Virus record (IMG/VR): IMGVR_UViG_3300045988_093513
Span: 4,841 to 68,840 of that record
From: a virus
DNA: 64,000 nt
Strand: one strand, 5' to 3'
Program-made: the position numbers and the translations under genes
Shown: positions 1 to 64,000 of the stretch, piece after piece
How the letters are laid out: the number at the start of each line of letters is the position of its first letter
How positions within the stretch are numbered: the first letter of the stretch is position 1
The notes under the pieces: model-generated
The model's database searches: none
What the model was told of the DNA's origin: nothing
Seen by the model: only the letters and a program-made list of their open reading frames with translations

Positions 1-2012
1 GGTATTGGGTAACTATTCGTGGTGGCAAGTACGTAATCATAAGGCCACCGCTTAACTGTCCTGATAACATCGTTGTCCCATACGGTACGTTCTTTAACTC
101 CCGCTTCGTATTTCATGGGGACGACAGTTACCTATTTGAACCATCACCAGCAGCTCGTGTATTGCTTATTGGGAACAGTGAACTGACAACATATCAAGCC
201 CCAAGTTGCGGAGTATACGGACAGCTTGTACTTCACGAAGATGACGATAAAATGTATATGACATTGACACCAGTTTATCCAGATATCTTCGGTCGTAGGA
301 TTACACGTAAATACAATGACGTAAGCGGCTCTGTGTTTCAAGAATCTTCTTATGAATTCTGTGGCTCTTTGTCTTGTCGGTTCAATTTCAACACGAGGAA
401 TGACAGGTACGTAGATTGCTTAAATGGTGACACTCTTAACATCGGAGACCGCCCTGACATGTATAACGGGATGCCAACGAGAGGAGAAACATTTGACGAC
501 CATTTCGTGGTTGAAAATGGATTCATCCATTCTGTATGGCTTCGTATGATGTCTGTTGACGACGATGGCAATAAAGTATACAAGAATGTAGACACAGATG
601 ATTTCGTCATGAATCTGTTGTCTAATCCCGAACCACTGTCGGGACACGCTCTGTCGTATAAAGGAGAGAATTATCGGTGGGATGGTAGAAATGCTGCGTG
701 GATTCGTGAAGAGGATGCCATATACATTCCACCAGTGCTTAGGCATAACTCATTCGACGTATTCACACATTGTAGATTCGTCGTTTACACGACGTGTTCT
801 TTATGTCACGCAAAAACTATATACACCGAACGCACCGATAGGTATACGTTCATTTACTTCATCGATGGCAAGAGATACAGTAAGTCTCTGTGTGATAATT
901 GCCTTTATACAATTCTCCACGGTGGTATACTGGACATTCCGATTGAAGATGGTAGTGTGTTACACGTCAGTGAACGTGGACTGATTAGTTGCAACGAAGG
1001 GTATACATTGTCAAAGTGGTGGGTGTTAGATTCCGAAGAAGGAGTAGGAGAAGGTTTCATCGATGAACACGCAATATGGGACCATGAAAGGCAAGAATGG
1101 AAACTGGAAAATGATAACGACGGTGCATTACGTCTTACCTTAACGTCAGGCGGTTACGTTATTAGTGAACGCTACTGCACTCACGTAAACGGGTACTTCT
1201 ACAAACCTGACCCCATATTTTTCAAGGATAACAACGAGGACACGCAGAAGTTCTTCGGTATTGAACTTGAGGTTATGGATGGCGGTGAGAGTTCTCTAAA
1301 CGCTAAGCGGGTATGTCATAGCCACGAGGAACTGTACGCAAAGCACGATGGTTCACTTGATGACGGTATGGAATTAGTGTCCCACCCATGTACGGTTAGC
1401 TGGCACTTGACACATCTGTGGGATGACGTTTTATCAAAGCTCCACACGTTGCACTATCATGCCCGTAACGGCAGTGGTATTCATGTGCACGTGTCAAAGA
1501 AGTATTGGGAAAACAATGGTGGTCTTTGCCGTATCACAAACCTGATTACATTCTGTGACATAAACAGAGAAGCGTTAAGACTCTACGCAAATAGAGAAAG
1601 AGAGACGTTCGACCATTGGACACACGAGTACATGTCACCAAGTAATACGAAGAAAGTCGTTGTCAATGCATTGACTAATTTCGGTGATACCGAGGAAGCA
1701 ATGTGTGATTTATATGACAAATACTCCAGTGTTACCAACCATTATTCCGTAGTCAACCTGAGTAACACAACTACCGTAGAGATTCGAGCATTCGCAAGTA
1801 CACTAGATATACACCGCATGCACAGTATTGTCCAGTTCGTAGATGTATTGACGGAGTTATCTACTGAGGCAACATTGGGCAACCCAATCACGTTCCAGCT
1901 TATTCAGACACGAGCACAGAGCAAAGGATACACCGAGTTATTGCAGGACCCGAAGTTTATAAGGGCTATCGATGAAAGTAACTGTTATGTAGATACTCGT
2001 GTTTGTTCCTAG
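1..2012 (+). CDS. Hypothetical protein, 5'-partial (reading frame is open back to the window edge). N-terminal part is Cys/His-rich. C-terminal part resembles a glutamine-synthetase-like amidoligase (carboxylate-amine ligase).
   Basis: There is no in-frame stop between nt 3 and the annotated Met at 162. The motifs 'GIELEVMDGGE' (E-x-E) and 'GSGIHVHVS' (H-x-H) are spaced as in GCS2/amidoligase GS-like domains. Codon usage is coding-like throughout. Confidence 0.5.
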   Translation, partial: YWVTIRGGKYVIIRPPLNCPDNIVVPYGTFFNSRFVFHGDDSYLFEPSPAARVLLIGNSELTTYQAPSCGVYGQLVLHEDDDKMYMTLTPVYPDIFGRRITRKYNDVSGSVFQESSYEFCGSLSCRFNFNTRNDRYVDCLNGDTLNIGDRPDMYNGMPTRGETFDDHFVVENGFIHSVWLRMMSVDDDGNKVYKNVDTDDFVMNLLSNPEPLSGHALSYKGENYRWDGRNAAWIREEDAIYIPPVLRHNSFDVFTHCRFVVYTTCSLCHAKTIYTERTDRYTFIYFIDGKRYSKSLCDNCLYTILHGGILDIPIEDGSVLHVSERGLISCNEGYTLSKWWVLDSEEGVGEGFIDEHAIWDHERQEWKLENDNDGALRLTLTSGGYVISERYCTHVNGYFYKPDPIFFKDNNEDTQKFFGIELEVMDGGESSLNAKRVCHSHEELYAKHDGSLDDGMELVSHPCTVSWHLTHLWDDVLSKLHTLHYHARNGSGIHVHVSKKYWENNGGLCRITNLITFCDINREALRLYANRERETFDHWTHEYMSPSNTKKVVVNALTNFGDTEEAMCDLYDKYSSVTNHYSVVNLSNTTTVEIRAFASTLDIHRMHSIVQFVDVLTELSTEATLGNPITFQLIQTRAQSKGYTELLQDPKFIRAIDESNCYVDTRVCS

Positions 2013-3613
2013 AGAAATACCAATTAGATGGCGTTAATCTTATGAAGAGAAAGGACACATTCATACAGGCTGACAGTATGGGTATGGGAAAGACTGCACA
2101 AGCAATCGAGTACATGAGACAAACTACCGACTGTCACTTTGTTGTAGTGTGTCCTTCTTCTCTCAAGACTAACTGGTGTCGCGAAATCAATGATTGGTTA
2201 GACATAACAGTTCAACCCGATGTCTACACGGGGAATATTATTGTGACTAACTATGAGAAAGTAGGACGCATGATAGATATGATTGGTGATTATGTGTATA
2301 ATTTTAAGGGGGTAATATTTGACGAAGCACACATGATTAAAAACGTATACGCCGGCAGAACGTATGAAGCTAAACGTCTTGTTGATAAAGTTGGCAATCC
2401 AATGATGTTGACAGGAACACCAATATTAAACAGACCCAACGATTTGCTGGGTCTATTGTACGTTGGTGGCAAGCTATCAGAGTTCGGTGGTATTGACGCA
2501 TACACACGGCGATACATTCCCAATGTTGAGAAAGATAACGCCATTTTCTATTGTAACTTTGCACACCTAGACGAGTTGCACAAAAGGATAGAACCTTTTA
2601 TTTGTCGCCGTCGATGGTGTGATGTACACCGTCCAGTATTCCCGATTAAGAAAACGGAAGTTACACTAGGTAGTTTTTCTAACGTCCCATTATCATCAGT
2701 CAACATTACTAACATACAAAAGGTAGAGACTGAGGTAATGAAACGTAAACTACCATTAGTTGTACAATGGATTCAACGAGATTACGATACGCACCACGAG
2801 CCTCTGGTAGTATTTGCTAACCATAGGCAGATGATAGACGTATTAAATGCGGTGTTTCCTAATAGCACCGTAGTGTATGGTGGTATGACGTACAAAGAAA
2901 AGGAACAGAGCGTACAGAAGTTCCTTAATGGTGACGCCGATATTATCCTATGCTCACTAGCTTGTGCTGCTTGCGGACTTAATCTGGTACGTTCTCATAG
3001 AGTTGTGTTCGCTGAGTTCCCTTGGGCTAAAGGGATATACGAACAGGCTATTGCTAGATGTGCAAGACGAGGGCAGACCGAGACGATAGAAGTGTTCGCA
3101 TTGATTATGGAAAACAGTTACGATAGATATAGACTAGAACAAATGAGATGGAAGTCTGCGATAGCAGATGATATTATTGACGGACAGGACAAGAAAGATG
3201 GAAGATATTATCTCGGTAATTTACCGCATAGCGTTCTCGCTTGTCTTGAAGATGGTAGTATAGATACGTCACCATACTTTGGCATGGACATCTACTCCGA
3301 TGAATTTATAATAGCAGTCGCAGAGATGTCACGAGATTGGTTGCTTGCTAATACGCAAGTGAAAGATGACGAGGATATATACTGGGAATGTGTGTTCTGT
3401 TGTTTCACGCAGTATGTATTTGGTACGGCTGTTGACCTGTTGTTGCAAGGTTTACCATATGATTTATCTAACCTAAGCAACATGAATTTACTGGCAGATA
3501 TGTCTGGCTACGGTGTGAAAACATTGCAGACTAGATACACATGGTTTCTCAATCGTTGTAAACAGTTAGGGTTTGACCAGTCGTGGATATTCCTAGCTAG
3601 ATTTCTTACATAA
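2003..3613 (+). CDS. SNF2-family (DEAD/DEAH-like) ATP-dependent helicase
   Basis: Walker A 'SMGMGKT', DEAH box 'VIFDEAHMIKN', SNF2 motif 'MLTGTPILNRPNDL', and a helicase-C region 'LNLVRSHRVVFAEFPW...QAIARCARRGQTETIEVF'. Confidence 0.85.
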   Translation: MFLEKYQLDGVNLMKRKDTFIQADSMGMGKTAQAIEYMRQTTDCHFVVVCPSSLKTNWCREINDWLDITVQPDVYTGNIIVTNYEKVGRMIDMIGDYVYNFKGVIFDEAHMIKNVYAGRTYEAKRLVDKVGNPMMLTGTPILNRPNDLLGLLYVGGKLSEFGGIDAYTRRYIPNVEKDNAIFYCNFAHLDELHKRIEPFICRRRWCDVHRPVFPIKKTEVTLGSFSNVPLSSVNITNIQKVETEVMKRKLPLVVQWIQRDYDTHHEPLVVFANHRQMIDVLNAVFPNSTVVYGGMTYKEKEQSVQKFLNGDADIILCSLACAACGLNLVRSHRVVFAEFPWAKGIYEQAIARCARRGQTETIEVFALIMENSYDRYRLEQMRWKSAIADDIIDGQDKKDGRYYLGNLPHSVLACLEDGSIDTSPYFGMDIYSDEFIIAVAEMSRDWLLANTQVKDDEDIYWECVFCCFTQYVFGTAVDLLLQGLPYDLSNLSNMNLLADMSGYGVKTLQTRYTWFLNRCKQLGFDQSWIFLARFLT

Positions 3614-3625
3614 ACACGGCACACT

Positions 3626-3665
3626 AAAAGGGCGTAACTCACACGGGTTACGCCCTTTTTTTTAT
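3626..3665. terminator. Bidirectional rho-independent terminator between convergent genes
   Basis: The hairpin gggcgtaac-N7-gttacgccc is flanked by an A-run (5') and T8 (3'). It sits between the SNF2 stop codon and the stop of the minus-strand gene. Confidence 0.7.
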
Positions 3666-4156
3666 TCATTTTCTATCGTCGTGATATCTGGGTTGTGCTT
3701 ATCGCCCTCAAGCTCCAGTGTTCTAAAGCGTTGTAACAAGTCATAAGTAATCTTACTATCAGTAGATATAAACTTATTCTCTGTGACTTCTCTCTTATCG
3801 GGTGCAGCAAGTCCAGCCCTGTCTAGTATATCTTTACTTGCGTTAAACCTAACGAGTTCAGAACGTGCGTTAAAGGCTAGGTCTTTTAAGTTCTCATAAA
3901 TCAATGCACTATCATCAAGAAACTGCTGCCTCATTGCTTCCTGCTTATCAGTGATAAGTTCTTTCTGTACTCTAGTTAAACCTCCGGTTTTTCCTATCGC
4001 ACTTCTTGCCTTCTTAATTGGTACACCGGCTGATACCTGTTCGACTACTTGAATATCATCGTCAGTAACGTAGCGTTGATAGCTTCTCCCTTTCCTGCCA
4101 GCTTTCCCATCCTTACGGTTGAAATGTTTATCACCGTATTCTTTTAGTACCGACAA
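3662..4156 (-). CDS. Hypothetical protein
   Basis: A 164-aa ORF that fits tightly between the terminator and the next gene. Confidence 0.55.
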   Translation of the reverse strand: MSVLKEYGDKHFNRKDGKAGRKGRSYQRYVTDDDIQVVEQVSAGVPIKKARSAIGKTGGLTRVQKELITDKQEAMRQQFLDDSALIYENLKDLAFNARSELVRFNASKDILDRAGLAAPDKREVTENKFISTDSKITYDLLQRFRTLELEGDKHNPDITTIENE

Positions 4157-4168
4157 TAAATCACCTCC

Positions 4169-4972
4169 CTATATAGTCATGCCAGCATCCATTGCTAACT
4201 TTAACTGTTCATTCCACATAGGATTTAAAAATCTATTCTTCGTGTCGCCACTCATTTGGCATACAAAATATCCCATAGGTAACGGGCGTCCGCCACCCTT
4301 CTTAATGTAATCAGGATACGCCTGAAATGATGGCTGCTTAATCTCCCATACTGTTCTAACCACTGGGCATTTAGCAAACACGTTATGTTGAATACTAATC
4401 TTTGGCGTGGCTGATGGTGCGTGCCTATGTTCTTTCCATACACAATCAGCATTGAAGTAATCATACGCATCCTGTCTAACCATATGTCTATGTACAATGT
4501 AATGCACGTAACAATTCTTATTGACGTTGAAGTATACGATACCTTGGCTACCCTTATATAAATTTCTGTCACCTAATAGCGAGGCGACTACGCCTTCAAT
4601 ACTGATATATGTATCACTGTATACTCTGTCTGGATGATTACCAGATATAATTCCTAATAGTTTACCGCTATCATATAAAGGTTTAATATCATCAACGAGT
4701 GCATAGATTTGTTTATCGCCGCTCAATGTTTCCTCGATGATGCTACCTTTGCTATTCTTTGTCACCGTGTTAGTTGCATCACCGCCGATTACAACCTTCA
4801 CGTTATCAGGTAAGCCACTCAAGAACTCAACCTCTTTCTTAAAATAGTCTCTGTCATTTAGCCCTTCGTGTATGTCAGATAACACAGCGAGATAACCGAA
4901 ATCACCATTAACTCTACACTGTATTACGTGTTGCTTTAATGTCTCTTGAATAACTTTTTCTTGCGTAGCCAT
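4169..4972 (-). CDS. Calcineurin-like metallophosphoesterase
   Basis: Motifs 'LSDIHEG' (D-x-H), 'VIGGDATN' (GDxxD) and 'GNHP' (GNH) appear in the canonical order. Confidence 0.75.
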   Translation of the reverse strand: MATQEKVIQETLKQHVIQCRVNGDFGYLAVLSDIHEGLNDRDYFKKEVEFLSGLPDNVKVVIGGDATNTVTKNSKGSIIEETLSGDKQIYALVDDIKPLYDSGKLLGIISGNHPDRVYSDTYISIEGVVASLLGDRNLYKGSQGIVYFNVNKNCYVHYIVHRHMVRQDAYDYFNADCVWKEHRHAPSATPKISIQHNVFAKCPVVRTVWEIKQPSFQAYPDYIKKGGGRPLPMGYFVCQMSGDTKNRFLNPMWNEQLKLAMDAGMTI

Positions 4973-5385
4973 ACGTCCTCCAGATACTGTCTCATTCCTT
5001 TGCCATACTTACCACTGAGTAAGTCGCATCTAATGTCTTTAATCCACTTATCGTACTCTTTAGTGCACGGTTTATTTAATCGCTCCTGCCAATCCGGATA
5101 CCTTTCTTTAACCATTGAGATGAACATGTCCAACATGTCCTGCTCCTCTTGTTCGATTAAAGTTTCTTCTATGCTAGGTGTACACGGCTCCTTACACCTG
5201 TAATTCATGGGCATCTTGTTGAACATCTTGAGGGCGATTCGTGTTTCACCGTATGCCCACTGTCGTTCGTTAAGTCTAGTGATTCTTCTGATAGATGAAC
5301 ATACCCCTTTGTCGTTCAGCTTACCAGCTCGGTACTCCTCTATCATGCGATTCATAAACTTAACTGTATTAGGCCCCTTCGCCAC
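4936..5385 (-). CDS. Hypothetical protein
   Basis: 149-aa ORF packed against its neighbours; its end overlaps the downstream gene. Confidence 0.5.
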   Translation of the reverse strand: MAKGPNTVKFMNRMIEEYRAGKLNDKGVCSSIRRITRLNERQWAYGETRIALKMFNKMPMNYRCKEPCTPSIEETLIEQEEQDMLDMFISMVKERYPDWQERLNKPCTKEYDKWIKDIRCDLLSGKYGKGMRQYLEDVWLRKKKLFKRH

Positions 5386-5397
5386 TCACATCACCTC

Positions 5398-7599
5398 TTA
5401 TAGGGCACACACAGATGCGCCACACGAATCACACTGCCAGCAATGACCAGATAATTTCACGTTCTTACTGTGACACTCTGGACATTCCATATCCGTCTGT
5501 CTATCCTCAACTTCTACATCCTGTACAATAGGCTCATGTGAATCAAGTGTATACGCATCGTTCAGTGTCACGCCTACCGCAAACCCTACGCTATCTGTAT
5601 TCAGTTTAAACAACTGCTTAATGATAGCATCAATACTTACGCCGCACCGCATGGAAAGCGAGATAAGTCTAGTGATACCATCAACTTCATCCTTATGGCG
5701 CTCACTATTAACGAAAATCTCAAACATCTTATCGTCTTTCCAGTTAACTGTGATATACAATTTAGTACCATCACCCATTACCTGTGTATATGTTTTGCCA
5801 ACAAGTGTACCAATATCACCACGGCGTTCTGGTCTGATACTATCGTGAAGAATTACAGGCTTCTCTTCCTTCTTACTAAGTCCAAGGATATTACCTCTTG
5901 CACAATTATCTCTGAACACTGTGATACCTTTGCATCCTGCCCGCCATGCCGCATCATAGATAGCAAAGATTTTATCAGGTGTAGCAGACTCTGGCAGATT
6001 AACAGTAGAACTGATAGCATTATCTACATACTTCTGCATAATTGCCTGTGTCAATACACGCTTGATTGGTTCAATGTCATGAGACTCTACAACATACGGG
6101 AACATCTTCTTAATATCTTCGGCACTTGTATCCATTGGCAGTTCATTACGTTCGAGCAAGCCCTCAATAGAGTGTGCGAATACTCTGAATGACTTACCCT
6201 GTTCTTCAAGTTTGTGTGTAGTTCTTTCGTAATACAGTTTATAGATTGGTTCGCAACCACCAGTATATCTACCGGCCAGCAGACTAATACTACCAGTCGG
6301 GGCAACACTAATAATCTGACCATTAAGTAAACCATACTTCATAACACAAGCCTTTGTGTCATTATCAAGAGACTGGAAGAGTTCTGACTTAGCGGTCTTG
6401 TCATAGTTGTATTCGCCGAAAGTATTGAAGTAATCATTAGACAGGAAAGCAGACGCCTTCACTGCTTCATTCATTAAGCAACGGAACAACCTTTCAGTAA
6501 ACTCAAGTGCCTCTTCACTTCCGTATTCAAGCCCAAGTTCCACAAGCATATCTGCATAACCGAACACGCCCAACCCGATAGGTCTCCAGTCACGAATGTA
6601 CTTACGGTTCTCTTTATATGGCTGTTTATCATACGAGTAATCGAGTGCGTCATTCAATGCTCTAACTGCTACATGAACTGCGTCAATAAACAAACCCCAA
6701 GCAAACTTACCAGTTGTCATGTCTACGAATTTAGCTAAGTTGATACTGCCTAAGTTGCATGAACCCCACGCACCAAGAGGTGCCTCAGCGCAAGGATTTG
6801 TCGTAAGGATATGGAAGTTATCATATCCAGACAGAAGATTATATTCATTGAACCTATCAATGAACAATGCACCTGGGTCTCCCCAGTTCCACTGACATTC
6901 ACAAAACTTCTTAAAGAAATCACGGGCGTTAATTGTTTTCTCGATGTGTTCACCAGTAGCCTTCACATCAAAGTGTAACTTGTATGGTTTGTCACAATCT
7001 ACCGCAGTCATAAACTCATCTGTGAATTTAATAGACACATTCATAGACTGAAGTCTATCACCTTTCATCTTGACATCAAGCAGTTCTTCAATGTCTGGGT
7101 GGGAACAGTCGATAGATACCATCGTTGCTCCACGTCTTCCGTGCTGGCTAATAACATTACCAGTCTCGTTGAACAAGTCAAGGAACGACACTGCACCAGT
7201 AGAAGTATTAGCGGCATTGTTTACTTTAGCATTACGTGGTCGAAGAATAGAAATATCTGTACCAACTCCACCGCCTTTACTAAAGATACGTGCCATGTGT
7301 TTGTTAGCTTCATAGATTGCTTCGATAGTATCGTCTTCGATAGGGACTACGTAGCAATTACTACCAGCCGCATTGATTTCCTCTTTGCGTCCTGCAAGGT
7401 ACATAGTTCTTCCACCAAAGAAGAAAGTACCACTAGCTAACATGTTCTCAACTTTATCTCTAATACTTTCTTCGCAGATACTAGCTACTCTTTTACAGAA
7501 TTCAGCTGGGGTTTCTGCATCATCTTTCGCATACTTAGAACGGAACACGTTGTACGCTACCTCGTCATTTGCCCAGCTTACTTCGCTATCATGAATCAT
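5398..7599 (-). CDS. nrdJ: Class II (adenosylcobalamin-dependent) ribonucleotide reductase
   Basis: Active-site signature 'NPCAEAPLGAWGSCNLGSINL' matches the NrdJ consensus NPCGE...CNLGS. The N-terminal region is RNR-like, and the C-terminus carries a Cys-rich ribbon (CPECH...CWQCDSCGASVC). Confidence 0.85.
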   Translation of the reverse strand: MIHDSEVSWANDEVAYNVFRSKYAKDDAETPAEFCKRVASICEESIRDKVENMLASGTFFFGGRTMYLAGRKEEINAAGSNCYVVPIEDDTIEAIYEANKHMARIFSKGGGVGTDISILRPRNAKVNNAANTSTGAVSFLDLFNETGNVISQHGRRGATMVSIDCSHPDIEELLDVKMKGDRLQSMNVSIKFTDEFMTAVDCDKPYKLHFDVKATGEHIEKTINARDFFKKFCECQWNWGDPGALFIDRFNEYNLLSGYDNFHILTTNPCAEAPLGAWGSCNLGSINLAKFVDMTTGKFAWGLFIDAVHVAVRALNDALDYSYDKQPYKENRKYIRDWRPIGLGVFGYADMLVELGLEYGSEEALEFTERLFRCLMNEAVKASAFLSNDYFNTFGEYNYDKTAKSELFQSLDNDTKACVMKYGLLNGQIISVAPTGSISLLAGRYTGGCEPIYKLYYERTTHKLEEQGKSFRVFAHSIEGLLERNELPMDTSAEDIKKMFPYVVESHDIEPIKRVLTQAIMQKYVDNAISSTVNLPESATPDKIFAIYDAAWRAGCKGITVFRDNCARGNILGLSKKEEKPVILHDSIRPERRGDIGTLVGKTYTQVMGDGTKLYITVNWKDDKMFEIFVNSERHKDEVDGITRLISLSMRCGVSIDAIIKQLFKLNTDSVGFAVGVTLNDAYTLDSHEPIVQDVEVEDRQTDMECPECHSKNVKLSGHCWQCDSCGASVCAL

Positions 7600-7805
7600 A
7601 ACCTATCACTAATCCCTTTCTTGTACTTAATAACTTTAATAGAATCATCTGTCTTTGGCAGTGGATACACGTGTACTCGCAGGTCTTTGTTCGTCACGTT
7701 TTCATCTATCAACTGCTTTGTTTCATCATTGTCATCAGTTAACCCAACACATCTGGGCATGCCACTGGAATCAAAGATAACAACTGCGTATCCGGTACGT
7801 CGCAT
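7596..7805 (-). CDS. Hypothetical small protein
   Basis: 69-aa ORF overlapping its neighbours by ATGA/short overlaps. Confidence 0.4.
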   Translation of the reverse strand: MRRTGYAVVIFDSSGMPRCVGLTDDNDETKQLIDENVTNKDLRVHVYPLPKTDDSIKVIKYKKGISDRL

Positions 7806-8404
7806 TTTCTAGCCTCCACTAACTCCTTGAAATAAGGTAATCTTTTATACATCCAAGCGCAGAAGTATCTCCATTCATCTAACTGGTGGTGGATTCTCTG
7901 CGTGTACATTGTCATAAGTTGCAGGTAATTCGTTGTTACTCTTGCCTCTTCCAACATACCTACTGGCACAGAATAAATCAGCTCTCTCTTAATCTTAGGT
8001 GGAATAGGTTCTCCGTTATACTTACCAAGCAAGTCTTCTCTATACTTGATAAATGCATCAATCACTGGGCTTGTTGTACCAAGTGCGCCAATCTCACTCT
8101 GTGCAAAATGGTTTGGTGTTAATACGAACTTTGGGTTTGTAATACTATGCATGATTGACTGGCTCATAACAATCTGGAACCAGTGATATCTCTGTGCCTG
8201 CTGCCACCACTTGATACTGGCAACGATAGAAAACTGAACATTAACACCTGTAAGTACATTCGCCTCACCACTATTAAGTGGCATGCTAGCCAAACGTAAC
8301 ATCACGTTAACTCCACGGTCATCACTCAGTGGTGTACCATATGATAACCCAATAGCCTTAGCCGATTCTTTCAGCCCTGCCACTTTCTCGTTCTGAATAA
8401 TCAT
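7739..8404 (-). CDS. Hypothetical protein with a degenerate ThyX-like signature
   Basis: 'WWQQAQRY' resembles the ThyX 'SQQSQRY' segment, but the preceding RHR triad is absent. Confidence 0.5.
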   Translation of the reverse strand: MIIQNEKVAGLKESAKAIGLSYGTPLSDDRGVNVMLRLASMPLNSGEANVLTGVNVQFSIVASIKWWQQAQRYHWFQIVMSQSIMHSITNPKFVLTPNHFAQSEIGALGTTSPVIDAFIKYREDLLGKYNGEPIPPKIKRELIYSVPVGMLEEARVTTNYLQLMTMYTQRIHHQLDEWRYFCAWMYKRLPYFKELVEARKCDVPDTQLLSLIPVACPDVLG

Positions 8405-8640
8405 TCTGTTCCTACCTTCTTTCCTACTCTATCAGTTCTACCCTTGTGTCTAGGGTTACGTCCAAATCTAAATGCATGCAGTGGACATTTCACGTTAGGG
8501 CACTTGGCTACTTCATTCCTATCATAGCATGCACAGTCAAGACAGTTCAGTCTAATGGCTTTGAGTGGCGTTAGCTTACCACTCGCAATTTTCTGTAACA
8601 TATTTGCTCTTCCTGCTTCTTCCTTGCTCATCCTAGCCAT
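8401..8640 (-). CDS. Small Cys-rich zinc-ribbon protein
   Basis: 'CLDCACYDRNEVAKCPNVKCPLH' contains multiple CxxC pairs. Confidence 0.5.
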   Translation of the reverse strand: MARMSKEEAGRANMLQKIASGKLTPLKAIRLNCLDCACYDRNEVAKCPNVKCPLHAFRFGRNPRHKGRTDRVGKKVGTE

Positions 8641-8649
8641 TCAAATCAC

Positions 8650-9060
8650 CTATTCCTTTTCTACTTCGTATCTAGGTACTCCACGATTAAACGCTACGTT
8701 ATTCTTCATATCAAAATATACTCTGTTCAAAAACTTAATTGCAGCTTCGAGCAGTCTAATGGCATACTGTACTTCAGCTACCTTTTTCCATGCCTCCTGG
8801 CATTCTGTATCTGTAAGTGTATGCCTATCTCCTACTGCAACTTTGTCACTATACTCTGCCGACTTCTCAGCCGTCAATGCCTTTGCTTTCTGTTCTGTGA
8901 ACGCAAGCTCTTTATACATCCATGCAACCTTACTATCGAAAGTTTCCATCAGTTTGGATGCAGTAACCATCAGGCGATACGCACTAGCTGGGTCATTATC
9001 CTGCACGGTAGGGTATCTTTCTTTCACGGCGTTATACTGTTTCAGAAGTTCATCTTCCAT
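8650..9060 (-). CDS. Hypothetical protein
   Basis: 136-aa ORF with coding-like composition. Confidence 0.5.
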   Translation of the reverse strand: MEDELLKQYNAVKERYPTVQDNDPASAYRLMVTASKLMETFDSKVAWMYKELAFTEQKAKALTAEKSAEYSDKVAVGDRHTLTDTECQEAWKKVAEVQYAIRLLEAAIKFLNRVYFDMKNNVAFNRGVPRYEVEKE

Positions 9061-9085
9061 ATTGTCACCTCAATTGTTACACGTG

Positions 9086-9373
9086 TCAGTGTAAATACTG
9101 TAAATCAATCTCAGCCATCTTTTCTGTAGCCAACTCACCGTCACGAACCTTATCGGCTAAGTAGGATACGAACGCATCCTTTGCTTTGAGAAGATTCCGC
9201 CAACCCTCAAAGTCCTTCGGGTCACATGTCATGAAGTTGGAAATGATAGCCTGGGTATACTGCTCATCGAAATCGCCCAGCAATTCAAGCATCTTCTGTG
9301 CGTCATGTCCGAGCTGTTCGTCCAAGGCTAACTGTTGTTTCTCAGTCATCGAGCTTATTGATTTCCACGGCAT
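9086..9373 (-). CDS. Hypothetical protein
   Basis: 95-aa ORF. Confidence 0.45.
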   Translation of the reverse strand: MPWKSISSMTEKQQLALDEQLGHDAQKMLELLGDFDEQYTQAIISNFMTCDPKDFEGWRNLLKAKDAFVSYLADKVRDGELATEKMAEIDLQYLH

Positions 9374-9626
9374 TTACTTTGGCGGCAAGTTTCATAAGCA
9401 GCTTCTGTGCTTCTTCGTATGTCTTTACGACAGCCAGAATCTGTCCACGACTAGAACCATCTGGGATACCCATCAGCATATACCCAGTAATTTCATTACT
9501 TTCGCTATCCTTCATAGCCTTAATGTACATGTCTACAACTCTCATCATTTTGTTTTCTTTATCAGATACTACAAACATATTAAACACCTTTTGCCTTTCT
9601 GCAATTATAGAAGATATCGTATACAT
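9342..9626 (-). CDS. Hypothetical protein
   Basis: 94-aa ORF. Confidence 0.45.
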   Translation of the reverse strand: MYTISSIIAERQKVFNMFVVSDKENKMMRVVDMYIKAMKDSESNEITGYMLMGIPDGSSRGQILAVVKTYEEAQKLLMKLAAKVNAVEINKLDD

Positions 9627-10140
9627 CTTCTCTTACACAGTAAATATTATCCCTATAGTTATAACCCAAGACAACTATGTGACTGTTATCTTGATTGAAA
9701 AAATTATGTAACCACTTCTTACGCTTATCCTCTTTCTCAACTATGTTTATCTTGCCGCCACACAAGTAAGTCAAGAAAGCATCATCACTCATCATGTAAC
9801 AGAAACCTTTGTAGTGATAGCAGTCTACGCTTGGTAACTCATTGAAGAGTTTCTCGTGCGTAGACATATGCTTACATTCAATAAGGTACTTCTCATCCTT
9901 AATCTCCACCTGTAAATCAGCCGCTAAGCTATTCCGCAGGCAAGGGATTAAACAGTTGGACTTGAGTGCGCCACTCATTGGTGTCTTGTAAACTGGCAAA
10001 CCCATGGCAATCATTCGAGCCAGCACTCTACGTTCAAACGTCCTACCACTACGTCGGTTTCGCTTACCCGTTGCGACTCTTAGCGGGTCCTTTCGGCGAA
10101 CCATATGTATACTCCTCTCCAAGATAATCAAAATAATCAT
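9580..10140 (-). CDS. Putative PD-(D/E)xK nuclease (Holliday-junction-resolvase-like)
   Basis: A basic N-terminus is followed by 'ADLQVEIKDEKYLIECKH', a D...E-x-K catalytic pattern. Confidence 0.4.
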   Translation of the reverse strand: MIILIILERSIHMVRRKDPLRVATGKRNRRSGRTFERRVLARMIAMGLPVYKTPMSGALKSNCLIPCLRNSLAADLQVEIKDEKYLIECKHMSTHEKLFNELPSVDCYHYKGFCYMMSDDAFLTYLCGGKINIVEKEDKRKKWLHNFFNQDNSHIVVLGYNYRDNIYCVREDVYDIFYNCRKAKGV

Positions 10141-10588
10141 ATACTTCGTTATCCTTGAGTGCGTATAGAGCCATTAAATCATATACGATGCAGTCGATAA
10201 GTTTATCTTCTACATCCTTACAGTAAACGCCATTACGAAGAATAGCAATATCATTCTTGTCTTTCATCGTGATGATGGTACGGAATAATTCATCCCTTGT
10301 TGGCATCCTACCTACACGTCTTACAGCCGCGTCATATACAGCGTCAAGTACATTACCTTTACCTACGTATTCTTCACCCTTAATTACAATCTTGTCAAGG
10401 ATATCGTCAAACAGTCTCGCAACGAAGTCGTAATACACATACAAATCATTCGGTACTTCAGTCTCGCCGTTCTCGTCGTCAACCATACCATCGTTCGGGT
10501 TCCCCTTCGTCTTACAAAGGCTCGCAATAGCTGGTGCTAACATAATCATTAACCTCATGTATTCCTGCTTATTCATTTGTATTAGCAT
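10064..10588 (-). CDS. Hypothetical protein
   Basis: 174-aa ORF. Confidence 0.5.
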   Translation of the reverse strand: MLIQMNKQEYMRLMIMLAPAIASLCKTKGNPNDGMVDDENGETEVPNDLYVYYDFVARLFDDILDKIVIKGEEYVGKGNVLDAVYDAAVRRVGRMPTRDELFRTIITMKDKNDIAILRNGVYCKDVEDKLIDCIVYDLMALYALKDNEVYDYFDYLGEEYTYGSPKGPAKSRNG

Positions 10589-10799
10589 TCCCCTTTCTCT
10601 TTCCAGTATACTTATTAAGAACTCTTACAACGTCTGCTACTTCTTCGTTGTCTTCGATACCGAGCATCGTCAGAAGTCCACCGACCAATACCTGCGCAGC
10701 ATCGTTACCATCCACGTTGGTATCAAACGAGATGTACGCACTACCATCTTCTGCATCTTTCCACGTCACTGTTACTGTTTTAGTTGATGTATCCTTCAT
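10569..10799 (-). CDS. Hypothetical small protein
   Basis: 76-aa ORF. Confidence 0.4.
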   Translation of the reverse strand: MKDTSTKTVTVTWKDAEDGSAYISFDTNVDGNDAAQVLVGGLLTMLGIEDNEEVADVVRVLNKYTGKRKGNANTNE

Positions 10800-11040
10800 G
10801 TTTATGTTCTCCTTTGTTCTTAAATTCTTCTACCATATCAGCCATTGTTTCAAAGATTTTGGTAGCTTCTTCTTCTGTCATTTCGTATGTTGCCATCAGA
10901 GCAAGGAACAATGCAGTAGCAGTCACCGGCGTATCCACGTCAGAGTCTACTTTGATATCTACTCCCTGTTTAGAAAGCACAGCCTTTACCTTAATATTCA
11001 TTGTTGTTTCGTCTTTAAGTTTACTCGTTACGTTATCCAT
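10780..11040 (-). CDS. Hypothetical small protein
   Basis: 86-aa ORF. Confidence 0.4.
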   Translation of the reverse strand: MDNVTSKLKDETTMNIKVKAVLSKQGVDIKVDSDVDTPVTATALFLALMATYEMTEEEATKIFETMADMVEEFKNKGEHKHEGYIN

Positions 11041-11041
11041 T

Positions 11042-11959
11042 TTATATCTCCTTTATGTTTGCATATGGGCATTTATCTTTTACGTTACAGAACCTCTCAC
11101 ATTTCATACCTCCCCAACGCTCTCTGTAACTACACTGCTTTGGGAGTAGCCCTGTCTCCATTGCGTGTACTAAGTTGTCTGCTTTCGCTTTCATATATTT
11201 GCTAACCCAGTGGTCGCTAATCTTGTTTACCTCTACCAGATAGGCTGGTTGCATAACGCCACGGGATTCAGCCATGTAAGTATTACCATCTCGAACAATC
11301 ATCTCACATATCATCTTCTTAGCTGTCTTGCCAAGACACTTCTTTAGCTTCATGCGATAATCATTCAGCTGTATTGCGAGGTCAAGTCTACCGCTACCAT
11401 GTACTCCATCATATGTGAAGTATGTTCTATACTTTGGTTTACCATTCTTGTATAAACCAATCTGCTCCTTATGCTTTACAGCGCCAAGAACCTTGGCTGC
11501 TTTGTAACTGCCATATGTTTTATCGTCGTACAGGTAGCCAGTGTTTTCCTCGTCTGTTGCTTCTTCATCGAAATAGTCAAACGCACCAGTAGAAACCCCG
11601 TCGTCTAACCGTTTCTCCGTCATTGCGTTTCCTTCTGTGTTTTCTTCCAGTGCTTCATGTATTGCAGTACCGTGTAGTGCGAACACCGACTGCATCGGGT
11701 CAATCGTATATGGCTCTGTAAGCTTCAAGTATTCTTCCAGTGTACCGTTAAGTAACTGTGTCGTACTGGGCTTCCCAGTCCATCTACGTTCAGCGGCGAT
11801 AGCAAGTAGTGCTCTCCTAGATAAGCATCGACCGCATGGTACATACAGCATACCAGTTGTAGGGTTCAGCTTACCCTCTAACCGGCAATGTTTTAAGCAC
11901 TCGTTCACAGGACATTCTCTTCCGTCTGGACATCTAAAATGTGTAAGTGGCATTAGCAT
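11042..11959 (-). CDS. Putative Cas4/RecB-family exonuclease with an Fe-S cysteine cluster
   Basis: N-terminal cysteines (CPDGRECPVNECLKHC) plus a C-terminal C-x3-C-x5-C (CERFCNVKDKC) match the four-Cys arrangement of Cas4/AddB nuclease domains. It carries 'GRLDLA' and 'EVNK' motifs and sits next to a primase-helicase and an annealing protein. Confidence 0.4.
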   Translation of the reverse strand: MLMPLTHFRCPDGRECPVNECLKHCRLEGKLNPTTGMLYVPCGRCLSRRALLAIAAERRWTGKPSTTQLLNGTLEEYLKLTEPYTIDPMQSVFALHGTAIHEALEENTEGNAMTEKRLDDGVSTGAFDYFDEEATDEENTGYLYDDKTYGSYKAAKVLGAVKHKEQIGLYKNGKPKYRTYFTYDGVHGSGRLDLAIQLNDYRMKLKKCLGKTAKKMICEMIVRDGNTYMAESRGVMQPAYLVEVNKISDHWVSKYMKAKADNLVHAMETGLLPKQCSYRERWGGMKCERFCNVKDKCPYANIKEI

Positions 11960-13938
11960 TCACCTTCGCAATCTTCTAACACGCTCTTGTCTCTGTTCCA
12001 CTTCATCATGAATCTAGTAGAGCCTAACTGATAACCTCTAACTTTCGCAAGATTAAATCGTGTGATACCGTGCCATTTCTGCTCTGCCTCAAGGCCAATC
12101 CCTGGTCTTAAGTCTGGTCTCCACATGAGTAAACAGATGTCGGCACTCGCTTCAATGTCACCAGCCCCTTTCAGTAAATTCATTGTTGGTTCTTCGTACT
12201 GATTACTCTGACGATTCAACTGACTCAGCATTACGAATATTAAGTCTTTGTCTTTTGCGATTCTCTTCATCGCCTTTGCCTGCTGAGCAGCACCATCATA
12301 CTCTTCAGTACCTTTCAGATATTGGAAGTAGTCACAGACAACCATGTCAACTGGCCTATCGAACAATCCCTTGGCATTAATAGCTGAGATAGTTCTGTCA
12401 ATCTCATCCATGGTTACTCCGTTCTTATCTATAATTATAAGCCTATTTCCAATTTTGTCAAGTTGTTTTTTTATCTCTGCGGAATCTGTAAAGTATTCTC
12501 GTACTTTGTAGAACGGACAGCCGATCAACTTAGCCAGTATCCATTCAAGTACATTACCTTTACTCATCTCCTGCGAAAAGAATACAACTCGCATATCATT
12601 ATTTAAAATACTCTTTAAAATATAGTCGATAGCGAAAGAAGTTTTACCGCTTCCGCTATACGCTCCCACGACAACCACCTGTCCTTTCATGATACCACCA
12701 ACACAGGTATCAATACCAGTAATACCAGTCTTGAATATTCCTTTTTCGTACAACTTACCAAGGTCGCCCAAGCAGTCGTACAACGTAGCCGCATTGTCGG
12801 TTAATGTATCTACTTCTTCTACGTCAAGGTCAAACGCTTCTTTCAAATCTGTTACGTCTTTGCCCCAACGCTTAGCTAAAATATCAATCAAGTCTGCCTT
12901 TACCATCTGGCTCTTTACAGTTTTCATAAACTCTGTAGCATATGAATACTGGTCCTCAATGGAATTACATTCATCCAACTTACGGACAAGAACAAACTGG
13001 TCGATATATACTGTCTGTAACGCTTTAACATCTACGCCATTGACTAGCGCATCGTTCATATCCTTACACCCATCGGGTAAAGGACAAACCCTTACGTTAA
13101 AATTTGTTATACTATTGAACCTATCACGAACTCTGTCGATATGTTTCAACCCAGGTTCGTCCATATCTGGTACAAGTATAATCTGCGTGTTGGGTGGAAC
13201 CGTTCTATTCAATAGCTGAATCTGTTCCTTGCCAATTTCCGCTCCACAATATCCGGCGGTAGGTAATCCCATTTCGGTACCAGACATTACGTCAAAGTAT
13301 CCTTCCACCAGATAAAGAACATTACCACCAACCTTGCGAGATACATTCAATCCGTACAGTGTTTCACTCTTATCAAACACTTCACTGTTCTTTGAGTTCT
13401 TGTACTTATATTTCGCATTGAAGTACCGTTTAGCGATAGCTACTGGCTGGTCATTAACATTGTAAATAGGAATAACCAAACTACCGGACGCCTGCTTATC
13501 TGCTCCGAGATGGAATAGCTTAGCTACATCTTCTCCAATCTTTCTCTTACGCAGATAATCTTTAAGCTCTTCGTTTGATTCAAGATTGCGGCTGGCTGTT
13601 ACCACTCTATGTCTATAGGCTTGAATCAAATCTCTCTGCCTTACATATTCTACATTAGTTGATACGTCAATGTTCAACATATCAGCTAGCTTTTCAGTAG
13701 CGGCTTCGTATGTTACGTGCTCGTATTCAGCAACAAAGTTAATTACATTGCCGCAAGCACCGCACGAAAAGCAATAGAATGTTCCGTGCGGAAATACGGT
13801 AAATGCAGAAGCATTCTCTCCGCCATGGATTGGACAAACGCCTCTCCACGTGTTGCCTGTTCTCTTGAGTGTTGTGTACTGACTAACATAATCTGCCAAA
13901 TCTACTTTCGCTTTAATAACACTTTCGAGATTACTCAC
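11953..13938 (-). CDS. Bifunctional DnaG-like primase / DnaB-like helicase (T7 gp4-type)
   Basis: N-terminal CHC2 zinc finger 'CPIHGGENASAFTVF...CFSCGACG', a TOPRIM-region, then Walker A 'GAYSGSGKTSFA' and Walker B 'MVVCDYFQYL'. Confidence 0.85.
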   Translation of the reverse strand: MSNLESVIKAKVDLADYVSQYTTLKRTGNTWRGVCPIHGGENASAFTVFPHGTFYCFSCGACGNVINFVAEYEHVTYEAATEKLADMLNIDVSTNVEYVRQRDLIQAYRHRVVTASRNLESNEELKDYLRKRKIGEDVAKLFHLGADKQASGSLVIPIYNVNDQPVAIAKRYFNAKYKYKNSKNSEVFDKSETLYGLNVSRKVGGNVLYLVEGYFDVMSGTEMGLPTAGYCGAEIGKEQIQLLNRTVPPNTQIILVPDMDEPGLKHIDRVRDRFNSITNFNVRVCPLPDGCKDMNDALVNGVDVKALQTVYIDQFVLVRKLDECNSIEDQYSYATEFMKTVKSQMVKADLIDILAKRWGKDVTDLKEAFDLDVEEVDTLTDNAATLYDCLGDLGKLYEKGIFKTGITGIDTCVGGIMKGQVVVVGAYSGSGKTSFAIDYILKSILNNDMRVVFFSQEMSKGNVLEWILAKLIGCPFYKVREYFTDSAEIKKQLDKIGNRLIIIDKNGVTMDEIDRTISAINAKGLFDRPVDMVVCDYFQYLKGTEEYDGAAQQAKAMKRIAKDKDLIFVMLSQLNRQSNQYEEPTMNLLKGAGDIEASADICLLMWRPDLRPGIGLEAEQKWHGITRFNLAKVRGYQLGSTRFMMKWNRDKSVLEDCEGEC

Positions 13939-13949
13939 GACATCACTCC

Positions 13950-14729
13950 TTAATTATCAATCATTGCCAGCATAGCGTCTCTAAGTTTCGGGTCTAACCT
14001 ATCCATGTTATTCAGGCACCACTGCATGTATTCTTTCGGTACTTCACTAAGATGTTTGCCCTTATGTTTACCAAACGGGAATACCATATCTCCTGCTGGG
14101 GAAGCTCCGTTATCTTCTGTAAACGGATTTCCGTCATCAACAGATGGAGCCATATCATCGAATGCACTTGTAACTGTAGCGTCATCCATACGTGCGTTAC
14201 TCGTTTCCTGTTCCTGTGGCTGTACGTATCCTTCTGGCAGTGCCCATAAAGGAAGGTTCGGCTTACGAATTACATTGCCCCAGTTATCAATCGGTGCCCA
14301 AGTTACAGGCAGGTCATACAGGTATCTACCAATACCCCACGCCGATGCCGCTCTCTTAAACGCACCAGACAGTCCGCCCTTAAATGCTTCAAAGTCTGTG
14401 AGGTTTGCGCCATCTTCTCTAGTGTACTTCTCGCCACCGTTATAGAGAGTAATCGAACAGATAAAACCTTTAATAGGTTCTTCGGTATCAAACCCACGAC
14501 GCTGTCGCTTAATAACACCCATGTCGATTGGCCTGTAATCTACGCTCCATCCGTCAATCAGATTGCGTTCTATAAGTTCATCCAGTCTATTAGAAATGGC
14601 TCGTGCATCGATATACGCCATAGCCATGCCTTTAGTACCGTCTTTACTCTTCTTCTGGATACGCCACTCAACATACTTTGGGTCAAAAGGTTTCTTTAAT
14701 TCTTTAATTACGTCTGCAAATAATGCCAT
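13950..14729 (-). CDS. Rad52-like single-strand annealing protein (Sak-type)
   Basis: The N-terminal segment 'PFDPKYVEWRIQ...MAMAYIDARAISNRLDE...GWS' matches the Rad52/22 family signature. Confidence 0.6.
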   Translation of the reverse strand: MALFADVIKELKKPFDPKYVEWRIQKKSKDGTKGMAMAYIDARAISNRLDELIERNLIDGWSVDYRPIDMGVIKRQRRGFDTEEPIKGFICSITLYNGGEKYTREDGANLTDFEAFKGGLSGAFKRAASAWGIGRYLYDLPVTWAPIDNWGNVIRKPNLPLWALPEGYVQPQEQETSNARMDDATVTSAFDDMAPSVDDGNPFTEDNGASPAGDMVFPFGKHKGKHLSEVPKEYMQWCLNNMDRLDPKLRDAMLAMIDN

Positions 14730-14748
14730 GTTTATTCTCCTTTATCAT

Positions 14749-14820
14749 TTAGAAAAAAATATCACAAATCTTAATACCAACAATAGTTCCGATTAATGCA
14801 CAGATGAAGTTCTCAATCAC
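14749..14820 (-). CDS. Possible 23-aa hydrophobic micropeptide (VIENFICALIGTIVGIKICDIFF)
   Basis: A GTG start sits 8 nt after the strong SD 'GAAGGGGGTGG', directly downstream of a consensus minus-strand promoter. It is below the ORF-track size cutoff. Confidence 0.25.
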   Translation of the reverse strand: MIENFICALIGTIVGIKICDIFF

Positions 14821-14844
14821 CTTGCCACCCCCTTCACTATAAAC

Positions 14845-14873
14845 ATTATACCACACTTGAACCAAATTGTCAA
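14845..14873 (-). promoter_or_regulatory. SigA-type promoter (-35 TTGACA, 17-nt spacer, extended -10 TGTGGTATAAT)
   Basis: The reverse complement reads cTTGACAatttggttcaagTGTGGTATAAT. The same architecture recurs at 18247-18275. Confidence 0.65.
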
Positions 14874-14882
14874 GCACTTTTT

Positions 14883-17783
14883 CTAAACTTTTTTGATGGC
14901 TGGGGTGAAGTCAACAATCATCGTCCCACGAAGCTTCATAAGATAAGTCCTACCAACTTCCAGTGAGCTTCCTTTATTATCAAAGATAACTAACTCTTTG
15001 ACAGTATCATTTACAACACCAGTAACAAAGTGCATAGGCTTACCTTGTTTAGTCTTATGTGCTTTACGTTTAGTTACTGTTACAAGGAAAATAGTCCTAT
15101 CATCGCACAAATCAGACACATAATCGTCCACAGAAGAAAAAGAATATCCGATAGATGCAAGTTCCATCTCTCCATTAGACTGGACATCTTCGTGATGTAC
15201 GAACTTAAACGGTGGCTTACTCTTCCTAGAATCTTTGACCCAATCAATGTACTGTAACAACTCCTCTCTATTGCCTTCAACTGCACCAGCTTTCACTATA
15301 GACTCAAGTACCCTACGGTTAACACTCTTATTGTCCTCTATCCACTGCTTACCATCGTGATTGAACGTCAAAGTATCAAACGCATTTCCTACGTATTTTA
15401 ACATGTCAAATCCTAGGGTTATATGATTAGACATCGGAACGTAGGTATGTTTAAAAACGTCGTTATTTAACGGTGTTTTTGAGCATTTTAACGATTTTAT
15501 ACTTGGTGGTTCTACCTTAATGTGCAGTTGTAAAGAGTGTGAAATGTACTTTGATACCTTCGCTCTGTCGTCTTTGTTGTACTCAAGTAGTGAAGCCATG
15601 TAATACTCTGGATAATTAGCTTTAAGATAAGCTGTTCTCCATGATGTTAACCCGTATGCAACTGCATGCGACTTATTGAATAGGTAATTAGCCGACTTGC
15701 TTATGCTATCGGAAAGATAATCAATGACATCTTTAGGAACCCCATGCTTAAGCCCTTCTTCTTTGAACTTATTCATAGCCGGTTCCATTTCTGAAACAAC
15801 TTTACGTCCGATAATCTTACGTAGAATATCCGCTTCACCAAGTGAATACCCACACAAAGCCTGCGCTATCTGCATTACCTGCTCTTGATATAAGATTACG
15901 CCATATGTTTCTTTGGTAATCTCATCATAGGCCGGATACAAACTCTTGACTGACTTACGTCCAGTTCTTCTATCCACGTAGTCCTTAGCCATACCACTAT
16001 CGAGTGGGCCTGGTCTACATAATGCCATGACTGGTATTAAGTCTTCTGCACCATGAATAGTAATAGAACGGATGAAACCTTTCATCGCCGCTGACTCAAT
16101 CTGAAAACAACCTTCTGTCATTCCACTATTCAACAACTTACATGTTGCATCATCTTTCTCTGGTATATTATTCCAAAGTTTCTGTGCATCTGTACCCATC
16201 ATATCAGCCATTCTATGTACAATAGATAACTGCATAAGCCCAAGCATATCAAGTTTAAGGCACCCCTGTGCTTCAAGGTCGTGATAATCAGTTGCACAAA
16301 CAAAGTCGTCTCCCTGTTTCTCTATCGAGCACCATTCAGTAGGGTCTCTAGGGAATACCATAACGGCACTGGCATGCATACCATAAGACTGTAAACGTCC
16401 AAAGAAATGCTTAGCAAGCGTTCTGAGTCTCTCGTCTTTTACTCCTTCCCATGTTTGAAAATTGGTACTAATCTTATTGACGTAACTGGAAGGTAGCCCG
16501 AGAGCTTGCCCAGCTCTTTTAACAGCCGCCTTCTCCTGCATGTAGTTCATAGTACGTACATGATAAACATCACCATACTTCTGACGTACATACTCAATCA
16601 CTTCATCACGTCTATCGCTTTCAAAGTCGACATCTATATCGCAAGGAGTTACACGCTGTTCATTACAAAAGCGCTCGAAGACGTTATGCCACCTTACGGA
16701 ATCTACCTGAGTAATACCCGAGAGATAAGCTGTACAACACCCACCAACAGACCCGCGACCCAACCCAGTAAGAATACCATGCTCATTGCAATAACCCATA
16801 ATATCTTTGATAATGCAGAGATAATTGAGATAATCGCATCGCCGAAGCACAGGTAACTCTCGTTCAACTCGTACCACATAATCGCTTTTATTGGGCCTGG
16901 CTCCCATGTGTAACCGTTTCCACCCTTCGTTACACCAGTCACGAATCTGTCTTTCAGGGTCTTTAGTGTTGTACTTAGGATAATTGTCACCCCCTTCTGG
17001 AATTACAACATTACACTTGTGAATGATGTTACTGGATTCTTGAATCATGGCGTCAACCTGTTCTCTGCCGAACCCATCTTCCATCATTCTCTGTGTAACT
17101 TCTTTGCCATCCATCATGTAAAAATCTTTACTACTATAGGCATCATTAGTTCCTCTTACGCTTACCCACATATCGTGATAAACAGCATCAGCAGGATTGG
17201 AATAATGACTATCATTAGTAACAAGGACATTGTAACCGTGAGACACAGCATAATCGTAAACCCTCTTATTATACTCTCTCTGTTCTTTGAATCCATGTGG
17301 CTGTACCTCCATGTAGAAATCATCGCCAAACAAATTAGCGATAGTATCAACAACATCGGGATATCGATTAAAGAAGCCAGCTATACATGCGGTAGTACAA
17401 ATCAATCCTTCGTGGTACATCTCTAAATCTTTAATACCAATCCTAGGTTTTCGATAGAACTGACGTGCCGCAACAGTAGACAGTTTATACAAGTTCCTAA
17501 GTCCGTTAATATCTTTAGCTAACAGTATGATATGTGCATTCTCTCCGCTCTTCATCTCTGGTTCTGGACAAAAATAACCTTCCATACCAAGTATGGGTTT
17601 GATACCCGACCGCTTACACTTGTGATAAAACGCATACAACCCAGTAGTTGTACCATGGTCTGTTAATGCTACCGCTTCATATCCAAGTTCTTTACCTCTT
17701 TGAATAATCTCGTCAATAGTACAATACCCATCTCCTATAGAATAGTCGGAATGCTGATGTAAGTTTGTAAATGTACTACTCAT
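14883..17783 (-). CDS. dnaE: DNA polymerase III alpha subunit (DnaE-type, N-terminal PHP domain)
   Basis: PHP motif 'FTNLHQHSDYSIGDG...VALTDHGTTTG'. Start is likely the Met at 17783 (MSSTFTNLH), which has SD AAAGGAAG 8 nt upstream. The longer ORF call from 17810 lacks an RBS. Confidence 0.85.
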   Translation of the reverse strand: MSSTFTNLHQHSDYSIGDGYCTIDEIIQRGKELGYEAVALTDHGTTTGLYAFYHKCKRSGIKPILGMEGYFCPEPEMKSGENAHIILLAKDINGLRNLYKLSTVAARQFYRKPRIGIKDLEMYHEGLICTTACIAGFFNRYPDVVDTIANLFGDDFYMEVQPHGFKEQREYNKRVYDYAVSHGYNVLVTNDSHYSNPADAVYHDMWVSVRGTNDAYSSKDFYMMDGKEVTQRMMEDGFGREQVDAMIQESSNIIHKCNVVIPEGGDNYPKYNTKDPERQIRDWCNEGWKRLHMGARPNKSDYVVRVERELPVLRRCDYLNYLCIIKDIMGYCNEHGILTGLGRGSVGGCCTAYLSGITQVDSVRWHNVFERFCNEQRVTPCDIDVDFESDRRDEVIEYVRQKYGDVYHVRTMNYMQEKAAVKRAGQALGLPSSYVNKISTNFQTWEGVKDERLRTLAKHFFGRLQSYGMHASAVMVFPRDPTEWCSIEKQGDDFVCATDYHDLEAQGCLKLDMLGLMQLSIVHRMADMMGTDAQKLWNNIPEKDDATCKLLNSGMTEGCFQIESAAMKGFIRSITIHGAEDLIPVMALCRPGPLDSGMAKDYVDRRTGRKSVKSLYPAYDEITKETYGVILYQEQVMQIAQALCGYSLGEADILRKIIGRKVVSEMEPAMNKFKEEGLKHGVPKDVIDYLSDSISKSANYLFNKSHAVAYGLTSWRTAYLKANYPEYYMASLLEYNKDDRAKVSKYISHSLQLHIKVEPPSIKSLKCSKTPLNNDVFKHTYVPMSNHITLGFDMLKYVGNAFDTLTFNHDGKQWIEDNKSVNRRVLESIVKAGAVEGNREELLQYIDWVKDSRKSKPPFKFVHHEDVQSNGEMELASIGYSFSSVDDYVSDLCDDRTIFLVTVTKRKAHKTKQGKPMHFVTGVVNDTVKELVIFDNKGSSLEVGRTYLMKLRGTMIVDFTPAIKKV

Positions 17784-18216
17784 CTGACGCTTCCTTTCTC
17801 TGCTTCTCAAGTGTCATCTTCTCCCACTCTTTACGTGCGGACTCTTTCGCTTCTTCCATCTTCTTGAGGTACAGGCCATAATATGTATCACTCTTCTGCT
17901 TCATGTAGTTAGATACGTAATCTTCGGAATCAAGACTCTCACGTATTCTATCATTCTCTTCCGTGTGTTCGCCAGTGTACTCTTCAACAAGTATCTCTAC
18001 TGGATATGCACATAAATAAATATGGAATGGCGTTTCTACGTAGGATAAACACTCACGACCATTAAGGTTGTTCAATACCTGGTTAGGCATAGGAGCATTT
18101 GTTTTGCTTGTCATACGTCTCATTGTATGTTTCTTACCTGCTCCATATAAACCAAGTACATCTGCCTTATGAATATATACACCGAAACCAAGGTTCATTA
18201 ATTCTTTATCCTTCAT
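17776..18216 (-). CDS. Hypothetical protein (start revised to the internal Met, MKDKELMNLGF)
   Basis: The promoter at 18247-18275 lies inside the longer ORF call. SD 'AAAGGGGGTGAG' precedes the ATG at 18216. The gene overlaps dnaE at ATGAGTAG. Confidence 0.5.
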   Translation of the reverse strand: MKDKELMNLGFGVYIHKADVLGLYGAGKKHTMRRMTSKTNAPMPNQVLNNLNGRECLSYVETPFHIYLCAYPVEILVEEYTGEHTEENDRIRESLDSEDYVSNYMKQKSDTYYGLYLKKMEEAKESARKEWEKMTLEKQRKEASDE

Positions 18217-18246
18217 CCGGCTCACCCCCTTTCCAACTCTATTTGA

Positions 18247-18275
18247 ATTATACCACAGTTCCAAAAGTTTGTCAA
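18247..18275 (-). promoter_or_regulatory. SigA-type promoter for the leftward operon (dnaE and downstream)
   Basis: Reverse complement: cTTGACAaacttttggaacTGTGGTATAAT, with a 17-nt spacer and extended -10. Confidence 0.65.
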
Positions 18276-18377
18276 GGGGGTTTTGAAAAAATTTTTCGGC
18301 AAAAACTGTTGGCAAATTTCAATGGCCATTATCTTATATTATTGAAAGAAACTTTTAAAAACTTTAAAATAAAAAGC

Positions 18378-18406
18378 TTGACAAGGTTTCTCTTTTGTGG
18401 TACAAT
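18378..18406 (+). promoter_or_regulatory. Rightward promoter P1 (TTGACA-17-TGgTACAAT), preceded by an A-rich UP-like tract
   Basis: cTTGACAaggtttctcttttgtggTACAAT, read directly from the sequence. Confidence 0.6.
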
Positions 18407-18446
18407 AATGTCAGAAAGAAATTTCAAAAACTTCAAAAGAAAAGAC

Positions 18447-18475
18447 TTGACAAAGTTTATCTTTTGTGGTATAAT
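18447..18475 (+). promoter_or_regulatory. Rightward promoter P2 (TTGACA-17-TGgTATAAT), a tandem duplicate of P1 ~69 bp downstream
   Basis: cTTGACAaagtttatcttttgtggTATAAT. It is a ~68-bp direct repeat of the P1 unit. Confidence 0.65.
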
Positions 18476-18479
18476 AATG

Positions 18480-19060
18480 TTGTAGAAAAGTGGACAACTA
18501 AATATATGAGTAACCGTTACATTGCGAATACATCTCAGACAATGTAACACGGTGTTGTAAATACAATTGTTGACCGAAACTCAATCATGTAGCAAGACAA
18601 GGTTACAGGAAATCAGGGTACTTTATGTATTGGTATCTCAGCGAAGGCCAGAAGTAATCCACACTTCATGGGGGTCAGGCGCAAGTAATGTCCGTTAAAG
18701 GGAGAAACTTTATGGTGGGTTAAAATCCACCCCCAAAATATTTAGGCAGGAGGCTCAAGTCGAAAGACGGCGTTGGACAACCACTTACCAAGGGTTGAGT
18801 GAGGTTAAGTTCTTTAAGAACTAGGTGTGTTGTCACCTTGAACGACCGAGGCGATGGGGTTCATTCCATTATCTCTGTTAAGACGCTACGTACTGACCGT
18901 GAAGTATACAACTTTTACGGTTTAGTATGCGGCGTCTACCTCCTCACTCCCTCAGCTCCGAGGTTCATTCCCGCCCCGACAGGGCGAATGAACCAAGGAG
19001 CCATGAGAGGGAAAGATAAAATATCTATACTTAACATTAAACTTTAAATAAAATATATCT
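18480..19060 (+). ncRNA. Candidate structured non-coding RNA (unclassified), ~0.55 kb, downstream of the tandem promoters
   Basis: No credible ORF is present (the only one, 18799-19047, lacks an RBS). The locus is GC-enriched relative to its flanks. It contains a long imperfect hairpin, ggttcatt...aatgaacc, at 18962-18995, and the palindrome agttctt-t-aagaact. Confidence 0.25.
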
Positions 19061-19066
19061 TACCTC

Positions 19067-19095
19067 TTGACAAATATTGAATAATATGATATACT
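19067..19095 (+). promoter_or_regulatory. Promoter of the DUF3310 gene (TTGACA-17-TATACT)
   Basis: cTTGACAaatattgaataatatgaTATACT, then SD AAAGGAG at 19123-19129 and ATG at 19139. Confidence 0.55.
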
Positions 19096-19138
19096 ATACA
19101 TATATTAGAGATAGTGAGAATGAAAGGAGAGATATTAA

Positions 19139-19660
19139 ATGACTGAATCTAAGTTTAAAGTAGGTGATAGAGTATATGCTCCATTCCGTGGTTACGGTAC
19201 TGTAATAAGGGCAAAGGATGATTACGCTGTCTACCCAGTGGTAGTAAAGTGGGATAAAGGTAGTGCTGAGGACATTAGCACGTTTACTTCAGATGGTCGT
19301 TTATCTATATATATTAACGACGATTATACTTATACAATTACAGATGAAGAGCACACACTTAACAAAGAGGAGAAAGATTCTAAATCAGACAAGGAGGTTA
19401 AAGCAATGGCTGATAACAAAGTAAAGATTGAGTATTCACCGATTAACCCTTCTCATTATAGGGTAGATGGTATCCCAGAGGCTATTGATATTATGGAACA
19501 TCTCATGACACAGGAGCAGTTTAAAGGATTCCTTTGGGGTAATATTATTAAATATGCGTATCGATATGGACGCAAGGGAGATGAACACGATACAGCGGGT
19601 AAGATTGAGTGGTACGCAAATAGACTTAAGGAAGCGTGTGGAGAAAAGGGGAAGTCGTAA
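19139..19660 (+). CDS. DUF3310-like phage protein (small N-terminal beta domain plus C-terminal DUF3310 motif)
   Basis: 'NPSHYRVDGIPEAIDIMEHL...FKGFLWGNIIKYAYRYGRKG...KIEWYANRL' matches the PSHY...GF.GN.iKY..R.G.K...KakhY pattern of DUF3310 proteins. Confidence 0.65.
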   Translation: MTESKFKVGDRVYAPFRGYGTVIRAKDDYAVYPVVVKWDKGSAEDISTFTSDGRLSIYINDDYTYTITDEEHTLNKEEKDSKSDKEVKAMADNKVKIEYSPINPSHYRVDGIPEAIDIMEHLMTQEQFKGFLWGNIIKYAYRYGRKGDEHDTAGKIEWYANRLKEACGEKGKS

Positions 19661-19975
19661 ATGAAACTAAAAGAGTATTTATATTGCTTAGTTGCCGACC
19701 AGCCAGTGGCTATTGAAGATGCGGAAGAAGACACTAGCATAAGTTGGCTTGATAGGGATACTACATTTGCGGATAAAACGTTAATCCCTAAAGAGATTCT
19801 TGATTTAGAAGTGTATAAGTTTTGCGGCAATACCTATTACCCTGGTAACTTCTGTTCAGAAGAAGATGAATGCTTCTATGACCCTTATGAAGATTGGTAT
19901 GGATGTGTTAAGTTTTATGTTAAGGGTTTTCAGAAAGTAAAAGACAAACTAGGATTTAAAGGAATGGTTAAGTAA
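19661..19975 (+). CDS. Hypothetical protein
   Basis: 104-aa ORF translationally coupled to the upstream gene (TAAATG). Confidence 0.55.
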   Translation: MKLKEYLYCLVADQPVAIEDAEEDTSISWLDRDTTFADKTLIPKEILDLEVYKFCGNTYYPGNFCSEEDECFYDPYEDWYGCVKFYVKGFQKVKDKLGFKGMVK

Positions 19976-19977
19976 AT

Positions 19978-20013
19978 AAAAAAATAGGGAGGCGAAAGCC
20001 TCCCCTTTTTTAT
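19978..20013. terminator. Bidirectional rho-independent terminator
   Basis: gggaggc-gaaa-gcctccc hairpin, with an A-run upstream and T6 downstream. It separates the plus-strand island from the convergent giant gene. Confidence 0.75.
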
Positions 20014-20017
20014 TGGT

Positions 20018-23000
20018 TTAATTCAGTAAGTTACCAAGTGCTCTTACGTTAGAACGTACAATATCAGCTTCTTCATTATCCGATTTAGTTACCATCTTTT
20101 CCGCCTGTTCTGCTGTAACCTTTGGCTTAATATATTTATCTACTGCTTTGTGCGCCTGTTCTGGTGTCTTGCCATAGGATTGCAGTTTTCTAAGATTAGC
20201 TTCTGTCGGATTGTTAACGTAGGCAATCATTACGTCTTTAGCACTGTTAGAGTAATCTTGGTTAATATCTGTTACAAATCTGTTGAGGTCTGTATTAAGT
20301 TTATTCTCGATTGGGTTAAAGCCCATAATGTTTTTAGCTCTATCTACATCACTCATAGACTGGTACTCTGTCTTAGGCATTAACTTACTGTAAGAATAAT
20401 ACTGTCCTCTTGCCGCCTGTAACCATCTTGATGCCGCTGGTACTGCTTTCAACCAAGCAAACATCAGTTGGTCTGTTGTATACTTATCATACATGATGGC
20501 ATCGAAGCTTGCACCAGCAGCAGAACTAAAGTCGATAGCTGTACCTAACGACGGGCCACCAAGGTTACGTAGGTCTGTCGGGTCTTTCATGATATCGGAA
20601 AGACCTACCTTCTTACTGATATCTACACCGAACACCGGAGCTGCAATACCGTAGCACAGTGCTTCACCGATATCACGTGAGAACTGGTCGTTTCTTCTTC
20701 CAGCTGCTTTCAGAATAAAAGCCTTTATCCAATCTTCTGGGTTTGTACCAGTGATTGCTTGGCTCATACCAGAAATCATAGTCATCATCGGGATACCGGA
20801 AATAACACCAGAGAACAACATCATTGTTCCAAGGAATCTCTTGAGTTCTGTACTCTTCTTATTCTTAAGCATCCAGTACATAAAGTGGAATGTCTGGAAT
20901 CCGTAAGATGCAAACTGGAATACACACTTAGCAAGCTGTCCGCCTTTAGCCAAGAGTAGTGGGTCTGTTGCTCTGTTGAAGTTAAAGTTCGTGCGATATA
21001 CGAAATCTCTAATTGTAGCCATACGCTGTGCGTTATATTCTTCTTCGCCAATCTCAGACTTGCTTTCTCTGAACGCCTTATACTTAGGACTGGTATCAAT
21101 GAGATTCTGTGCTACAAGTGCAGCAAACAATCTACATGCAAGGTCTGCACCTCTGAATCCACTCATACTTAAATCAAGAATCTTCTTACCTGTCTTTGGC
21201 ATCTTGTCGATAATACTTTCGCCTTCGTATGCACTACCAGCGTTACCCAACTGAGTAGCCATATCGTTCATAACCGATTCACCGTCTTTGCCATTCAGTG
21301 TATCGAGCATTTCGTCGAACACTTGCAGTTCGATAGCTGTCTTATCTCCCCGTTTTATAGCTTCGTCAAATGCCTTTTCACCTTCTTGTTCAAGTAAGCT
21401 CTTCCCTTTCTTAGTAAGGTACAGGTCTGCCATTACCTGCTGAATTTCTTTGCCGTATTGGCTTACGTCAAACTCGCCTTTCAAAATATCAGACGGCTTA
21501 TGTGCCTTAGTTAAGATACCTGGCATCTTCTTCATTGCATAAGCAAACGCACTTTCTCCCCCGAGTGCATACACGTTAGCTAACTGTGCATACTGTGCGA
21601 GTGCCGTACTCACGTTGAACATACCAAGTTTTAAGTATACGTTGACAGCGATACTGTTATGAAGTAATGCGGGAAGCCACATGTCTGGGAGGTATACACC
21701 ACATGCATTCAAGATATTACGCATACCAGGAACCGCATAGATAGCATCAACCACCATAACACTGAGTCTTCTCATGAATGCATCAGCCGGCTTATCTCTA
21801 CCATTCATATTATCTACGAGTTCGCACATAATATTGTATGGAGAATAGTAAGAGTCTCTCCTAGTTCTATCATAGTTTCTTCCTGTGTACTTGTAGATAG
21901 TCTGCGTCATATCTCTATAGAATGGAGTGAGTGCTTCTACACTATTCACGGTGTGTAAATAATGTTTGAGAGAACCGATAACGTCATGGGAATACAGTCC
22001 GCTATTAGATGTACGTTCACGGGCGTAGTTAGCCGCTAAATACTGTGCACCATTTGCTTTTAAAGCGTCGCTAACTTGTCTGAATGTCTGCACTTTATCT
22101 TTGCCAACACGAATCATCCTGGCTGTCTGAATCAAACGTGGCTTATACTTACCAAATTCTTCCTCGTCTTCTTTATCCATATTGCGAAGAGCGTTAACAA
22201 CTCTTTCGATACTATCGTCGCCCTGCCATTCTTCACTATCATTAAATTTCTTGCGAATAAATTTTGCAAGTCTACCAGAGATATCTGTTTCGGCTTCTTT
22301 CTTACCTCTGCTAACATCCTTCTCTGTGAGAGTACCAATAGATGTATCAACGTTACCGACAATATCTGTACGACCGCCGCCCTGTTCTTGCAGCCATTCA
22401 TCACGTGTCTTTTCTACATATCGTTCGTTCTGTCCGATAGGATGTTCGTTTCTGTATTTAGACCTATCACGTTTGCTTTCAAAAGAACCAATGCTATATG
22501 TAATAACGTGATAATACTTATCGCCTCTCTGGACGATAAAGCCTTCGTCTTTAGATTTCTCATTCTTGTTGGCCTGCTCCTCTGTAATCTCGTGCCATAC
22601 TTCTTTCTGTAGAATATATCTAGCATAGTATCTCGGTGCGTATGCATGCAAGAACCCAGTATGTACACGATTGATGATATCATCATTCTGCAAAGCTCTC
22701 TTCTGTTCTCTTTCGTATGCGTTCATCAGTAACGCACGATATAGTGCTTGGCTTGCGATAAACCCATCGATGACAGGTTGAGCGTATCCTCTCTGTTTCA
22801 TGAGTTTACGTCTGAATTGTTCGCATTCTCTTAATACCTGCTTTTGTAATCTAGCTCTCATGCGAGCCTGACCTTCTACGCCAGTGCCATCTTCGTTCGA
22901 TGGATATGCAATGAACAGGTTCTTGAACTTACCGTTCTGCATGCGTTCATCTTTACATGCATAGAATACCAGTGTACCAGTATCTTCTCTGTACCAGAAG

Positions 23001-26000
23001 GCTTGATTCTTGTAGAACTTTTTCTTTTTCTTGTCGTAATATTCTTTCATCTTTTCAATCTTGTCGTTCATTTTAGCCATGGCTGTAGCCTTATCTGGCT
23101 GATTATGCAGAACAAAGAATATGTCATCATCGTATACTTTAAGCATAGCATTCTTACCAGAAGAAGAGCGATTCTTACATCTTTCGTCCTGCCCAGCTTC
23201 GTATGGAAGGTCGAACAGTTCGACAAGGTCTCTACCTCTATCACTGTTGACATTGATTTCAGTATTGAAGTACTGTCTCAATGCCTTGGTCTGTAACTCG
23301 TTTCCGTCAATGGTGAGGAGCTGTTGCAACTGCTTAACGTATGCGTCACTCTTTGCATTTAATTCCTGCTGATAAGCGATAGAACGCTGCGATTCATCGA
23401 ACAGTCTGTCTGCGTCTTCTTTGTTAACAAGTTCTTCCAACCATCTCATACCTGGAATCAATGCGAGCTTAATGTCCTTGGCATGGTTAAGTCCACTGGT
23501 GGATGTCTGAGAGAATGTCTTGTTGCGTTTGTTTGCGATAGCGTACAGTAATTGCATGAACTTACCACGTGGAGAACCAGCGTCATGAGATACATCTCGT
23601 GCATTGGTAATAACACCCTTGCTAGTACCAACGTCAACCTTCTTCTTTTCCTTTTTCTTTTTAACTGTTGCGTGCTGATTAGTCTGCGTTTTAAAGTTGA
23701 GTACACCAAAGTTAGAATTCGATGTAAGTTCACTTATAGATTCTGCCGCCTTCTTTAACTGTTCTCTCATTCTCTTCTTGTCTTTATTTCTGATTTCATG
23801 TTTTGGGTCTTGTACATCTAACTCACGAAGCAGTTCTGCAGATTTATAAAGCCATGTAGTCATGAAGGCTGAAGAATCGCTTCCTGCGATATTTCTTCTT
23901 TCATTATCGCCAGTGGTATTCGGTGGCGTTGTATCCAAGTGACTATACGTTTCTGTAATTAATTGCTTCGTCGAGTAGAATAATGGTATTTCTTTATTGA
24001 CTGTTTTAGCACCGAATATAATACTTGGTAATATCATACTCATGACTAAGGTTTCATAGTTGCTTGCATCAACGTTTTTGTAGAACATACCAAGTGTGGT
24101 CGCCCCGACTTTGCTGACGAATCTAGCGTCACCAGTCTTAGTACCATCATATCCGATTAAGTTTGCTATAGTCCACATAGCCGCTGTATCTTCGACAAGT
24201 TTATTTACATCTACAAGTTCTGTAATTGCCAGTATTTGTCCCGCTAACAAACTATCGTTATTATTTAAAATCTTGAGAGACTTTTCAAGCTCTTTTTTAA
24301 GTGCTCGACCGATAGCTTCTTCGGCATCGTCCTTTAAATCCTCTGGAAGTTCCTGTGCGTTTCTATCTACGGCAAGACCTCCAAACTTCTCATCTTTCCA
24401 GTTTGCGTCACTAGGAAGTGCAAGTCTATACTTACCTTTTGCTACGTCAATCGTTACTGCTTCATCGGTGAATGCATGCATTAACTCGTGGTATACTGTA
24501 GAACGATGGTCGTCTGCTACTATCCTACCCATAGACTCTTTATATCCACTATCTTTATTCAGCCGGCTTGCAATATATGGAGCTACACCCAACGTGTTGC
24601 TTGCTCTATTTACAAACAGTGTGTGTGCAAATTGAACATTTACATTTTTATCCAGATGTCCTTTGAGGTTAGCGCCCAAGAACGCCGTGTTTTCTTTACT
24701 CATTCTAATAACATCTTCTTTTGGCGTCCCTAAGAGTTCTGAACTCAAATCTCTGATTGCATCTACGGTTAACGGTTTCAGTTCGTGTAACTGTTTGCCA
24801 TAGATTATATCGATTGCATTCGGTAAATCTACATTCTTTACACTGTAAGACTGGTTAGAATTAAAGAGCTCTGGTCTTGTAGTTACACTTTTAAGAAGTT
24901 TATCAAGGATGTCTACAGTTTTGTTTGCAGAATCAAGACCTTTTAATCTTTTCGATGCTATTGTGAATAGCGAACAAAGGTTAGCAATATCAGTGTACGA
25001 TAACTTATCTTTCTGTGCAAGTTCGTAGCTGAATGTATGTAACGATGTGATTAAACCATCACTGCCCATCGCACTATCGTTATGCGCCATCATCAGATAG
25101 TTATAATTTGGGTCCGCCATTAAGTCTTCAATGGTGTATGGAATATCCTTACCGTACTCTTCTTTTAAGTCCGACTTATCTACAGAACCCATGTACTGCA
25201 ATAAAGTAGCGATAGGGTTTTCATATGGTTCGAGCTTGTTCTTTGCTTTCCACTTTGTAGAATCTATATCATGAATATCAACTCTACCTTTGATATTCTT
25301 AATCGGAGAGCTATCGGTGATATCAAGTTTCTTGACAACGTAATACCCATCCTGATAGTCCATGATGTTTAAAGCACCAAGGATTGCTTCCCTAAGTTTG
25401 GTGTACGCCCACGAATTAATGTACCCGCTTTCTTTTGTCTCTTCGTCGCTATAGTCAAACTTCGGCTTCTTGTTTACAACAACGAATCTCTTATCTTTTT
25501 TATCTACTCGAAGAGAGATTGCGTTAACATCGTCACGGAATTCATTTGGCCCTTCGGAAAATATTGGTTTGTTTTGAGGGTTGTGAGAAGTTCCAAACTT
25601 TTTTATCAAAGATGTGTTTCTAGCTCTCCCTGCAATTTCCATCTGCTCGAGATGAACAAATCTATTAACGTCCGCCTTAATCTGTTTCATAACTCGCTCA
25701 CGCACTGTTGCTTCCGATTCGTTTTTCTCTTTTGCTACCTTTTGAATGTATCCATTAAGGCCGTTATTGATAAGAGCTTCTTTAGGAAGCGTATTGTTTA
25801 TAGCTAATACTGCCTTTACAATAACGTTGTTAGAAATACCAGATTCGTCGATGTTAAAATAGTCATGTAACAATGTAGTGATGGCACCAACTACAGTACC
25901 AGACGACTGCAGAACACCGTGGTCCGTGGAATAATTAGTGTCACCAGGTTTAGAACCTTCTTTCTTGGCGAAGAATTCTGTAACGTTACCTTTAACTAAG

Positions 26001-29000
26001 TTAGGTTCTACTTTTTCTTTTCCGAGAGCTGCGTTTGCTGCGCTCTCTTCACGGACGGAAGTAATTACCCAGTTATCTGCCCGACAAAATTCTTTGAGTT
26101 TAGCGAGTCTATCCTCTTCTTTGTTAGCTCCTTTATATTCTTTATACTGTTTGTCCGTTAACAGGTACTTATTTCCTTTGTAGGATACGACACGTTCTTC
26201 GCTTCTCTCTGCTGCGAACTTTCCTTTGTTTGTTCCGTATGCGTAGTTGTATACTACTTTACTAAGCTTTACATCTCGATGGCCAGGGGCTGCCTTATTT
26301 GGGTCTACCTTATGTTCTCTCTTCATCTTATCGGCGATACTTTCAATCTTAGCTTCGAGTGCTTTCGATAACAGTATCGCATCTACTTTTGTGACACCGT
26401 GTTGCACAGCAAACCCTAACTTCAGAGCTACACTACTATCCGTCGGATAGAAATGCCCAGCACCCATCATGCCAGCAGAGAGTACACCACGCTTTGCCTT
26501 ATTAATAGCGTTCTTCCACCTATTAATAAAGTTGTCTTTTGTTTTGTTGTATTTATCCTCGGTCTTAACTTTTTCTATATACCCTTTGCTACACTCTTCC
26601 CACAGGTCTTCAATCCACTTATCTGTAAATTTATTCAACCCGCTGATTGTGTCTTCGTCGTATCCGAGCACTTTCATAATCTGTTTATATTTTTCTACGG
26701 TTACCTGTCTACGTTTCCCGTTTTCTGTTACGATAAGAGACATATCGCTGATATTAATATCGTCAATGCTGGACTTGTTATCGGCTATATACTTACCAAC
26801 AAACTTACTTTCTTCAAATTCGCTTTCTGGCATCATCATTGCCGTGGTTTTAGTGTTAAGCCACGGGAATTTAGTGGTACGTCTATTTACAAGTTTATTA
26901 ACTTCCTGACCATCGACATGCATCTTGCTGATAATGTTATGGCTATAACTTAAGCCAAATAGTTTTCTACCTCTTTGGTCTTTTTGAACGTCTTCGCAGA
27001 TTTGTTTAAGCCCTTGTTCAAAGTTTCTCATGCTAACATACCAATGGTCTCTATCAAGACCTTTAGTTTCAGCGGTAGGGAATAAGCCGTTAATTTTTTT
27101 GATTAAATCAATAGCGTATTCTCGAACATTGTCTGCGTCAGAACTATCTTTATGTTGTGCAAATTCAGATTCACCAATGTCGCCATAGTTATCTCTTACT
27201 GTTCTTACGATAAATGCAATCATAAGATTTGCTTTTTCAGTAGAAGACAGGAATGCGCCATCCTGGTTCTGCCGCTTCAACATATTTTTATAAAGCCCCG
27301 TATCCAGTTCATTACATAACTGAATCTCGAATGATGTAATGGCAAGATAACGAGCTGCTTGGGCTGCTACCGCATAATCAAAACTTCTTTCGAGTGTAAG
27401 GTTGTTGTTGTCTATATAGTCGTGGTGAATTGATGTTACTGCATTTTTTTCGTTCTCCACGCCATCGCCAGTTTTATCTTGACTCTTATCTCCGATATCG
27501 TCATCGTCTTCGCTATGCTGTTCTTTACTGCCTTTGGTTTTCTTCTGCCTATTCGTTTTAGCCTCTTGCTTTTTCACGTCTTCGTTATCTACCTGCATAT
27601 ATTTATCCTTAGCTGCTTCAGCTAAGGCAATAGCTTCTGCTATTATATTGGCTTTTGAAACCGCAACAGCTCTACCATTCTTAGTTAAGAGTTCATTTCC
27701 GGCGACATTGTTTATAAATGCATCTCGTGTGAGACCAATATAATCGGAAAGTTCAATATCTGGTTGCGATACCTTATCGCTTTTTTTAGAATTACCATAC
27801 GCTGCTCGCAGAATAAATGTCTTGCCATATTCGTTTGCCTTCAGCTCAACATCTTTCGGTACTTTACTTAATGATTCTACGATATCTTCTTTAATATTAC
27901 CAAGCTTCTGCATCATTCGATATGCGTTCCAAGCTTCCTCGCCCTTATCTGTATTCACTACAGAAAGGAAAGCATCCGAGAAGGCGTAAATAAACTCACG
28001 AGTGTAGTCTTCAAAGTCTTTATCAGTACCAGTTTTCTTAAAATTATTCAGTAATTCTCTCAGGTGTTCTGCGTATGGCCCACGAACCATTTCGTTATTA
28101 ACTGCGGCGATAATTTCCATACGACCAGTGGATTTAATGCCTTGTTGTGGCTGAGCATATTGCTCTAATAACCATGGAAGTGCATCTGCAAACTTTTCCA
28201 TTCCGTATTCGTGGAGTTCTTTCGGCATACTATATGAAGACATGTCCTGAACCAACCGGTACGCTGTCTGCTTGTCCTCATCCGCACCAACAAACAGGTC
28301 GCCAGTTACGGAGTAAAGCTGTCTAGGTGTAAGCTTTGCCAGAATAATACTATTTCCACCACGGTCTACTATGTATTGCTGATATTTGCTATTCAAAACG
28401 TACCAGAACCATGTGTTTAAGCTAGCGACACCCTTAGAATTCTCAGGGTCTTGCTCCATCTTAACACGTACTCCATCATACGTTGCGATAGCTGTATGAA
28501 TAGCGCCAGGTAAGATATCGAGCAGGTCTGCGTAGGCACTTCTAAAGTCGGTCGGGTTGTCAAAATCAACAACACCATTACGGTTTGCACCGTTAGCTAC
28601 CGTCATTTTATCACGAAGCAGGTTGATACCATAAGACGCAAGAGCACCAAAGGCAGCCATGTATTGCATCTTGGCATGGAACTCTTCTTCTTTACTCTTA
28701 AATTTATGAGCTCCACCAAGAAAACTAATATACTGTTTCGCCTCTGGTAATATGGTCACTAGATTAGCGAAAGACATCCTGTTGATAGTACCGTAGTGTT
28801 TACCAACAACGTCTTTTAATTCTTTATATAACTTCCCTTTACGATACTCATTGTAGCGTTGACTTGCTTTAACGTCTACGGAGTCCTGAACAACTCCTGT
28901 CTGCACAAACTTTAACGTGGGCAGGTCTTTATCTTTTGGTAACTCCTGTGCATTATTCGCTTCACCGTTACGGCTAGCAATAATGTCGTTTATTCTATTG

Positions 29001-32000
29001 AAAGTGGCGTTCAGACTATCGAGTTCGTCCAAGAGGTCGTCTTCGCTAATATCATCTTCGTCCATAAGGTCGTCTTCGATATGAGTTTCATCCTCACTAC
29101 CTTTGTCTGGTGTACCACCATCTTCTTTGAACAGCGGGCTATCTTCTTCCTGTAATTTATGTGCTATTTTTTTCTTGTCAGTTTGTTTTGTACTGGTTTC
29201 GGAACTTTCGGTTTCGCTGCTCGTGCCATTGTTGTCGAACCGCCCCTGTTGATGTGTGTTCCTCCCAGCTTCTGTCCTGGTTTCTGTTTTGCTGTCCGTA
29301 CTACCTTTGGCATTCTTGGGTGGCTGAGTGTTTTCATTTTTCCCTCCTGTTGAAATCTTTGTAATCGAATCGTTAGATTGCACTGGCTGTTGCTGTGTAT
29401 TGCCAGTTGTATCTTTCGGTGTATTAGTATTGTCCTGCTTCTTAGGGGTGACAGCGACATTGTTATTGTTTTTGTTGGTAGCACTATTTGTATTGTCTTT
29501 TGCGTTTACACCAATGACGCTATTATAAACATCATCTGGAATGCTCTTTAGAATAGTAACGGCTGCTGGTTTTGCGGCGTCATCATCGGCTCTTCTGAAA
29601 ACTTCCAAGGCAGGTTTTGGAATATTGAGAGCATTTCTCTTATCAAGCTTGTCGATAATGTTCCGTGCTCTATCTAATCCGTTTGGTGTGTTAATATTTG
29701 CGATAACATTAACCCTTGAATTTCTATCGTTATTTACACTGTCTTCTACTGGATTGGTAGTTTTACCTACGTTCTCCGGCTCTTTCATTTCCGCCGTTAA
29801 ATAACGCTGATTTGCAGCATTTTGAACGTTTTGCACTTGCGGCTGTACTACCTGCTGTGCCACCTGTGGTCTTGCCAGACCACCAAGTGGAGACGTGTTA
29901 AGTCTATCAGTGTGTACTGGTGCTTGTGTCTGTTCTACTCTCTGCTGTGTAACTGCTTCTTGTTTTGTCATGATAGGCTTCTGTACTACTGGGGTCTGCT
30001 GTTCTGTCTGTACTTTCTGTGCTGCCTGTTCCTGCGGCTTCTGTAATTTCTGCTGAGTTTCTTCTACAACCGGTTGTTCTACCAGTTCTTCCACCGGTAC
30101 ATCAGTAACATCTACAACAGGCTGCTGTTCCTGTGTTCTTTCCTGTCTATTCTTCGCTTCCATATAAGCGTTAGGGTCAACGGCTCTAAGTACATCTCTG
30201 ATAGCATTAGTATCATCATTGTTCGCTCTATCAAGAAGTTGCTGATTAACTTTCAAGAATCTGCTCTTGGTTTTATCAGCCAATTCTTCTGCCTTACCGT
30301 TCGGGGCAAGAGAGCGAATAATTTCCTGTGCTCTCTGGATAGCTTCTGTATCAGCGTCTTTCTTTCCAACACTTTTAATAACATTTTTAATATCATTCTT
30401 TACTGCGTCTAATTCCTGTTTTGCCTGTTCAGCCTGAGCTTTCTTTTCGTTATTACGTTCTCTTACGGCATTTACTACGTTCTTTCTATCAAGGTTAGAC
30501 AGAATATAGTAAGCGGCGTTAGTGTCACCGTTTACTGCTTTATTTAACAATTCAGGAGAAAGCTTTGCATTCCCATCTGGAATATTTTCATTGATTGCAT
30601 TAATGTCTGCATTGTTATATGCTCTAGTGAGAATATCTGGCAGGTCTGCCATTTTAGCTCTAGTATCATCAACGAACTGAGACATTGCATCGTTATGTTC
30701 AATAGGCTGCGGCTCTTTTTCTACTGGAGTTGTAATTGCATTTTGCAGTACAGGTGCTTCCTGTGTGACGGTACTTGGCATAACTGGCGCTGTATTACCC
30801 TGCTGTGGCATTACAGTATCACCAGTCAGAGACATAGTATTGTCATCAACTACGTTCGGCATAAGAGGCTGTTCTACTGGTACTTCGTGTCCAATATAGT
30901 CGGACAGGTCTGTACTATCTGCCATAGCATTAGCAATACCAGTTGTCTGCATTAGGTTGTTATAGTCGTTCTTAGCTTCGGCTGTCGGGCCAAGAGAATC
31001 AATATTGTTATACAGGTAACGTCCTGCATTACGCACACCGGCTACACCTACACCAGAGACAAGTGTTGGCAAAAATGCGGAGTTGAACGAGTTGATTTCA
31101 TCGTCAGTAAAGTTGCCTCGGTTGCCATTAGCAATATCACGGAAGAAACTGCCAGCGTCAGCACGGTCATCGTCAAACTTATTAGACATTGCGTCCTGTA
31201 CACGCTGCTGCCATGCTTCCTGAAAGCCTTCGCCAAACGCATTCGTCAGTCTGTTGCCGATAAAGTCGATTGGTTTACTAGCTGTTGACAATCCATACGC
31301 AGCTCGCCCAAGCATAGTATCAGCACGTGCAGTGTCGCCTAAAAGTGCGCTAGCTACTTTACCGCCATTAGAAGCTAATGCATCGGCAATACCAGCCTTC
31401 GCAAGACCTTTTCCGGCAAGAGAGAATAAACCACCAGTAGCACCAGTAGCTACATCAATCGCAGTGTCCATGAAAGAAGAACCAATAAGTTCTGCATTCT
31501 TATATGGGTCACCTGTAAAGCTATCCCATGCCGACTGGTCAATAGTACCATCGTATACGGTGCCAATAGGTCTCTGACCAGCTGCAATCTGTGCTTCCAT
31601 GTTGTCTCTCTTGGCGTCCATATAGTTTTGACCGAAGTTAGCACCAATTTCAAGACCAGCGCTACCTAAGATACCAAGAGCAGGAAGAGCCATTCCACCG
31701 CCAGCTGCTAATGCTGCACCTGCTAACATACCCGGTGCAGAAGAACCAAGCATAGTACCAGCGTCACTGGAAAGACCATGCGGGTCAATAAGGTATCCGA
31801 GAGACCAACGAGACTTGTCTGGGTTATTATCATAGTCATTAGCCCAGTCAGAGTATCTTGCCGCCTGTCTTGTAAGGTCGCCACCAACACCAGCTAACCA
31901 TGGGCTATCTGCTACTACCCCAGCAGCAGTTAAAGCTCCGCCAAGCGTAGACTCGGCAGAGCTTGTAAAACTGTCCCAAAAACTTCCAATGGCCCCTTGG

Positions 32001-32122
32001 TCTAGGTCACGTTCAGACGGAACCCAACCAAGAGCCAGCTTATCTTGGTATTGTCTGTCTGCCTGGTCTAACGCAGCAGCGAGCTGTGCCCCTGGCTGAT
32101 AGTTATTAAACCTTACTGCCAT
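20018..32122 (-). CDS. Giant virion-associated protein (4034 aa); candidate tape-measure or ejection/polyvalent protein with a zincin-like HExxH motif
   Basis: A single uninterrupted 12.1-kb ORF. It has Gly/Ala-rich and Q/T/N-rich low-complexity linkers and long helical segments. 'VYHELMHAF' is encoded at 24476-24490. Hydrophobic stretches occur near the C-terminus (FLGTMMLFSGVISGIPMMTMISG). It is the last gene of the tail-gene run. Confidence 0.8.
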   Translation of the reverse strand: MAVRFNNYQPGAQLAAALDQADRQYQDKLALGWVPSERDLDQGAIGSFWDSFTSSAESTLGGALTAAGVVADSPWLAGVGGDLTRQAARYSDWANDYDNNPDKSRWSLGYLIDPHGLSSDAGTMLGSSAPGMLAGAALAAGGGMALPALGILGSAGLEIGANFGQNYMDAKRDNMEAQIAAGQRPIGTVYDGTIDQSAWDSFTGDPYKNAELIGSSFMDTAIDVATGATGGLFSLAGKGLAKAGIADALASNGGKVASALLGDTARADTMLGRAAYGLSTASKPIDFIGNRLTNAFGEGFQEAWQQRVQDAMSNKFDDDRADAGSFFRDIANGNRGNFTDDEINSFNSAFLPTLVSGVGVAGVRNAGRYLYNNIDSLGPTAEAKNDYNNLMQTTGIANAMADSTDLSDYIGHEVPVEQPLMPNVVDDNTMSLTGDTVMPQQGNTAPVMPSTVTQEAPVLQNAITTPVEKEPQPIEHNDAMSQFVDDTRAKMADLPDILTRAYNNADINAINENIPDGNAKLSPELLNKAVNGDTNAAYYILSNLDRKNVVNAVRERNNEKKAQAEQAKQELDAVKNDIKNVIKSVGKKDADTEAIQRAQEIIRSLAPNGKAEELADKTKSRFLKVNQQLLDRANNDDTNAIRDVLRAVDPNAYMEAKNRQERTQEQQPVVDVTDVPVEELVEQPVVEETQQKLQKPQEQAAQKVQTEQQTPVVQKPIMTKQEAVTQQRVEQTQAPVHTDRLNTSPLGGLARPQVAQQVVQPQVQNVQNAANQRYLTAEMKEPENVGKTTNPVEDSVNNDRNSRVNVIANINTPNGLDRARNIIDKLDKRNALNIPKPALEVFRRADDDAAKPAAVTILKSIPDDVYNSVIGVNAKDNTNSATNKNNNNVAVTPKKQDNTNTPKDTTGNTQQQPVQSNDSITKISTGGKNENTQPPKNAKGSTDSKTETRTEAGRNTHQQGRFDNNGTSSETESSETSTKQTDKKKIAHKLQEEDSPLFKEDGGTPDKGSEDETHIEDDLMDEDDISEDDLLDELDSLNATFNRINDIIASRNGEANNAQELPKDKDLPTLKFVQTGVVQDSVDVKASQRYNEYRKGKLYKELKDVVGKHYGTINRMSFANLVTILPEAKQYISFLGGAHKFKSKEEEFHAKMQYMAAFGALASYGINLLRDKMTVANGANRNGVVDFDNPTDFRSAYADLLDILPGAIHTAIATYDGVRVKMEQDPENSKGVASLNTWFWYVLNSKYQQYIVDRGGNSIILAKLTPRQLYSVTGDLFVGADEDKQTAYRLVQDMSSYSMPKELHEYGMEKFADALPWLLEQYAQPQQGIKSTGRMEIIAAVNNEMVRGPYAEHLRELLNNFKKTGTDKDFEDYTREFIYAFSDAFLSVVNTDKGEEAWNAYRMMQKLGNIKEDIVESLSKVPKDVELKANEYGKTFILRAAYGNSKKSDKVSQPDIELSDYIGLTRDAFINNVAGNELLTKNGRAVAVSKANIIAEAIALAEAAKDKYMQVDNEDVKKQEAKTNRQKKTKGSKEQHSEDDDDIGDKSQDKTGDGVENEKNAVTSIHHDYIDNNNLTLERSFDYAVAAQAARYLAITSFEIQLCNELDTGLYKNMLKRQNQDGAFLSSTEKANLMIAFIVRTVRDNYGDIGESEFAQHKDSSDADNVREYAIDLIKKINGLFPTAETKGLDRDHWYVSMRNFEQGLKQICEDVQKDQRGRKLFGLSYSHNIISKMHVDGQEVNKLVNRRTTKFPWLNTKTTAMMMPESEFEESKFVGKYIADNKSSIDDINISDMSLIVTENGKRRQVTVEKYKQIMKVLGYDEDTISGLNKFTDKWIEDLWEECSKGYIEKVKTEDKYNKTKDNFINRWKNAINKAKRGVLSAGMMGAGHFYPTDSSVALKLGFAVQHGVTKVDAILLSKALEAKIESIADKMKREHKVDPNKAAPGHRDVKLSKVVYNYAYGTNKGKFAAERSEERVVSYKGNKYLLTDKQYKEYKGANKEEDRLAKLKEFCRADNWVITSVREESAANAALGKEKVEPNLVKGNVTEFFAKKEGSKPGDTNYSTDHGVLQSSGTVVGAITTLLHDYFNIDESGISNNVIVKAVLAINNTLPKEALINNGLNGYIQKVAKEKNESEATVRERVMKQIKADVNRFVHLEQMEIAGRARNTSLIKKFGTSHNPQNKPIFSEGPNEFRDDVNAISLRVDKKDKRFVVVNKKPKFDYSDEETKESGYINSWAYTKLREAILGALNIMDYQDGYYVVKKLDITDSSPIKNIKGRVDIHDIDSTKWKAKNKLEPYENPIATLLQYMGSVDKSDLKEEYGKDIPYTIEDLMADPNYNYLMMAHNDSAMGSDGLITSLHTFSYELAQKDKLSYTDIANLCSLFTIASKRLKGLDSANKTVDILDKLLKSVTTRPELFNSNQSYSVKNVDLPNAIDIIYGKQLHELKPLTVDAIRDLSSELLGTPKEDVIRMSKENTAFLGANLKGHLDKNVNVQFAHTLFVNRASNTLGVAPYIASRLNKDSGYKESMGRIVADDHRSTVYHELMHAFTDEAVTIDVAKGKYRLALPSDANWKDEKFGGLAVDRNAQELPEDLKDDAEEAIGRALKKELEKSLKILNNNDSLLAGQILAITELVDVNKLVEDTAAMWTIANLIGYDGTKTGDARFVSKVGATTLGMFYKNVDASNYETLVMSMILPSIIFGAKTVNKEIPLFYSTKQLITETYSHLDTTPPNTTGDNERRNIAGSDSSAFMTTWLYKSAELLRELDVQDPKHEIRNKDKKRMREQLKKAAESISELTSNSNFGVLNFKTQTNQHATVKKKKEKKKVDVGTSKGVITNARDVSHDAGSPRGKFMQLLYAIANKRNKTFSQTSTSGLNHAKDIKLALIPGMRWLEELVNKEDADRLFDESQRSIAYQQELNAKSDAYVKQLQQLLTIDGNELQTKALRQYFNTEINVNSDRGRDLVELFDLPYEAGQDERCKNRSSSGKNAMLKVYDDDIFFVLHNQPDKATAMAKMNDKIEKMKEYYDKKKKKFYKNQAFWYREDTGTLVFYACKDERMQNGKFKNLFIAYPSNEDGTGVEGQARMRARLQKQVLRECEQFRRKLMKQRGYAQPVIDGFIASQALYRALLMNAYEREQKRALQNDDIINRVHTGFLHAYAPRYYARYILQKEVWHEITEEQANKNEKSKDEGFIVQRGDKYYHVITYSIGSFESKRDRSKYRNEHPIGQNERYVEKTRDEWLQEQGGGRTDIVGNVDTSIGTLTEKDVSRGKKEAETDISGRLAKFIRKKFNDSEEWQGDDSIERVVNALRNMDKEDEEEFGKYKPRLIQTARMIRVGKDKVQTFRQVSDALKANGAQYLAANYARERTSNSGLYSHDVIGSLKHYLHTVNSVEALTPFYRDMTQTIYKYTGRNYDRTRRDSYYSPYNIMCELVDNMNGRDKPADAFMRRLSVMVVDAIYAVPGMRNILNACGVYLPDMWLPALLHNSIAVNVYLKLGMFNVSTALAQYAQLANVYALGGESAFAYAMKKMPGILTKAHKPSDILKGEFDVSQYGKEIQQVMADLYLTKKGKSLLEQEGEKAFDEAIKRGDKTAIELQVFDEMLDTLNGKDGESVMNDMATQLGNAGSAYEGESIIDKMPKTGKKILDLSMSGFRGADLACRLFAALVAQNLIDTSPKYKAFRESKSEIGEEEYNAQRMATIRDFVYRTNFNFNRATDPLLLAKGGQLAKCVFQFASYGFQTFHFMYWMLKNKKSTELKRFLGTMMLFSGVISGIPMMTMISGMSQAITGTNPEDWIKAFILKAAGRRNDQFSRDIGEALCYGIAAPVFGVDISKKVGLSDIMKDPTDLRNLGGPSLGTAIDFSSAAGASFDAIMYDKYTTDQLMFAWLKAVPAASRWLQAARGQYYSYSKLMPKTEYQSMSDVDRAKNIMGFNPIENKLNTDLNRFVTDINQDYSNSAKDVMIAYVNNPTEANLRKLQSYGKTPEQAHKAVDKYIKPKVTAEQAEKMVTKSDNEEADIVRSNVRALGNLLN

Positions 32123-32139
32123 GTAACCTCCTTCATATA

Positions 32140-33615
32140 TTAAAAGAATCTATTAACAATTTGTCCTTGTGATACCATGTTTTCTGTCGCGTTCATAGAG
32201 TTCTGTACATCACCTAATGTCACGGGTTTTCCATCCGCAGTAGTGCCAACAATTGTGTTAGTGAACGTATCAAGCAGCCCTTGGTTTACATTGTTCTGTG
32301 CGTCTTGGTCTGCTGGGTTTGTACCAGCTGGATGTGACATCTCCTCAGACTGAGAAATAATTGACGCGGCGATGTTATCAATCAGCTCATTAGCTGTACC
32401 TCTTCTACCAGTCTGTTCCATCATCATGCCATAGTCCGCTATCTTCTTTAATGCGGACTGTGTGGCGAGGTTACGAGCTTCGGTAGTAGAGCTTGGGTCC
32501 CAGATAATATTCTGAGCCTGTTTGAACTCTGGACTATTTACTAACTTATCAACATTGTTTTTGATACTATCCTCGTCTTCCACTACATACCCAAGAGGAG
32601 AACCGCTGCTGCCAGCAGAAGCAGTACCACCTTTTCCTTTACTATAAGAACCGCCATTATTTTGTATGATTGCTAGCTTCGCTTTTGCCAATTCAAATTC
32701 TCTATCCTTATTTGCTTGTTCCTGTGCTGCTTTATACGCATTATTGTTAAGTGTCATCTGTTGTCCAATCATTGCACCAAGGTCTGCCAGCTTCTTACTA
32801 TTCGGGTCAAACTGTACGCCAGTAAGAGCTGCACCAAGTTTAGCAAGAATGGCAATGTTAGCGGTGTTGTTACTCTTTGCAATTTGGTCAGCGAACTGCG
32901 CGGCCATTGTTTTTTGCATGTTCTTGTTATCGATGGTGGCACCAGTATGAGTAGTATCGGCAGACATCTTGTTAATCAAATCGAAGAAACGCTGGTTGCG
33001 ATTGTGAGCGCCCATAGCTGCCGCTGTAATTTCTGGAGCCTGTCTACCTAAATAATCGTTGAGGATTCTACGCTCTGGGTTGATGGTCGGCTGGTTCACC
33101 ATTTTGTTGATGAAATCCATTGGCAGTTGTTCATTCGGGTCGTTGAACTTACCGCCAGATTTGATGTAAGCGCCAATCAGATTTGTCTGATAAGGAGAGC
33201 CATTACTAGAAATAGAGTTTGGATTTGCACCAAGCATATTCATTACATCCGACGTGTATTGGTCAATAGATGTTCCATTACCATCAGTGAAATCTCCATT
33301 ACCAACGTTGCCTTCGCCACCAAGCCACGCTTGTACGGCCCCCTTGACACCATATTTGCCAATCAAATCTCCCATGTATGCTCGCGCTACTGCCTCTTGG
33401 TTTGATGGAGACCAGTCTGTACCATCAAGACCATGTTGTTCCGCAGCTCCTTCAAACGTAGATGGCATAAACTGGTACTTACCACGAGCACCAGAGTCAG
33501 CAATAACGTTATATGGGTCTTCTTCGCCGCCAGATTCTCTCTGGGCAATAGCTTGAAGCACCGAATCAACAACGTTGTATTGCTGTCCTTCGTTAAAGAA
33601 ATCTGTAGCTGCCAT
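32140..33615 (-). CDS. Tail-associated lytic transglycosylase (SLT domain) protein
   Basis: 'AIAQRESGGEEDPYNVIADSGARGKYQFMPSTFEG' is the SLT catalytic signature (E-S...G..Q(F)). Confidence 0.8.
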   Translation of the reverse strand: MAATDFFNEGQQYNVVDSVLQAIAQRESGGEEDPYNVIADSGARGKYQFMPSTFEGAAEQHGLDGTDWSPSNQEAVARAYMGDLIGKYGVKGAVQAWLGGEGNVGNGDFTDGNGTSIDQYTSDVMNMLGANPNSISSNGSPYQTNLIGAYIKSGGKFNDPNEQLPMDFINKMVNQPTINPERRILNDYLGRQAPEITAAAMGAHNRNQRFFDLINKMSADTTHTGATIDNKNMQKTMAAQFADQIAKSNNTANIAILAKLGAALTGVQFDPNSKKLADLGAMIGQQMTLNNNAYKAAQEQANKDREFELAKAKLAIIQNNGGSYSKGKGGTASAGSSGSPLGYVVEDEDSIKNNVDKLVNSPEFKQAQNIIWDPSSTTEARNLATQSALKKIADYGMMMEQTGRRGTANELIDNIAASIISQSEEMSHPAGTNPADQDAQNNVNQGLLDTFTNTIVGTTADGKPVTLGDVQNSMNATENMVSQGQIVNRFF

Positions 33616-34730
33616 TAGAACAATCCTCCATACCCATTATTACGAGCGAAAGACCTAGTGTAATCACCGACACGATATCCCATAGGCTGCGTCAAGGAAT
33701 AGTTCTGCCAGTTGTCCATCGGGTTCTGTACCATAGTCTGTGTATCCTGTGTCCCAGCCGCATCGTTTCCTTTCGTCGCATCATGGATACCCTGATACGC
33801 GCCGTACAACTGTCCAAGTCCCCCAAGCTGGCTGAGACCATAATTCTTAGCACCATTCAAAGCACCAGCCCAACCAGAGCCACCTGTAGCAAGACCTACG
33901 ACAGCACCTTTAAGCATAGAACCAAGGAGCCCTGGCCCTTTATTAGCAGCTTCCATCCCTTTATTTACGGCGTCCTGCGTAGCTTTTTGCCCTTCCTCCT
34001 GAGACGCTTTACTCAGTGTACTGTCTCTAGTTGGAAGGCTGGTCTGGTCTACCTGTGTAGCACTCTGCATCAATTGACCTGCATCTGGTGTCGCGACATT
34101 GTTAGTAAGTGGCTGACCAGTAAACGGGTTAGTCATTGGGTAATCGCCAACAGTGGGGAACAGTCCTGGAGCAGGGTCGCCAATAGTCGGTGTAGATGAC
34201 GTGCTCTGGTTTGGATTCGGGTAAAATTTATTTGGATTATAACCCTCATACGGGTTTTCGTTATACTCCTTCAGCGTATGCTGCTGTGCATAGCCCATGT
34301 TAGCATGCTCACCGAACCTATCTTTCCAAGAGTTCGAGTTAGTCATAATATCTGCAAGTCTATTATTGTCAACGTTTGTAATACCATAGTCAGCAAGTAG
34401 CCCCATAACACGTGGGTCAGCCTTCAGTTTATCAACATCGTATGTACCATCATCGTTACGGTACTGTCCAACACCATTGATAATGTCATTTGCCTGTTTA
34501 AGTCCAGCAGTAACATCGGTGTCGTAGCGAATCTTAGCGTCATCGCGGTTGTGTCTACCTTGCATGAATAAACCAATCAGTCCACTCTTTCCGTCGCCAC
34601 CGTTGGCGGCATTAAGGGCATTAGCTACCTGCGTTAAGAAACCGTAGCCACTACCAGAGAGTAGTCTACCAAGCCCACCAAGCGGCCCGTGAGATACTTC
34701 CCAGTTATGAGTAACAGGAGCAACAATCAT
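33615..34730 (-). CDS. Hypothetical tail/baseplate protein
   Basis: 371-aa ORF with a Gly-rich C-terminus, lying in the structural gene run. Confidence 0.55.
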   Translation of the reverse strand: MIVAPVTHNWEVSHGPLGGLGRLLSGSGYGFLTQVANALNAANGGDGKSGLIGLFMQGRHNRDDAKIRYDTDVTAGLKQANDIINGVGQYRNDDGTYDVDKLKADPRVMGLLADYGITNVDNNRLADIMTNSNSWKDRFGEHANMGYAQQHTLKEYNENPYEGYNPNKFYPNPNQSTSSTPTIGDPAPGLFPTVGDYPMTNPFTGQPLTNNVATPDAGQLMQSATQVDQTSLPTRDSTLSKASQEEGQKATQDAVNKGMEAANKGPGLLGSMLKGAVVGLATGGSGWAGALNGAKNYGLSQLGGLGQLYGAYQGIHDATKGNDAAGTQDTQTMVQNPMDNWQNYSLTQPMGYRVGDYTRSFARNNGYGGLF

Positions 34731-34746
34731 TTATATATCACCTCTC

Positions 34747-35481
34747 TTAGAATAACCCAGTTTTAGACCGAGTGTTTGTGTTAGTCGCAATATACGATGC
34801 GTTATTGTATACGTTACCAACGGAGTTAAGTGTGTTATTGCCAGAAGTATTCACGCCACTAGCAAGAGCGAGCCACTGTGCAGGTAAGTACATACTGTTC
34901 GCCTGAGTAGAGGAGTTAAGGTTGTACTTATCGTTAGCGTTCTGAACCTGCGAATTGATAAGGTTAAGGTTCTGACCAAGCGTATTGTTGGTAAGATTAG
35001 CAGCTTGATTAAGATTATTAGCGTAATCTTGTGCCATCTGGTTAGACAGGTTCTTCTGAATCTGATTGTTGGCACTATTTAGTGCAGAAGAATTGATTAC
35101 GCCACGACTAGCGAGATCATTAAGTCCCGCACCCATGCTGGTTTTGTACATGTTATTATACACCGTCTGCATGTTCTGTAAATACTGTTGCGGTAATTGA
35201 CCATTACTAATCTGGTCTAACTGGTTGGTGTATCTATTCAGTCCCTGAATCTGACTTGCCGCATTACCGAGAGCGGAAGACATGTCGTTGTGAGCCTTAT
35301 TCCAATCTGGTTGATATACGTTACCAATAGAACCATTAGCTTTGTTGACCAGTTTGTCAACAGCAGGTTGAATACTCTGCATATATCGGGTCTGCGCCGC
35401 GATAAGTTCTTTTTCTTCCTTCGATAATTCTCTTTGTTTTACTTCCTGAGAGGAAGAAGAGCTAGAGTGTCCACCACCCAT
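34747..35481 (-). CDS. Hypothetical N/Q-rich structural protein
   Basis: 244-aa ORF rich in N/Q/L; likely coiled coil. Confidence 0.55.
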   Translation of the reverse strand: MGGGHSSSSSSQEVKQRELSKEEKELIAAQTRYMQSIQPAVDKLVNKANGSIGNVYQPDWNKAHNDMSSALGNAASQIQGLNRYTNQLDQISNGQLPQQYLQNMQTVYNNMYKTSMGAGLNDLASRGVINSSALNSANNQIQKNLSNQMAQDYANNLNQAANLTNNTLGQNLNLINSQVQNANDKYNLNSSTQANSMYLPAQWLALASGVNTSGNNTLNSVGNVYNNASYIATNTNTRSKTGLF

Positions 35482-35891
35482 TAGTTCACGTCCTTTCTGA
35501 TAATAGCGTATCCGTCTTGCATAGAAATAAACTTACTATGCGTTAATCGTGTATACGCTTTGTAGTTCCTATTTGTAAATGTATAGCACGTTTTGATATT
35601 TAAGATACGACATATAGTACAAACGTATTCCCAAATTGCTTGCCATTTACAATTAGATGGCCCAATCTGCAAATACTTTTCGTAAATATTAAACAAGAAG
35701 AAACTACCGTCATCCCAAAACTTAACGTACTTAAACTTCTTACACTCTTCACTTAATATTTCTCCAGTCTTTTCTTCATACCGTTTAATCTTAGCTGGCA
35801 GTTTCTTCTTGTCAAAATCAACGGGAGTTAATTGCGTCAGCGAGAGAAGTCCACTGTCCTGTGTTTCCATTGTTTCTAGCCCCACTTCCAT
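35481..35891 (-). CDS. Hypothetical protein
   Basis: 136-aa ORF; overlaps the upstream gene by 74 nt. Confidence 0.45.
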   Translation of the reverse strand: MEVGLETMETQDSGLLSLTQLTPVDFDKKKLPAKIKRYEEKTGEILSEECKKFKYVKFWDDGSFFLFNIYEKYLQIGPSNCKWQAIWEYVCTICRILNIKTCYTFTNRNYKAYTRLTHSKFISMQDGYAIIRKDVN

Positions 35892-37359
35892 CTGTACTTG
35901 TAATCACGGTTGCTGACAAATGTTCCAAATTGATACGGTTTGTCGTGACCAGTGAATATTGCAGTGTTTCGTCACGAATTTGCGAACGAACATGTTTAGT
36001 TGTAGTGTTAGAATCAAGTGTAGCAAACACATGTCCGTTACATGAAGCTTCCGTATTACCATCGCCCATACTTGTACTAATGTTTACGTTGTTAATATAA
36101 GAACTTAACAAATCGTAATCATGAATAACCCTAGAAGAGTAAGACTGGCTAATAGGGGTTGTATTAAAATCCTGAACAATGGTATCGCTAAGATATGCCA
36201 AGAAGCCTTGATTACCGTGTTCTCCGCACACAAGTACACCATTCTGCGTTTCGGTCATACCGTTTACGGTAATGTCTTTGAAGTTCCATTTAGTAAACGC
36301 ACCTAGATTATAATGGAACACGTAAAGGTCGTCATAATTGTTCTTAGCGATTACCATTTGTCGTCTATCTCGAAGGTCTGCAATCCATGGGTTAGACACG
36401 CCATCCATAATACTTGGATTACACTTTTGTCCAAACTCTTCTGTGCTGTAGTTACCATAAGTAGCACTGTTAGTCAGCTTACGCAACCCTTGTGTTGATA
36501 CAAATGCGATGTCGTTTGCGAACGGTACAATAGCGTTAGCTCCTACCGCATCAGAGTTTGTACCAACCAATGAGATATACCAGTTCGGAGCTTCACCAGA
36601 AATAGTATACACGTTACCAGATGTTTTGAATACAACGATATCGGTAGACATCGGCACGATAGTCAAGAACTTACCAGCGTCATCTGCACCTACATTTTGG
36701 ATGTACTTGGCGGAAGACTCGTCGTCTGGGTCGTCATAGGCAATACCAATAGCTTTTTCGCTAAGAGCGTCACTGACTGCGGAATAGTAAATCGTATCAT
36801 CGCCGCTAGCTGCACATACTAATCGCCCAGACTTATAGTACAGTACGTCTACATTTGGGCTATTGTTAAGTGTACCACCAGCAACACTAGAGCCATCGAG
36901 CGTTACTAGTTTGTTACGCTGCGATACCAGCCATGGGGGCGGTTGCATTAAGTACGCTTGCAACTTACGTCCACTAGCAAAGAATATATTACCACCAAAG
37001 TTCAAACATTTTGGTTTATCAATAGTTCCGCTAGTCTGACCGAGTGTAGTAACGACGCCAGCACCATTTAACATCTTGATAGTCTTCTTGCTACCACTAT
37101 GTCCGACAAAGAAAAACGTAATTCGAGTAGAGGCATCATACCACAAATGGGTAACTGGTGTTGACTCTGTGTCGATTGGGTTATCAATAGCCGGCCTTGT
37201 ACAGAACTTACCTGAGTAAAAATTAAATTGGAAGTTAGTGGCATCAACACATTCGTTGTCGGCAATTTTATCTGGCTCTCTCGAGATGTTAATGCCACCC
37301 GTATTATCGCTAAACTCAAGCTGCTGTTTAGCTTCATGTTTACGTACTTGATATGCCAT
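35818..37359 (-). CDS. Hypothetical structural protein
   Basis: 513-aa ORF. Confidence 0.6.
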   Translation of the reverse strand: MAYQVRKHEAKQQLEFSDNTGGINISREPDKIADNECVDATNFQFNFYSGKFCTRPAIDNPIDTESTPVTHLWYDASTRITFFFVGHSGSKKTIKMLNGAGVVTTLGQTSGTIDKPKCLNFGGNIFFASGRKLQAYLMQPPPWLVSQRNKLVTLDGSSVAGGTLNNSPNVDVLYYKSGRLVCAASGDDTIYYSAVSDALSEKAIGIAYDDPDDESSAKYIQNVGADDAGKFLTIVPMSTDIVVFKTSGNVYTISGEAPNWYISLVGTNSDAVGANAIVPFANDIAFVSTQGLRKLTNSATYGNYSTEEFGQKCNPSIMDGVSNPWIADLRDRRQMVIAKNNYDDLYVFHYNLGAFTKWNFKDITVNGMTETQNGVLVCGEHGNQGFLAYLSDTIVQDFNTTPISQSYSSRVIHDYDLLSSYINNVNISTSMGDGNTEASCNGHVFATLDSNTTTKHVRSQIRDETLQYSLVTTNRINLEHLSATVITSTDGSGARNNGNTGQWTSLADAINSR

Positions 37360-37366
37360 ATATCAC

Positions 37367-37798
37367 CTACAGTAATTTGTAAAACAATCCAATGAAGTCT
37401 TTATTGCCAACAACACTGACATCGTGGTATTCAATGTCAATAGCTGGCTTGACTTTATCGTCTAAGTAAACCAAGCCGATACTAGCGTTGACTGTTTTCG
37501 GCTTCAACTTTTTCAATTCTTTCTTCGATTCTGTCAAGGATTTCTGAAGTTGATTGTTCGACTCTTCTGCTTTCGTCAACGCTATCCTCGATTCGTTCAG
37601 TTGTTTCTTTAGCGTCGTCAACTCCTGACTCTGCTTTTCCAATGTTGCCAGCTGTTTCTTGTTGTTGCTCTTCAGCTGTGTCAAGTCTTGTTTGAAGTCT
37701 ATCCAATCTTTCTGACTGATAGTCATATCCGCAGCTGAAGCCACTGATGAAGCAGACAAGAGCAAGCACGAAGATAACAATAGCACGTTTAATTTCAT
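37367..37798 (-). CDS. Secreted coiled-coil protein (cleavable signal peptide)
   Basis: 'MKLNVLLLSSCLLLSASSVASA|AD' is a signal peptide with an AXA cleavage site. It is followed by heptad-repeat sequence and lies adjacent to the lysis genes. Confidence 0.5.
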   Translation of the reverse strand: MKLNVLLLSSCLLLSASSVASAADMTISQKDWIDFKQDLTQLKSNNKKQLATLEKQSQELTTLKKQLNESRIALTKAEESNNQLQKSLTESKKELKKLKPKTVNASIGLVYLDDKVKPAIDIEYHDVSVVGNKDFIGLFYKLL

Positions 37799-37805
37799 TA
37801 GTCAT
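37482..37805 (-). CDS. Alternative-frame ORF: N-terminal TM helix plus acidic coiled coil (fully overlaps 37367-37798)
   Basis: 'AIVIFVLALVCFISGF' TM segment, then an E-rich coiled coil. It could be a frame artefact of a coiled-coil coding sequence. Confidence 0.25.
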   Translation of the reverse strand: MTNEIKRAIVIFVLALVCFISGFSCGYDYQSERLDRLQTRLDTAEEQQQETAGNIGKAESGVDDAKETTERIEDSVDESRRVEQSTSEILDRIEERIEKVEAENSQR

Positions 37806-38382
37806 ACCATTCCTCTACGTCATAATAATCATTGCCAATTTTATAAGAATCCGAATACTGCCACATCTTAGCTGGACGTTCTGGATGTTCATCGTTCCAG
37901 TAGTTAGTGTTACTATAGTTAGCTACCCACAGCTGTACATAATCTGGTAGTGCACCGACATCAATGTCGTCAGTCAGTCCATAGTATCCAGAGTACACAC
38001 CGACTGGAACATCGTGCGTATACTCCGTGATTACATTCAGAAAAGCCATGATAATCTCTGCTCTTTCAAAAGGAGTTGCATCTGGCATGTTTGATTCTTC
38101 CATATCGAACCAAATACCAAGAGACAGGTCAGCTCCCTCGTATTCATCCAGTTTATCAACGAGAGCCATAGCTTCCTGTTCCGCACGGAGTTTATTTCGT
38201 GCGTGCGTAAAGCAATATACACCGACTGGTACACCTTGGTCAAGTGCATTGTTCATGTGCCTATCGAAGTCCTCGTCAATGTCAGCCCCTTCACTAATCT
38301 TGACGATTATTCCCTTGATTGGGTCTGGAGCCTCCTCGAGGTTTGGATTCTCCCTCCACCCATTCACGTCGATTACCTTCAT
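37798..38382 (-). CDS. GH25 muramidase (endolysin catalytic domain only)
   Basis: 'MKVIDVNGW...KGIIVKISEGADIDEDF...GVPVGVYCFTHA...LWVANYS' follows the GH25 pattern. Confidence 0.85.
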   Translation of the reverse strand: MKVIDVNGWRENPNLEEAPDPIKGIIVKISEGADIDEDFDRHMNNALDQGVPVGVYCFTHARNKLRAEQEAMALVDKLDEYEGADLSLGIWFDMEESNMPDATPFERAEIIMAFLNVITEYTHDVPVGVYSGYYGLTDDIDVGALPDYVQLWVANYSNTNYWNDEHPERPAKMWQYSDSYKIGNDYYDVEEWYD

Positions 38383-38677
38383 TTTTACCCTCCAAAAAAT
38401 CTGGTATTTTATTACCGTCGTTATCAGTTTTAATTTTTAAGAACATCAGTAATGCAGCCATCGCAGCGGGTGAACACATGAGCGTACCCAATGCAATTAA
38501 ATCGGACAACACTACTTTCCCCAATACAAACCACATCCACAACCAAGCCACGTTATATACCACGAAGAGATATACGTAAGCCCACAGGATTACATTTACC
38601 CACCGATAGTTCTTAGGTGTCTTGCCAATGTCAATGGTGCGTTTGATTGCTTGCCTTAGCGTATTCAGAATGTTCAT
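38294..38677 (-). CDS. Putative holin (2-3 TM helices, charged C-tail)
   Basis: Hydrophobic segments VNVILWAYVYLFVVYNVAWLWMWFVLG and LIALGTLMCSPAAMAALLMF, plus a highly charged C-terminus. Its 3' end overlaps the lysozyme start by 89 nt. Confidence 0.6.
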   Translation of the reverse strand: MNILNTLRQAIKRTIDIGKTPKNYRWVNVILWAYVYLFVVYNVAWLWMWFVLGKVVLSDLIALGTLMCSPAAMAALLMFLKIKTDNDGNKIPDFLEGKNEGNRREWVEGESKPRGGSRPNQGNNRQD

Positions 38678-38943
38678 TGTCGTCCCTCTAGTTTATGAAC
38701 CTCTGTCTCAAGAGCGTCAAGGCGAGTCTTGTTAATTGAATGTGCCTCTTCCAGTCTAGCAATACGTTTATCCAAACCGCGTCTATCCACAGCGCTGCGC
38801 TCAAGTTCCTTGCGAAGTTCTTCCAGTAAGTTGTTATTCTGTGCAATAGCCGTCTTCAATGGGCTAAGTACAACAAAATTAAATGCTCCGCTGACGAACG
38901 TAGCAATAGAGAGCACAGCTAAAATATCGTCCCAAATAAGCAT
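38674..38943 (-). CDS. Small TM + coiled-coil protein (holin/antiholin or XhlA-like lysis accessory)
   Basis: N-terminal TM 'ILAVLSIATFVSGAFNFVVL' followed by a coiled coil. Confidence 0.5.
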   Translation of the reverse strand: MLIWDDILAVLSIATFVSGAFNFVVLSPLKTAIAQNNNLLEELRKELERSAVDRRGLDKRIARLEEAHSINKTRLDALETEVHKLEGRQ

Positions 38944-38951
38944 AGTCCTCC

Positions 38952-39374
38952 TTACGTCCCTTCTGTCTTCGATACATACAGACCGTCGGCAGTAGAACGA
39001 GTAATATATCCAGAATCGTTAGTTAATTGAGATACCTTTGTTGGTACAGCAGGTACAGCTGGGATATCTGTTTTCTTTGCGTACCCTACGTCATTCGCAA
39101 GTGCAGACAGTTTGGTAGGTACTGTTGGTATATCAGACTTCTTAGCGTACGTAGTGAGCATGCCACTCAGTGCATCAATCGTCACGTACTGAGCTTCTGA
39201 TGCTGGCGATGTCTCGTAGTTAATGATAGCAGCCACATACCTAGAATCGCCAATAGTTACTGGATATACGTTCATAATTTTATATCCAGAACCAACCAAT
39301 GTAGTAATCCTATCGTTGATTGCCTGGGCTAGAGTATCTGTTTTCTGTGCTGTTACACAGTCTACCTTATACAT
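38952..39374 (-). CDS. Hypothetical structural protein
   Basis: 140-aa ORF. Confidence 0.5.
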   Translation of the reverse strand: MYKVDCVTAQKTDTLAQAINDRITTLVGSGYKIMNVYPVTIGDSRYVAAIINYETSPASEAQYVTIDALSGMLTTYAKKSDIPTVPTKLSALANDVGYAKKTDIPAVPAVPTKVSQLTNDSGYITRSTADGLYVSKTEGT

Positions 39375-39391
39375 ATTACCTCCTTTAATGT

Positions 39392-39421
39392 AAATAAAAA
39401 AGGGGGCGTTACCGCCCCCTA
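39392..39421 (-). terminator. Rho-independent terminator (minus-strand sense)
   Basis: gggggcg-ttac-cgccccc hairpin, followed on the minus strand by T6. Confidence 0.65.
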
Positions 39422-39430
39422 AATTGTGTG

Positions 39431-40093
39431 TTATGTCGTAGCCGTTGGAGTTGCATACGGGTTAGCTACCGTATACGCTGGCTGAGGAAATGGTCTCAGC
39501 TGATTAACAATCATGACAGTCTGTGCACACTGCCCGACATTAAACTGAGCGGCCTGTAATTCTCTATCTTTTTCTGCCAGCTTATCACGAAGTTCCTGCA
39601 TAGTGTTTGCAGTAATCAGAGCACGAGTCTTCTCTGCCTCTTCGTGAATAGCGCTTGTAATAGTGCAGGTATTCTGATAGTTCTCTGCCTTCACAGAATC
39701 AATGTTGCGATTGGTTTCGCAGCAGCACTGTTGCTGTGCAAATCTATTCTCTGCAAGCTGGCTACCAAGGTCGTAGTTACCCTGCATGATAGTCTTTTCC
39801 AGTCCAGCGCGAGTGTTCAAAATAGAGTTATTAAGAGCAAACGTAGAATCAGAAAGCCCATAAGTAACGCCGCGAATCTGTCCCATTTCGTCCTGATGAT
39901 TAAACCCTGCTTGCATCTCTGCCTGAGTAAGACCGCTGCCACGGTTCCCCCAACCGAAGCCACCGCCACCCATAAGAGCAAAGATAGCAATCATCCACAT
40001 AAACCACATGCCACCGCCATTACAGCCAAAACCGTCTCCGTATCCGCCATTGACAGGCATTACGGGCGTAATCCCAGTACCTTCCATAAGCAT
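39431..40093 (-). CDS. Hypothetical membrane/Gly-rich protein
   Basis: 220-aa ORF with a Gly-rich N-terminus and a TM segment (FMWMIAIFALMGGGGFGWG). Confidence 0.55.
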   Translation of the reverse strand: MLMEGTGITPVMPVNGGYGDGFGCNGGGMWFMWMIAIFALMGGGGFGWGNRGSGLTQAEMQAGFNHQDEMGQIRGVTYGLSDSTFALNNSILNTRAGLEKTIMQGNYDLGSQLAENRFAQQQCCCETNRNIDSVKAENYQNTCTITSAIHEEAEKTRALITANTMQELRDKLAEKDRELQAAQFNVGQCAQTVMIVNQLRPFPQPAYTVANPYATPTATT

Positions 40094-40139
40094 ACCTCCT
40101 AAAAGTAGAACAAAGGTTGGAATTTTATATAGACCCTAG

Positions 40140-40355
40140 CTAGAGGTTTAAGCCATACTGCGATAAAAACTGATTAAGCTGTTCCTTACTCATCCCAGCA
40201 CTGTTACCTAGGTTCTGTACAATGCCAGCAAGTTCTTCAGGAGACTTACCTTGGCACATATCGAATACTCGTTTGGCGATGGGGTCAGACTGTACCCGAC
40301 TCATGAACTGGTTGTACATCACCCGCTGGGGATTCATTGGCTGCTGTTGATACAT
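40140..40355 (-). CDS. Hypothetical small protein
   Basis: 71 aa. Confidence 0.4.
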   Translation of the reverse strand: MYQQQPMNPQRVMYNQFMSRVQSDPIAKRVFDMCQGKSPEELAGIVQNLGNSAGMSKEQLNQFLSQYGLNL

Positions 40356-40644
40356 TTACATCCGCTCCTTTCATCTGAGCAACAATACTTTCAAGGTTCG
40401 CAATCCGTTCCTCGATTGTTTTGTTATTAGATGGAGTTTCCTGCAGAACGTATTTGCGAATCACAGCCTTGCCATTCATATCAATAAACTTAGTGCAAAT
40501 AGCACTGTTATCATTCAGCGCGAAATACGATACACGTCCGTCCAGTGGAACACGGCAAGCAGAAACCGCGTCTACATTTGGGACACGCTGGATGACCTCA
40601 TAACCATAATTAGCGTTTGGATAGACATAACCATCAAGGTACAT
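40285..40644 (-). CDS. Hypothetical protein
   Basis: 119 aa. Confidence 0.45.
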   Translation of the reverse strand: MYLDGYVYPNANYGYEVIQRVPNVDAVSACRVPLDGRVSYFALNDNSAICTKFIDMNGKAVIRKYVLQETPSNNKTIEERIANLESIVAQMKGADVNVSTAANESPAGDVQPVHESGTV

Positions 40645-40685
40645 ATTACCACTCCTTTCTTATACCCTCTCTATTGATATAAGAA

Positions 40686-41141
40686 TTAGATGGTTGCTAC
40701 GTACTGTTTGAACAGTTTGCCTTCTGGCATATCTGGGTCATCCCAATAGAGGGCTTTAGCTACTGCGATATACTTTTCTGGGTCTTTGCCTAAGACGTTA
40801 GAGAGGTCACTATACAGCATGTTAATCGCGTAATACAAATCCGCAGGATGTTCAATGTTACGTTTCTTCGCTTCCTCCTCCACTTCTGCAAACGTCCAGT
40901 GCGGGCCAGTAGTACCATCAACGTTCTCCATGTGGGCTACCGCTTTGATGGCGATATCGTTATCAAAGTACGGGCCGCAATCCAGTTCGTGCAGTTTAAG
41001 CAGTAGATGTTTTGCCTTCGGGTCTGCGGTTTCCAAAGTAAGACTATCCAAGTATTCACAGATAGCATTATGCAATTCGCGAGTCTTCGTACCGTCCAAG
41101 GCGTCCGAAGACATGTCAAGATATTTCCTAGCAGTAAGCAT
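40686..41141 (-). CDS. Hypothetical protein
   Basis: 151 aa. Confidence 0.5.
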   Translation of the reverse strand: MLTARKYLDMSSDALDGTKTRELHNAICEYLDSLTLETADPKAKHLLLKLHELDCGPYFDNDIAIKAVAHMENVDGTTGPHWTFAEVEEEAKKRNIEHPADLYYAINMLYSDLSNVLGKDPEKYIAVAKALYWDDPDMPEGKLFKQYVATI

Positions 41142-41157
41142 ATTAGCCCCCTATATA

Positions 41158-41424
41158 TTAAGAAATTTTAGACACATCAATCTTCTGATTCTCAAATTTC
41201 TTGTAAGCATCTAAGTACACCTCATTCTTATCCCCATTAAACGTGACTTCATAATACATGCCGTCTGGCAAATCGGTTGAAACAAGTGCTTTCCAGTTCT
41301 GCAAAGTTTTGGAAAACCATACCACATACACATTGTCTAACGTCATGTACATATTATCACTTTTGTCAATGTGTTCATTTGCGTAATCAAGCACGATTTT
41401 TCTTGCAATTTTCTGATATTCCAT
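41158..41424 (-). CDS. Hypothetical protein
   Basis: 88 aa; SD AAAGGGGAGAG lies upstream. Confidence 0.5.
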   Translation of the reverse strand: MEYQKIARKIVLDYANEHIDKSDNMYMTLDNVYVVWFSKTLQNWKALVSTDLPDGMYYEVTFNGDKNEVYLDAYKKFENQKIDVSKIS

Positions 41425-41564
41425 ACAATTACTCTCCCCTTTCTCTCTGCTGTTAAGGACAATTCATATTAGTAGAATGCTTATTTATTTCAGGCGACCA
41501 ATAAAGTGTTACATCTTGTGAAATATGAGGCACTGCAGTCCAGGAATCAGAATCATGGTGTGTG

Positions 41565-42056
41565 TCACATCTCATAAACCACACTACATTCTCTCCCCCA
41601 CATTAAACCTGTTCCATCTGGAGAAGCACTAAATGTCATATCGCTATTGATTACCCCCCCCGTCGAAACGTTCAGCGTATAGCCATCAGCAGCGATAACT
41701 TCTGCTTCATAGGCCGTACCTTTGGGGATAGTGAAGGAGGATGTGTGGTCTGTGCCACCATTCTTTTTTGGGGTGTATACATGGATCGTCTGATTAGCAC
41801 TTTGTGTAATTGTTACGTTGACATAAGTGACGGCTTCTTTCCATGCAGCATAAGTAACGCCATTCTTTTCTACTCTCAAGTTAGTTGCGTTAGCATCAGT
41901 AGTGCTTCCCAGTTTTACATACCCTTTTGTTCCGTCAACTTCAAGGGCAAGATAAGGACTACCACCCACTTCTTCTGGGGTTGTATAAATGTCACAGGCC
42001 TCTTCCGTTCCGCCTGTTTTTAGAATGTGCAGTTTTTTAGTAAGTGTCCCCATCAA
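41565..42056 (-). CDS. Hypothetical structural protein
   Basis: 163 aa. Confidence 0.5.
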   Translation of the reverse strand: MMGTLTKKLHILKTGGTEEACDIYTTPEEVGGSPYLALEVDGTKGYVKLGSTTDANATNLRVEKNGVTYAAWKEAVTYVNVTITQSANQTIHVYTPKKNGGTDHTSSFTIPKGTAYEAEVIAADGYTLNVSTGGVINSDMTFSASPDGTGLMWGRECSVVYEM

Positions 42057-42104
42057 GTCCTCCTATTTTACCCATATTTGTTTACCATCAATATCTAACA
42101 CGGT

Positions 42105-42233
42105 ATCGTGGTCAAGCGCTTCCAGTTTATCTAGCTCTACGTACAAACGGTCGCGTTGGAGTTCGACGGTACGATACTCGTCGGCGGTATATCCGCCTAG
42201 CCAATGTATGATGGCGTTTTTTATTTTATCCAT
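42105..42233 (-). CDS. Possible 42-aa small protein (MDKIKNAIIHWLGGYTADEYRTVELQRDRLYVELDKLESA)
   Basis: SD GGAGGTAAAGT lies immediately upstream of the ATG at 42233. It is below the ORF-track size cutoff. Confidence 0.3.
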
Positions 42234-42553
42234 ACTTTACCTCCAGGGATGGTTAATGATGTGGATACCTTAACATCAGTGGCCGTTACTACCCCAGTGA
42301 AAGCTGGAGAGGCTTTTGGTGCGTACATATTGAATTTACTGTTGATTACTTTGTTTTGCACTGGGTTGGTACTCGTACCAGATAATGCATTATCTACAGT
42401 TATGCTATTATCTGTAATATCAGCCTTGGTAGCAATCTCCTTACCTTTGTATCTGGTAGTATTCTGTAAGTCAATCTCCCCAGTGAATGTGACTGGGTTG
42501 GTTCGTATACCTTTCCAAAATCTCTTTAGATTATCGAACGTAATCCAAGACAT
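42221..42553 (-). CDS. Hypothetical protein
   Basis: 110 aa. Confidence 0.45.
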   Translation of the reverse strand: MSWITFDNLKRFWKGIRTNPVTFTGEIDLQNTTRYKGKEIATKADITDNSITVDNALSGTSTNPVQNKVINSKFNMYAPKASPAFTGVVTATDVKVSTSLTIPGGKVWIK

Positions 42554-42557
42554 TTAA

Positions 42558-43436
42558 TCACACTCCTTCTGCGGTAAAGAGTCCATCAATATCACCATCT
42601 GTTGCAGAGGCAATCACAAACGCGCCGCCGTAGTTATCCCAACCAATACCGTTCCATACTACGTTATCGCCAGCCTTAATCGGAGAACCGTTAGCATCAG
42701 TGCCACCTGCCGTAGTGATATTGTACATGTCGCCTGTTTTATTCTGTGCATCTGCAGGAAGGTCGGTAAATGCATCAACAATGCCACGATAGATGACGGC
42801 CTGAGAGATGTCAGACTTCTTAGCATAGTCGGTCAGCGTAGTGGTCAGAGAAGTCTTGGATACATAAGTGTTCGCGGCGTTGACCTTAGTTTCAAACGGA
42901 GTAACGTCAATAGTACCCTGTACTGCACTAAGTACCCCATCTACCATCTGCAAGTTAGCGCCAACTTTAATACCACCAGATGTAGTAGCGGATGCTACTG
43001 GCAGTATATATTTATTAGCGCCAACTGCTACCCCAGCCAGCTTGGTTTTTTCAGCAGAGGTGAAATCCTCTGTAGACAACTGCTTACCTTCTGCTTTGTC
43101 AACCTTTGTAGCGAGGTCGGTAGCGGCAGAAGCCTTAGTGTAATACTTGCCATCAGCAGTTGCAGTCTTCTGGTACGCAGACAGGTCAACAGACATTACA
43201 CCTTCTGCACTAATAGCAACATTATCGCCACTCTTAACGCCACCAAGTGTAGTAGAATCTGCGGTCGGGAGCACGTACAAGTTTGCACCCGTGGCGATAC
43301 CAGCCAGCTTAGTCTTCTCGGCAGTGGTGTAGTTGTTATCGGAAAGAACTTTAGTACCGTCTTTCTGCACAAAGATTTCCTTAGACTTCTCAAGGAAACG
43401 AGCCATTTGTGGGAGTTTAACAAATTTATCTTCCAT
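42558..43436 (-). CDS. Tail fibre protein with phage tail-fibre repeats
   Basis: Duplicated 'YTTAEKTKLAGIATGAN' / 'FTSAEKTKLAGVAVGAN' units match the phage fibre repeat (..EKtKLdgI..gAn.Y). Confidence 0.7.
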   Translation of the reverse strand: MEDKFVKLPQMARFLEKSKEIFVQKDGTKVLSDNNYTTAEKTKLAGIATGANLYVLPTADSTTLGGVKSGDNVAISAEGVMSVDLSAYQKTATADGKYYTKASAATDLATKVDKAEGKQLSTEDFTSAEKTKLAGVAVGANKYILPVASATTSGGIKVGANLQMVDGVLSAVQGTIDVTPFETKVNAANTYVSKTSLTTTLTDYAKKSDISQAVIYRGIVDAFTDLPADAQNKTGDMYNITTAGGTDANGSPIKAGDNVVWNGIGWDNYGGAFVIASATDGDIDGLFTAEGV

Positions 43437-44947
43437 TAAATTTTCCTTTCAGCAAACAGTAAGTCAATGTCATCGTTAGTCGCGACATTGTTTGTGATAT
43501 CATCAACATACTTAATAATAGTAGAGTTGTTCTGAACAACTTTATTGTCAGTGTAACTAGTGGCACGGGTATACCCTTCAATGTCACCCGTCTCTCTATT
43601 CTGAACTTCGGTGTCCAACCTATCAGACAACGCCGTATCGGAAGCCTGTAGATTATCAACCTGTGTTCTGATGTTGGCGTTAATCTCATCGTCAGATGCC
43701 TTACGAGTGTTAATCTCGCTAGTAAGGTTACTGGAGAGTTCGCCAATCTTTTTGGTGACATTAGCGGCTACGTTAGCATCGTTGCCAAGAGCGTCAGCTA
43801 GTTCCTTCAAGGTGTCAAGTGCTTCTGGGGCACCGCCTACCAGACTAGCAACCTTCTGGTCTGTATACAGTTTAGCAGTAGACAGAGACTCGGCAACTTT
43901 ATCAGATACCTGAGCAGAAGTGTCTGCACCCATCTCAGCCAGAGTGATATCTTTCTCCGTGTTGTCGAGATACAGTACATGTAATGCACCTTTAGTTTCA
44001 CCCGTCAGTTCCTTCGGTGGGTTCTGCAGGTTGTTCAACTTAGATGCCAAATCGTTAGCAGTGTTTGTTGCAGTTGTAACAGCTGCATCAACTCTCTTGG
44101 CATCAGCCTTGGCGTTTTCCATGTACGCTTCTGTGGTCTTCTCAGATTCTTTCGCAGCTTTCTGCGAAGCACTAGCGGCGTTCATGTAGTCCTGAGTGTT
44201 CTGTTCGGAAGCCTGAGCCCTACGCAGCAGTTCTGCCACGTCGTTCTTCATGTTGGACACGTCCGTCTCGTTATCCTTGATACCCTTCAAAGTATCAATG
44301 GCTTCCTGCACTTTCTTCTTGGAGTACAAAGCCCAAGAGCGAGAGGATTGCGTTAGTCCAGTAGGAGATTCAAAGTCTGGCTCTCTGTCTGGGGTTGTTT
44401 CAGATACCGCCCATGCCTCAGCTTTATTGACACTGCGTTCGATATCAACCATTGCATCGTCATGCGCAGTCTTGATTTGTTCAAGAGAGTAGGTACGCAC
44501 CTTATGAATTTTATCTTCAGCGTCACGTTCCCACTGGTCGATATTAGCTTTAGCCTGTGTCAGCAAAGAGTTGAATGTACTGGTCATGTACGTCATCTTT
44601 TCAGAGACCAGCGTGTTGATAGTGTTTACACCAGACGTACTAGCACTCTGTGTATCCTGTAGTGCTTGCTGTGCCTTCTCCGCATTTGTCTTTGTGGAGG
44701 CTTCGAGTTTCGTTACGTTCGCTTCAGAGGCTTGAATCTTTTTATAAGTAGAGTCAATGCCATCCTTGATGGAAGTAACGTCACCAAGTGCGGCACCAGC
44801 GTCCTGCGTCTTACCGTCATCATACGTAACGATAAGATGGGCTTGTTTATCTAATGCTACACTGGAGATACCGATACCACGTTCCCCTTTCTGTCCGTAA
44901 CGTAACGTTACTTTGACAGGAGAACTGGATACAGTTACATGATTCAC
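43436..44947 (-). CDS. Fibrous coiled-coil tail fibre/needle protein
   Basis: 503 aa, mostly heptad-like, located between fibre genes. Confidence 0.55.
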   Translation of the reverse strand: MNHVTVSSSPVKVTLRYGQKGERGIGISSVALDKQAHLIVTYDDGKTQDAGAALGDVTSIKDGIDSTYKKIQASEANVTKLEASTKTNAEKAQQALQDTQSASTSGVNTINTLVSEKMTYMTSTFNSLLTQAKANIDQWERDAEDKIHKVRTYSLEQIKTAHDDAMVDIERSVNKAEAWAVSETTPDREPDFESPTGLTQSSRSWALYSKKKVQEAIDTLKGIKDNETDVSNMKNDVAELLRRAQASEQNTQDYMNAASASQKAAKESEKTTEAYMENAKADAKRVDAAVTTATNTANDLASKLNNLQNPPKELTGETKGALHVLYLDNTEKDITLAEMGADTSAQVSDKVAESLSTAKLYTDQKVASLVGGAPEALDTLKELADALGNDANVAANVTKKIGELSSNLTSEINTRKASDDEINANIRTQVDNLQASDTALSDRLDTEVQNRETGDIEGYTRATSYTDNKVVQNNSTIIKYVDDITNNVATNDDIDLLFAERKI

Positions 44948-45348
44948 ATGCTACCTCCTTGAGAAATACCTGGGGAAATGAATGCTTTACCGTTACAGAT
45001 TCGTTTAACGTCGTGTCCGTCAAACATATTAACGTCCCAATAAAGCTCTTCCCATTCTTTATAAGAATTACCACCAGTATCAATGGAAGCAGTTTCTTCC
45101 GCACTCAGTGATAAATTAACAATACCATTTTTAGGGTCTACATCTACCTGATGCATCTTTGCAATAACCGTGGTATCCTCGGCTGACGCTTTTACACTAG
45201 CGTAAAACTTGTAATCACTAATATCAATAGGTGTATCCTTTTCTCCCTCAAGGAGTTCAAACTGAATATCAAAGTCTGCCCCCTGAGCGATAACGATATC
45301 AACTACTGGTACTAGCGGTGTTGCATTGTCACAGTTATGTCTGAGCAT
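44944..45348 (-). CDS. Hypothetical protein
   Basis: 134 aa. Confidence 0.45.
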   Translation of the reverse strand: MLRHNCDNATPLVPVVDIVIAQGADFDIQFELLEGEKDTPIDISDYKFYASVKASAEDTTVIAKMHQVDVDPKNGIVNLSLSAEETASIDTGGNSYKEWEELYWDVNMFDGHDVKRICNGKAFISPGISQGGSM

Positions 45349-46283
45349 TGTTCACCTCCATAATTTTTATACAAAGTGTCTATCACTCCTCCGTAATAGG
45401 CGCGTACAATCGGGCATCTACGTAAGGTTGCTTCGTCAGACATTAACGAGCATCCACCGCCACAGAACCTAAGCATATCGCATTTTGCACACATGCCCTG
45501 CTGTCTTTTAATTGTCTTATCCCATTCGCGAGAATATTCGCTTGGCTTACTCTCGTCATGGCAATTATACAAACTCCCATCTAGGTCTATATTGATAACT
45601 GTAGTTCCGTTACCGCACTTGTTGCCATAATCATATTGCCCTGTTAGTTGATACAGAGTTGAGAATATCATCGATGCTTCTGGTACTGTTGCCGTACCGT
45701 TAATGAACCTTTCTGTACAGGTACACATGTCTTTGTACAACTGGTCAACATCGACTTCCTCGAACTCCAACTGACTACTCGTAAAATTCAGAGGGAAATC
45801 AAAGTTCAAGCTAAACTCTTTATCTGGTAACAGCTCGCTTACGCGATTGATTACATCATGTACGACCGTCCATTTTGTTAGCACTGCCGAGATGCATAAG
45901 TTGTCAACGTCTTTAATGTTTGGGTTCTCTTGAAGAACATCGTATCCTCTGGTTTTCTTACTAATTGGTCCATCCCAAGATACAGTTACACCGACATCAT
46001 ACTTATTCAGCCATTCTACTTTATCTTTATCTAGTAACTTACCGTTCGTTATAATGCCGTAACATAAATCAGAACGGTGAGACATGATTTCTTTAATGGC
46101 ACCAAAGTACAACAGAGGCTCCCCGCCAAAAAATACGACAGGTGTTTTCGGCGGTATGGAATGGAAGTATTCCCAGAACCTTGGTTTAATAGCTCTCGGG
46201 ATTTGTCTTTCTTTAATCTGTCTCTGACAACAGTATGTACATTGTAAGTTGCAATCATTCCCTAGAATTACGAACAGTTTCAT
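45312..46283 (-). CDS. Radical SAM enzyme with a C-terminal SPASM/twitch domain
   Basis: 'CNLQCTYC' (Cx3Cx2C), 'FFGGEPLLY', and C-terminal 'CAKCDMLRFCGGGC' (Cx2Cx5Cx3C). Confidence 0.8.
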   Translation of the reverse strand: MKLFVILGNDCNLQCTYCCQRQIKERQIPRAIKPRFWEYFHSIPPKTPVVFFGGEPLLYFGAIKEIMSHRSDLCYGIITNGKLLDKDKVEWLNKYDVGVTVSWDGPISKKTRGYDVLQENPNIKDVDNLCISAVLTKWTVVHDVINRVSELLPDKEFSLNFDFPLNFTSSQLEFEEVDVDQLYKDMCTCTERFINGTATVPEASMIFSTLYQLTGQYDYGNKCGNGTTVINIDLDGSLYNCHDESKPSEYSREWDKTIKRQQGMCAKCDMLRFCGGGCSLMSDEATLRRCPIVRAYYGGVIDTLYKNYGGEQCSDITVTMQHR

Positions 46284-47430
46284 ACGTCTTACCTACGCAA
46301 GCTGTAACAACTTCGCCACCCTGAATATTAAGGACGGTACGAATCAAATCCATGATATAATCTGTTGCAAACAAGAACGTTACCGCTTCCAGTGGAATAC
46401 CAACGGCTGCAAAAATAATTGCACAATCCATGAGCGTCCCGCCGATAATACCTGGAGCACACATCAAAGCTACAGTGGTTAATAACAATACCGTTACAAT
46501 CGCCGCTACGCTTAGAGGTACTCCAAAGATGGATGAGGCGTACATAACATATACACCCACGCAGACACACGAACCGACACGCATCAATACAGAAACGATA
46601 GGGGTGAGGTAATCAATCACTTCATGTGGAATGTCTGTATCTTTTTTCAATAATACGATACGATTTCCGATAGTATTGGATGCGCCACCAGCAATAGCGT
46701 TAGCAACGTCCTCTACAAAGATAGCTCTCAGGAACGATGCCCCATCTACTTTGTGCAAGTAAAGGACGGGAAGTGACGCAAGTAAAGTAAACAATACAAC
46801 CCCAACAATCAGTGTACCAAACATGCATACATAACTCTGTAATACGCCAAGACCAAATTTAACCACAACAGGGTACAGCAATGCGAATACTCCAACAGGT
46901 GCGATATACATGATGCAGTTAGCAATTTTCAGAAAGACGTGCTGGATAATACCAAGGGCGTGTGCGATAGAACTCTTATATGCACTTGTCCGCCCAACTA
47001 AACCTACCATGATTGCTAACGTTACAATCTGTAACATGTTACCCGTCGCAAACGAGTGAACAATATTGACAGGGATACAGCCGTTGATGAACGACAGCAC
47101 TGTAGGAGCCTGTACAGCGACCGTATTTGTTGCGGTTACGACAAACGTAGGTACACCAATTACCCACGTTAATCCTAACCCTAACGCGACACCAATTACA
47201 CTCAAGCCAAACATTAAGATAAAGGCGTGTACCGATACCTTTTGTCCATCATGCATATCGATAATCGCTTTCGCGATAGACGCAAATGCTAACGGAACAA
47301 CACACACCTTGAGTAACGACGTAAACATAGTGCCCAATTCTTTGAGGGGGTACTGTAACCACGCGACATCTCCAAACACAAGCCCTAAACAAAGTGCTAA
47401 CGCAATAGAGATTGCAATATTCCTATACAT
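46255..47430 (-). CDS. Polytopic membrane protein, DAACS/SDF-family symporter-like
   Basis: About 8-10 predicted TM helices. C-terminal 'GIPLEAVTFLFATDYIMDLIRTVLNIQGGEVVTACV' matches the GltP-family lGlP...D.i.Dm.rT.vNvtGd motif. The 'IAPVGVFALL' motif is present; NMDGT is not. Confidence 0.55.
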   Translation of the reverse strand: MYRNIAISIALALCLGLVFGDVAWLQYPLKELGTMFTSLLKVCVVPLAFASIAKAIIDMHDGQKVSVHAFILMFGLSVIGVALGLGLTWVIGVPTFVVTATNTVAVQAPTVLSFINGCIPVNIVHSFATGNMLQIVTLAIMVGLVGRTSAYKSSIAHALGIIQHVFLKIANCIMYIAPVGVFALLYPVVVKFGLGVLQSYVCMFGTLIVGVVLFTLLASLPVLYLHKVDGASFLRAIFVEDVANAIAGGASNTIGNRIVLLKKDTDIPHEVIDYLTPIVSVLMRVGSCVCVGVYVMYASSIFGVPLSVAAIVTVLLLTTVALMCAPGIIGGTLMDCAIIFAAVGIPLEAVTFLFATDYIMDLIRTVLNIQGGEVVTACVGKTYETVRNSRE

Positions 47431-47438
47431 GTATCCTC

Positions 47439-48425
47439 CTATAAATCTAACGCTTGCGCAACGTCACTCCACAATAACTTTGGGTTTTCGAGCCCAATAG
47501 AAAGTCTAGCACAGAACCCTTGCGGATACCGTTCCTTACTTCTGAAGAAATCAGCGATAGAGTAAGTGCACCCGAAAGTTCCAACAGTCTTAAACTGTTT
47601 CAATCGCTTGCAGAACTCTTCTGTTTTTCCTGGTAGTGTAATTAAGCCACCACATCCAGGCCACAAGCAATCTACACCAGCTTCCTTGAGATTATCATAA
47701 ATGTATGCTGCGCCATCTGTGTGCATAATCATTCTGCACGCCAATGTCTGCAACCCACGACTAACCATGTACGCTTTATCTGGAGATACGCAGTTACCAC
47801 GATGGGCGATAACCCACGACAAGTTATCCTGTCCTGGGTTTGCGAGTGGAACTGGCTTCTGTTCTAACCATCGCATGGTATCGGCAAAACATAAACCACC
47901 TGCCACTACATCGCCATAACCGCACACATATTTAGTATAAGACTCAATACATACATCGGCTCCATTCTTAATTGGATTCGAGTAATGGAGAGACACGATT
48001 GAGTTGTCTACCGCCAAGATACCGTTATAACGATGAGTTGTATCCGCCAGTGTTTGTACGTCATACCACTTAGCAAATGTTGTTGGGTTATCAATGATTA
48101 CTAACACAGTTCCTTTAGAGGTGGCTAGAACGATTTCTAGGTCAGGCAACTGACCGACATCTTTTAATTGAACGGTATTGATATTCTTATAGTGCAACCA
48201 ATCACGTGTTTCAAAATATGTTTCGTCGTCGACAATAACTACATCTGGTTGCAAAATATCTAGGAGGGTTACAATAGCCTCCTGACCACTGTTACACAAA
48301 ACTGTACGCCATCCTCCATAGAGTTTTGTCAGTTCCTCTTCCACCTGCCTAATAGGCATGTTGTGTGTTCTTACATATCGTCCAGTATTGTCACTAACGA
48401 CGTTCATGTCAATAGTTGGTAACAT
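47439..48425 (-). CDS. Cys/Met-metabolism PLP-dependent enzyme (cystathionine gamma-synthase/beta-lyase family), N-terminally short
   Basis: 'LCNSGQEAI' (SGM/QAAI), PLP-lysine motif 'ESYTKYVCGYGDVVAGG' (SxTKYxxGHxD), and C-terminal 'RLSIGLE'. Confidence 0.7.
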   Translation of the reverse strand: MLPTIDMNVVSDNTGRYVRTHNMPIRQVEEELTKLYGGWRTVLCNSGQEAIVTLLDILQPDVVIVDDETYFETRDWLHYKNINTVQLKDVGQLPDLEIVLATSKGTVLVIIDNPTTFAKWYDVQTLADTTHRYNGILAVDNSIVSLHYSNPIKNGADVCIESYTKYVCGYGDVVAGGLCFADTMRWLEQKPVPLANPGQDNLSWVIAHRGNCVSPDKAYMVSRGLQTLACRMIMHTDGAAYIYDNLKEAGVDCLWPGCGGLITLPGKTEEFCKRLKQFKTVGTFGCTYSIADFFRSKERYPQGFCARLSIGLENPKLLWSDVAQALDL

Positions 48426-48433
48426 ACATTCTC

Positions 48434-49396
48434 CTATTCAATTCCATAATCGGCTTTGTCTACTTTGTCAAAGTTGGGGTAGTTGTCAAGTAATGCATTA
48501 AACCATTTCTCTAGTTTGTTTGTAGTAGTTGTCGACAAATAAAACTCCTCGGCATGACCACTAGCGTTAGACGTGAATCTTCCACTATACAACTGCCCGC
48601 TACCCCATACAAATATGGTATACAATGTAGCATACTTCTCATTAACTGTACGTAAATATTGTTTTATTTGATAATTAACATACGCTCTGGGCATGTACTT
48701 TTTGAAGGTATCGCCATAGCGCATTTTAATTTCACAGTTCGAGCAAACACCACATTGCTGTGGTAATGTTGTACAGCATGTTCTACACAGCGGGATTAAA
48801 TCATCATACCCCCATTCGTGCAACGCCTGTAGCTCGTCGATAGCATTGATATGTACCATACAGAATTTCATGTTACCGAATATGGTATACATATCTTTGT
48901 TCCCGTCTTTGTCTAATGTAAGTGTACCGTCATCTGCAATTTTGATGCCATAACTTGTAATGGCTTCCTCCGTCTTGCCGATGTTGTTTGACCTGGTGTT
49001 TGGAGGCGGTGCCTCTATCCCAATCATAATACCTGGATATCGTTTTGCAAGTTTACCAAGTGAACGATACATATAATGTTTAGAAAGAATATCTTCGCTA
49101 TACATGTGCTCATATGCACTTTCAAACTCCGCGTCTTGTGGAATATCTTCCTCTTTAATTTGAATCGGTTTTAGAATTGTGGCGGTGATACCGTCCTCTG
49201 CACGTATGAGTGGTAGCAAGTTGTTCTGCGCACTCATTTCTAGGTCTGCTGCTCCTCTTTCGCTTGTCTCTGGGAAAATAATATACACAGGTTGTATTTG
49301 TTCCGCAGTGTTTCTCGCCGTTTTACATAGCAGATAAGTACTGTCTAACCCACCTGACCAATATATATATTGCATTATAACCTCCTCAACAGTCAC
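48434..49396 (-). CDS. PP-loop ATP pyrophosphatase, QueC-like, with a ~90-aa C-terminal extension
   Basis: 'YIYWSGGLDSTYLL' (SGGxDS PP-loop) and 'CRTCC...CGVCSNCEIKMRYG', a QueC-type zinc cluster (CGxCxxCxxR). Confidence 0.65.
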   Translation of the reverse strand: MTVEEVIMQYIYWSGGLDSTYLLCKTARNTAEQIQPVYIIFPETSERGAADLEMSAQNNLLPLIRAEDGITATILKPIQIKEEDIPQDAEFESAYEHMYSEDILSKHYMYRSLGKLAKRYPGIMIGIEAPPPNTRSNNIGKTEEAITSYGIKIADDGTLTLDKDGNKDMYTIFGNMKFCMVHINAIDELQALHEWGYDDLIPLCRTCCTTLPQQCGVCSNCEIKMRYGDTFKKYMPRAYVNYQIKQYLRTVNEKYATLYTIFVWGSGQLYSGRFTSNASGHAEEFYLSTTTTNKLEKWFNALLDNYPNFDKVDKADYGIE

Positions 49397-51344
49397 AATT
49401 GCAGTTTATAAAACCAGTAACAGTGCTATGTGTTGCGCCCAAGGAGAATGTAACGGATTTTCTTAACAATGTGTTAATAATATCTTGAAGCGTATATGTT
49501 CCGTTCTGAAACATAGGAGTAACATCCAGTTGATTCCACGCTACCCCGCGACTGAGTCCGTCAGGGTGTCTATTATCACTGCGAAAATTAGCAGTAATAA
49601 CATACCCTGGATTGGTCTGCCCGTCTAGTGTATATGGAGCTCCCAGACCTCCACTACCATAGACCGCACCATTTACATTCAAATCCCCATTGATAGTAAC
49701 ACCATTATTAAAACTAGTAGCACCAGCAAAATACGCGCTACCGTTTTCATTGTCAATCCATGCTTTGTTTTCTTTTCCAACGCCATTAAAGTATGTCCTT
49801 TTACCCCTTAACACAAGACCATAAGTTTCTGAGCCGTTATCCTGCCACGTTTCTTTTCCAACACTTGGGTTTTCTGTGGTGCTATCATTGACCGTAAACA
49901 CGATTTTGTTTGCGTTAATCTCTCCAGTTGTACTAATTGTGCCATTACTAATAATACGGTTCGCTGTAATCATACCGTCAGCCCCATCTGTCGGGGACAT
50001 GTTCATGTATGTTAGCGTACTAACATCAGCCGTCCCTAACGTAGCATCAACTGCATTGACAGTGTCAGCAGTGAAGTCACGGATAGAACCGCTATCTGCA
50101 CTCAACTCTTTTGCTTTAATTCGATTAGACTCTACGGCATCGGCTACGATAGTGTCGTTGATAGTAAGAGAGTCTACCTCGATAGTATCACTATGTAAAG
50201 ACTTTGTGTTAATCTCGTTAGTAGTAATATCTTTGCTTGTTATCCTATTACTATGAATATCTATGAACGTATTTAAGTCAGAATGCCGTGGATTACTTAC
50301 ATCAACAGCTACGGAAGTAGAGTGATTGGACTCACCAATACAGTCGAAGTACGTTAAACTAATAGTGTCGTGTTCTTTCGTTGTGTAATAGGTGAAGGAA
50401 TGTTGGGTATTATCAACTGTAAACTTCACATTATTAACATAGATATTAGTACCAAGTCCATACGTAGGAGCTTTGAACTCAACTATAATTTTGTACTGGT
50501 CTTCGTTATCGTTAGTATCAACTTTTACCGTCGGAGCTTCTGGTGTGGTTAGCTGGGGGAACGAGTAAGCAGACTCGAGAGACGTAGAATATTTCTCGCT
50601 AATACCGAAGTTCGCTGCATAGATTGTCCCGTTACGCTCTTTAGGTACATACAAGTAAGACTTGCCACGAGACCTAGTTAGTAACCCGTCATCAACGCCG
50701 AAGTTATTATTACCATCACGTAACTCTGTGTACGTGTAGAAAGCGTTTGGCTGCTGTGTCCATTCGATTAGAAGACCTTTTGCAGTCGCTGCAGTGGTCA
50801 ACGACGCTGGCGGTGTCGTATCTCTAACTTGTACTGGAATGAATGTAATGGCACTAGGTGCTTTACTTTCCTCAGAACGTTTACCATCATCGGTCACACC
50901 GATGGCTACAACTCTATAACGATAGCCTGGCAATACGTTAGGAATCGTAGCGGTCAGTGCGCCATCCTTTGACTGGTAGATACGTGACCCCACCTGATTC
51001 CAATTTACGGATGCGTTACCCTTCTGAGGAGCTTGCTGGAGATTTAACAGAGCGTATTTATAGACACGAGCTTCGTTAAAGCTACCAGTTTCCCACGTAA
51101 CCGTAAGGTTATAATAGTCTCCAGATTTCTCGTAAGTTATTTTAACGTTCGATAATTGGTTACTGATGGTAGTTACAGTGGTTCCATCTCCACCGCCACC
51201 ACTTCCGCTACCTGTACCTGCATACGTTGCGATATAATTTAACGACTTGCGCACAGCATCGGCAAACTTACGACCATCACCTTGGGAGTCTGTTGGAATA
51301 GCGGCTACAAGGCGAGCCGCTTTCTTGTTAAAGTCCGTTGCCAT
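49386..51344 (-). CDS. Receptor-binding/tail fibre protein with Ig/FN3-like central region
   Basis: 652 aa with a Gly-rich hinge (GTGSGSGGGGDG) and beta-rich repeats; located in the fibre region. Confidence 0.55.
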   Translation of the reverse strand: MATDFNKKAARLVAAIPTDSQGDGRKFADAVRKSLNYIATYAGTGSGSGGGGDGTTVTTISNQLSNVKITYEKSGDYYNLTVTWETGSFNEARVYKYALLNLQQAPQKGNASVNWNQVGSRIYQSKDGALTATIPNVLPGYRYRVVAIGVTDDGKRSEESKAPSAITFIPVQVRDTTPPASLTTAATAKGLLIEWTQQPNAFYTYTELRDGNNNFGVDDGLLTRSRGKSYLYVPKERNGTIYAANFGISEKYSTSLESAYSFPQLTTPEAPTVKVDTNDNEDQYKIIVEFKAPTYGLGTNIYVNNVKFTVDNTQHSFTYYTTKEHDTISLTYFDCIGESNHSTSVAVDVSNPRHSDLNTFIDIHSNRITSKDITTNEINTKSLHSDTIEVDSLTINDTIVADAVESNRIKAKELSADSGSIRDFTADTVNAVDATLGTADVSTLTYMNMSPTDGADGMITANRIISNGTISTTGEINANKIVFTVNDSTTENPSVGKETWQDNGSETYGLVLRGKRTYFNGVGKENKAWIDNENGSAYFAGATSFNNGVTINGDLNVNGAVYGSGGLGAPYTLDGQTNPGYVITANFRSDNRHPDGLSRGVAWNQLDVTPMFQNGTYTLQDIINTLLRKSVTFSLGATHSTVTGFINCNCDC

Positions 51345-51353
51345 CTATTCACC

Positions 51354-51860
51354 TCATTTCGGAAGTAATTTTGCAATACCTGTAGCAAAGTCCATCTCAG
51401 ACCCCATATCAAACCCATGATTCTGCATAGCTAAAGCGATGACAATTTGTGCCATAAGGTTGGCAAGAGCTGGTTTCATGAAGAATGAGTCCGTTGGGAG
51501 TGTACTCGTCAAAGTGTCAACTCTCGGTGGTTGTTTCCAGTACCTGAATGTACACGGCAAATCTCCATAGCAAGTAAGTTTATCCCCGTCTCTACATACT
51601 GGTGGTTTACCAGTGGGAGTACCATACCCATCTGGAATGTACATCTCCGTCTCGTTCATCGTGAGCCAGCCAGCAGCTTCATCATAATCATTTTGTACCA
51701 TAACCTGCCAAATCATATTGATTGCATCATTCACGTAGGCAATCAGCTCTTGGTCAGTGTAGGCGGTCTCAATGGCGTCTGAAAGTCTCTCTCTAATCGC
51801 AAACCTTCGAATAAACATTTCAACGGTCATGTTCTTGAGATAGTCTGGTTTTTCAGCCAT
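51354..51860 (-). CDS. Hypothetical virion protein
   Basis: 168 aa; head-tail joining region. Confidence 0.5.
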   Translation of the reverse strand: MAEKPDYLKNMTVEMFIRRFAIRERLSDAIETAYTDQELIAYVNDAINMIWQVMVQNDYDEAAGWLTMNETEMYIPDGYGTPTGKPPVCRDGDKLTCYGDLPCTFRYWKQPPRVDTLTSTLPTDSFFMKPALANLMAQIVIALAMQNHGFDMGSEMDFATGIAKLLPK

Positions 51861-52318
51861 TAACTACCAGCCCCCTGTCCCTGTTGCATCTGCTGCCCCT
51901 GCATTGGGTCTGCCTCAAGGACAGTAGCATCAATAAGACGTTTAAGTTGCCAGTCTCTATAGAACGGAACCTTATCTGTCAGAAGTTTAATCTTCGGACG
52001 TATAGCGAAATATCGAACAACCATAGGACACGGATACTCTTGGTCTAGCAATTCCATATTTACCGTCTCCCCTTCTTCAGTAAAGGCGATAGGATACTGC
52101 CCCACAAACTCAATGAAATCACTTGGACGTTCCATTGCCTGTCCAGCTTCAATCTGAAACTCTTTAACAAACTCTGGAGTTTTACTATCCGAACATTCAA
52201 GGGATACCGTATCAATAGCGTTGTTAAGGCAATAGATAAGTTCTTCATCAGAGTATTTCAACTTGGACATATCGTTAAGTTTCTGACGCGCCTTAATCAG
52301 TAGTTGGTTTACTGTCAT
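51860..52318 (-). CDS. Hypothetical virion protein
   Basis: 152 aa; ATGA overlap with its neighbour. Confidence 0.5.
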   Translation of the reverse strand: MTVNQLLIKARQKLNDMSKLKYSDEELIYCLNNAIDTVSLECSDSKTPEFVKEFQIEAGQAMERPSDFIEFVGQYPIAFTEEGETVNMELLDQEYPCPMVVRYFAIRPKIKLLTDKVPFYRDWQLKRLIDATVLEADPMQGQQMQQGQGAGS

Positions 52319-52330
52319 TCAATCACCCCT

Positions 52331-52864
52331 TTACAAATAGAATGGAAGTTCTCTTGTGATTTCATAGTCATTGGCTTGACCATTGGTCTCAGCGGAAACG
52401 GCGTTAGCGATGTCGTCATCAGAAATAGAGCCATTGATATAGCCAATACACAATCTAACCAAGAGAAGATAAAAGAAATAAGGAAGTTCAATGATTTCAT
52501 CCAAGTGGTGAATCAACGGGACGTGTCTAAAATAAATCATAGTGTCATCGGTGTCGGTGTAAATCTTTGTGCCACGGATGTGCCACTTGATTTTCTTGCG
52601 TTCGCCCTCTGGTAGTTCTTCATCGGACAACCACCCAGAGAAGTTGATATAATCGTCTGGTAACTCTACACCATACTTGCGCGCTTTAACTGTAGTCTCT
52701 TTTTTAACATACGGAGAGTTAAGCCGAACAAGTTCAAGATTCACATATGTTAGTACATGGTTAATAGCTGTCACAAGTTCTTCATCAGAGTGACTACGAT
52801 TATACAATTCGTTGAGTCCCATCAGGATGTCATTGGACAACCTTCTTGCACGAATGTACTCCAT
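52331..52864 (-). CDS. Hypothetical virion protein
   Basis: 177 aa. Confidence 0.5.
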   Translation of the reverse strand: MEYIRARRLSNDILMGLNELYNRSHSDEELVTAINHVLTYVNLELVRLNSPYVKKETTVKARKYGVELPDDYINFSGWLSDEELPEGERKKIKWHIRGTKIYTDTDDTMIYFRHVPLIHHLDEIIELPYFFYLLLVRLCIGYINGSISDDDIANAVSAETNGQANDYEITRELPFYL

Positions 52865-52873
52865 AATTCCTCC

Positions 52874-53233
52874 TTACATGTGGTCAACTGTCATAAACTC
52901 TGGGTTGTCCTTCAGCCACTGTTTGATATACTTGTTGAAGCTCTCGTGGTCGCCACACGCCATAGCTTCTTTAGCACACTGGAGTGTGAGCTCTGTCGGG
53001 TCGTTCCAGCATTCATAAGGGATACGCCCAAGCCTTCGCCCACCTTTATGCTTCCCGAGATACGGGTCTTTCTTTCTATCCTCGTAGCAGGAACGCATAA
53101 TGTCAGTTGCGTCCCAAGTATTAGTCAGTGACCAGTTACCATGTTTATCGACATCAACGTCTTGTCTTACAATGTTATTACTCATGTTATCTCCTTTTGA
53201 TATAAGAAAAAAGGGGAGCCATAGGCTCCCCAA
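52874..53233 (-). CDS. Hypothetical virion protein
   Basis: 119 aa. Confidence 0.5.
   Translation of the reverse strand: MGSLWLPFFLISKGDNMSNNIVRQDVDVDKHGNWSLTNTWDATDIMRSCYEDRKKDPYLGKHKGGRRLGRIPYECWNDPTELTLQCAKEAMACGDHESFNKYIKQWLKDNPEFMTVDHM
53203..53233 (-). terminator. Rho-independent terminator after the capsid gene
   Basis: ggggagcc-ata-ggctcccc hairpin, followed on the minus strand by T6. Confidence 0.65.
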
Positions 53234-53254
53234 TCTTCTATACGAGAACCTCCG

Positions 53255-54216
53255 TTACGGCGCAACGGTTGGAGTAATAGTCTCCACGACAACTGGTTTC
53301 GGGTTAACCTTACCAGTCAGGTTCTTAATACGAGCGTTAGCATTCGGTGCGGTACATTCGATAGATGCTACGCCAGTGATTACCTTTTCCTTATAAGTAC
53401 CGACTCTCGGCGGTTCTTCAGTATGGAACGGAATAAGGTAGCCAAGTTTCCAATACTGCGGGTCGAGCAGGTCAACCACATCGTCAGAGTACATACGATG
53501 GGCTTCCAGACGAAGAGAACCAAAGTCAGTCTCGATGATTTCGAGAGAGGTGGTGATACTCTTGTCACCTGCCTGGCGAATCGGCAGTGCACCCTGAGTA
53601 AAGTCGGCGCATCCACGCTTATTACGTGCGGACATAATAGCGACGGACGGGTCGCCACCACGCTGCCAGGTCAGCTGCATTGCGTCATTCAGAAGGTCGA
53701 AAGTAAGGTTGCCCTTAGCAACGTCCTTCGCTGCGTCAATGCAGTTCTGGAATGTGATGGAGCCCATCTTAGTTTCTTTAACTTTACCTTCACCGCTGGA
53801 AACACCATGACCATTTGCGTCATACTTGACGGAGTTCATAGCGCCTTCCGGAGTGTCATACAGATAGAACGTATTAGCGTCCTTAACTGCTACGTAGTAG
53901 GCAACGTTTTCTTTACATACAGCACCACCACGAACGATGAGGGCATCGCCGTTTACAAAGCCGTGGTCGTTCAGAGTGAACTCACCAAAAGCTACGGTTA
54001 CACCTTTCAGTTCATCTTCAAGGAAGTACGGAATACCACCAAAAGTACCAGCAACGTTTTCAGACATCGGGGTTGCAGTGGTGTTGTTTACGATAGCATA
54101 TTCAAGGTCACCTGCGATTTCCTTGCCAGCCTTAACGAACTGGTACGCTACTTCGTCACGAACACCGTACTTTTTGATAGCCTGAGTGATATCAGAGATG
54201 TTATCGTTTGTGTTAA
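53255..54216 (-). CDS. Major capsid protein, 3' exon (the frame continues upstream of the annotated Met with no start codon)
   Basis: The in-frame upstream sequence 'VNTNDNISDITQAIKKYGVRDEVAYQFVKAGKEIAGDLEYAIVNNTTATP' precedes MSEN, and there is no ATG or RBS. A TGA lies at 54218-54220. The gene sits after the scaffold gene in a portal-scaffold-capsid order. Confidence 0.6.
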
Positions 54217-54972
54217 CTCATACTTTCATATGAGACCAGACTATATTATACTTAATCGGTGTTATCGTATAGTCGTTGGGATTTCATACGCTTTTCACAG
54301 TAATTATTTAACCTTTTCTGTTTACGTAAAATATTGAACTTTAGTCCAGATTCTATAAATGACTTTAGGTTCATAGTGAAACTCAGTTGTACTTTGTTTT
54401 TGGTTCGTATTTCTCTTGTCTTACCACACGATACACCAAAGGATTGTAGCATCCTTTTTATATCGTATGTCCAAGAGTATGTAGTTCCGTACCCCATCAT
54501 CCAATTTGTATTACCATTTGGATTGGCACGCTGTGAGACCCAACCATCAGAATCAAGTACACCTTCTAAAAATTCTTTCTTTAACTCTTTGTCCCATTGA
54601 TACACATAGTCTGGGATGTATCTACATCCAGCTGTGTCATCAACGAATATCTTAAATTCTTTAGAACATACTTGAAGATAGTATTTGTTAGTCCCTACCC
54701 TTTGGTGGACTTTCACATCTCTATTGATAAAACGTGATAAGTAATCAGCAACTTTACCAATAAACTCTTTATCAATACATTCAAATGAGTATGCGTACGT
54801 GTTCCCTCTTTTGAAAACACTAGCATCTCCAAAGTAACAACCAAGTAAATAAGCGTATGTCTTATCTGCGGGTTTCCTATTCATAATACATATCCTTTCT
54901 ATTTTTACACTTTGGTAAGAAGGGCTTTAAGGGTTTCCTGCATATGGATAACTTTTATATGGGCAAACATTT
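54217..54972 (-). mobile_element. Putative group I intron interrupting the capsid gene (boundaries approximate)
   Basis: Proposed 5' exon ends in U after ...CATGGG; proposed intron ends in G before TTAACACAAAC. It carries a free-standing LAGLIDADG ORF. Confidence 0.5.
54252..54884 (-). CDS. LAGLIDADG homing endonuclease (double-motif), intron-encoded
   Basis: Motif 1 'AYLLGCYFGDASV' and motif 2 'FLEGVLDSDGWVS'. Confidence 0.8.
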   Translation of the reverse strand: MNRKPADKTYAYLLGCYFGDASVFKRGNTYAYSFECIDKEFIGKVADYLSRFINRDVKVHQRVGTNKYYLQVCSKEFKIFVDDTAGCRYIPDYVYQWDKELKKEFLEGVLDSDGWVSQRANPNGNTNWMMGYGTTYSWTYDIKRMLQSFGVSCGKTREIRTKNKVQLSFTMNLKSFIESGLKFNILRKQKRLNNYCEKRMKSQRLYDNTD

Positions 54973-55279
54973 ACCCATGCATGAACTGCTGAACAGTGTT
55001 GTACATCCAACGTCTCGGCACGGTTTCCGTGGTATCGAAGTTGATAACTTCAGGATGCTTGTTCACCATTGCCGGACGGAGAGAATCTCTCAGCCATTCA
55101 TGTTTAGTGGATACTACGGTAGTTTTACCGAACATCTGTGTAAGTTTAGTTTTATCTGGGTCGAGGTTGGTAATGAAGTCAGACATATCTCTAACAGTAC
55201 CAACGACGTTATAAGAGCGAAGGGCAGAACCTTTATTATGCGGGGCTGCTGCACCTGTAGCTGGCATACCTACTGCCAT
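54973..55279 (-). CDS. Major capsid protein, 5' exon
   Basis: SD AAAGAGAGG lies upstream of the ATG at 55279. The ORF terminates just inside the proposed intron, and its reading frame joins the 3' exon if the two are spliced. Confidence 0.55.
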
Positions 55280-55302
55280 TGAGCTGTTACCTCTCTTTCA
55301 AT

Positions 55303-56048
55303 TTATACGCCAAGCTCTTTCGCAAACCTAGATACGTATGCCGCCTGTTGGTCGTTAGTCATCTGACCAAGCGCAGCGTAGTCCATAGTTTTCTGTGCCT
55401 GTGGCATTGCACCACGGTTATTTGTCGGTTCGACATACGGTGGACGTACCTGCGGCTGGACAGGCCGAGGCATAGGCTGCGGAGCCTGCTGTGGCTGGTT
55501 GCCACGATGATAATACATATTCGATACGGCCTGCATGTAATTGTCAAGCACTTCCGCGTTACCAGTCTTGAGAGCGTCCTGTACTTCCACATACATTTTG
55601 TACGGGAGGTTCTGGAGACTACTCAGAGCGAGCTGGTTAATCGTGTCGAAGTTCGGGTCTTGTCTGTATTTATTAGCAACAGATGCAATTCTTTGAGAAG
55701 CAGCTGCCTTTTCGGCTTCCTGCTGTTTCATTTCGTTAACCCTCTGTAGGGTGGCTGCTTTGACATTACCAACTTCATTGACATATGCTGCCATATGTTT
55801 ACTGTTGTACTCGTCAAAATCTTCACCAAAGAGCTGTTTAACTCGGTCTTTGCAATACGTATCAACCTGGTCGAGGTACGCTCTCTGGTCAGCCATAGCA
55901 CGCTGCTGTACTTCTTCTGGGGACATCTGCGGCTGCTGGGGCTGAACATTCTGGGGCTGAGGGTTGTTCGCAAACTGCTGCATCATCATCTGTCGCTGCT
56001 GTTCGAGAGCCTGACGCTGAGCTGCGAGTTCCTGTGTTTTCCTAGTGT
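55303..56048 (-). CDS. Scaffolding protein, Q-rich C-terminal part (annotated ATG at 55989 plus a ~20-codon in-frame upstream extension)
   Basis: There is no SD before the ATG at 55989. Upstream in-frame 'DTRKTQELAAQRQALEQQRQ' continues the Q-rich repeat pattern up to the TAA at 56050-56052. Confidence 0.5.
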
Positions 56049-56332
56049 CTTAACCTTCGAGTAAAGTCGTTAATTTTACCCCGTCATTCCACAGGAGAAT
56101 GACTGCTGCATATTTCTATGCAGAAGAGACTATTTCTTCACCTTCTCCTTTCAGAGGTCAGGTGTCTGGCACTTCCGTCCACTTGGACGTACTCCCTGCA
56201 ACGGGATAGTCGTTACGGGTTCCCAGCATAGCTGGGCTTCCCACGAGATTGCCCTCGTCTTTACGTTAGGGTGTTCCTCGTTTTCACCAGATTTAAATCA
56301 AGGATTTCTCCAAGAAGTGACCTATTTTGTTA
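56049..56332 (-). mobile_element. Possible ORF-less group I-like intron in the scaffold gene (boundaries approximate)
   Basis: A ~285-nt ORF-free, GC-enriched spacer containing at least four stable hairpins (cccagc/gctggg, cgtcca/tggacg, ctgcat/atgcag, cattc/gaatg). The exons on each side look like halves of one scaffold protein. Confidence 0.35.
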
Positions 56333-56672
56333 AGTCAGCCTGTCGCATATAACCATTACGCATTTCATCCATAGAAACCTGTACGTCCTGTCCATCTACA
56401 CGGACAGTCTGCATTTCCGGCTGCGGCTGTGGTACTTCCTGCGGCTGTTCTTGGACGGGTTCTGGTTCATCATCATAGTCGCCTGTCGGTTCTCCGAAAA
56501 AGGCGTCGGCAAAAGTGACGTCCCCGTTCTCGTCAATACCAAATGCAGGTTCATCAGCGTCATTGTTCTGCGGTGCAGTCTGCGCATCCGGTGTTTCCAC
56601 TGGCGCAGTTGTTGCAGGAACAGGTTCCTGAGCTGGTTCTACCATTGGCATTCCGTTCTGCATTTCTTCCAT
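56322..56672 (-). CDS. Scaffolding protein, acidic N-terminal part (start at MEEMQNG; SD AAAGGAGG)
   Basis: SD AAAGGAGGAATTT precedes the ATG at 56672. The protein is acidic and P/Q-rich. The longer ORF-track call begins upstream of the SD. Confidence 0.55.
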   Translation of the reverse strand: MEEMQNGMPMVEPAQEPVPATTAPVETPDAQTAPQNNDADEPAFGIDENGDVTFADAFFGEPTGDYDDEPEPVQEQPQEVPQPQPEMQTVRVDGQDVQVSMDEMRNGYMRQADLTK

Positions 56673-56789
56673 AAATTCCTCCTTTTTGCACTCCGTAAAG
56701 GTTGGTGCAGTAAAATATATATACGCCAATAACCATGCAAAATTTGTTCGTTAAATAACGAGGTTTTACACGGTTTTGACGAAATTAAC

Positions 56790-56865
56790 TGGCACGGATT
56801 GCTAGAATCGAACTAGCGAATTGCTGGGTCAAAGCCAGCCGCCTTCACCACTTGGCTAAACCCGT
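56790..56865 (-). tRNA. tRNA-Gln (anticodon UUG), with CCA encoded
   Basis: Hand-folded cloverleaf. Acceptor stem ACGGGTT/AATCCGT has one G.U pair. U8 and A9 are present. D-arm is GCC-aagtggtgaa-GGC with G18/G19. Anticodon stem is GCTGG/CCAGC with loop CTTTGAC. T-arm is GCTAG-TTCGATT-CTAGC. Discriminator is G, then CCA. Confidence 0.8.
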
Positions 56866-56886
56866 ATCACTATTTGTATAAGAAAA

Positions 56887-57723
56887 CTACCTATTATTCT
56901 GGTTGTATGCACGCAATGCATTAAATCCACGGATAAGTGGGTCGTGTTCATCGTGATATGCAGACGGGTTTGCATCCCTGTATGTCTGAGCATCAAGCTG
57001 ATAATAGTCAGCAGGGCTAGGCTGTGCATAAGCGTTATCCATAGCGTAGTAGTCTGCTACGGAATTACCTGGCATATCGAAGCCTTCAGAAGAACCAGTG
57101 GAACCAGAGTCATCTGGTACACCAAGCGCCATAGCATCCTGAGCAGCTGCCGGTCCATAGTTCTGCCGCATAGCAGCTTCATACTCCATCTGCTTACGAA
57201 GTTTTTCTCTTTCATACGCTTCATACTGAGCCTGTGTATGGTCGATACCACCATTGTTTACAAGGTATTCATGCATACCCCAGTTCATCGGTGTCTTATC
57301 ACGGTTAGCAATTTGTTCGTCTGTCCATCCTGCGTCTTTCATAAGCTGAATACCTCTATCGTTGATAGTATCGCCAGTATTAGCATATGTCAGCGGTGCA
57401 TTAGGTGTACCAGAAGGTAAATTACGTGTAGCAAATTCATAAGAACCGGCCTTAGGTGTCGGCTTCAGCTGACTACCGTTATCGATAGCTGCCTGCCCAC
57501 GGTTAGCGGACCGTACCCAAGCGTTACTATCATCACGGGTCGGTGCCATAAACCTATTACGAATACGTTCACGCTCTTTGTCATATTCAGACATGGGAGC
57601 GTTTTCCTGTGCAGTTGGCGTACTGCCATGAATCTGATTGTAAACATCTGTGAGAGCTTTAGCTGCTTCATATCTTTGAACATCCGCCTGTCGAGGGATA
57701 CTCCTCGTATACTTAATTGCCAT
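56887..57723 (-). CDS. Hypothetical head protein (between the portal and scaffold genes)
   Basis: 278 aa; start overlaps the portal stop. Confidence 0.55.
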   Translation of the reverse strand: MAIKYTRSIPRQADVQRYEAAKALTDVYNQIHGSTPTAQENAPMSEYDKERERIRNRFMAPTRDDSNAWVRSANRGQAAIDNGSQLKPTPKAGSYEFATRNLPSGTPNAPLTYANTGDTINDRGIQLMKDAGWTDEQIANRDKTPMNWGMHEYLVNNGGIDHTQAQYEAYEREKLRKQMEYEAAMRQNYGPAAAQDAMALGVPDDSGSTGSSEGFDMPGNSVADYYAMDNAYAQPSPADYYQLDAQTYRDANPSAYHDEHDPLIRGFNALRAYNQNNR

Positions 57724-60700
57724 TAATAACCTCCTACTCCATTAGTCGGTTCAGCAGGTGCGCCATTAGGAACCCTATTATCGGCTGGCTGCTGACCAAT
57801 TTGTTTGTCTGGAGAGAGGGCGTCACTACCTTGTCGCACAGTAGAAGTGACCGCTCCTCCTGCTCCTTGTGGTGCAGATACATTCTGCATAGGAACCGTA
57901 CTCTGACCAGTGTTGTTTGTATTTGTTGGTAACGTATGATTCAAGAATACTACCTGCACATAGGGGGGGAGTGAGTAGAGAACCTGAATCGGTAACGAGC
58001 CATACTGGAAGTAGTAAGCCACAACATCAGGGGGGAGAGTCTGAAGTGTTGCCTGAATGATTTGTGCTTCAAGCATAGTACGCTGTTGCGCAACAACAGG
58101 GTCAGTAATATAGTCACCTGTATTTTTAATACCCATATTTTCCATCCAACGTTTCGTGATGTTATAAATGTTATGTGGAGTTGCAACCGCAACACCAGTA
58201 GCGTTTACTTGCATGATAGCAGTCATGAGCGTCTGAAGCTGGGTATTCATAGCTTCTTTACTCTGGATGGAGAGACCAGCGTTTACAACCAGATCGAAAG
58301 AGCCAGACAAGTCATCTGGTTTGATTTCCATTGGTTCCCCTGTTAATCGAATAACAGTGTTTTGGTCAATAAACTTTTGGTTCAAAGATATAAGAAAACG
58401 ATATAGTTCATATACACCCGTTTCAGCAAACATACGAGCAATAAGTTCCAGTCGCTGATTAGATGCATTCATGATGGTATTGATACCGCTTGCTGTGTTA
58501 TGTGTTACGGTATAGTGTTTGCCTACGCAGAACTGACCATCTTCGGCATCAACAGTTAAACACCGCATTGGAATAATATCGGTCGGTTCGATTAATACTA
58601 TTTTAACCCTATCAACACTACGTTTAGACTGTACATACTTGTTTGCTTTTCGGCTTAATCTAAATGGATTATCGAGGCAACTAATAGTTAAATGCCAATA
58701 TGTACGACCTTCTTTAGCTAACTTGCCAGGGAATTGCTCTGACTTAGAATAATTCCAGCCAAAGGAACAAATCAAGCGTTCTACATCGTCCAATAACTGC
58801 CCGTTTGCTTGAGAGAAAATAGCCAACGAACCAGAATGGTGACAACCATCAGTGTCCATAAGTCCACGAAGAAGTTCCATACGCTGTCTATAAGAAGCAC
58901 TAAAGAAAATCTCCGGTATGTGTTTACAGTTATCTTTCATGTCGTCGTATCTTGCATCGCGGGCAATGTGTAGTTTTCTAAGGATGGTGTGCAAGTCTGT
59001 GCCAACTATGTCATACGTAATAGCCTTTCCTGCGTTTTGGTGTGAAGACGGTCTGATAAAACCACCTCTGAACTTTGCCCATTCGGACATGGCGTCCACT
59101 ATTTCTTTATCCATTGAGGTAAAGCGATTGGTGTGTAAGCAGCCGTCGCCCAAGAACACACCGAGGATATACGGGTCTATTGGTAATTCAATATCACCGT
59201 TGTTATCAGGACGGTATACCCTGTCAATAAACAATGGCTGTTTATACTTGTGCGCCAACTGGAACAAAGTGTCGGTATCAATGGTTTTACGTTTCCTATG
59301 AGGGCCAAACACTGTCCACAAATGTTCTCCGCCCGCTTTAAGGACTTCGCCGTTAGAGAACTTGATTTCATATGCTCGTTCTGGGTCATGAATAGTATGG
59401 GCTTTAATAACCATGGTCGGTTTACCATTCTGCCCAACAATCATATCACCGTCAACAATGTCTTTTAACAGCTTACTGGAACCGTTGGCCATCGGGACAG
59501 GCGTATTGATGTCTAGCATTTTATTCAAACTGGAAGCATCAAGACCTTGGTTATATCGCGTGACGCCTGTACGCTGTTCCTTCTGTCCCTCAGTCCATTC
59601 GAGAAAGTTGAACGTATAAGGAGCAATCTGGTTGACAGGCATAGACATTGCAACGTCATTCATCTGATACCCTGGCTTCTTACGAATGACGGCACGACCT
59701 TTGTTGAAGTCATCAACATTGATTGCGTCTGGTGCCAGAATCATCTTAGGGTCATTCGTCAGTGCTAGGTTGTGGATAATCTGACGAATCAGTGCCACCT
59801 TCAAATTCTGGATTTCACCAACGAGTTCGGCATAAGAACGCTTAGACCAAATACGGTGTGGGTCTTGTGTCGGGGAAATAGCGAAGAATGGATGTCTACC
59901 CATATAGTTTGGTTCGCAACGAAGGATATGGTCTTGGCACAGTGTGATAATCATATCCTCAAGGATACCATCACCATTAATATCAATTTTCGTATAACAC
60001 TCGTACAGAGTAACCTCTTCACGGGCTTCTTCTGCGGCAGAGTGGAAACCATAGTATTGATCGCCAAGCACCTCTTCCATTTCTGTATCAGCTTCATCGA
60101 GTCCGTATTTTGAGTGCCAATGCTCTGACTTTATCTCATCAACGTTAGCATATACGCCCTGTCGTTCCATCTTTCTGAGGTAAGACATAGTAACCCGTTT
60201 CTTATGAGCAACAAAGTTTGCTTCATCAAGAGTTTTTGCGTCTGGCGAATACAAGAAATCAGAAATAAGAATGTTCTCAATCTTTGGAGCATTCTTCAAA
60301 TAAAACGTGGAGTCGTAAATAACAGTATAATCGCCATACTTATCGGGGGCAGAGATAGATTCGACCTTTACACCAGTGTTAATCAGGGCTTGTAAGCTCT
60401 GAAAGTTGAGAACACACTGTACAGGTTCATAGCCCTCCTCTCTGTCCCAGTAACATTTAACAACACCAAGACCAGTAATGAGTGCATCTTTCATCCAATT
60501 ATACAGAATCGGGTAGAAATGGTTCTGTCTCTGTAACTGGAAAGAAATAAGGTCTTGCATAATCTCTGCGTTATGGTCATCCTGCGCATCTACACCAGAG
60601 ATACTGATTACACTCTCCCCGCCGGTAAATACCTTCATGAGCGATGGCAATGCCCATTCAATAGTATCTGTTACATCGGTAGATACTATAGATGATGTTT

Positions 60701-60770
60701 TACTAAGCTTTGGGAACATCTTTTTGTAATATTCTTTATCGGCAAAGTAAATCTGATATCGCTCTTTCAT
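57723..60770 (-). CDS. Portal protein carrying a ~328-aa LAGLIDADG intein
   Basis: Portal-like N- and C-terminal regions with an inserted intein (see the mobile_element entry). The annotated ATG lacks an SD, and a strong SD lies 114 nt upstream in frame. Confidence 0.75.
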   Translation of the reverse strand: MKERYQIYFADKEYYKKMFPKLSKTSSIVSTDVTDTIEWALPSLMKVFTGGESVISISGVDAQDDHNAEIMQDLISFQLQRQNHFYPILYNWMKDALITGLGVVKCYWDREEGYEPVQCVLNFQSLQALINTGVKVESISAPDKYGDYTVIYDSTFYLKNAPKIENILISDFLYSPDAKTLDEANFVAHKKRVTMSYLRKMERQGVYANVDEIKSEHWHSKYGLDEADTEMEEVLGDQYYGFHSAAEEAREEVTLYECYTKIDINGDGILEDMIITLCQDHILRCEPNYMGRHPFFAISPTQDPHRIWSKRSYAELVGEIQNLKVALIRQIIHNLALTNDPKMILAPDAINVDDFNKGRAVIRKKPGYQMNDVAMSMPVNQIAPYTFNFLEWTEGQKEQRTGVTRYNQGLDASSLNKMLDINTPVPMANGSSKLLKDIVDGDMIVGQNGKPTMVIKAHTIHDPERAYEIKFSNGEVLKAGGEHLWTVFGPHRKRKTIDTDTLFQLAHKYKQPLFIDRVYRPDNNGDIELPIDPYILGVFLGDGCLHTNRFTSMDKEIVDAMSEWAKFRGGFIRPSSHQNAGKAITYDIVGTDLHTILRKLHIARDARYDDMKDNCKHIPEIFFSASYRQRMELLRGLMDTDGCHHSGSLAIFSQANGQLLDDVERLICSFGWNYSKSEQFPGKLAKEGRTYWHLTISCLDNPFRLSRKANKYVQSKRSVDRVKIVLIEPTDIIPMRCLTVDAEDGQFCVGKHYTVTHNTASGINTIMNASNQRLELIARMFAETGVYELYRFLISLNQKFIDQNTVIRLTGEPMEIKPDDLSGSFDLVVNAGLSIQSKEAMNTQLQTLMTAIMQVNATGVAVATPHNIYNITKRWMENMGIKNTGDYITDPVVAQQRTMLEAQIIQATLQTLPPDVVAYYFQYGSLPIQVLYSLPPYVQVVFLNHTLPTNTNNTGQSTVPMQNVSAPQGAGGAVTSTVRQGSDALSPDKQIGQQPADNRVPNGAPAEPTNGVGGY
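58497..59480 (-). mobile_element. Intein with LAGLIDADG endonuclease domain in the portal protein
   Basis: N-terminal Ser, block B 'GEVLKAGGEHLW', LAGLIDADG motifs 'LGVFLGDGCL' and 'LLRGLMDTDGCH', and C-terminal 'TVTHN' followed by a Thr +1 residue. Confidence 0.65.
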
Positions 60771-60924
60771 GGTGGGAATGATAACAGCATTCTGGTAATC
60801 TTCTGCTTCTCTGATATCTGACTTAACGATGTCAATAATGCTATCGTTCAGGTCACTGATATCAGTAATCTTTTCATTATCTATTTATATTACCTCCTTT
60901 CATTGACTCCTAGATATATAAGAA

Positions 60925-62376
60925 TTACAAACCACCTGCAAGCTCGATATCATCACCTGCTACGTTTTCCCAAGCAGACACAGGAGCTGTCGCAATCTGG
61001 TCTACATACGCTAATGCATCTGGAATATCGTCATGTAAACCTTTAGGGAACGTAAGAAGTTCTTCCTGTAGTTTAGTAACCCAATCCATACCGACAGGGA
61101 ACCAAATAGAACCCTGTGAAAATCTTGGCTGCAGCGCCGTCTGGATACGAAGTTCCTTCTTTTCTTTCGCAGCAAGGTTTTCAATATAGAACCAGATGTT
61201 ACGTCTAGGCATTTCCTTCTCTACGAAGTGTTTCATCGCAGCCTGAAATGCAACCTGTTCGATACCAACTGACACGGGATGATACTTAGACACATAATCG
61301 AATAGGACATTGATGGATTCTGATGGGTCCATACGTTCAGCGGTGCAGTCGATAAGGAACCACTGGTTTGCAGAATTGACAGCGGTGACAAGAATAACCG
61401 TATCATCAGCAGTCTCTTTCTTACTTACAGCTAAGTCCATCGTGATGTATATATTACAATCATGCCAATCAAACTTAGACAAATCAAAGTAACGGAAGTA
61501 TTTCTTTTTGAAGATAGCCATCTCTGGAGATAATGCGATACACATTTTCTCTCGTTCCCAGATATCCAGCTTACCAAGTTTAGTGAAGTTATCACGCTCG
61601 TTAGCGATATCATTCACTGGAAACATCTCTGGCCAGTTACTTTCACCAGCTTCGTTAATGATAGGCACACGCATAAACGTAAAGTTTAGTTCATCGGGCT
61701 GTAATGCCACACGTTCAATGATACATTTAGCACCAAGGTTATTGCCAATCATAAAGATACGGCAGTCTTTACCAAGGGAGAAGATATCGGAAAGGAACCA
61801 GTCCCAGTCTTTATCCTGCACCGTGTCGGACATAGAGTCTTCCAGGTCCTGCGGGTCATCAATAACTACAATAGAAGGTCTAAGGTCATGCCAGTTCAGA
61901 CCACGGACAGAAGAACCTTTACCATATGCCTCCATATGAATGGTCATTGTCTGTCTTTCCCCGTCAACCTCTTCACCGGTGTAGACTTCAACTTCAAATA
62001 CGTCCTGGCTCTGCTGATTAACCTTACATAAGTTAAGGTTCAGTAATGAGTTATGCAGATATTCGTCTGCAATTTCTTTTAATCGTGCGTTAGCACCTCT
62101 CTGTGTACTTTTAATAAGCACTACATACTGTCTTTTCTTATTTGGGAATACCAAACAGTACAGTGGGAACGCTCTAAGTACGATAGAAGATTTAGCCGAC
62201 TGTCTAAACCCCTCTACAGCGTAGTTTGATTCACCATTTAACAGGATATCACTCCATTTATAGTGATACCAAGGAGATTTTACGTCATCATCCAGTGGTA
62301 GAAACAGCCTTCTGAATGCAACTAGGTTACTTTTTGCTGCTTCATACGCTTTTTGCAGCTCTTCCAGCTGATTCAT
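60925..62376 (-). CDS. terL: Terminase large subunit
   Basis: Walker A-like 'FRQSAKSS', Walker B 'IVVIDDPQD', and nuclease-domain motifs 'ITMDLA...' and 'GLHDDIPDALAY'. Confidence 0.85.
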   Translation of the reverse strand: MNQLEELQKAYEAAKSNLVAFRRLFLPLDDDVKSPWYHYKWSDILLNGESNYAVEGFRQSAKSSIVLRAFPLYCLVFPNKKRQYVVLIKSTQRGANARLKEIADEYLHNSLLNLNLCKVNQQSQDVFEVEVYTGEEVDGERQTMTIHMEAYGKGSSVRGLNWHDLRPSIVVIDDPQDLEDSMSDTVQDKDWDWFLSDIFSLGKDCRIFMIGNNLGAKCIIERVALQPDELNFTFMRVPIINEAGESNWPEMFPVNDIANERDNFTKLGKLDIWEREKMCIALSPEMAIFKKKYFRYFDLSKFDWHDCNIYITMDLAVSKKETADDTVILVTAVNSANQWFLIDCTAERMDPSESINVLFDYVSKYHPVSVGIEQVAFQAAMKHFVEKEMPRRNIWFYIENLAAKEKKELRIQTALQPRFSQGSIWFPVGMDWVTKLQEELLTFPKGLHDDIPDALAYVDQIATAPVSAWENVAGDDIELAGGL

Positions 62377-62383
62377 TGCAGTT

Positions 62384-62659
62384 TTACACCCCTTTCTTCA
62401 AACTTTCTAGGATAAAACGGGCGAATTGGTCCATACAACTGGTGTTTCTTTTCCCACATTTGTGTCCCAGAAACATAATTGCAACAGTTTTAGCGTCTTT
62501 TCCGTCTAAAATCTTGGCGATGGCAGATAAATTACCCTGACAACCGCCGGTAAAGGAAATATTTTTAAGCTTCCCGTTGATAATATCGAATGAAACTTCT
62601 TTACTACATACGTTATTTGGTTTATAAGTGTACATTTTACCCCTCATATTACCCCTCAT
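62384..62659 (-). CDS. Standalone TSCPD-domain protein (start at the first of three tandem SD-ATG units)
   Basis: 'FTGGCQGNLSAIAKIL...LGHKCGKRNTSCMDQFARFI' matches the TSCPD pattern GGC.G...Ai..l...C....SC.Dq.A. SD AGGAGGGG lies 7 nt before the ATG at 62659. Confidence 0.65.
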   Translation of the reverse strand: MRGNMRGKMYTYKPNNVCSKEVSFDIINGKLKNISFTGGCQGNLSAIAKILDGKDAKTVAIMFLGHKCGKRNTSCMDQFARFILESLKKGV

Positions 62660-63091
62660 ATTACCCCTCCTAAGTAATATAAGAATAGATAAAGATAGAG
62701 ACACAGAGATATATGGAGATTCCTTATTGAGAACGTATGTAAATACCGTTATATATTCTTCTTGAGACTTTCAACATATGTAAATACCGTTATATATCTT
62801 TCTTGAGACTTGCATCTACGCCGTCCCGTACGACTATGGACGCCCCAGACTGAAGCCCCACCCCCACAGTGGGGGGTAGGCAGGGTGTGTAGGCGTGGTG
62901 TCTGGAGGCGACTGTATGATAAATATTATATACGTTGACATTCTACACTTGAACATACATAGTGACTGGGGGATTATACCCTTTTTTACTGCCAAAAAAA
63001 TTACAGGTTAACAATCCGCACTTGAACGTACATAGTGATACAGGAAAGGAAATATCTTTCCCTTATTATGCCGATGTTTATCGGCGTGGTT

Positions 63092-63110
63092 TATCCCTAA
63101 AATAGGGATA
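63092..63110 (+). promoter_or_regulatory. Perfect inverted repeat tatcccta-aaa-tagggata (candidate operator) overlapping the -10/RBS region of the rightward gene
   Basis: Two 8-bp arms with a 3-bp spacer, located 18 nt upstream of the ATG at 63128. Confidence 0.45.
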
Positions 63111-63127
63111 GGAAGTGAGGTTTTATC

Positions 63128-63559
63128 ATGGAAAAAAATAGCAGCTTTACTGGGAATGTCGACCGCGCAATCGCCCTGTCAAATTGGGAAGAAATTGCAC
63201 ACTTGACAGCCGAACATCCGACTAAAGTAGTATCCCGCGACGGCGCGACGTTATTTACAGTTAAAGTCGGCGTCATTGTTGATACCAACTTCCCAACGAA
63301 GGCGGGAAACACGACTACCGCCGTCGTTCTTGTTCCGTTAGACGGTGCAAGGGATTTCCGCATTGACGGTGCGACACTGAAAATGAACGGCGTATCGCCG
63401 TTCATCTATCAAGGACGGGGAATGAGTCAAGTCTTTACTGTTTTGAATGACGCCGGAGACGTCGTAAAGCGTCACAATGGACGTAGATCCGCCGCAAGTG
63501 AAGTAGCGGATATGAAAAAACAGCTTGATATGATTATGGCACTGTTAGCCAAAAAGTAA
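63128..63559 (+). CDS. Hypothetical protein (isolated rightward gene)
   Basis: SD GGAAGTGAGG precedes the ATG. It has its own terminator. Confidence 0.6.
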   Translation: MEKNSSFTGNVDRAIALSNWEEIAHLTAEHPTKVVSRDGATLFTVKVGVIVDTNFPTKAGNTTTAVVLVPLDGARDFRIDGATLKMNGVSPFIYQGRGMSQVFTVLNDAGDVVKRHNGRRSAASEVADMKKQLDMIMALLAKK

Positions 63560-63571
63560 CACGTACGGAAA

Positions 63572-63600
63572 TTGGGGGGTTTAATAACCCCCCTTTTTTC
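63572..63600 (+). terminator. Rho-independent terminator
   Basis: gggggg-tttaataa-cccccc hairpin followed by T6. Confidence 0.75.
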
Positions 63601-64000
63601 GTGCCTGTCAACCAAACATTTTTTCTCCAAAACAGTTTTTCCATAGAACAGTTTTTCCAGAGAACATTTTTTTATTCTGTGCTCAGCCATTCTTCTACTT
63701 CATTTTCCCCTGACTACACGCGGGCGACGTGCCACGCGTAGGACCAACTATCAGGCTAGGGTTGTATTCAGGGAGTAGTAGACGTCTACACGGGGGGAGG
63801 ATAGTATAGTGATATTTGTGAGATGGAATAGGTTTTTTACACTAAAATTGCTATTTTTTTAGGTTTTTTGGATTCAGAATCAGCAGTTAGATAATCGTAG
63901 AGGAAAGTCACAACATAATAATAATATAATAAATAATTGAATATGGCTAACTAATTACTATTCACAACTTACTATTCATATACTACTCTCATATACTACT

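Follow-up and report, generated by a model that had tools for sequence, protein, structure and literature searches.

Covariation points to an unclassified large structured RNA encoded behind tandem promoters in a gut-phage lineage

To our knowledge, very few large and intricate RNAs have been described in bacteria and phages beyond rRNA, RNase P, tmRNA, and introns, the main ones being OLE, GOLLD, ROOL, HEARO, and raiA. ROOL and GOLLD are RNAs of phages or prophages that are often encoded near tRNAs (PMC5737381; PMC12286853). Both assemble as homo-oligomeric nanocages, and in GOLLD the 3' region is more conserved and the 5' region more variable (PMC12286853). Fremin et al. (2023) reported candidate structured RNAs from IMG/VR that are supported by covariation and include gut-phage RNAs, some of them highly expressed in stool RNA-seq; compared by description only, those motifs average 67 nt, versus ~530 nt for the RNA described here (PMC10690425).

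The evidence below indicates that a locus in the 64,000-nt stretch of viral DNA analyzed here (the window) is a genuine large structured phage RNA, previously unclassified, that is like ROOL and GOLLD in kind but a member of neither family. Rfam 15 at gathering thresholds gave no match to the RNA in the window or in contigs L010, L021, L027, and L028. Scans at E ≤ 10 with permissive filters detected no ROOL or GOLLD in window positions 18200-19200, L028 positions 700-2170, or L021 positions 3150-3900, and returned only chance microRNA-type matches below their own gathering scores. The covariance models of ROOL (RF03087) and GOLLD (RF01998) therefore do not take in this RNA, and the locus had no Rfam match to OLE, HEARO (IscB omega RNA), raiA, RNase P, 6S RNA, T-box, or group I/II introns. 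Neither ARAGORN nor Rfam identified a tmRNA or tRNA in the RNA region. As a positive control, the Rfam group I model matched the same window at 56106-56341. A first-pass annotation of this DNA had found no known family for the locus, which holds even at E ≤ 10, and had named ROOL and GOLLD as the closest category; that proposal stands as an analogy of size, phage origin, and a tRNA neighbor in some relatives, and fails as family membership.

The resemblance to ROOL covers length (ROOL averages 581 nt, versus ~530 nt here and ~640 nt in a divergent type 2), phages of Bacillota-type hosts, a tRNA that is sometimes directly adjacent and cotranscribed, and, compared by description rather than helix by helix, many helices, multistem junctions, and a probable pseudoknot. 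As with ROOL, strong expression would be expected and no protein partner is evident. ROOL and GOLLD both proved to form RNA-only nanocages of an unprecedented kind. The two differ in that no sequence or structure homology is detectable between them, their conserved sequence blocks are different, and ROOL occurs in three phyla whereas the new RNA occurs in one phage lineage only. GOLLD, too, is large, is encoded by phages or prophages, often lies by tRNAs, and is better conserved toward its 3' end, but it often exceeds 800 nt, has another architecture, and gave no Rfam match. Conservation in the new RNA is likewise highest in the 3' core blocks, type 2 included.

The RNA lies in a gene-free span of the window (18220-19138) between a minus-strand RemA-like gene (17776-18219, with its real start at ATG 18219) and a rightward DUF3310, nucleotide-kinase-like gene (19139-19660). 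A 179-aa ORF with a TTG start that reaches 18315 was rejected as an overextension of the RemA-like gene. The first-pass annotation had described the locus as ORF free, GC enriched, and preceded by duplicated promoters, with a promoter and ribosome binding site (RBS) of its own for the gene at 19139. Most of this description was confirmed. The longest ORF between the RemA-like start and ATG 19139 is 82 aa (18799-19047, GTG start) and is not conserved in homologues, each of the six frames in all 24 homologues is closed by several stop codons, of two or more kinds, and the next gene does have its own promoter and RBS. The homologues likewise show no open frame that is conserved and substituted with codon periodicity. 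The GC content of the RNA body (45.5%) is strongly raised relative to its flanks (24.6% and 19.8%) but only modestly so relative to the genome average, as it falls at the 83rd percentile of a window with a mean of 42.4%. The spacer at 19013-19138 is very AT rich (20% GC).

Two tandem near-consensus rightward promoters are indeed present, carried on a 62-nt direct repeat with 85% identity whose period is 69 bp rather than the 68 bp first given (Table 1). With the leftward promoter of the RemA-like gene, they make up a divergent promoter hub. Transcription from promoter unit 2 probably starts at about 18482-18483. Relatives have from 1 to 3 promoter units, which occur upstream of every homologue, the divergent type 2 included, and most homologues keep a promoter at about -37 relative to where the RNA alignment begins. 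The 5' end of the RNA was predicted from the position of the promoter and, in relatives, of the tRNA 3' end, and the last conserved hairpin served to place its 3' end. The sequence beyond that hairpin contains no U-tract or other intrinsic terminator; the 3' end is therefore probably set by the terminal hairpin and processing, and read-through into the downstream genes would be possible. The YUAACAU motif that follows may serve as a processing or termination signal.

Table 1. Predicted RNA elements and promoters of the locus, in window positions
Feature	Position	Strand	Observations
Leftward consensus promoter of RemA-like gene	18247-18275	-	TTGACA-17-TGnTATAAT; 12/12 consensus matches, TG present
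Promoter unit 1	18350-18411	+	A-rich upstream tract; TTGACA 18378-18383; 17-nt spacer; TGgTACAAT, -10 at 18401-18406; 18378-18406 has 11/12 consensus matches
Promoter unit 2	18419-18480	+	A-rich tract; TTGACA 18447-18452; 17-nt spacer; TGgTATAAT, -10 at 18470-18475; 18447-18475 has 12/12 consensus matches
Structured noncoding RNA body, ~530 nt	18483-19012	+	Folding, covariation, 24 homologues
5' three-way junction	18510-18606	+	P1, P2, P3; 99-100% of cells paired
P1	18510-18515/18601-18606	+	Both-side changes in 5/6 pairs
P2	18516-18524/18540-18548	+	Both-side changes in 7/9 pairs; conserved loop GCGAAUACNUCUCAGAC
P3	18550-18553/18573-18576	+	Followed by invariant joiner GUUGACCGAAACUCAA
P4 hairpin, GGGUACU/GGUAUCU	18616-18638	+	Both-side changes in 3/7 pairs; conserved G-U pairs
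P5 three-part arm	18641-18682	+	P5a-c: both-side changes in 8/11 pairs
P5a	18641-18643/18680-18682	+	
P5b	18646-18649/18673-18676	+	
P5c	18651-18654/18664-18667	+	Loop ends in CCACAC
P6, 3-bp stem	18691-18703	+	Conserved 7-nt loop GUUAAAG; 3/3 pairs compensatory (UA/CG, CG/GC, CG/GC)
P7 hairpin, sequence variable	18714-18731	+	Both-side changes in 7/7 pairs
Invariant GGCWGGAGGCUCAA, then P8	18745-18768	+	P8: GNRA (GAAA) tetraloop hairpin, 18759-18768
P10 long-range helix	18776-18786/18823-18834	+	Both-side changes in 4/11 pairs; 98% of cells paired
P11 hairpin, inside P10	18809-18812/18818-18821	+	1 compensatory pair
P12 hairpin, GAYGGG-KUUCAU-UCCRUU	18853-18870	+	One pair CG to UA (8 versus 7 sequences)
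P13 long hairpin, ~23 bp	18881-18937	+	Base GACG/CGUC conserved; upper stem clade specific
Candidate pseudoknot, 3' strand CCUCACUC	18942-18949	+	Partner GAGUGAGG at 18797-18804, inside P10 loop
P14 terminal hairpin (CAGCUC...GAGCUG)	18954-19001	+	Holds second GGUUCAUYCC
YUAACAU motif	19031-19037	+	Shortly after terminal hairpin; UCUAACAUA in most clades and type-2 RNAs
Promoter of next gene (DUF3310)	19067-19095	+	11/12 consensus matches with TG; right boundary of RNA locus

The RNA body folds at -179 kcal/mol (z = -5.87), a stability that none of 100 shuffled sequences reached, whereas the fold of its minus strand is weaker (z = -4.09). The predicted structure comprises at least 14 helices with a GNRA hairpin, invariant junctions, a candidate pseudoknot, and at least two multistem junctions, and by this model it is divided into two domains. 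In the 5' domain, four hairpin arms follow a three-way junction. The 3' domain is organized around the long-range helix P10; its other elements are the GNRA hairpin, junction strands of invariant sequence, a long hairpin that varies, the terminal hairpin, and, probably, the pseudoknot. Long invariant blocks in the junctions (GUUGACCGAAACUCAA, CCAAGGGUUGAGUGAGG, and ACGACCGAGGCGA) are single stranded in the model; CCAAGGGUUGAGUGAGG is the loop enclosed by P10, and the invariant ACGACCGAGGC precedes P12. The stem of P8 switches from GUC/GAC to GGUA/UACC with the GAAA loop retained, and in type-2 RNAs a GNRA loop occupies this position too. MAFFT could not align the stems of P13, yet the minimum free energy fold of each of the eight clade representatives contains the same long hairpin. 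The long imperfect hairpins and the repeated ggttcattcc segment of the first-pass annotation were recovered as well, the repeat at 18858 and 18962 and a long imperfect hairpin at 18944-19012. The pseudoknot pairing is compatible with 17 of 18 sequences, but the only changes are C/U opposite G; because both strands are nearly invariant, it is a candidate rather than a proven element. The RNAalifold pairings AGGGAG:CUCCCU, AGGAGG:CCUCCU, and GGAGGCU:GGCGUCU were dropped, as they clash with the covarying P6 and P13 or break in many sequences. Resemblances to a T-loop, RNase P CR-I, and an 11-nt receptor, noticed by eye, were not conserved across clades.

Covariation supports the helices and, with the fold, bears out the original suggestion of a structured RNA, placing it on the plus strand in 24 homologues. 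Across three covariance models, 41 of 75 modeled pairs show compensatory changes on both sides. In model R2, 99.6% of cells are paired and 16 of 26 pairs changed on both sides (covariation of 0.52, versus 0.22 when shuffled); the corresponding values are 94.7%, 18 of 21, and 0.73 versus 0.24 for R3 and 96.9%, 7 of 28, and 0.198 versus 0.110 for R1. Pair 517/559 in P14, for example, is CG in 8 sequences, UA in 8, and GC in 1. The observed covariation score was reached by none of 500 shuffles in any of the three models. Since phylogeny alone can exceed this shuffle control, our argument rests on slid-partner controls, in which pairing fell to 30 to 50% from the 94.7 to 99.6% of the models, and on held-out clades. 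R2 and R3 were built on three clades only, and the four held-out clades fit R2 (E = 1e-17 to 1e-21) and R3 (E = 3e-3 to 3e-7) with their pairs kept. Because the homologues are for the most part close relatives, the models have low effective sequence numbers (1.1 to 1.2). Conserved G-U pairs fix the plus strand.

The 24 distinct homologues, identified with nhmmer, fall into about five clades and come from gut-metagenome phage contigs of 60 to 72 kb, where they are always flanked by the RemA-like/DNA polymerase III replication module on one side and by small rightward genes on the other. One contig of this phage, from ERZ1034901, has a coverage of ~2800x. The setting is that of ROOL and GOLLD: these are phage contigs, and in three clades a tRNA-Cys lies directly upstream of the RNA, between it and the promoter. 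This tRNA is absent from several clades and from the window, whose sole tRNA is 38 kb from the RNA locus. We also detected the divergent type-2 RNAs in related phages (L027 and L028). R1 did not detect them significantly (best score, 6 bits), and the evidence that ties them to the RNA is therefore not statistical but consists of synteny, promoters and motifs in common, and a parallel core architecture. The family is narrow and confined to one gut-phage lineage. INPHARED phages gave no match to the locus in distant mode or to window positions 1 to 25000 in near mode, and when IMG/VR was scanned for exact copies of four conserved blocks, nothing was recovered beyond the same five contigs and chance matches in coding DNA (L017 to L019). 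The RNA is also absent from distant relatives of the DUF3310 neighbor (L004 and L006) and from L059, which encodes a RemA-like protein with 41% identity.

We postulate a stand-alone gene at this locus, encoding a highly structured ~530-nt noncoding RNA outside Rfam, and we hold it to be moderately probable that a folded particle acting in trans, or a ribozyme, is what it makes; the functional half of this explanation is drawn by analogy. Host sigma-70/sigma-A RNA polymerase would start at the 1 to 3 tandem extended -10 promoters (two here, at ~18482), and promoters of this strength would yield abundant early RNA. In three related clades, tRNA-Cys would be transcribed first from the same promoter, and its processing would set the 5' end of the RNA. 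The RNA would then most likely act in the manner of ROOL and GOLLD, as an RNA-only or RNA-protein assembly or as a ribozyme, possibly in connection with tRNA or translation. A leader, antisense, or messenger role does not seem to apply, and no antisense targets of three conserved loops rose above chance within the 64-kb window. We speculate further that it could represent a third independent giant phage RNA class beside ROOL and GOLLD, an abundant early RNA that self-assembles or acts as a new ribozyme on the tRNA or translation apparatus during infection, but we regard this broader proposal as doubtful.

That the RNA is catalytic, cleaving, ligating, or modifying itself or a tRNA, is a subcase of the explanation just given and not a true alternative to it. 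Catalysis would account for the abundance of unpaired positions that never vary in the junction blocks. It is also favored by the size and complexity of the RNA and by the cotranscribed tRNA-Cys of three clades, and large, complex, highly conserved bacterial RNAs have been argued to be likely ribozymes (PMC5737381). However, no known ribozyme family in Rfam matches, and the tRNA is missing from most clades. Taken by itself, we consider catalysis unlikely.

An alternative hypothesis is that the tandem promoters and the AT-rich spacer are a transcription-activated replication origin, the transcript serving as a primer or R-loop former. ColE1 RNA II and the T7 primary origin are transcription primed, and the T7 origin combines tandem promoters with an AT-rich segment. 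The locus resembles them in its strong promoters, which vary in copy number, in a transcript near RNA II in size (~0.5 kb), and in its AT-rich flanks beside replication genes: it adjoins the RemA-like, DNA polymerase III alpha, Rad52-like, and DnaG-DnaB genes and sits at a switch of transcription direction and a minimum of cumulative GC skew. The coding-strand switch explains that minimum equally well, however, and apart from the promoter units the locus showed neither iterons nor repeats of the DnaA type. What separates it from the ColE1 and T7 origins is the extensive covariation, which keeps at least 14 helices, the GNRA loop, and invariant junctions; these indicate that a compactly folded RNA is under selection, which would not be expected of a strand kept hybridized to DNA. 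We therefore find an origin in place of an RNA gene quite improbable, although the promoters may have a dual role in RNA expression and as an origin.

A cis-acting 5' leader of the rightward operon, whether an attenuator, a riboswitch-like sensor, or an mRNA-stabilizing structure, is very improbable in our estimation. It would agree with the shared strand of the downstream genes, with the missing terminator, and with the string of small same-strand genes that follows the RNA in other clades. The gene directly downstream varies by clade, though, with DUF3310 in the window type only, so the RNA is not the leader of one gene, as the first-pass annotation had also argued from the separate promoter of the gene at 19139. 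Moreover, 530 nt and 14 helices are far beyond known bacterial leaders in size, and no Rfam riboswitch or leader matches.

Stop codons are recoded in some gut phages, but a coding sequence missed through an alternative genetic code, or small-peptide genes such as the 82-aa ORF of the window, can be rejected with near certainty: TAA plus TAG or TGA occurs in every frame of every homologue, so that no single reassignment opens a conserved frame, near-identical relatives differ by 1-nt indels, and invariant stretches of 25 nt show no third-position wobble whereas the stems covary.

A ~530-nt RNA unrelated to ROOL and GOLLD would offer an independent handle on the role of nanocage RNAs, as features common to all three would point to function; those shared so far are phage context, occasional tRNA linkage, and structural complexity. 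Compact and well delimited, it also lends itself to cryo-EM and genetics. Were it a third giant class, unrelated phages would have arrived at "ornate RNA" solutions convergently, which would suggest a general function. The three covariance models and the 24-sequence alignment provide a seed for the family. The locus also shows gene deserts behind consensus promoters in gut phages to be a productive hunting ground for new RNA classes. The motif ACGGGTTAWAGCCGGGT turned up one more promoter-led, ORF-poor region (L056), which has nothing but that motif in common with the RNA and matched neither Rfam nor R1.

The intergenic region between the divergent RemA-like gene and the DUF3310 gene contains a 62-nt direct repeat (85% identity) with a period of 69 bp, not about 68 bp as in the first-pass annotation, and each copy carries one of the two near-consensus rightward promoters proposed there. 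A third promoter, directed leftward, lies beside these two and makes the locus a divergent promoter hub. The GC enrichment claimed for the ~530 nt after the second promoter is pronounced relative to the flanks (45.5% versus 24.6% and 19.8%) and small relative to the window mean (42.4%). The plus strand of this segment folds at -179 kcal/mol (z = -5.87 versus dinucleotide shuffles); the minus strand folds more weakly (z = -4.09).

Every homologue has 1 to 3 near-consensus extended -10 promoters upstream, and even close to identical phages differ in their number (L002 has one, the window two, and L001 and L003 three). Related contigs L002, L031, and L035 have an intact promoter, TTGACA-N15-TGGTATTAT, where the aligned window sequence (18310-18338) has a third promoter-like element in degenerate form (TTGGCA...CATTATCTTAT); judging from this alignment, one upstream promoter was apparently lost and another duplicated in the window. 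Phased A-rich tracts (AGAAAG, AAAAACUU, and AAAAGAAAAG) lie just 5' of the -35 element in each promoter unit (18340-18377 and 18409-18446). RemA is an activator whose DNA targets are A-rich repeats 5' of promoters, and because the divergent neighbor is RemA-like, these tracts may be sites for that protein, not simple UP elements. Pfam PF04025 gives the neighbor's family a weak match, and only in distant homologues.

INPHARED phage records held nothing resembling the locus. Related loci were fetched through the RemA-like and DUF3310 neighbors from IMG/VR, JGI/ENA metagenomes, Logan assemblies, and one GTDB genome, the match in the last being a 70-kb contig binned with a Lachnospiraceae MAG. All relatives with a RemA-like protein at least 54% identical have a ~1-kb gene-free gap upstream of its gene and encode DNA polymerase III alpha, a Rad52-like recombinase, and a DnaG-DnaB primase-helicase downstream. 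An nhmmer profile placed the RNA in this gap in 24 distinct sequences from about five clades (678 down to 205 bits). Contig L059, with a RemA-like protein 41% identical, has no such gap, and distant relatives of the DUF3310 gene lack the RNA; its known distribution is narrow, covering one phage lineage of ~60 to 72 kb in gut metagenomes. In three clades (L010, L021, and L042), a tRNA-Cys(GCA) lies between promoter and RNA and ends ~10 nt before the conserved RNA. From this arrangement, the two are predicted to be cotranscribed, the 5' end of the RNA presumably being made by tRNA processing.

Comparison of the homologues bears out the large, structured, rightward RNA that had been proposed. RNAalifold found compensatory changes in 30 of 80 pairs across 18 sequences. 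Because MAFFT mis-registers the variable arms, we built three covariance models (R1, R2, and R3, together spanning 18505-18873) and realigned all hits with them; the effective sequence diversity of the homologues is low. Covariation scores exceed those of shuffles in R2 (0.52 versus 0.22, with 0.52 attained by 0 of 500 shuffles), R3 (0.73 versus 0.24), and R1 (0.198 versus 0.110), and pairing falls to 30 to 50% in all three when 3' partners are slid by 1 to 3 columns as a control. R2 and R3 were trained on three clades only; the held-out clades match R2 at E = 1e-17 to 1e-21 and R3 at E = 3e-3 to 3e-7 with pairs kept, which is an independent test since these clades were absent from model building. 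Conserved G-U pairs identify the plus strand as the RNA strand. In the 3' part, an identical set of three hairpins folds in all eight clade representatives; the ~23-bp P13 stem varies in sequence between clades while its GACG/CGUC base is constant. For the terminal hairpin, the plain alignment itself reveals compensatory changes.

The loop segment GAGUGAGG is complementary to CCUCACUC, and 17 of 18 sequences are compatible with this pairing; we regard it as a candidate pseudoknot because both strands are nearly invariant. Other long-range pairings from RNAalifold were dropped, as they conflict with the covarying helices or are disrupted in many of the sequences. No clade has a U-tract terminator after P14; a (UC)UAACAU motif recurs 20 to 30 nt 3' of it.

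Features of the RNA locus (window coordinates unless a contig is named)
Feature	Position	Strand	Remarks
RemA-like gene	ATG at 18219	-	147 aa
Leftward promoter	from 18275	-	perfect match
Promoter, first repeat unit	18350-18411	+	TTGACA-17-TGgTACAAT; 11/12 consensus positions
Promoter, second repeat unit	18419-18480	+	TTGACA-17-TGgTATAAT; 12/12 consensus positions
R2 (5' junction, P4)	18505-18640		99.6% of cells paired; 16/26 pairs changed on both sides
P1-P3 three-way junction	18510-18606	+	conserved 15-nt P2 loop; invariant joiner GUUGACCGAAACUCAA
P4	18616-18638	+	
R3 (P5-P7)	18639-18742		94.7% paired; 18/21 pairs changed on both sides
P5a-c	18641-18682	+	
P6	18691-18703	+	loop GUUAAAG
P7	18714-18731	+	
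Invariant block	between P7 and P8	+	GGCWGGAGGCUCAA
R1 (core)	18740-18873		96.9% paired; 7/28 pairs changed on both sides
P8	18759-18768	+	GAAA-tetraloop hairpin
P10, long-range helix	18776-18786/18823-18834	+	encloses invariant loop CCAAGGGUUGAGUGAGG and P11 hairpin
Candidate pseudoknot	18797-18804:18942-18949		
P12	18853-18870	+	
P13	18881-18937	+	
P14	18954-19001	+	
Promoter of DUF3310 gene	19067-19095	+	RBS also present
DUF3310 gene	start 19139	+	
Second noncoding element	L021 3106-3138; L027 2674-2706; L028 787-819; L010 3018-3050; L045 2111-2143	-	

Contigs L027 and L028/L029 carry at the equivalent site a ~640-nt RNA too divergent for nhmmer and the covariance model to detect. Like the window type, it has tandem promoters and contains the block GGCUGGAGG with a GNRA hairpin after it, a small hairpin enclosed by a long-range helix, a GUUAUAG hairpin, and a 3' hairpin followed by UCUAACAUA. 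The two sequences of this second type differ from each other by 25 compensatory pair changes, and theirs is probably a sister type of the window RNA.

As first reported, the RNA fits no known family. Rfam 15, including the ROOL, GOLLD, OLE, HEARO, raiA, RNase P, tmRNA, 6S, T-box, and intron models, matched nothing there at gathering thresholds; with the cutoff set to E <= 10, the window, L021, and L028 gave only chance-level microRNA-type matches. ARAGORN found neither tRNA nor tmRNA at the locus. The Rfam search works, since its group I model fires elsewhere in the window (56106-56341, minus strand, 84.5 bits). That intron and a tRNA-Gln(UUG) (56790-56865, minus strand) sit in a ~900-bp region with few long ORFs amid structural and packaging genes. 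Our literature searches returned no description of the large RNA; fragments of it may be among the short phage RNA motifs catalogued in 2023. By these searches it matches no catalogued family and appears new in sequence and architecture; as to kind, it joins the known large ornate RNAs of phages.

The locus carries strong promoters and a conserved multidomain plus-strand fold with invariant junction strands, and the RNA is independent of neighboring coding genes and in some clades predicted to be cotranscribed with a tRNA. We consider it very probably a genuine structured noncoding RNA gene of a new class. Most likely, it would be an abundant, early, stand-alone transcript whose three-dimensional fold lets it act in trans, either as a particle (RNA-only or RNA-protein) or as a ribozyme, possibly with a link to tRNA or translation. 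Such a role would place it in the functional category of ROOL and GOLLD, phage and prophage RNAs that often lie near tRNAs and form nanocages of unknown purpose (PMC5737381; PMC12286853). By analogy, a mode of action like theirs is a tentative proposal; the new-class gene and such an action, combined, we hold with moderate confidence.

Chief among the competing readings is a role in replication initiation: the tandem promoters and a 20%-GC spacer adjoin the replication module at a strand switch. The promoters may have such a role, but it leaves selection on 14 RNA helices unexplained. A cis-acting leader is a weak reading. The gene directly 3' of the RNA varies by clade (DUF3310 in the window type only), so the RNA is not the leader of a particular gene, and the DUF3310 gene has its own promoter and RBS, as first noted; a 104-aa ORF is conserved farther downstream. 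Reverse complements of three conserved loops had no above-chance match elsewhere in the 64-kb window, which speaks against antisense action on genes of the phage itself. Protein coding is ruled out: the longest ORF between the two flanking genes is 82 aa (18799-19047), no frame is conserved among the 24 homologues, each of the six frames in every one being interrupted by several stops of two or more kinds, near-identical relatives differ by single-base indels, and invariant 25-nt blocks lack third-position wobble.

In clades other than that of the window, which lacks it, a second conserved noncoding element lies ~100 to 130 nt 3' of the large RNA. It consists of nested hairpins (GUGUGAGUAAC...GUUAGUCACA) and, after them, a 33-nt block, GGUGUGAGGGCAUGGNCNCGUAGUCCAGUACUC, which is identical in phages with either RNA type and therefore better conserved than the large RNA; Rfam gave no match at gathering thresholds. 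On an unrelated 43-kb viral contig (L056, IMGVR_UViG_3300029906_000023), an ORF-poor region behind a consensus promoter (~620-1290, minus strand) has the 18-nt motif CACGGGUUAUAGCCGGGU as its sole feature in common with the second RNA type. Neither Rfam nor R1 matches this region, which may encode a further large RNA or share the motif by chance.

The RNA operon converges at a bidirectional terminator (19986-20005) with a single 4034-aa ORF (20018-32122, minus strand; 12.1 kb, about one sixth of the genome) that has no PHROG match and a 4266-aa counterpart in L027. A 1015-aa protein (57723-60770, minus strand) is an unusual fusion: its N-terminal 400 residues match portal proteins, and the families matched by residues ~410 to 770 carry terminase large subunit or helicase annotations. 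The genome also encodes a separate terminase large subunit at 60925-62376. In several relatives, the DNA polymerase III alpha gene is in two ORFs (L045 3437-6447, L044 527-3530, L048, and L027 4429-7735), with an HNH_3 endonuclease gene between the halves in L044, L045, and L048 and a ~400-bp gap with no gene called in L027. This suggests an intron or intein-type insertion, which the window's 975-aa gene lacks. In L003, a close relative, the DUF3310 gene 3' of the RNA matches as two pieces ~670 bp apart (3032-4249), suggesting interruption by an intron or mobile element.

Follow-up and report, generated by a model that had tools for sequence, protein, structure and literature searches.

Several described enzyme systems resemble parts of the locus studied here. 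The thioether maturases CteB and PapB, of the SCIFF and ranthipeptide RiPPs, are radical SAM enzymes with a SPASM domain that act on small secreted peptides, and PapB joins Cys to the carbon adjacent to an Asp/Glu or C-terminal carboxylate residue (PMC12373016). The related enzyme anSME is an RRE-less SPASM protein that acts on full-length proteins, where Cys/Ser is oxidized to formylglycine in a C/S-x-P-x-R motif. The PP-loop scaffold of QueC recurs in Cap9 (type IV CBASS) and QatC, and these enzymes are accompanied by QueD/QueE, CD-NTase/Cap10 and QatABD, respectively. Cap9 is a QueC-family enzyme which conjugates a carboxylate to a protein. In the thioamide-forming YcfA–YcfC pair, a PP-loop enzyme and a PLP-dependent C–S lyase together with free cysteine make a thio-nucleotide, 6-thioguanine being the modified base and GTP the substrate (PMC12494993). 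For the remaining two activities considered below, the nearest described proteins are the methionine/cystathionine gamma-lyases and the aspartate transporters GltPh/GltTk.

Here we describe a four-gene island, located in the late fibre operon of a SU10-like gut phage of ~70 kb, in which relatives of these enzymes occur together. At about even odds (a probability of roughly 0.5), the island would be a cassette for RiPP-like maturation of the upstream fibre's tip, with two modules that can be separated, both in the same late operon; this reading is based on gene neighbourhood and homology throughout. The system is widespread among phages and seemingly undescribed, and the literature searched contained no phage pathway with this gene set, in line with what a first-pass annotation of the DNA had stated.

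Organization of the locus

The window, i.e. the whole 64,000-nt stretch of phage DNA that was analysed, contains the following features.

49386..51344, minus strand: fibre-like structural protein, 652 aa, with a conserved first ~570 aa, a variable region and a C-terminal module
49389..49514, minus strand: C-terminal module of the 652-aa fibre protein, residues 611-652
49464-49499, minus strand: leader-like motif TYTLQDIINTLL in the 652-aa fibre
49389-49403, minus strand: Cys core C-N-C-D-C, the last five residues of the 652-aa fibre
48434..49375, minus strand: QueC-like PP-loop ATPase, 313 aa, with SGGLDS, a Cys4 Zn-type site and a novel C-terminal domain
47439..48425, minus strand: gamma-family (Cys/Met metabolism) PLP enzyme, 328 aa, PF01053
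46255..47430, minus strand: SDF/DAACS-family membrane transporter, 391 aa, PF00375
45312..46283, minus strand: radical SAM/SPASM enzyme (putative maturase), 323 aa, PF04055 and TIGR04085, no RRE domain
44944..45348, minus strand: LtfC-like fibre-assembly protein in the same operon, bounding the variable cassette site on its downstream side
43436..44947, minus strand: second fibre protein, 503 aa, in a co-transcribed context, with matches to tail-fibre PHROGs

An ORF check showed that the four minus-strand island genes are real and tightly coupled. They lie where the first-pass annotation had placed them, with the exception of the PP-loop start, which was moved from 49396 to 49375 (313 aa). This correction follows from the N-termini of the homologues, all of which begin MQYIYW or MRYILW, and from the junction sequence ...NCNCDC TGA GGAGG ttata ATG, in which a strong Shine-Dalgarno sequence stands in front of an ATG 10 nt past the fibre stop. 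The PP-loop start is thus translationally coupled to the fibre stop. Throughout the island the genes are separated by 8-nt gaps or overlap by 29-37 nt, with 37 nt shared between the LtfC-like and radical SAM genes. Sites resembling promoters or terminators were no more frequent than in shuffled sequence, and the GC content of the island did not differ from that of its flanks.

The 49386-51344 product gave no family match in the searches; it is a conserved fibre-like protein encoded after the adaptor genes. The site between this fibre gene and the LtfC-like gene is variable. The phage looks virulent, since the window encodes replication genes of its own (a DnaE-type polymerase, a primase-helicase and RNR).

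The radical SAM enzyme and the Cys-tailed fibre

The four domain calls of the first-pass annotation were all reproduced (PF04055 with TIGR04085, PF00375, PF01053, and the SGGLDS/CGVCSNC motifs of the PP-loop protein). The radical SAM enzyme scores 36 bits against PF04055 (cut-off 29.5) and 30.8 bits against the NCBIfam SPASM model TIGR04085 (cut-off 27). Its cluster motif CX3CX2C corresponds to C11/C15/C18 and its SPASM Cx2Cx5Cx3C motif to C265-C278, and the seven SPASM cysteines (C223, C241, C265, C268, C274, C278 and C290), which account for two auxiliary clusters, are invariant across 27 homologues. The closest solved structure to the enzyme's profile is the thioether maturase CteB (E 7e-32), followed by an unnamed 472-aa radical SAM protein (8vpo) and by anSME (E 4e-22), and the top NCBIfam match is the ranthipeptide maturase PapB (NF047865, E 1e-21). 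Still, at 77.5 bits against a curated cut-off of 340 it is no PapB equivalog, and it scores far below the cut-off of every curated family, so that its reaction type is an extrapolation. The enzyme falls in a peptide/protein-maturase clade, and the earlier statement that it is not a QueE is supported.

The phage enzyme shares with CteB and PapB both the CX3CX2C motif and the full seven-Cys SPASM set, and it likewise adjoins a Cys-rich partner with Asp/Asn/Gln beside Cys. It differs from them in its presumed substrate, the tail at the C-terminus of a virion fibre of 652 aa rather than a small secreted peptide, in the motif, CxCxC or CQxC rather than CX3D/E, and in the absence of an N-terminal RRE domain, as only 10 residues precede the cluster motif and the profile alignment to CteB begins at CteB residue 100. 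In its size and its lack of an RRE it is similar to anSME, although the C/S-x-P-x-R motif is absent in the phage case.

The 652-aa fibre ends in TYTLQDIINTLL, followed by ~20 aa and CNCDC-stop (tail TYTLQDII...CNCDC), and it is the sole ORF of 463 in the window with a CxCxC end. Proteins encoded beside radical SAM homologues, though unrelated in other respects, terminate in the motif G-TY[TS]L-x-x-[IV][IL]-x-x-L ... C[ND]C[ND]C. The radical SAM family comprises >400 relatives/loci in IMG/VR. A same-strand ORF with a Cys-rich C-terminal tail was found ≤3.5 kb from the radical SAM gene in 63/77 fetched loci, an association with an odds ratio of 6.9 (p 1e-38 vs all other ORFs, where the relatedness of many of the 77 loci makes the p-values overstate independence). 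Similarly, among fibre homologues across SU10-like phages the radical SAM gene was present in the locus of 6/6 with a Cys tail and 0/17 without, and one further fibre relative is accompanied by a radical SAM gene and separate small Cys-rich proteins at the same site (p ~5e-5). The first-pass annotation had ascribed no structural role to the island genes. This is not supported: the clade of the radical SAM enzyme tracks the Cys-rich C-terminal tails of fibre-like proteins, one of them being the upstream fibre.

Taken from these homologies and neighbourhoods, the radical SAM enzyme probably acts on the Cys tail of the fibre, and a thioether is a plausible product, at somewhat less than even odds. 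The enzyme would recognize the fibre tail directly, without an RRE, as anSME does, and would install a thioether from Cys-S to a carbon of the neighbouring Asn/Asp or C-terminal residue in the manner of CteB/PapB; such stapling could render the fibre tip resistant to reduction and protease.

Metal or cluster binding is known for fibre and tail-tip proteins, for example the HxH-iron sites of T4 gp37 and the Fe-S cluster of lambda gpL. The window tail has only three Cys, and its CxC motifs could, in a trimeric fibre, just bind metal. The tail might accordingly do no more than bind metal or an Fe-S cluster at the tip of the trimer, with the island made up of unrelated morons gathered at a permissive site, as the variability of the fibre–LtfC site would allow. 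We consider this highly improbable, as the radical SAM gene is strictly tied to Cys-rich partners in many types of phage and many gene orders, the island genes overlap or are tightly coupled, and all four genes are found together in no fewer than four different gene orders and phage backgrounds.

The PP-loop ATPase, PLP enzyme and transporter

The PP-loop protein carries SGGLDS and C-x7-CGVCSNC motifs, and C200, C208, C211 and C214 form an invariant Cys4 Zn-type site. It has no match to the QueC models PF06508/TIGR00364 among Pfam or NCBIfam hits at E≤0.01, and its profile reaches QueC in the PDB at E 0.059. Cap9 and QueC are its closest structures, with YcfA among the structural matches. It differs from QueC, Cap9 and QatC in sequence (13-18% identity) and in an extra C-terminal domain of ~95 aa; this domain, seen already in the first-pass annotation, has a confident predicted fold (residues ~219-313) that matches no known fold and bears no similarity to peptide-binding RRE domains. 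The partners differ as well, being a PLP enzyme and a transporter, and neither CD-NTase with Cap10 nor QatA/B/D was found in any neighbourhood looked at. Likewise, a Pfam scan of 38 window proteins, which left about a dozen small ORFs outside, found no partner gene for deazaguanine or DNA modification (TGT/DpdA, QueD, QueE or FolE), and none of these was found in the related loci.

The PLP enzyme matches PF01053 at E 3e-34 (118.6 bits, cut-off 27). Residues Y17-x-R19, S46-G47, Y70, D140, S162-Y-T-K165 and R307-L-S are invariant in its family, SYTK carrying the catalytic lysine. The enzyme lacks ~40 N-terminal residues of canonical members and has a shortened C-terminal domain, with all catalytic residues retained. 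Its family is discrete, with about 73 clusters at ≥39% identity and the next at 29%, and it occurs solely in these cassettes. The closest relatives are the methionine and cystathionine gamma-lyases, which share all the catalytic residues, although characterized gamma-family members have ≤29% identity to it. Against the named equivalogs (CGS, CBL, CGL and MGL) the best score is 100.6 bits, where the cut-offs are 440-730, and MGL, CGL and an Ala/Glu racemase score alike.

The transporter matches PF00375 over its full length (E 5e-51, 174 bits). The D, D, R, T and N of its TM8 align with D390, D394, R397, T398 and N401 of GltPh, so that the substrate-binding Asp, Arg, Thr and Asn of GltPh/GltTk are shared. 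It differs from those transporters in the loss of the Na+-coupling residues (MRVGS for NMDGT and G for D405) and in a conserved Arg at the M311 position, and it is found in phages and conjugative elements. It retains the Arg responsible for selecting acidic side chains, a better fit to Asp/Glu than to cysteine, which weakens a simple sulfur-donor model.

A portable module beside fibrous adhesins

The island consists of two modules, the radical SAM enzyme and the PP-loop–PLP–SDF trio. The trio is a portable unit, and every phage context in which it was seen also has a radical SAM enzyme and a Cys tail. Conversely, most radical SAM/Cys-tail phages do without it (7 trio loci vs >400 radical SAM loci in IMG/VR). 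In the sister phage L016, an unrelated cassette of X270, rSAM2 and X225 takes the position of the trio, and the fibre tail reads ...CNCNCCDGCGDDAGY in place of ...CNCDC. As the first-pass annotation had stated, the island lies among fibre genes, and it is exchangeable. Distinct tails adjoining the X270/rSAM2/X225 cassette have a 'DD' extension in 47/53 cases, and those adjoining the trio end 0-2 residues past the last Cys in 17/19. The presence of the trio in phages thus co-varies with the form of the fibre extreme C-terminus.

The trio was also found, in the same gene order, in bacterial conjugative T4SS operons (>20 loci), where it is always directly followed by a trimeric autotransporter adhesin (YadA-anchor/SLH) and no radical SAM gene is present. 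The first-pass annotation had named a known host operon acquired wholesale, with matching synteny in bacterial chromosomes, as an observation that would refute its reading. This applies in part: the trio shows such synteny, yet it corresponds to no known host operon. In both settings it travels with fibrous adhesin genes, i.e. phage fibres or the T4SS trimeric autotransporter adhesin. The T4SS-linked adhesins have no Cys-rich tail, and therefore the trio cannot need one and may act on something besides the fibre. From its gene neighbours, modification of the fibre or adhesin protein itself by the trio is a tentative assignment, with odds nearer one in three than one in two.

Three other roles for the trio have to be weighed against this distribution. 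It could serve to modify the receptor or envelope and move together with the adhesin/RBP gene to which it belongs, while the radical SAM enzyme matures the fibre tail independently; an amino acid would be imported or converted and then ligated or amidated onto a cell-envelope precursor. Such a cassette might exclude superinfection or entry, protect progeny from debris or remodel the cell wall. Receptor-blocking genes are known to adjoin RBP genes, such as T5 llp next to pb5, and the trio adjoins an adhesin/RBP gene in two unrelated mobile machineries. One of its members is an integral membrane protein, and the Cys tail is absent from the T4SS adhesins. The T4SS hosts resemble diderm Firmicutes (YadA anchor and SLH), the peptidoglycan of which carries amine modifications on carboxyl groups, and PP-loop enzymes of the Asn-synthetase type amidate peptidoglycan carboxylates. 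Envelope modification is nevertheless unlikely, as the island is part of the late structural operon in a virulent-looking phage, with translational coupling to the fibre gene, all phage contexts seen place the trio within the radical SAM/Cys-tail system, and the extreme C-terminus of the fibre co-varies with its presence.

The first-pass annotation proposed a self-contained pathway to a modified base, nucleoside or small metabolite. Candidate products are thio- or amino-purines, a deazapurine of non-canonical type or a compound like 6-thioguanine, derived from an imported amino acid. For a PP-loop enzyme and a PLP C–S lyase that share an O-to-S or amide-forming step, YcfA–YcfC provides a real precedent (PMC12494993), and the QueC-like PP-loop protein, the YcfA structural match and a transporter suggestive of an imported precursor are all in keeping with such a pathway. 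YcfC is however C-DES/cysteine-desulfurase-like (class V), in contrast to the gamma-family PF01053 enzyme of the phage, and the YcfA–YcfC pair lacks a transporter, a radical SAM enzyme and an adhesin context; it is an analogy and not a case of membership. A single nucleoside or metabolite pathway is decidedly unlikely given the lack of TGT/DpdA, QueD, QueE and FolE in the scanned window proteins, the silence of the QueC Pfam model, the placing of the radical SAM enzyme in a peptide-maturase clade tied to Cys-rich tails, the co-variation of the fibre tail with the trio, and the occurrence of the trio beside adhesins in T4SS operons, a context unrelated to phage DNA. The island looks like a system for fibre-tip finishing rather than such a pathway.

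The trio might instead be a supply line, in which import and cleavage of cystine or cystathionine yield cysteine or sulfide for Cys-rich proteins or for the three [4Fe-4S] clusters of the radical SAM enzyme. The retention by the transporter of residues that fit an amino acid carrying a distal carboxylate, the affinity of the PLP enzyme to methionine/cystathionine gamma-lyases and the constant presence of the radical SAM gene beside the trio in phages would suit this role. It appears very unlikely all the same, as T4SS loci have the trio without a radical SAM gene or Cys-rich protein, >400 radical SAM phage loci do without the trio, the window tail offers just three Cys, and the PP-loop ATPase would be left without a role.

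Implications

Returning to maturation of the fibre tip, the trio could operate in three steps. The transporter would import an amino acid that has a further acidic group (Asp/Glu, or of the cystine/cystathionine type), which the gamma-family PLP enzyme would convert by C–S/C–O lyase, gamma-replacement or racemase chemistry. The QueC-like enzyme would then adenylate a carboxyl and attach an amino-acid-derived group (amide) or sulfur (thio-acid/thioamide) to the fibre or adhesin, the likeliest target site in the phage being at or beside the free ...CDC-COOH end.

A broader reading, which we put forward as speculative and rather unlikely in its entirety, would have phage fibres and some T4SS adhesins finished by RiPP-type enzymology: the radical SAM enzyme would staple the Cys core, and the QueC-family ligase, PLP enzyme and importer would add to the fibre a non-ribosomal cap, a thio, amide or D-amino acid group derived from an imported amino acid. 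If true, virion receptor-binding proteins would for the first time be seen to undergo post-translational 'natural-product' chemistry, and the QueC scaffold would gain a new function.

The island forms part of a late tail-fibre operon

The four minus-strand open reading frames reported between two tail-fibre genes by the first-pass annotation are present, and the functional assignments proposed for all four are borne out by Pfam and NCBIfam matches and by sequence motifs. Gene content and the tight coupling of the genes are read directly from the DNA, and all conclusions drawn here are computational.

Genes of the operon, in operon order, followed by the sole tRNA gene
49386-51344, first fibre, 652 aa, with a Cys-rich C-terminus
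48434-49375, minus strand, PP-loop (QueC-like) protein, SGGLDS and CGVCSNC motifs
47439-48425, minus strand, Cys/Met-metabolism PLP enzyme, PF01053, E 3e-34
46255-47430, minus strand, SDF/DAACS transporter, PF00375, E 5e-51
45312-46283, minus strand, radical SAM/SPASM enzyme, CX3CX2C at residues 11-18, SPASM Cx2Cx5Cx3C at residues 265-278, PF04055, TIGR04085
44944-45348, LtfC-like assembly protein, same operon
43436-44947, second fibre, same operon
56790-56865, tRNA-Gln (anticodon UUG), between the portal and capsid regions

The PP-loop protein had no match in Pfam or NCBIfam, and a weak match to a PHROG annotated as QueC-like was the single hit. The start of its gene, originally set at 49396, moves to 49375, because all homologues begin with MQYIYW/MRYILW and because of the DNA at the fibre/PP-loop junction (...AAC TGC AAT TGT GAC TGT TGA GGAGG TTATA ATG). 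This start lies ten bases past the upstream fibre stop and is preceded by a strong ribosome-binding site. Elsewhere in the island, neighbouring genes are 8 nt apart or overlap by 29-37 nt, a scan for sigma-70 promoters and intrinsic terminators gave no signals above shuffled expectation, and the composition of the island is that of its flanks. Thus, the island lies within one late operon.

The window also encodes SU10-type portal, capsid and adaptor proteins, a DnaE-type polymerase, a primase-helicase, a class II ribonucleotide reductase, an SNF2 helicase and a GH25 lysin, and near-identical contigs of ~70 kb were found in human-gut metagenomes. Among 50,697 GenBank phage records, no match was obtained with the island DNA, in near and distant search modes, or with the PP-loop protein in a protein search. 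Scanning genome contigs with the PP-loop alignment returned no host operon and one locus, on a 70-kb contig binned as Lachnospiraceae that is probably the phage itself.

Several other genes of the window deserve mention. A 4034-aa open reading frame (20018-32122), upstream of an SLT transglycosylase gene (32140-33615), has no Pfam match and may encode a giant internal or ejection protein. The major capsid gene is apparently split (53255-54884, plus upstream to ~55300): the part at 53255-54067 matches the SU10_MCP profile at positions 152-292 only, with a free-standing LAGLIDADG endonuclease frame (54252-54884) just upstream. The relative L005 has the same layout of capsid part, LAGLIDADG and capsid part, and the arrangement suggests an intron with a homing endonuclease. 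Similarly, the portal (57723-60770) has 1015 aa against 593 positions in the SU10_portal profile and contains a LAGLIDADG_3 domain at residues 630-697, suggesting an intein or an in-frame homing-endonuclease insertion. Weak matches below the gathering score were seen for a 616-aa early protein (162-2012, Amidoligase_2, E 8e-4) and for 7739-8404 (ThyX-like, E 2e-4).

The radical SAM enzyme is associated with Cys-rich protein tails

The seven SPASM cysteines of the radical SAM enzyme are invariant in 27 homologues, and its family counts more than 400 relatives in IMG/VR. The best curated match was the ranthipeptide maturase PapB, at 77 bits and thus below the cut-off of 340. Compared with solved structures, the family profile was closest to the thioether maturase CteB (E 7e-32), followed by 8vpo, an unnamed 472-aa radical SAM protein, and by the sulfatase maturase anSME. 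The alignment with CteB starts past the leader-binding domain of the latter, a domain that the phage enzyme, unlike CteB, does not have.

The PP-loop family is small, with 22 clusters among 5.8 billion proteins, and when its neighbourhoods were viewed and the adjacent genes translated, a neighbour with a Cys-rich tail was seen in every case. The window fibre ends ...TYTLQDIINTLLRKSVTFSLGATHSTVTGFINCNCDC-stop, and it is the sole product ending in CxCxC among the 463 six-frame open reading frames of the 64-kb window. The 52%-identical relative in L005 ends ...CNCDCSD; a different phage type (L006) has a 406-aa protein with the C-terminus ...GNCDCNCNCDCD, and a third type (L003) has two small CQxC-repeat proteins ending ...CNCNCE and ...NCSYDC. 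A same-strand Cys-tail frame lay at most 3.5 kb from the radical SAM gene at 63 of the 77 fetched loci, and at 56 of the 77 a same-strand frame within 3.5 kb showed strict CxCxC among its final 16 residues. Relative to all other frames the enrichment was 6.9-fold in odds (p 1e-38, a value to be read with the shared ancestry of the 77 loci, not all of which are independent). Within the fibre family itself, a radical SAM gene was present in the locus of every homologue with a Cys tail (6/6) and of no homologue without one (0/17).

Upstream of the tails a conserved, helix-like motif, G-TY[TS]L-x-x-[IV][IL]-x-x-L, is found on carriers that are otherwise unrelated and range from 86 to 672 aa; judged by sequence, motif and tail together are a RiPP leader-plus-core layout grafted onto structural proteins. 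The association between enzyme and tail is directly observed; from this association and from the presence/absence pattern within the fibre family, we consider it likely, with a probability of roughly 70%, that the Cys-rich tail is a substrate of the radical SAM enzyme. By analogy with its closest relatives the product would be a thioether. It would also fit the Asn, Asp or Gln residues that flank each Cys. PapB joins Cys to the carbon beside Asp/Glu or a C-terminal carboxylate (PMC12373016).

Variants of the arrangement were seen elsewhere. The further relative L202 has a tail-less fibre and, at the same site, a radical SAM gene with two separate small Cys-rich proteins; this segment (10751-12492) brings the cassette variants seen at that position of the phage lineage to three, and the small proteins carry C-x3-C / GGC-type tails ending ...CDGCGGCDGAP and ...CTASCGGCSGAP. 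Two contigs of jumbo-phage size, 245 and 345 kb (L010 3481-9020; L011 5716-9284), have up to three radical SAM paralogues amid fibre-like genes, together with small Cys-tail proteins and a 160-aa protein consisting nearly entirely of CQSCQNTCTCQSDK repeats. The cultured Achromobacter phage JWF (L089 4670-8191) encodes a distant radical SAM relative of ~25% identity, which one record names a sulfatase-maturating enzyme. Its gene closes the tail-fibre module, at the border to lysis; two genes further upstream lies a gene of tail-fibre type that bears the annotation Hint family protein. As no Cys tail was found at the JWF locus, the association with such tails is limited to the closer clade.

Exchange of cassettes and the C-terminal end of the tail

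The PP-loop, PLP and transporter genes (the trio) always occur together and in constant order, as a module separable from the radical SAM gene. At least four arrangements were found in phages, and each, where flanks are visible, includes a radical SAM gene and a Cys tail.

Arrangements of the trio in phages
Arrangement 1: fibre (Cys tail), trio, radical SAM, LtfC
Arrangement 2: radical SAM, first Cys protein, second Cys protein, trio
Arrangement 3: Cys protein, radical SAM, trio, holin, lysin
Arrangement 4: prophage form of arrangement 3 in a 164-kb bacterial contig, with lysin and no holin match

A direct exchange is seen in the sister phage L016, which shares the fibre body, the LtfC gene and the second fibre with the window phage. 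The place of the trio is taken there by a cassette for two proteins of 270 and 225 aa and a second radical SAM enzyme, and the fibre of L016 ends ...CNCNCCDGCGDDAGY in place of ...CNCDC. Cassettes of this alternative type are common (L016 5633-7990; L020 9815-12663): besides the second radical SAM/SPASM enzyme they encode one protein of ~270 aa and one of ~225-260 aa. Its proteins in L016 and L020 matched no known family; L020 additionally has a Hint-domain protein (PF13403, E 3e-5, below the gathering score).

The co-variation of tail end and cassette is likewise a direct observation. Next to the alternative cassette, 47 of 53 distinct tails have a [SG]DD[SG]G-type extension of 4-8 residues past the last Cys; next to the trio, tails stop 0-2 residues past the last Cys (17/19), both exceptions coming from L091, a locus that holds both cassettes. 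Since the tail end tracks the cassette type, the trio is tied to the extreme C-terminus of the tail.

Other loci show related gene combinations. In the rumen-type contig L136 (5846-9601), fibre-like genes are followed by a 253-aa protein and by two PP-loop paralogues flanking a PLP gene, and the SDF gene is absent. The N-terminus of the 253-aa protein, judged by eye, resembles tetrapyrrole/diphthine-type methylases. Together with the PP-loop genes, this would be reminiscent of diphthamide synthesis, which combines a methylase with a PP-loop amidase. In L139 (1105-2787) the N-terminus of a tail protein runs in frame into the C-terminal part of the PLP enzyme, with the SDF gene alone behind it, and in L135 (1972-2970) a lone PLP gene lies between two autotransporter adhesin genes; both are decayed or minimal versions of the cassette. 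The C-terminal ~50 residues of the DUF7841 protein of the window (40686-41141) are near-identical to those of a gene of L003, a quite different phage type, where it directly follows the SDF gene (13161-13607), which points to a recent exchange among trio-bearing phages.

The trio in conjugative secretion operons

The trio also occurs inside conjugative type IV secretion (T4SS) operons, at more than 20 human-gut metagenome loci, surrounded by genes for VirB4, B8, B9, B10, VirD4 and TrbC. Loci that reach beyond the transporter gene have a trimeric autotransporter adhesin of 1400-1500 aa directly next, with YadA-anchor and SLH domains, an architecture that suggests diderm Firmicutes, presumably Negativicutes, as hosts. 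No radical SAM gene was found in the T4SS trio loci examined, and PLSDB plasmids gave no match to the T4SS-type PLP protein. The linkage of trio and adhesin is seen directly at these loci, and, being found with fibrous adhesins in two unrelated machineries, the trio is an autonomous unit.

Cys-rich tails are absent from the T4SS adhesins checked, which contain 0-3 Cys in the N-terminal ~140 residues. The trio therefore needs no Cys tail, and the Cys-less adhesins also fit the strongest rival explanation, namely that the target of the trio is the cell envelope or receptor, not the adhesin, and that the trio is co-inherited with the cognate adhesin gene. Against such a role speak the late-operon position in a virulent-looking phage and the co-variation of the tail end with the trio.

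Proposed modification pathway

The PLP enzyme retains all catalytic residues of the gamma family (Y17-x-R19, S46-G47, Y70, D140, SYTK165, R307) and belongs to a well-delimited family: about 73 clusters share at least 39% identity, after which identity falls to 29%. Methionine gamma-lyase, cystathionine gamma-lyase and Ala/Glu racemase gave like scores, so that the reaction type is not readable from sequence. The SDF transporter aligns end to end with aspartate transporters and retains the GltPh TM8 residues D394, R397, T398 and N401, which bind the amino group, alpha-carboxylate and acidic side chain. In contrast, the sodium site differs from that of GltPh (NMDGT to MRVGS, D405 to G). The predicted substrate is accordingly an amino acid that carries a second acidic group, and the coupling mode probably differs from that of GltPh. 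A wider QueC-like clade comprises 1070 representatives with weak QueC matches only, and at 48 viral loci with such relatives PLP, SDF and radical SAM partners occurred in none.

We propose that the radical SAM enzyme would staple the fibre tip through thioethers. A dicarboxylic amino acid, either Asp/Glu or one of the cystine/cystathionine type, would enter through the transporter and be converted by the PLP enzyme, and the QueC-like enzyme would adenylate a carboxyl group and attach the derived group, in the phage most likely to the free ...CDC-COOH end or close to it. There are two precedents for this attachment step: the QueC-family enzymes Cap9 and QatC are reported to couple a carboxylate to a protein amine, and in YcfA-YcfC a PP-loop enzyme, working with a PLP C-S lyase and free cysteine, can replace O by S (PMC12494993). 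The cap may be an amide, a thio group or a D-amino acid.

The first-pass annotation had favoured a modified nucleoside or small-metabolite pathway, which is unlikely; no partner gene for it was found among the 38 window proteins scanned, and it leaves both the T4SS context and the fibre co-variation unexplained. A supply of cysteine or Fe-S clusters by the trio fails, as it is contradicted by the T4SS trio loci and by the more than 400 radical SAM loci that have no trio.

Novelty and significance

Full-text literature searches, covering radical SAM enzymes with tail fibres or cysteine-rich proteins, ranthipeptides with phages, and QueC-like families, turned up no account of either module, be it the radical SAM/Cys-tail system of phage tail modules or the PP-loop/PLP/SDF trio. 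The early remark that no phage pathway with this gene set is known is upheld by these searches. In a 2026 survey of the QueC family, the terms looked for on PLP enzymes, on transporters, on radical SAM enzymes and on tails do not occur.

If the proposal is true, host recognition in a large group of gut phages would depend on enzymatic maturation of the fibre tip and not on fibre sequence alone; the radical SAM/Cys-tail pair is present at more than 400 IMG/VR loci. This would bear on host-range prediction and phage engineering, and fibres produced with no maturase present would be inactive. RiPP chemistry would reach large structural proteins, and thioether ligases that lack an RRE, with the compact recognition tag TYTLxDII...CNCDC, would be possible protein-stapling tools. 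A testable function would be gained for an uncharacterised QueC-like clade, together with new families of PLP enzyme and transporter, and the trio, as a common adhesin-associated pathway, would join phage adsorption and conjugative mating-pair formation.

Follow-up and report, generated by a model that had tools for sequence, protein, structure and literature searches.

The question raised by this locus is why the major capsid gene of a virus should be found in two pieces with a homing-endonuclease gene between them. In the window, that is, the whole stretch of 64,000 nucleotides analysed here (positions 4,841 to 68,840 of the IMG/VR virus record IMGVR_UViG_3300045988_093513), the annotated capsid ORF with an ATG start (53255–54067, minus strand) has 270 amino acids. 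It continues in frame upstream of this start for exactly 50 sense codons to a TGA at 54218–54220, in agreement with a preliminary description of the sequence, which had reported about 50 such codons. Farther upstream, a 102-residue ORF (54971–55279, minus strand) begins 23 nt past the stop of the scaffold ORF and is preceded by the Shine-Dalgarno-like AGAGAGG, also as described. It does not, however, end a few codons into the gap, as had been stated, its TAA stop (54973–54971) straddling the splice site. The sequence features listed in that description are far beyond chance. Its central proposal, a capsid gene interrupted by a group I intron of ~0.75 kb carrying a LAGLIDADG gene, is supported by intron-less homologues, purifying selection, compensatory base changes and covariation in the helices P3, P4 and P5. 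In our view, with a probability of roughly 90%, the locus is best explained by a group I intron at 54972–54205 in a capsid gene transcribed as one unit, which would be spliced to encode a protein of 418 residues and would carry a homing endonuclease. The parts of the gene are as follows:

54973–55279, minus strand: capsid exon 1, 307 nt, covering residues Met1–Gly102 and the initial base of the Tyr103 codon, ending with U54973 (ORF list, Pfam and alignment with the DNA of the intron-less locus L001)
54205–54972, minus strand: intron, 768 nt, starting AAAUGUUUGCCCAU and ending UUAACACAAACG, with the terminal G at 54205 (boundaries from L001, L031 and L032, covariation and GC content)
54252–54884, minus strand: LAGLIDADG homing-endonuclease gene, 210 amino acids, two motifs
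53255–54204, minus strand: capsid exon 2, 950 nt including the stop, beginning AUAACAUC and thereby completing Tyr103 (Pfam and codon comparison with L002)

Judged from the sequence and from its intron-less homologues, the interrupted minus-strand gene is a major capsid gene of the SU10 type. In the profile search, Pfam SU10_MCP (PF17236) was matched by its positions 7–83 in the 102-residue ORF and by 89–292 in the downstream frame; the two are adjacent halves of one domain. The spliced product matches the family profile over the full length, colinearly with its homologues, and its 418 residues equal the length of P0001 and P0002. The alignment with intron-less relatives, one of the checks proposed earlier, bore the idea out, these two being continuous capsid proteins 95% identical to the window protein (95–96% against the 422-residue join of the preliminary description). 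With that 422-residue join as the query, the alignments to two solved capsid proteins, 9ny2_A and 7z45_A, run through the junction region without a break.

The most telling part of the reading frame is formed by the first 45 full codons of exon 2 (54202 to 54068), located upstream of the ATG picked by gene callers and containing no start codon within the window. They exhibit 19 synonymous and 0 non-synonymous codon differences from L002, and are thus translated and under purifying selection; among the 38 variable codon columns of this region, 27 vary only synonymously. It could be argued that splicing does not occur at all and that the capsid gene, divided by a free-standing homing-endonuclease gene, gives rise to two separately translated, co-assembling polypeptides, just as some genes of T4-like phages are split by genes of this kind. 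The upstream piece does possess its own start codon, RBS and stop, gene callers give three separate ORFs in every relative, and Rfam calls no intron, but residues 103–151 have neither a start codon nor an RBS—as already observed in the preliminary description—and are nevertheless under strong purifying selection. The GTG used as the start of P0003 in L002 was considered as a capsid start and rejected, because it is not conserved, the window having GTT instead. Furthermore, if there were no RNA structure, the covariation of exon wobble bases with the guide sequence and that seen in P3, P6 and P9.0 would go unexplained, and at both ends of the endonuclease ORF the synonymous sites, too, are frozen. 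We regard such a two-polypeptide capsid as very improbable.

Concerning the exact junction, the DNA alignment with intron-less relatives places the end of exon 1 at U54973, the intron at 54972–54205 and the start of exon 2 at A54204. Three intron-less loci (L001, L031 and L032) read ...CAYGGNU|AYAACAUC... with nothing in between, the site in L001 being CAGCAGTTCATGCACGGCTACAACATCTCTGATATCACTC. The preliminary description, which also saw a real intron with a 5' exon ending in U and an intron ending in G, was right in the former (U54973) as well as in the continuity of the joined protein, but set the 3' junction (54217|54216) 12 nt too early. Joining U54973 to U54216 would give an intron of 756 nt instead of 768 nt and a protein of 422 residues instead of 418, with FNTND in the place of Tyr103; the two predicted junctions are CAUGGGU|UUAACACAAACGAUAAC (in DNA ...GGGT|TTAACACAAACGATAAC) for the earlier version and CAUGGGU|AUAACAUC (54204) for ours. 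It is true that the P9 hairpin is complete with G54217, where the Rfam model ends, that the frame is open from 54217 and that a 4-bp P10-like pairing UGUU/AACA is possible, since UAACA is present twice near the intron 3' end. G54217 is, however, the last base of that hairpin, whereas G54205 is invariant and is preceded by two bases that covary with J7/9, as P9.0 requires. The four extra residues are found in none of the 12 aligned homologues, and the intron-less alleles align to A54204. Throughout the family there is a 12-nt tail with a final G, similar UAACAA...G tails being present in the six complete distant relatives L014, L017, L019, L024, L025 and L026 (L023 repeats L014). The 3' site G54205|A54204 is fixed by the intron-less DNA, the P9.0 covariation and the absence of the insertion taken together, and the earlier junction is very unlikely. 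For the window, the predicted 40-mer of ligated exons reads GTTCAGCAGTTCATGCATGGGT|ATAACATCTCTGATATCACT and the predicted spliced protein over the junction (Gly102-Tyr103-Asn104) reads ...QQFMHGYNISDITQAIK.

The intron could be assigned the following RNA elements, listed by the strand or hairpin that defines each of them:

54959–54964, minus strand: internal guide sequence GCCCAU (3' strand of P1), pairing with the exon AUGGGU at 54978–54973; U54973·G54964 is the splice-site wobble
54966–54972, minus strand: P10 strand AAAUGUU (intron nt 1–7), pairing with nt 3–9 of exon 2 (54202–54196)
54947–54952, minus strand: P3 5' strand GUUAUC, partner GAUAAC at 54261–54266
54937–54942, minus strand: P4 5' strand UGCAGG, partner CCCGCA at 54867–54872, with one invariant A·C mismatch; J4/5 AAA comes next
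54894–54924, minus strand: P5a-type hairpin CCCUUCU...AGAAAGG, the 3' strand of which holds the endonuclease RBS AAAGGA
54852–54859, minus strand: P6 5' strand CAUACGCU, partner AGCGUAUG at 54285–54292
54270–54274, minus strand: P7 5' strand GACUA, partner UAGUC at 54239–54243, preceded by J6/7 ...CCCAAC and forming a pseudoknot with P3
54244–54260, minus strand: linker of 17 nt at the expected place of P8, ACCGAUUAAGUAUAAUA, containing the endonuclease stop codon
54217–54234, minus strand: P9 hairpin CUCAUAU-GAAA-GUAUGAG, 100% paired and matched with the final hairpin of the Rfam model
54205–54216, minus strand: 3' tail UUAACACAAACG, in which AC 54207–54206 pairs with GU 54236–54235 (P9.0), followed by the terminal G54205

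In a set of 11 related introns with a mean column identity of 97%, 95.9% of the cells are paired, compared with 29–47% when the partners are slid by 1–3 columns. Both-sided changes were found in eight pairs—two each in P1, P6 and P9.0 and one each in P10 and P3—which was matched by 0 of 500 shuffles; it should be noted that this shuffle control overstates the significance owing to the close kinship of the sequences, so that more weight is due to the slid-partner control and to the distant relatives, where P3, P4 and P5 likewise covary. P1 is 100% paired with the U·G present in 11/11 sequences, two of its positions covarying with the wobble bases of the His and Gly codons (CG in 8 and UA in 3; GC in 7, CG in 3 and AU in 1). 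Both P9.0 pairs are likewise formed in 11/11 and covary (AU in 8 and GC in 3; UA in 7 and CG in 4); lengthening P9 outward by one pair failed, the variable flanking bases being those of P9.0. P6, whose loop contains 559 nt of the ORF, is 100% paired, with two pairs changed on both sides (CAUUCGCC/GGCGAAUG in L009) and two with wobble changes. In P10, 89.6% of the cells are paired and one pair varies as GC/AU/GU, a canonical 7-bp P10 (ACAGUGU/ACACUGU) being present in L017.

The P3 strands, located by sequence anchors, are complementary in all the relatives tested in seven different sequences, including the compensatory GUAAUC/GAUUAC of L009. Relatives also possess perfect covarying forms of P4 (UGCUGG/UCAGCA and UGCGGG/UCCGCA), the corresponding segment of L024 being aligned to P4 by Rfam, and the more distant ones have P5 as CCU/AGG, CCC/GGG or UCC/GGA. 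The P5a-type hairpin, with 90.9% of its cells paired, exhibits one-sided changes only; by sequestering the endonuclease RBS it may regulate that gene. P7 is invariant in the window clade as well as in seven more distant relatives where it was located, and its pairing thus carries no covariation signal, the basis for it being the match to the Rfam consensus, GACUA...AUAUAGUC.

The intron of the window is devoid of P2, P7.1/P7.2 and P8. With regard to the last of these, no stable hairpin can form between P3' and P7' in the 17-nt linker; a P8 hairpin is present in the relatives L014 and L025 with an intron at site 2 and absent in L017 and L019, which share site 1. Three substitutes for P8 did not hold up. 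A mini-hairpin of four A·U pairs (AUUA/UAAU) is disrupted in L019. The linker could also pair over 11 bp with intron nt 412–422 or over 10 bp with nt 126–135, but both pairings are at about chance level and neither covaries, the 11-bp one being broken in L008 and L009 by uncompensated substitutions.

The Rfam scan for group I introns, the other check proposed in the preliminary description, did not turn out as anticipated. At the gathering threshold (50 bits for RF00028, Intron_gpI), the scan of the window found no intron in the capsid-interruption region, and under permissive settings RF00028 scored 17.5 bits for the whole region and 13.7 and 14.9 bits for its 5' and 3' halves, respectively. 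None of the capsid introns of 12 related loci reached the threshold either, the scores in relatives being 19–26 bits; the model as built fails to capture the window intron. Intron_gpI was, all the same, the sole family matched in the whole-region scan and ranked first by E-value in the scans of the two halves as well as in the relatives, the agreement with the consensus comprising, with high posterior probability, J4/5 AAA, P7 GACUA/UAGUC, J8/7 ...AUA and the P9 with its GAAA loop. The proposed group I identity rests on comparative evidence and not on Rfam: the U·G in P1, the terminal G with P9.0 and P10, P4-P5-P6 with an A-rich J4/5, and the P3-P7 pseudoknot are present, whereas the P8 hairpin and a score at the RF00028 threshold are missing. 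The ORF-deleted intron folds with z=−3.07, its minimum-free-energy fold containing nothing of the comparative model but P1, P9 and portions of P5a and P7; poor thermodynamic recovery of the comparative model is expected with a pseudoknotted core.

The lack of P8 and the invariant A·C mismatch in P4 make the core atypical, and it may not be capable of self-splicing unless aided by a protein cofactor. The same two features, together with a 9-nt deletion in the P4/J4/5 region of L020, might suggest a decayed, non-splicing remnant and, consequently, a capsid pseudogene in a defective phage. Against this, the same architecture, with exons and endonuclease ORF intact, is shared by ten or more diverged phage contigs of near full length, the compensatory changes reflect ongoing selection for pairing, and the exons are under purifying selection, so that we consider a dead allele to be extremely unlikely.

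As to the ORF inside the intron, the double-motif LAGLIDADG protein announced in the preliminary description was confirmed by Pfam LAGLIDADG_3 in two stretches (E=5.8e-12) and by a match to the PHROG 4645 endonuclease. Its two motifs, YLLGCYFGDAS and FLEGVLDSDGW, each end in a conserved acidic residue, as expected for single-chain enzymes; these residues, D20 and D111, as well as G114, are invariant in five homologues 28–83% identical to the window protein. The similarity to I-DmoI is weak (closest solved match E=0.011). The first ~28 nt of the ORF also encode P5', P4' and P6, and the last ~55 nt encode P6', J6/7, P7 and P3', these ends being nearly invariant in the alignment, synonymous sites included.

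Since LAGLIDADG domains also occur in inteins, one of which resides in the neighbouring portal gene, and LAGLIDADG ORFs are known in some group II introns—Toor and Zimmerly (2002, in the reference list of PMC3706429) are said to have described such introns—an intein or a group II intron might be considered as well. The ORF is, however, out of frame with the exons and bounded by stops on both sides (the TAA at the junction and a stop before exon 2), and Pfam found no Hint domain in it; no group II family scored in any of the Rfam scans, and its helices are of the group I type. The reading frames already refute this assignment, the probability of which is negligible.

The group I intron proposed here would operate as follows. 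The capsid gene would be transcribed as one pre-mRNA from 55279 to 53255 on the minus strand, and the guide GCCCAU would pair with AUGGGU at the end of exon 1, forming a P1 in which the 5' splice site is marked by the U·G wobble. P3 to P7 and P9 would build the core, with P9.0 and P10 positioning the terminal G54205 and exon 2. Two transesterifications, predicted from the sequence to be guanosine-dependent and catalysed by RNA, would join U54973 to A54204, restoring Tyr103 as U|AU. The P6 loop would house the body of the gene for the 210-residue single-chain endonuclease, with the gene ends overlapping the core helices. In a co-infection, the enzyme presumably cleaves capsid alleles that lack the intron, the likely target lying around TTCATGCAYGGNT|AYAACATCTC, and repair of the cut allele would copy the intron in (homing).

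Mobility is supported by three observations: of the IMG/VR relatives, three contigs have an intron at this site and two lack it; the intron of L010 is 92% identical to that of the window, its exons only 73–81%; and the GC content of the intron is 34.6% versus 46–49% in the exons. Related SU10-type capsid genes have LAGLIDADG introns at two sites at least and probably at three, the third (L016) being deduced from reading frames alone.

It should also be pointed out that the portal and scaffold genes are situated just upstream of the capsid gene and are separated from each other by an unannotated ORF and a tRNA. The portal gene carries an intein and the scaffold gene a second group I intron without ORF (56049–56332; 84.5 bits in Rfam), which is of the conventional type, two additional hairpins lying between its P7 and P3'. 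In portal, scaffold and capsid alike, three closely spaced genes for head assembly, a self-splicing element is present, a different one in each.

The phage is uncultivated and probably gut-derived. A megablast of 53000–56400 against 50,697 phage records gave no match, and tblastn with the capsid retrieved only distant homologues with 24–33% identity, mostly from Pseudomonas phages, a cultured close relative thus not being apparent. The host search of genome contigs yielded just two matches, one of them a binned phage contig. The earlier suggestion of a Firmicute phage finds slight support in one relative's contig binned with a Lachnospiraceae MAG and in a capsid homologue of 53% identity on a Veillonella genome contig.

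The classical phage group I introns of subgroup IA2—those of T4 td, nrdB and nrdD, SPO1 DNA polymerase and Twort orf142—encode GIY-YIG or HNH enzymes, possess P2, P7.1/P7.2 and P8, and home between co-infecting phages, LAGLIDADG enzymes being uncommon in phage introns. The window intron resembles them in the P1 U·G, the P3-P7 pseudoknot, P9.0 and P10 guiding the 3' site and the ORF looped out from a peripheral helix, but it lacks the additional helices, encodes a LAGLIDADG protein and falls below the Rfam threshold. LAGLIDADG endonuclease/maturases are known from organellar group I introns, such as I-AniI in the Aspergillus cob intron and yeast bI3, where the protein can aid the folding of a weakened ribozyme. 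In these, too, the LAGLIDADG ORF lies inside a group I intron and overlaps structural RNA, whereas the window protein is short (210 residues, about the size of I-DmoI), and a maturase activity of it is pure speculation. It seems unlikely that the introns at site 1 (the window clade, L017 and L019) form a lineage without P8 and with a weakened P4 that splices efficiently only since its own LAGLIDADG protein doubles as an RNA maturase, and that this lineage is also a reservoir of compact LAGLIDADG enzymes of ~210 residues missed by current covariance models; a maturase-dependent, P8-less lineage would, if true, be the first for phage.

Group I introns in capsid genes are known from the lactococcal phage Tuc2009 and the mycobacteriophage LittleE (PMC3706429), and crAss-like phages of the Delta and Zeta groups have an intron in their MCP genes (PMC7886860). 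All of them share with the window a group I, or most likely group I, intron with an endonuclease gene in the most highly expressed structural gene, as well as presence or absence differing among close relatives. In LittleE, as in the window, the 5' exon ends in U and the intron in G, and the intron protein has been described as related to the LAGLIDADG enzyme I-CreI; its splicing was shown by RT-PCR and N-terminal sequencing (PMC3706429), whereas splicing of the window intron is a prediction from sequence. The window differs from these systems in its SU10-type capsid (PF17236) from an uncultivated phage lineage and in an endonuclease gene co-oriented with the capsid gene, the ORF overlapping core helices.

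Capsid-gene group I introns and intron-rich gut phages being already documented, the intron of the window adds a further case to a familiar class of selfish elements and leaves general concepts unchanged. In every intron-carrying relative, however, gene callers truncate the capsid to 270–302 residues and Rfam flags no intron, so that capsid-based phylogeny, structure prediction and proteomics of this gut-phage lineage would use a capsid without its N-terminal third. As a natural system, the SU10-type gut-phage group lends itself well to studies of how introns home and turn over in uncultivated phages.

The capsid gene of the window is interrupted on the minus strand, its pieces (from the listed ORFs and the sequence itself) and the proposed intron (from a DNA alignment with the intron-less related contig L001) being the following:

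Elements of the interrupted capsid gene
54971-55279, minus strand: upstream capsid ORF, 102 aa
54972-54205, minus strand: proposed group I intron, 768 nt, 3′ end ...ACAAACG
54252-54884, minus strand: middle ORF, 210 aa, between the two capsid pieces
53255-54067, minus strand: downstream capsid ORF, 270 aa, ATG start

A 228-aa ORF on the same strand stops 23 nt ahead of the start of the 102-aa ORF, and the frame of the 270-aa ORF is open upstream of its ATG for exactly 50 codons, up to the TGA at 54218-54220 (minus strand). The preliminary description had recognised this extension, the separate 102-aa ORF and the LAGLIDADG ORF lying between the pieces, all of which are borne out here. The SU10 major-capsid profile PF17236 is matched by the upstream ORF over positions 7-83 and by the downstream frame over positions 89-292, the two pieces thus representing adjacent halves of one domain. 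With the originally proposed 422-aa join as a query, the solved SU10-type capsids 9ny2_A and 7z45_A align unbroken over the junction region, and a large protein collection yielded two homologous clusters, P0001 and P0002 (both 418 aa, 95% identical, 100% query coverage), as well as many shortened capsid calls of 266-304 aa.

At the protein level, the 422-aa join reads ...QQFMHG-FNTND-NISDIT..., whereas all 12 aligned homologues have ...HG-Y-N[IV]SD... or its equivalent, none of them leaving room for the four extra residues. The DNA of L001 runs ...TTCATGCACGGCT|ACAACATCTCTGAT... and that of the window, at the same place, ...TTCATGCATGGGT[768 nt]ATAACATCTCTGAT..., so that U54973 is the last base of exon 1 and A54204 the first of exon 2, with the intron at 54972-54205 in between. 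The joining of U54973 and A54204 restores a Tyr codon (U|AU) and gives a product of 418 aa. Uninterrupted capsid genes are also present in two more IMG/VR contigs, L031 and L032, and these, like L001 and both 418-aa homologues, read straight through the junction. The 5′ junction of the preliminary description (U54973) therefore holds, while its 3′ junction (G54217|U54216) was placed 12 nt too early; apart from this shift, the original interpretation of the split gene is essentially right. It is thus highly probable (roughly 0.9) that a LAGLIDADG-bearing group I intron, splicing at 54973|54204, yields a 418-aa capsid protein. Just past the capsid stop, at about 53195-53232 (minus strand), an inverted repeat rich in GC, GGGGAGCC-UAU-GGCUCCCC, with a U run behind it, looks, by eye, like a candidate intrinsic terminator.

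Downstream of the corrected 3′ splice site, 45 codons precede the ATG that gene callers pick; they contain no start codon in the window, and the GTG called as a start in the related contig L002 is GTT in the window. The window and L002 differ here in 19 codons, all 19 synonymously; over the window, L001 (without the intron) and eight relatives that contain it, 27 of the 38 variable columns are synonymous only. Their residues D123, E124, Y127, Q128, K131 and K134 occupy nearly invariant capsid positions in the protein alignment. This pattern shows that the 45 codons are translated, their expression being possible only through joining to exon 1.

The scan with the Rfam group I model, suggested in the preliminary description, left the capsid intron below threshold: no Intron_gpI was called in its region, the sole call in the window being located elsewhere (56106-56341, 84.5 bits). 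Permissive scans gave at best 17.5 bits for the whole region, and 13.7 and 14.9 bits for its 5′ and 3′ halves, respectively, Intron_gpI being the sole family matched in the whole-region scan and that with the lowest E-value in both scans of the halves. The same intron was gathered from L002-L010, L018 and L022, with capsids 73-96% identical to that of the window, and more distant members of the intron family from L014/L023, L017, L019, L024 and L025. After 548 nt of ORF body had been cut from each intron, 11 distinct sequences were aligned and a pair model was derived by hand. In this model, derived from the very sequences on which the pairs were counted, 95.9% of cells are paired vs 29-47% with the 3′ partners slid by 1-3 columns, and eight pairs changed on both sides, which was reached in 0/500 shuffles, a generous control since the sequences are closely related.

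P1 pairs exon AUGGGU with the guide GCCCAU, two of its pairs following the His and Gly codons at their wobble bases (CAUGGGU/GCCCAU, CACGGGU/GCCCGU, CAUGGAU/GUCCAU, CACGGCU/GGCCGU and CAUGGCU/GGCCAU), and the splice-site U·G pair is kept in 11/11 sequences. P3 is GUUAUC/GAUAAC (GUAAUC/GAUUAC in L009), and P6, in the loop of which the ORF body sits, is CAUACGCU/AGCGUAUG (CAUUCGCC/GGCGAAUG in L009). P10 is formed by AAAUGUU with exon 2 nt 3-9 and includes one compensatory pair; P7 is invariant, so that covariation does not probe it. P9.0 is the element by which the terminal G is brought to the active site. Here the dinucleotide behind UAGUCUG is paired in all 11 sequences with that in front of the terminal G, as GU/AC, AC/GU or AU/AU, a covariation that fixes the 3′ splice site independently at G54205. 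In the distant relatives, with strands set solely by their position beside conserved anchors, P3 is complementary in every case (seven unrelated sequences), P4 is UGCUGG/UCAGCA or UGCGGG/UCCGCA, and P5 is CCU/AGG, CCC/GGG or UCC/GGA. Their intron halves were aligned by Rfam to P3-P6 and P7-P9 with 19-26 bits, and L017 has a textbook-like guide sequence, a 7-bp P10 directly followed by a 7-bp P1. The strongest support comes from the slid-partner control, these anchor-defined helices and the exon-intron covariation in P1.

The core is, at the same time, atypical. No P8 hairpin can form in the window, the P3′-P7′ interval being just 17 nt (ACCGAUUAAGUAUAAUA); P8 is also missing in L017 and L019, the other introns at this insertion site (site 1), and normal in L014 and L025, with introns at a second site. 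Long-range partners for the 17-nt linker were rejected, the pairing being at chance level and without covariation. P2 and P7.1/P7.2 are absent from the capsid intron, and P4 carries an A·C mismatch in 11/11 members of the window clade. The endonuclease ORF begins within P5, passes P4′ and P6 and stops after P3′; over the initial ~28 nt and the final ~55 nt it hardly varies, synonymous sites included, as expected of sequence under a double constraint. Its ribosome-binding site is covered by a hairpin, CCCUUCU/AGAAAGG, which might have a regulatory role. The reduced core may splice unaided or with the LAGLIDADG protein as its maturase. The intron of L020, a contig labelled human gut, is 9 nt short, the gap running from the last part of the P4 5′ strand over J4/5 into the beginning of P5 (CCATATGC|TTAAAGCC), which is either decay or an assembly error.

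The 210-aa protein matches LAGLIDADG_3 in two stretches, in line with the double motif already described, the acidic residues of both motifs being invariant; it also matches a PHROG endonuclease family and, weakly, I-DmoI (E=0.011). The GC content of the intron is 34.6% vs 46-49% in the exons, and in IMG/VR relatives site 1 is occupied in three contigs and empty in two. In L010, the intron shares 92% identity with that of the window, the flanking exons only 73-81%, which suggests a recent lateral transfer of the intron; nine other relatives were compared, and in these the introns have diverged to an extent that lies within about 7 percentage points of that of the exons. These three features are taken as evidence of intron mobility. 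Site 2 lies 18 codons downstream (A|YQ; L014/L023, L024/L027 and L025), with LAGLIDADG proteins of about 31% identity; in L025, the capsid of which is closely related to that of the window, site 1 is empty and site 2 occupied. A third site (L016, VVDV|IETDFG), seen from reading frames alone, encloses another LAGLIDADG-motif ORF.

Both head-assembly genes upstream, scaffold and portal, have been invaded too:

Elements upstream of the capsid gene
56049-56332, minus strand: ORF-less group I intron of conventional type in the scaffold gene, 284 nt (Rfam RF00028, 84.5 bits)
56790-56865, minus strand: tRNA-Gln (anticodon UUG), flanked by the scaffold gene and the ORF that follows the portal gene
56887-57723: unannotated 278-aa ORF between the portal and scaffold genes
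57723-60770, minus strand: portal ORF, 1015 aa (701 aa in L001)
about 58497-59519, minus strand: portal insert, roughly 314-341 aa, ending ...THN|T, with Hint and LAGLIDADG_3 domains

The scaffold pieces are ORFs 56322-56729 and 55303-55989 (minus strand), with the splice junction at U56333 (end of exon 1) and A56048 (start of exon 2); here, too, a Tyr codon is split behind its first base. This gene is continuous (361 aa) in L001 and L006 and split around an HNH/NUMOD4 ORF in L002. Without its insert, probably an intein, the portal shares 650/701 residues with L001. Rfam places a tRNA at the matching position in six related contigs (L001, L002, L006, L008, L009, L011/L012). The late region holds a single 4034-aa ORF (20018-32122, minus strand). 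Downstream of the head genes, at a distance of a few genes, 46255-48425 (minus strand) encodes a Cys/Met-metabolism PLP-dependent enzyme (PF01053) and a sodium:dicarboxylate symporter (PF00375), which may be auxiliary metabolic genes; relatives have radical SAM genes at a comparable position. No close cultured relative of the phage was found. The related contigs measure ~66-72 kb, one of them falling in the bin of a Lachnospiraceae MAG, and a Veillonella genome contig carries a capsid homologue of 53% identity, so that the ‘Firmicute’ host label given earlier is plausible but unproven.

Capsid-gene group I introns are already known from lactococcal phage Tuc2009 and mycobacteriophage LittleE, splicing having been shown experimentally in the latter (PMC3706429), and from the MCP genes of crAss-like Delta and Zeta group phages (PMC7886860); intron-dense jumbo phages from the gut are likewise on record (PMC12880540). 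The window intron joins this class, its own traits, i.e. LAGLIDADG instead of HNH/GIY-YIG, a reduced core escaping Rfam and several insertion sites in one capsid family, being uncommon but not unprecedented. Its value consists chiefly in annotation and in offering a natural system for homing studies, the missing P8 and the possible maturase role being the sole features that could raise the significance of the capsid intron.
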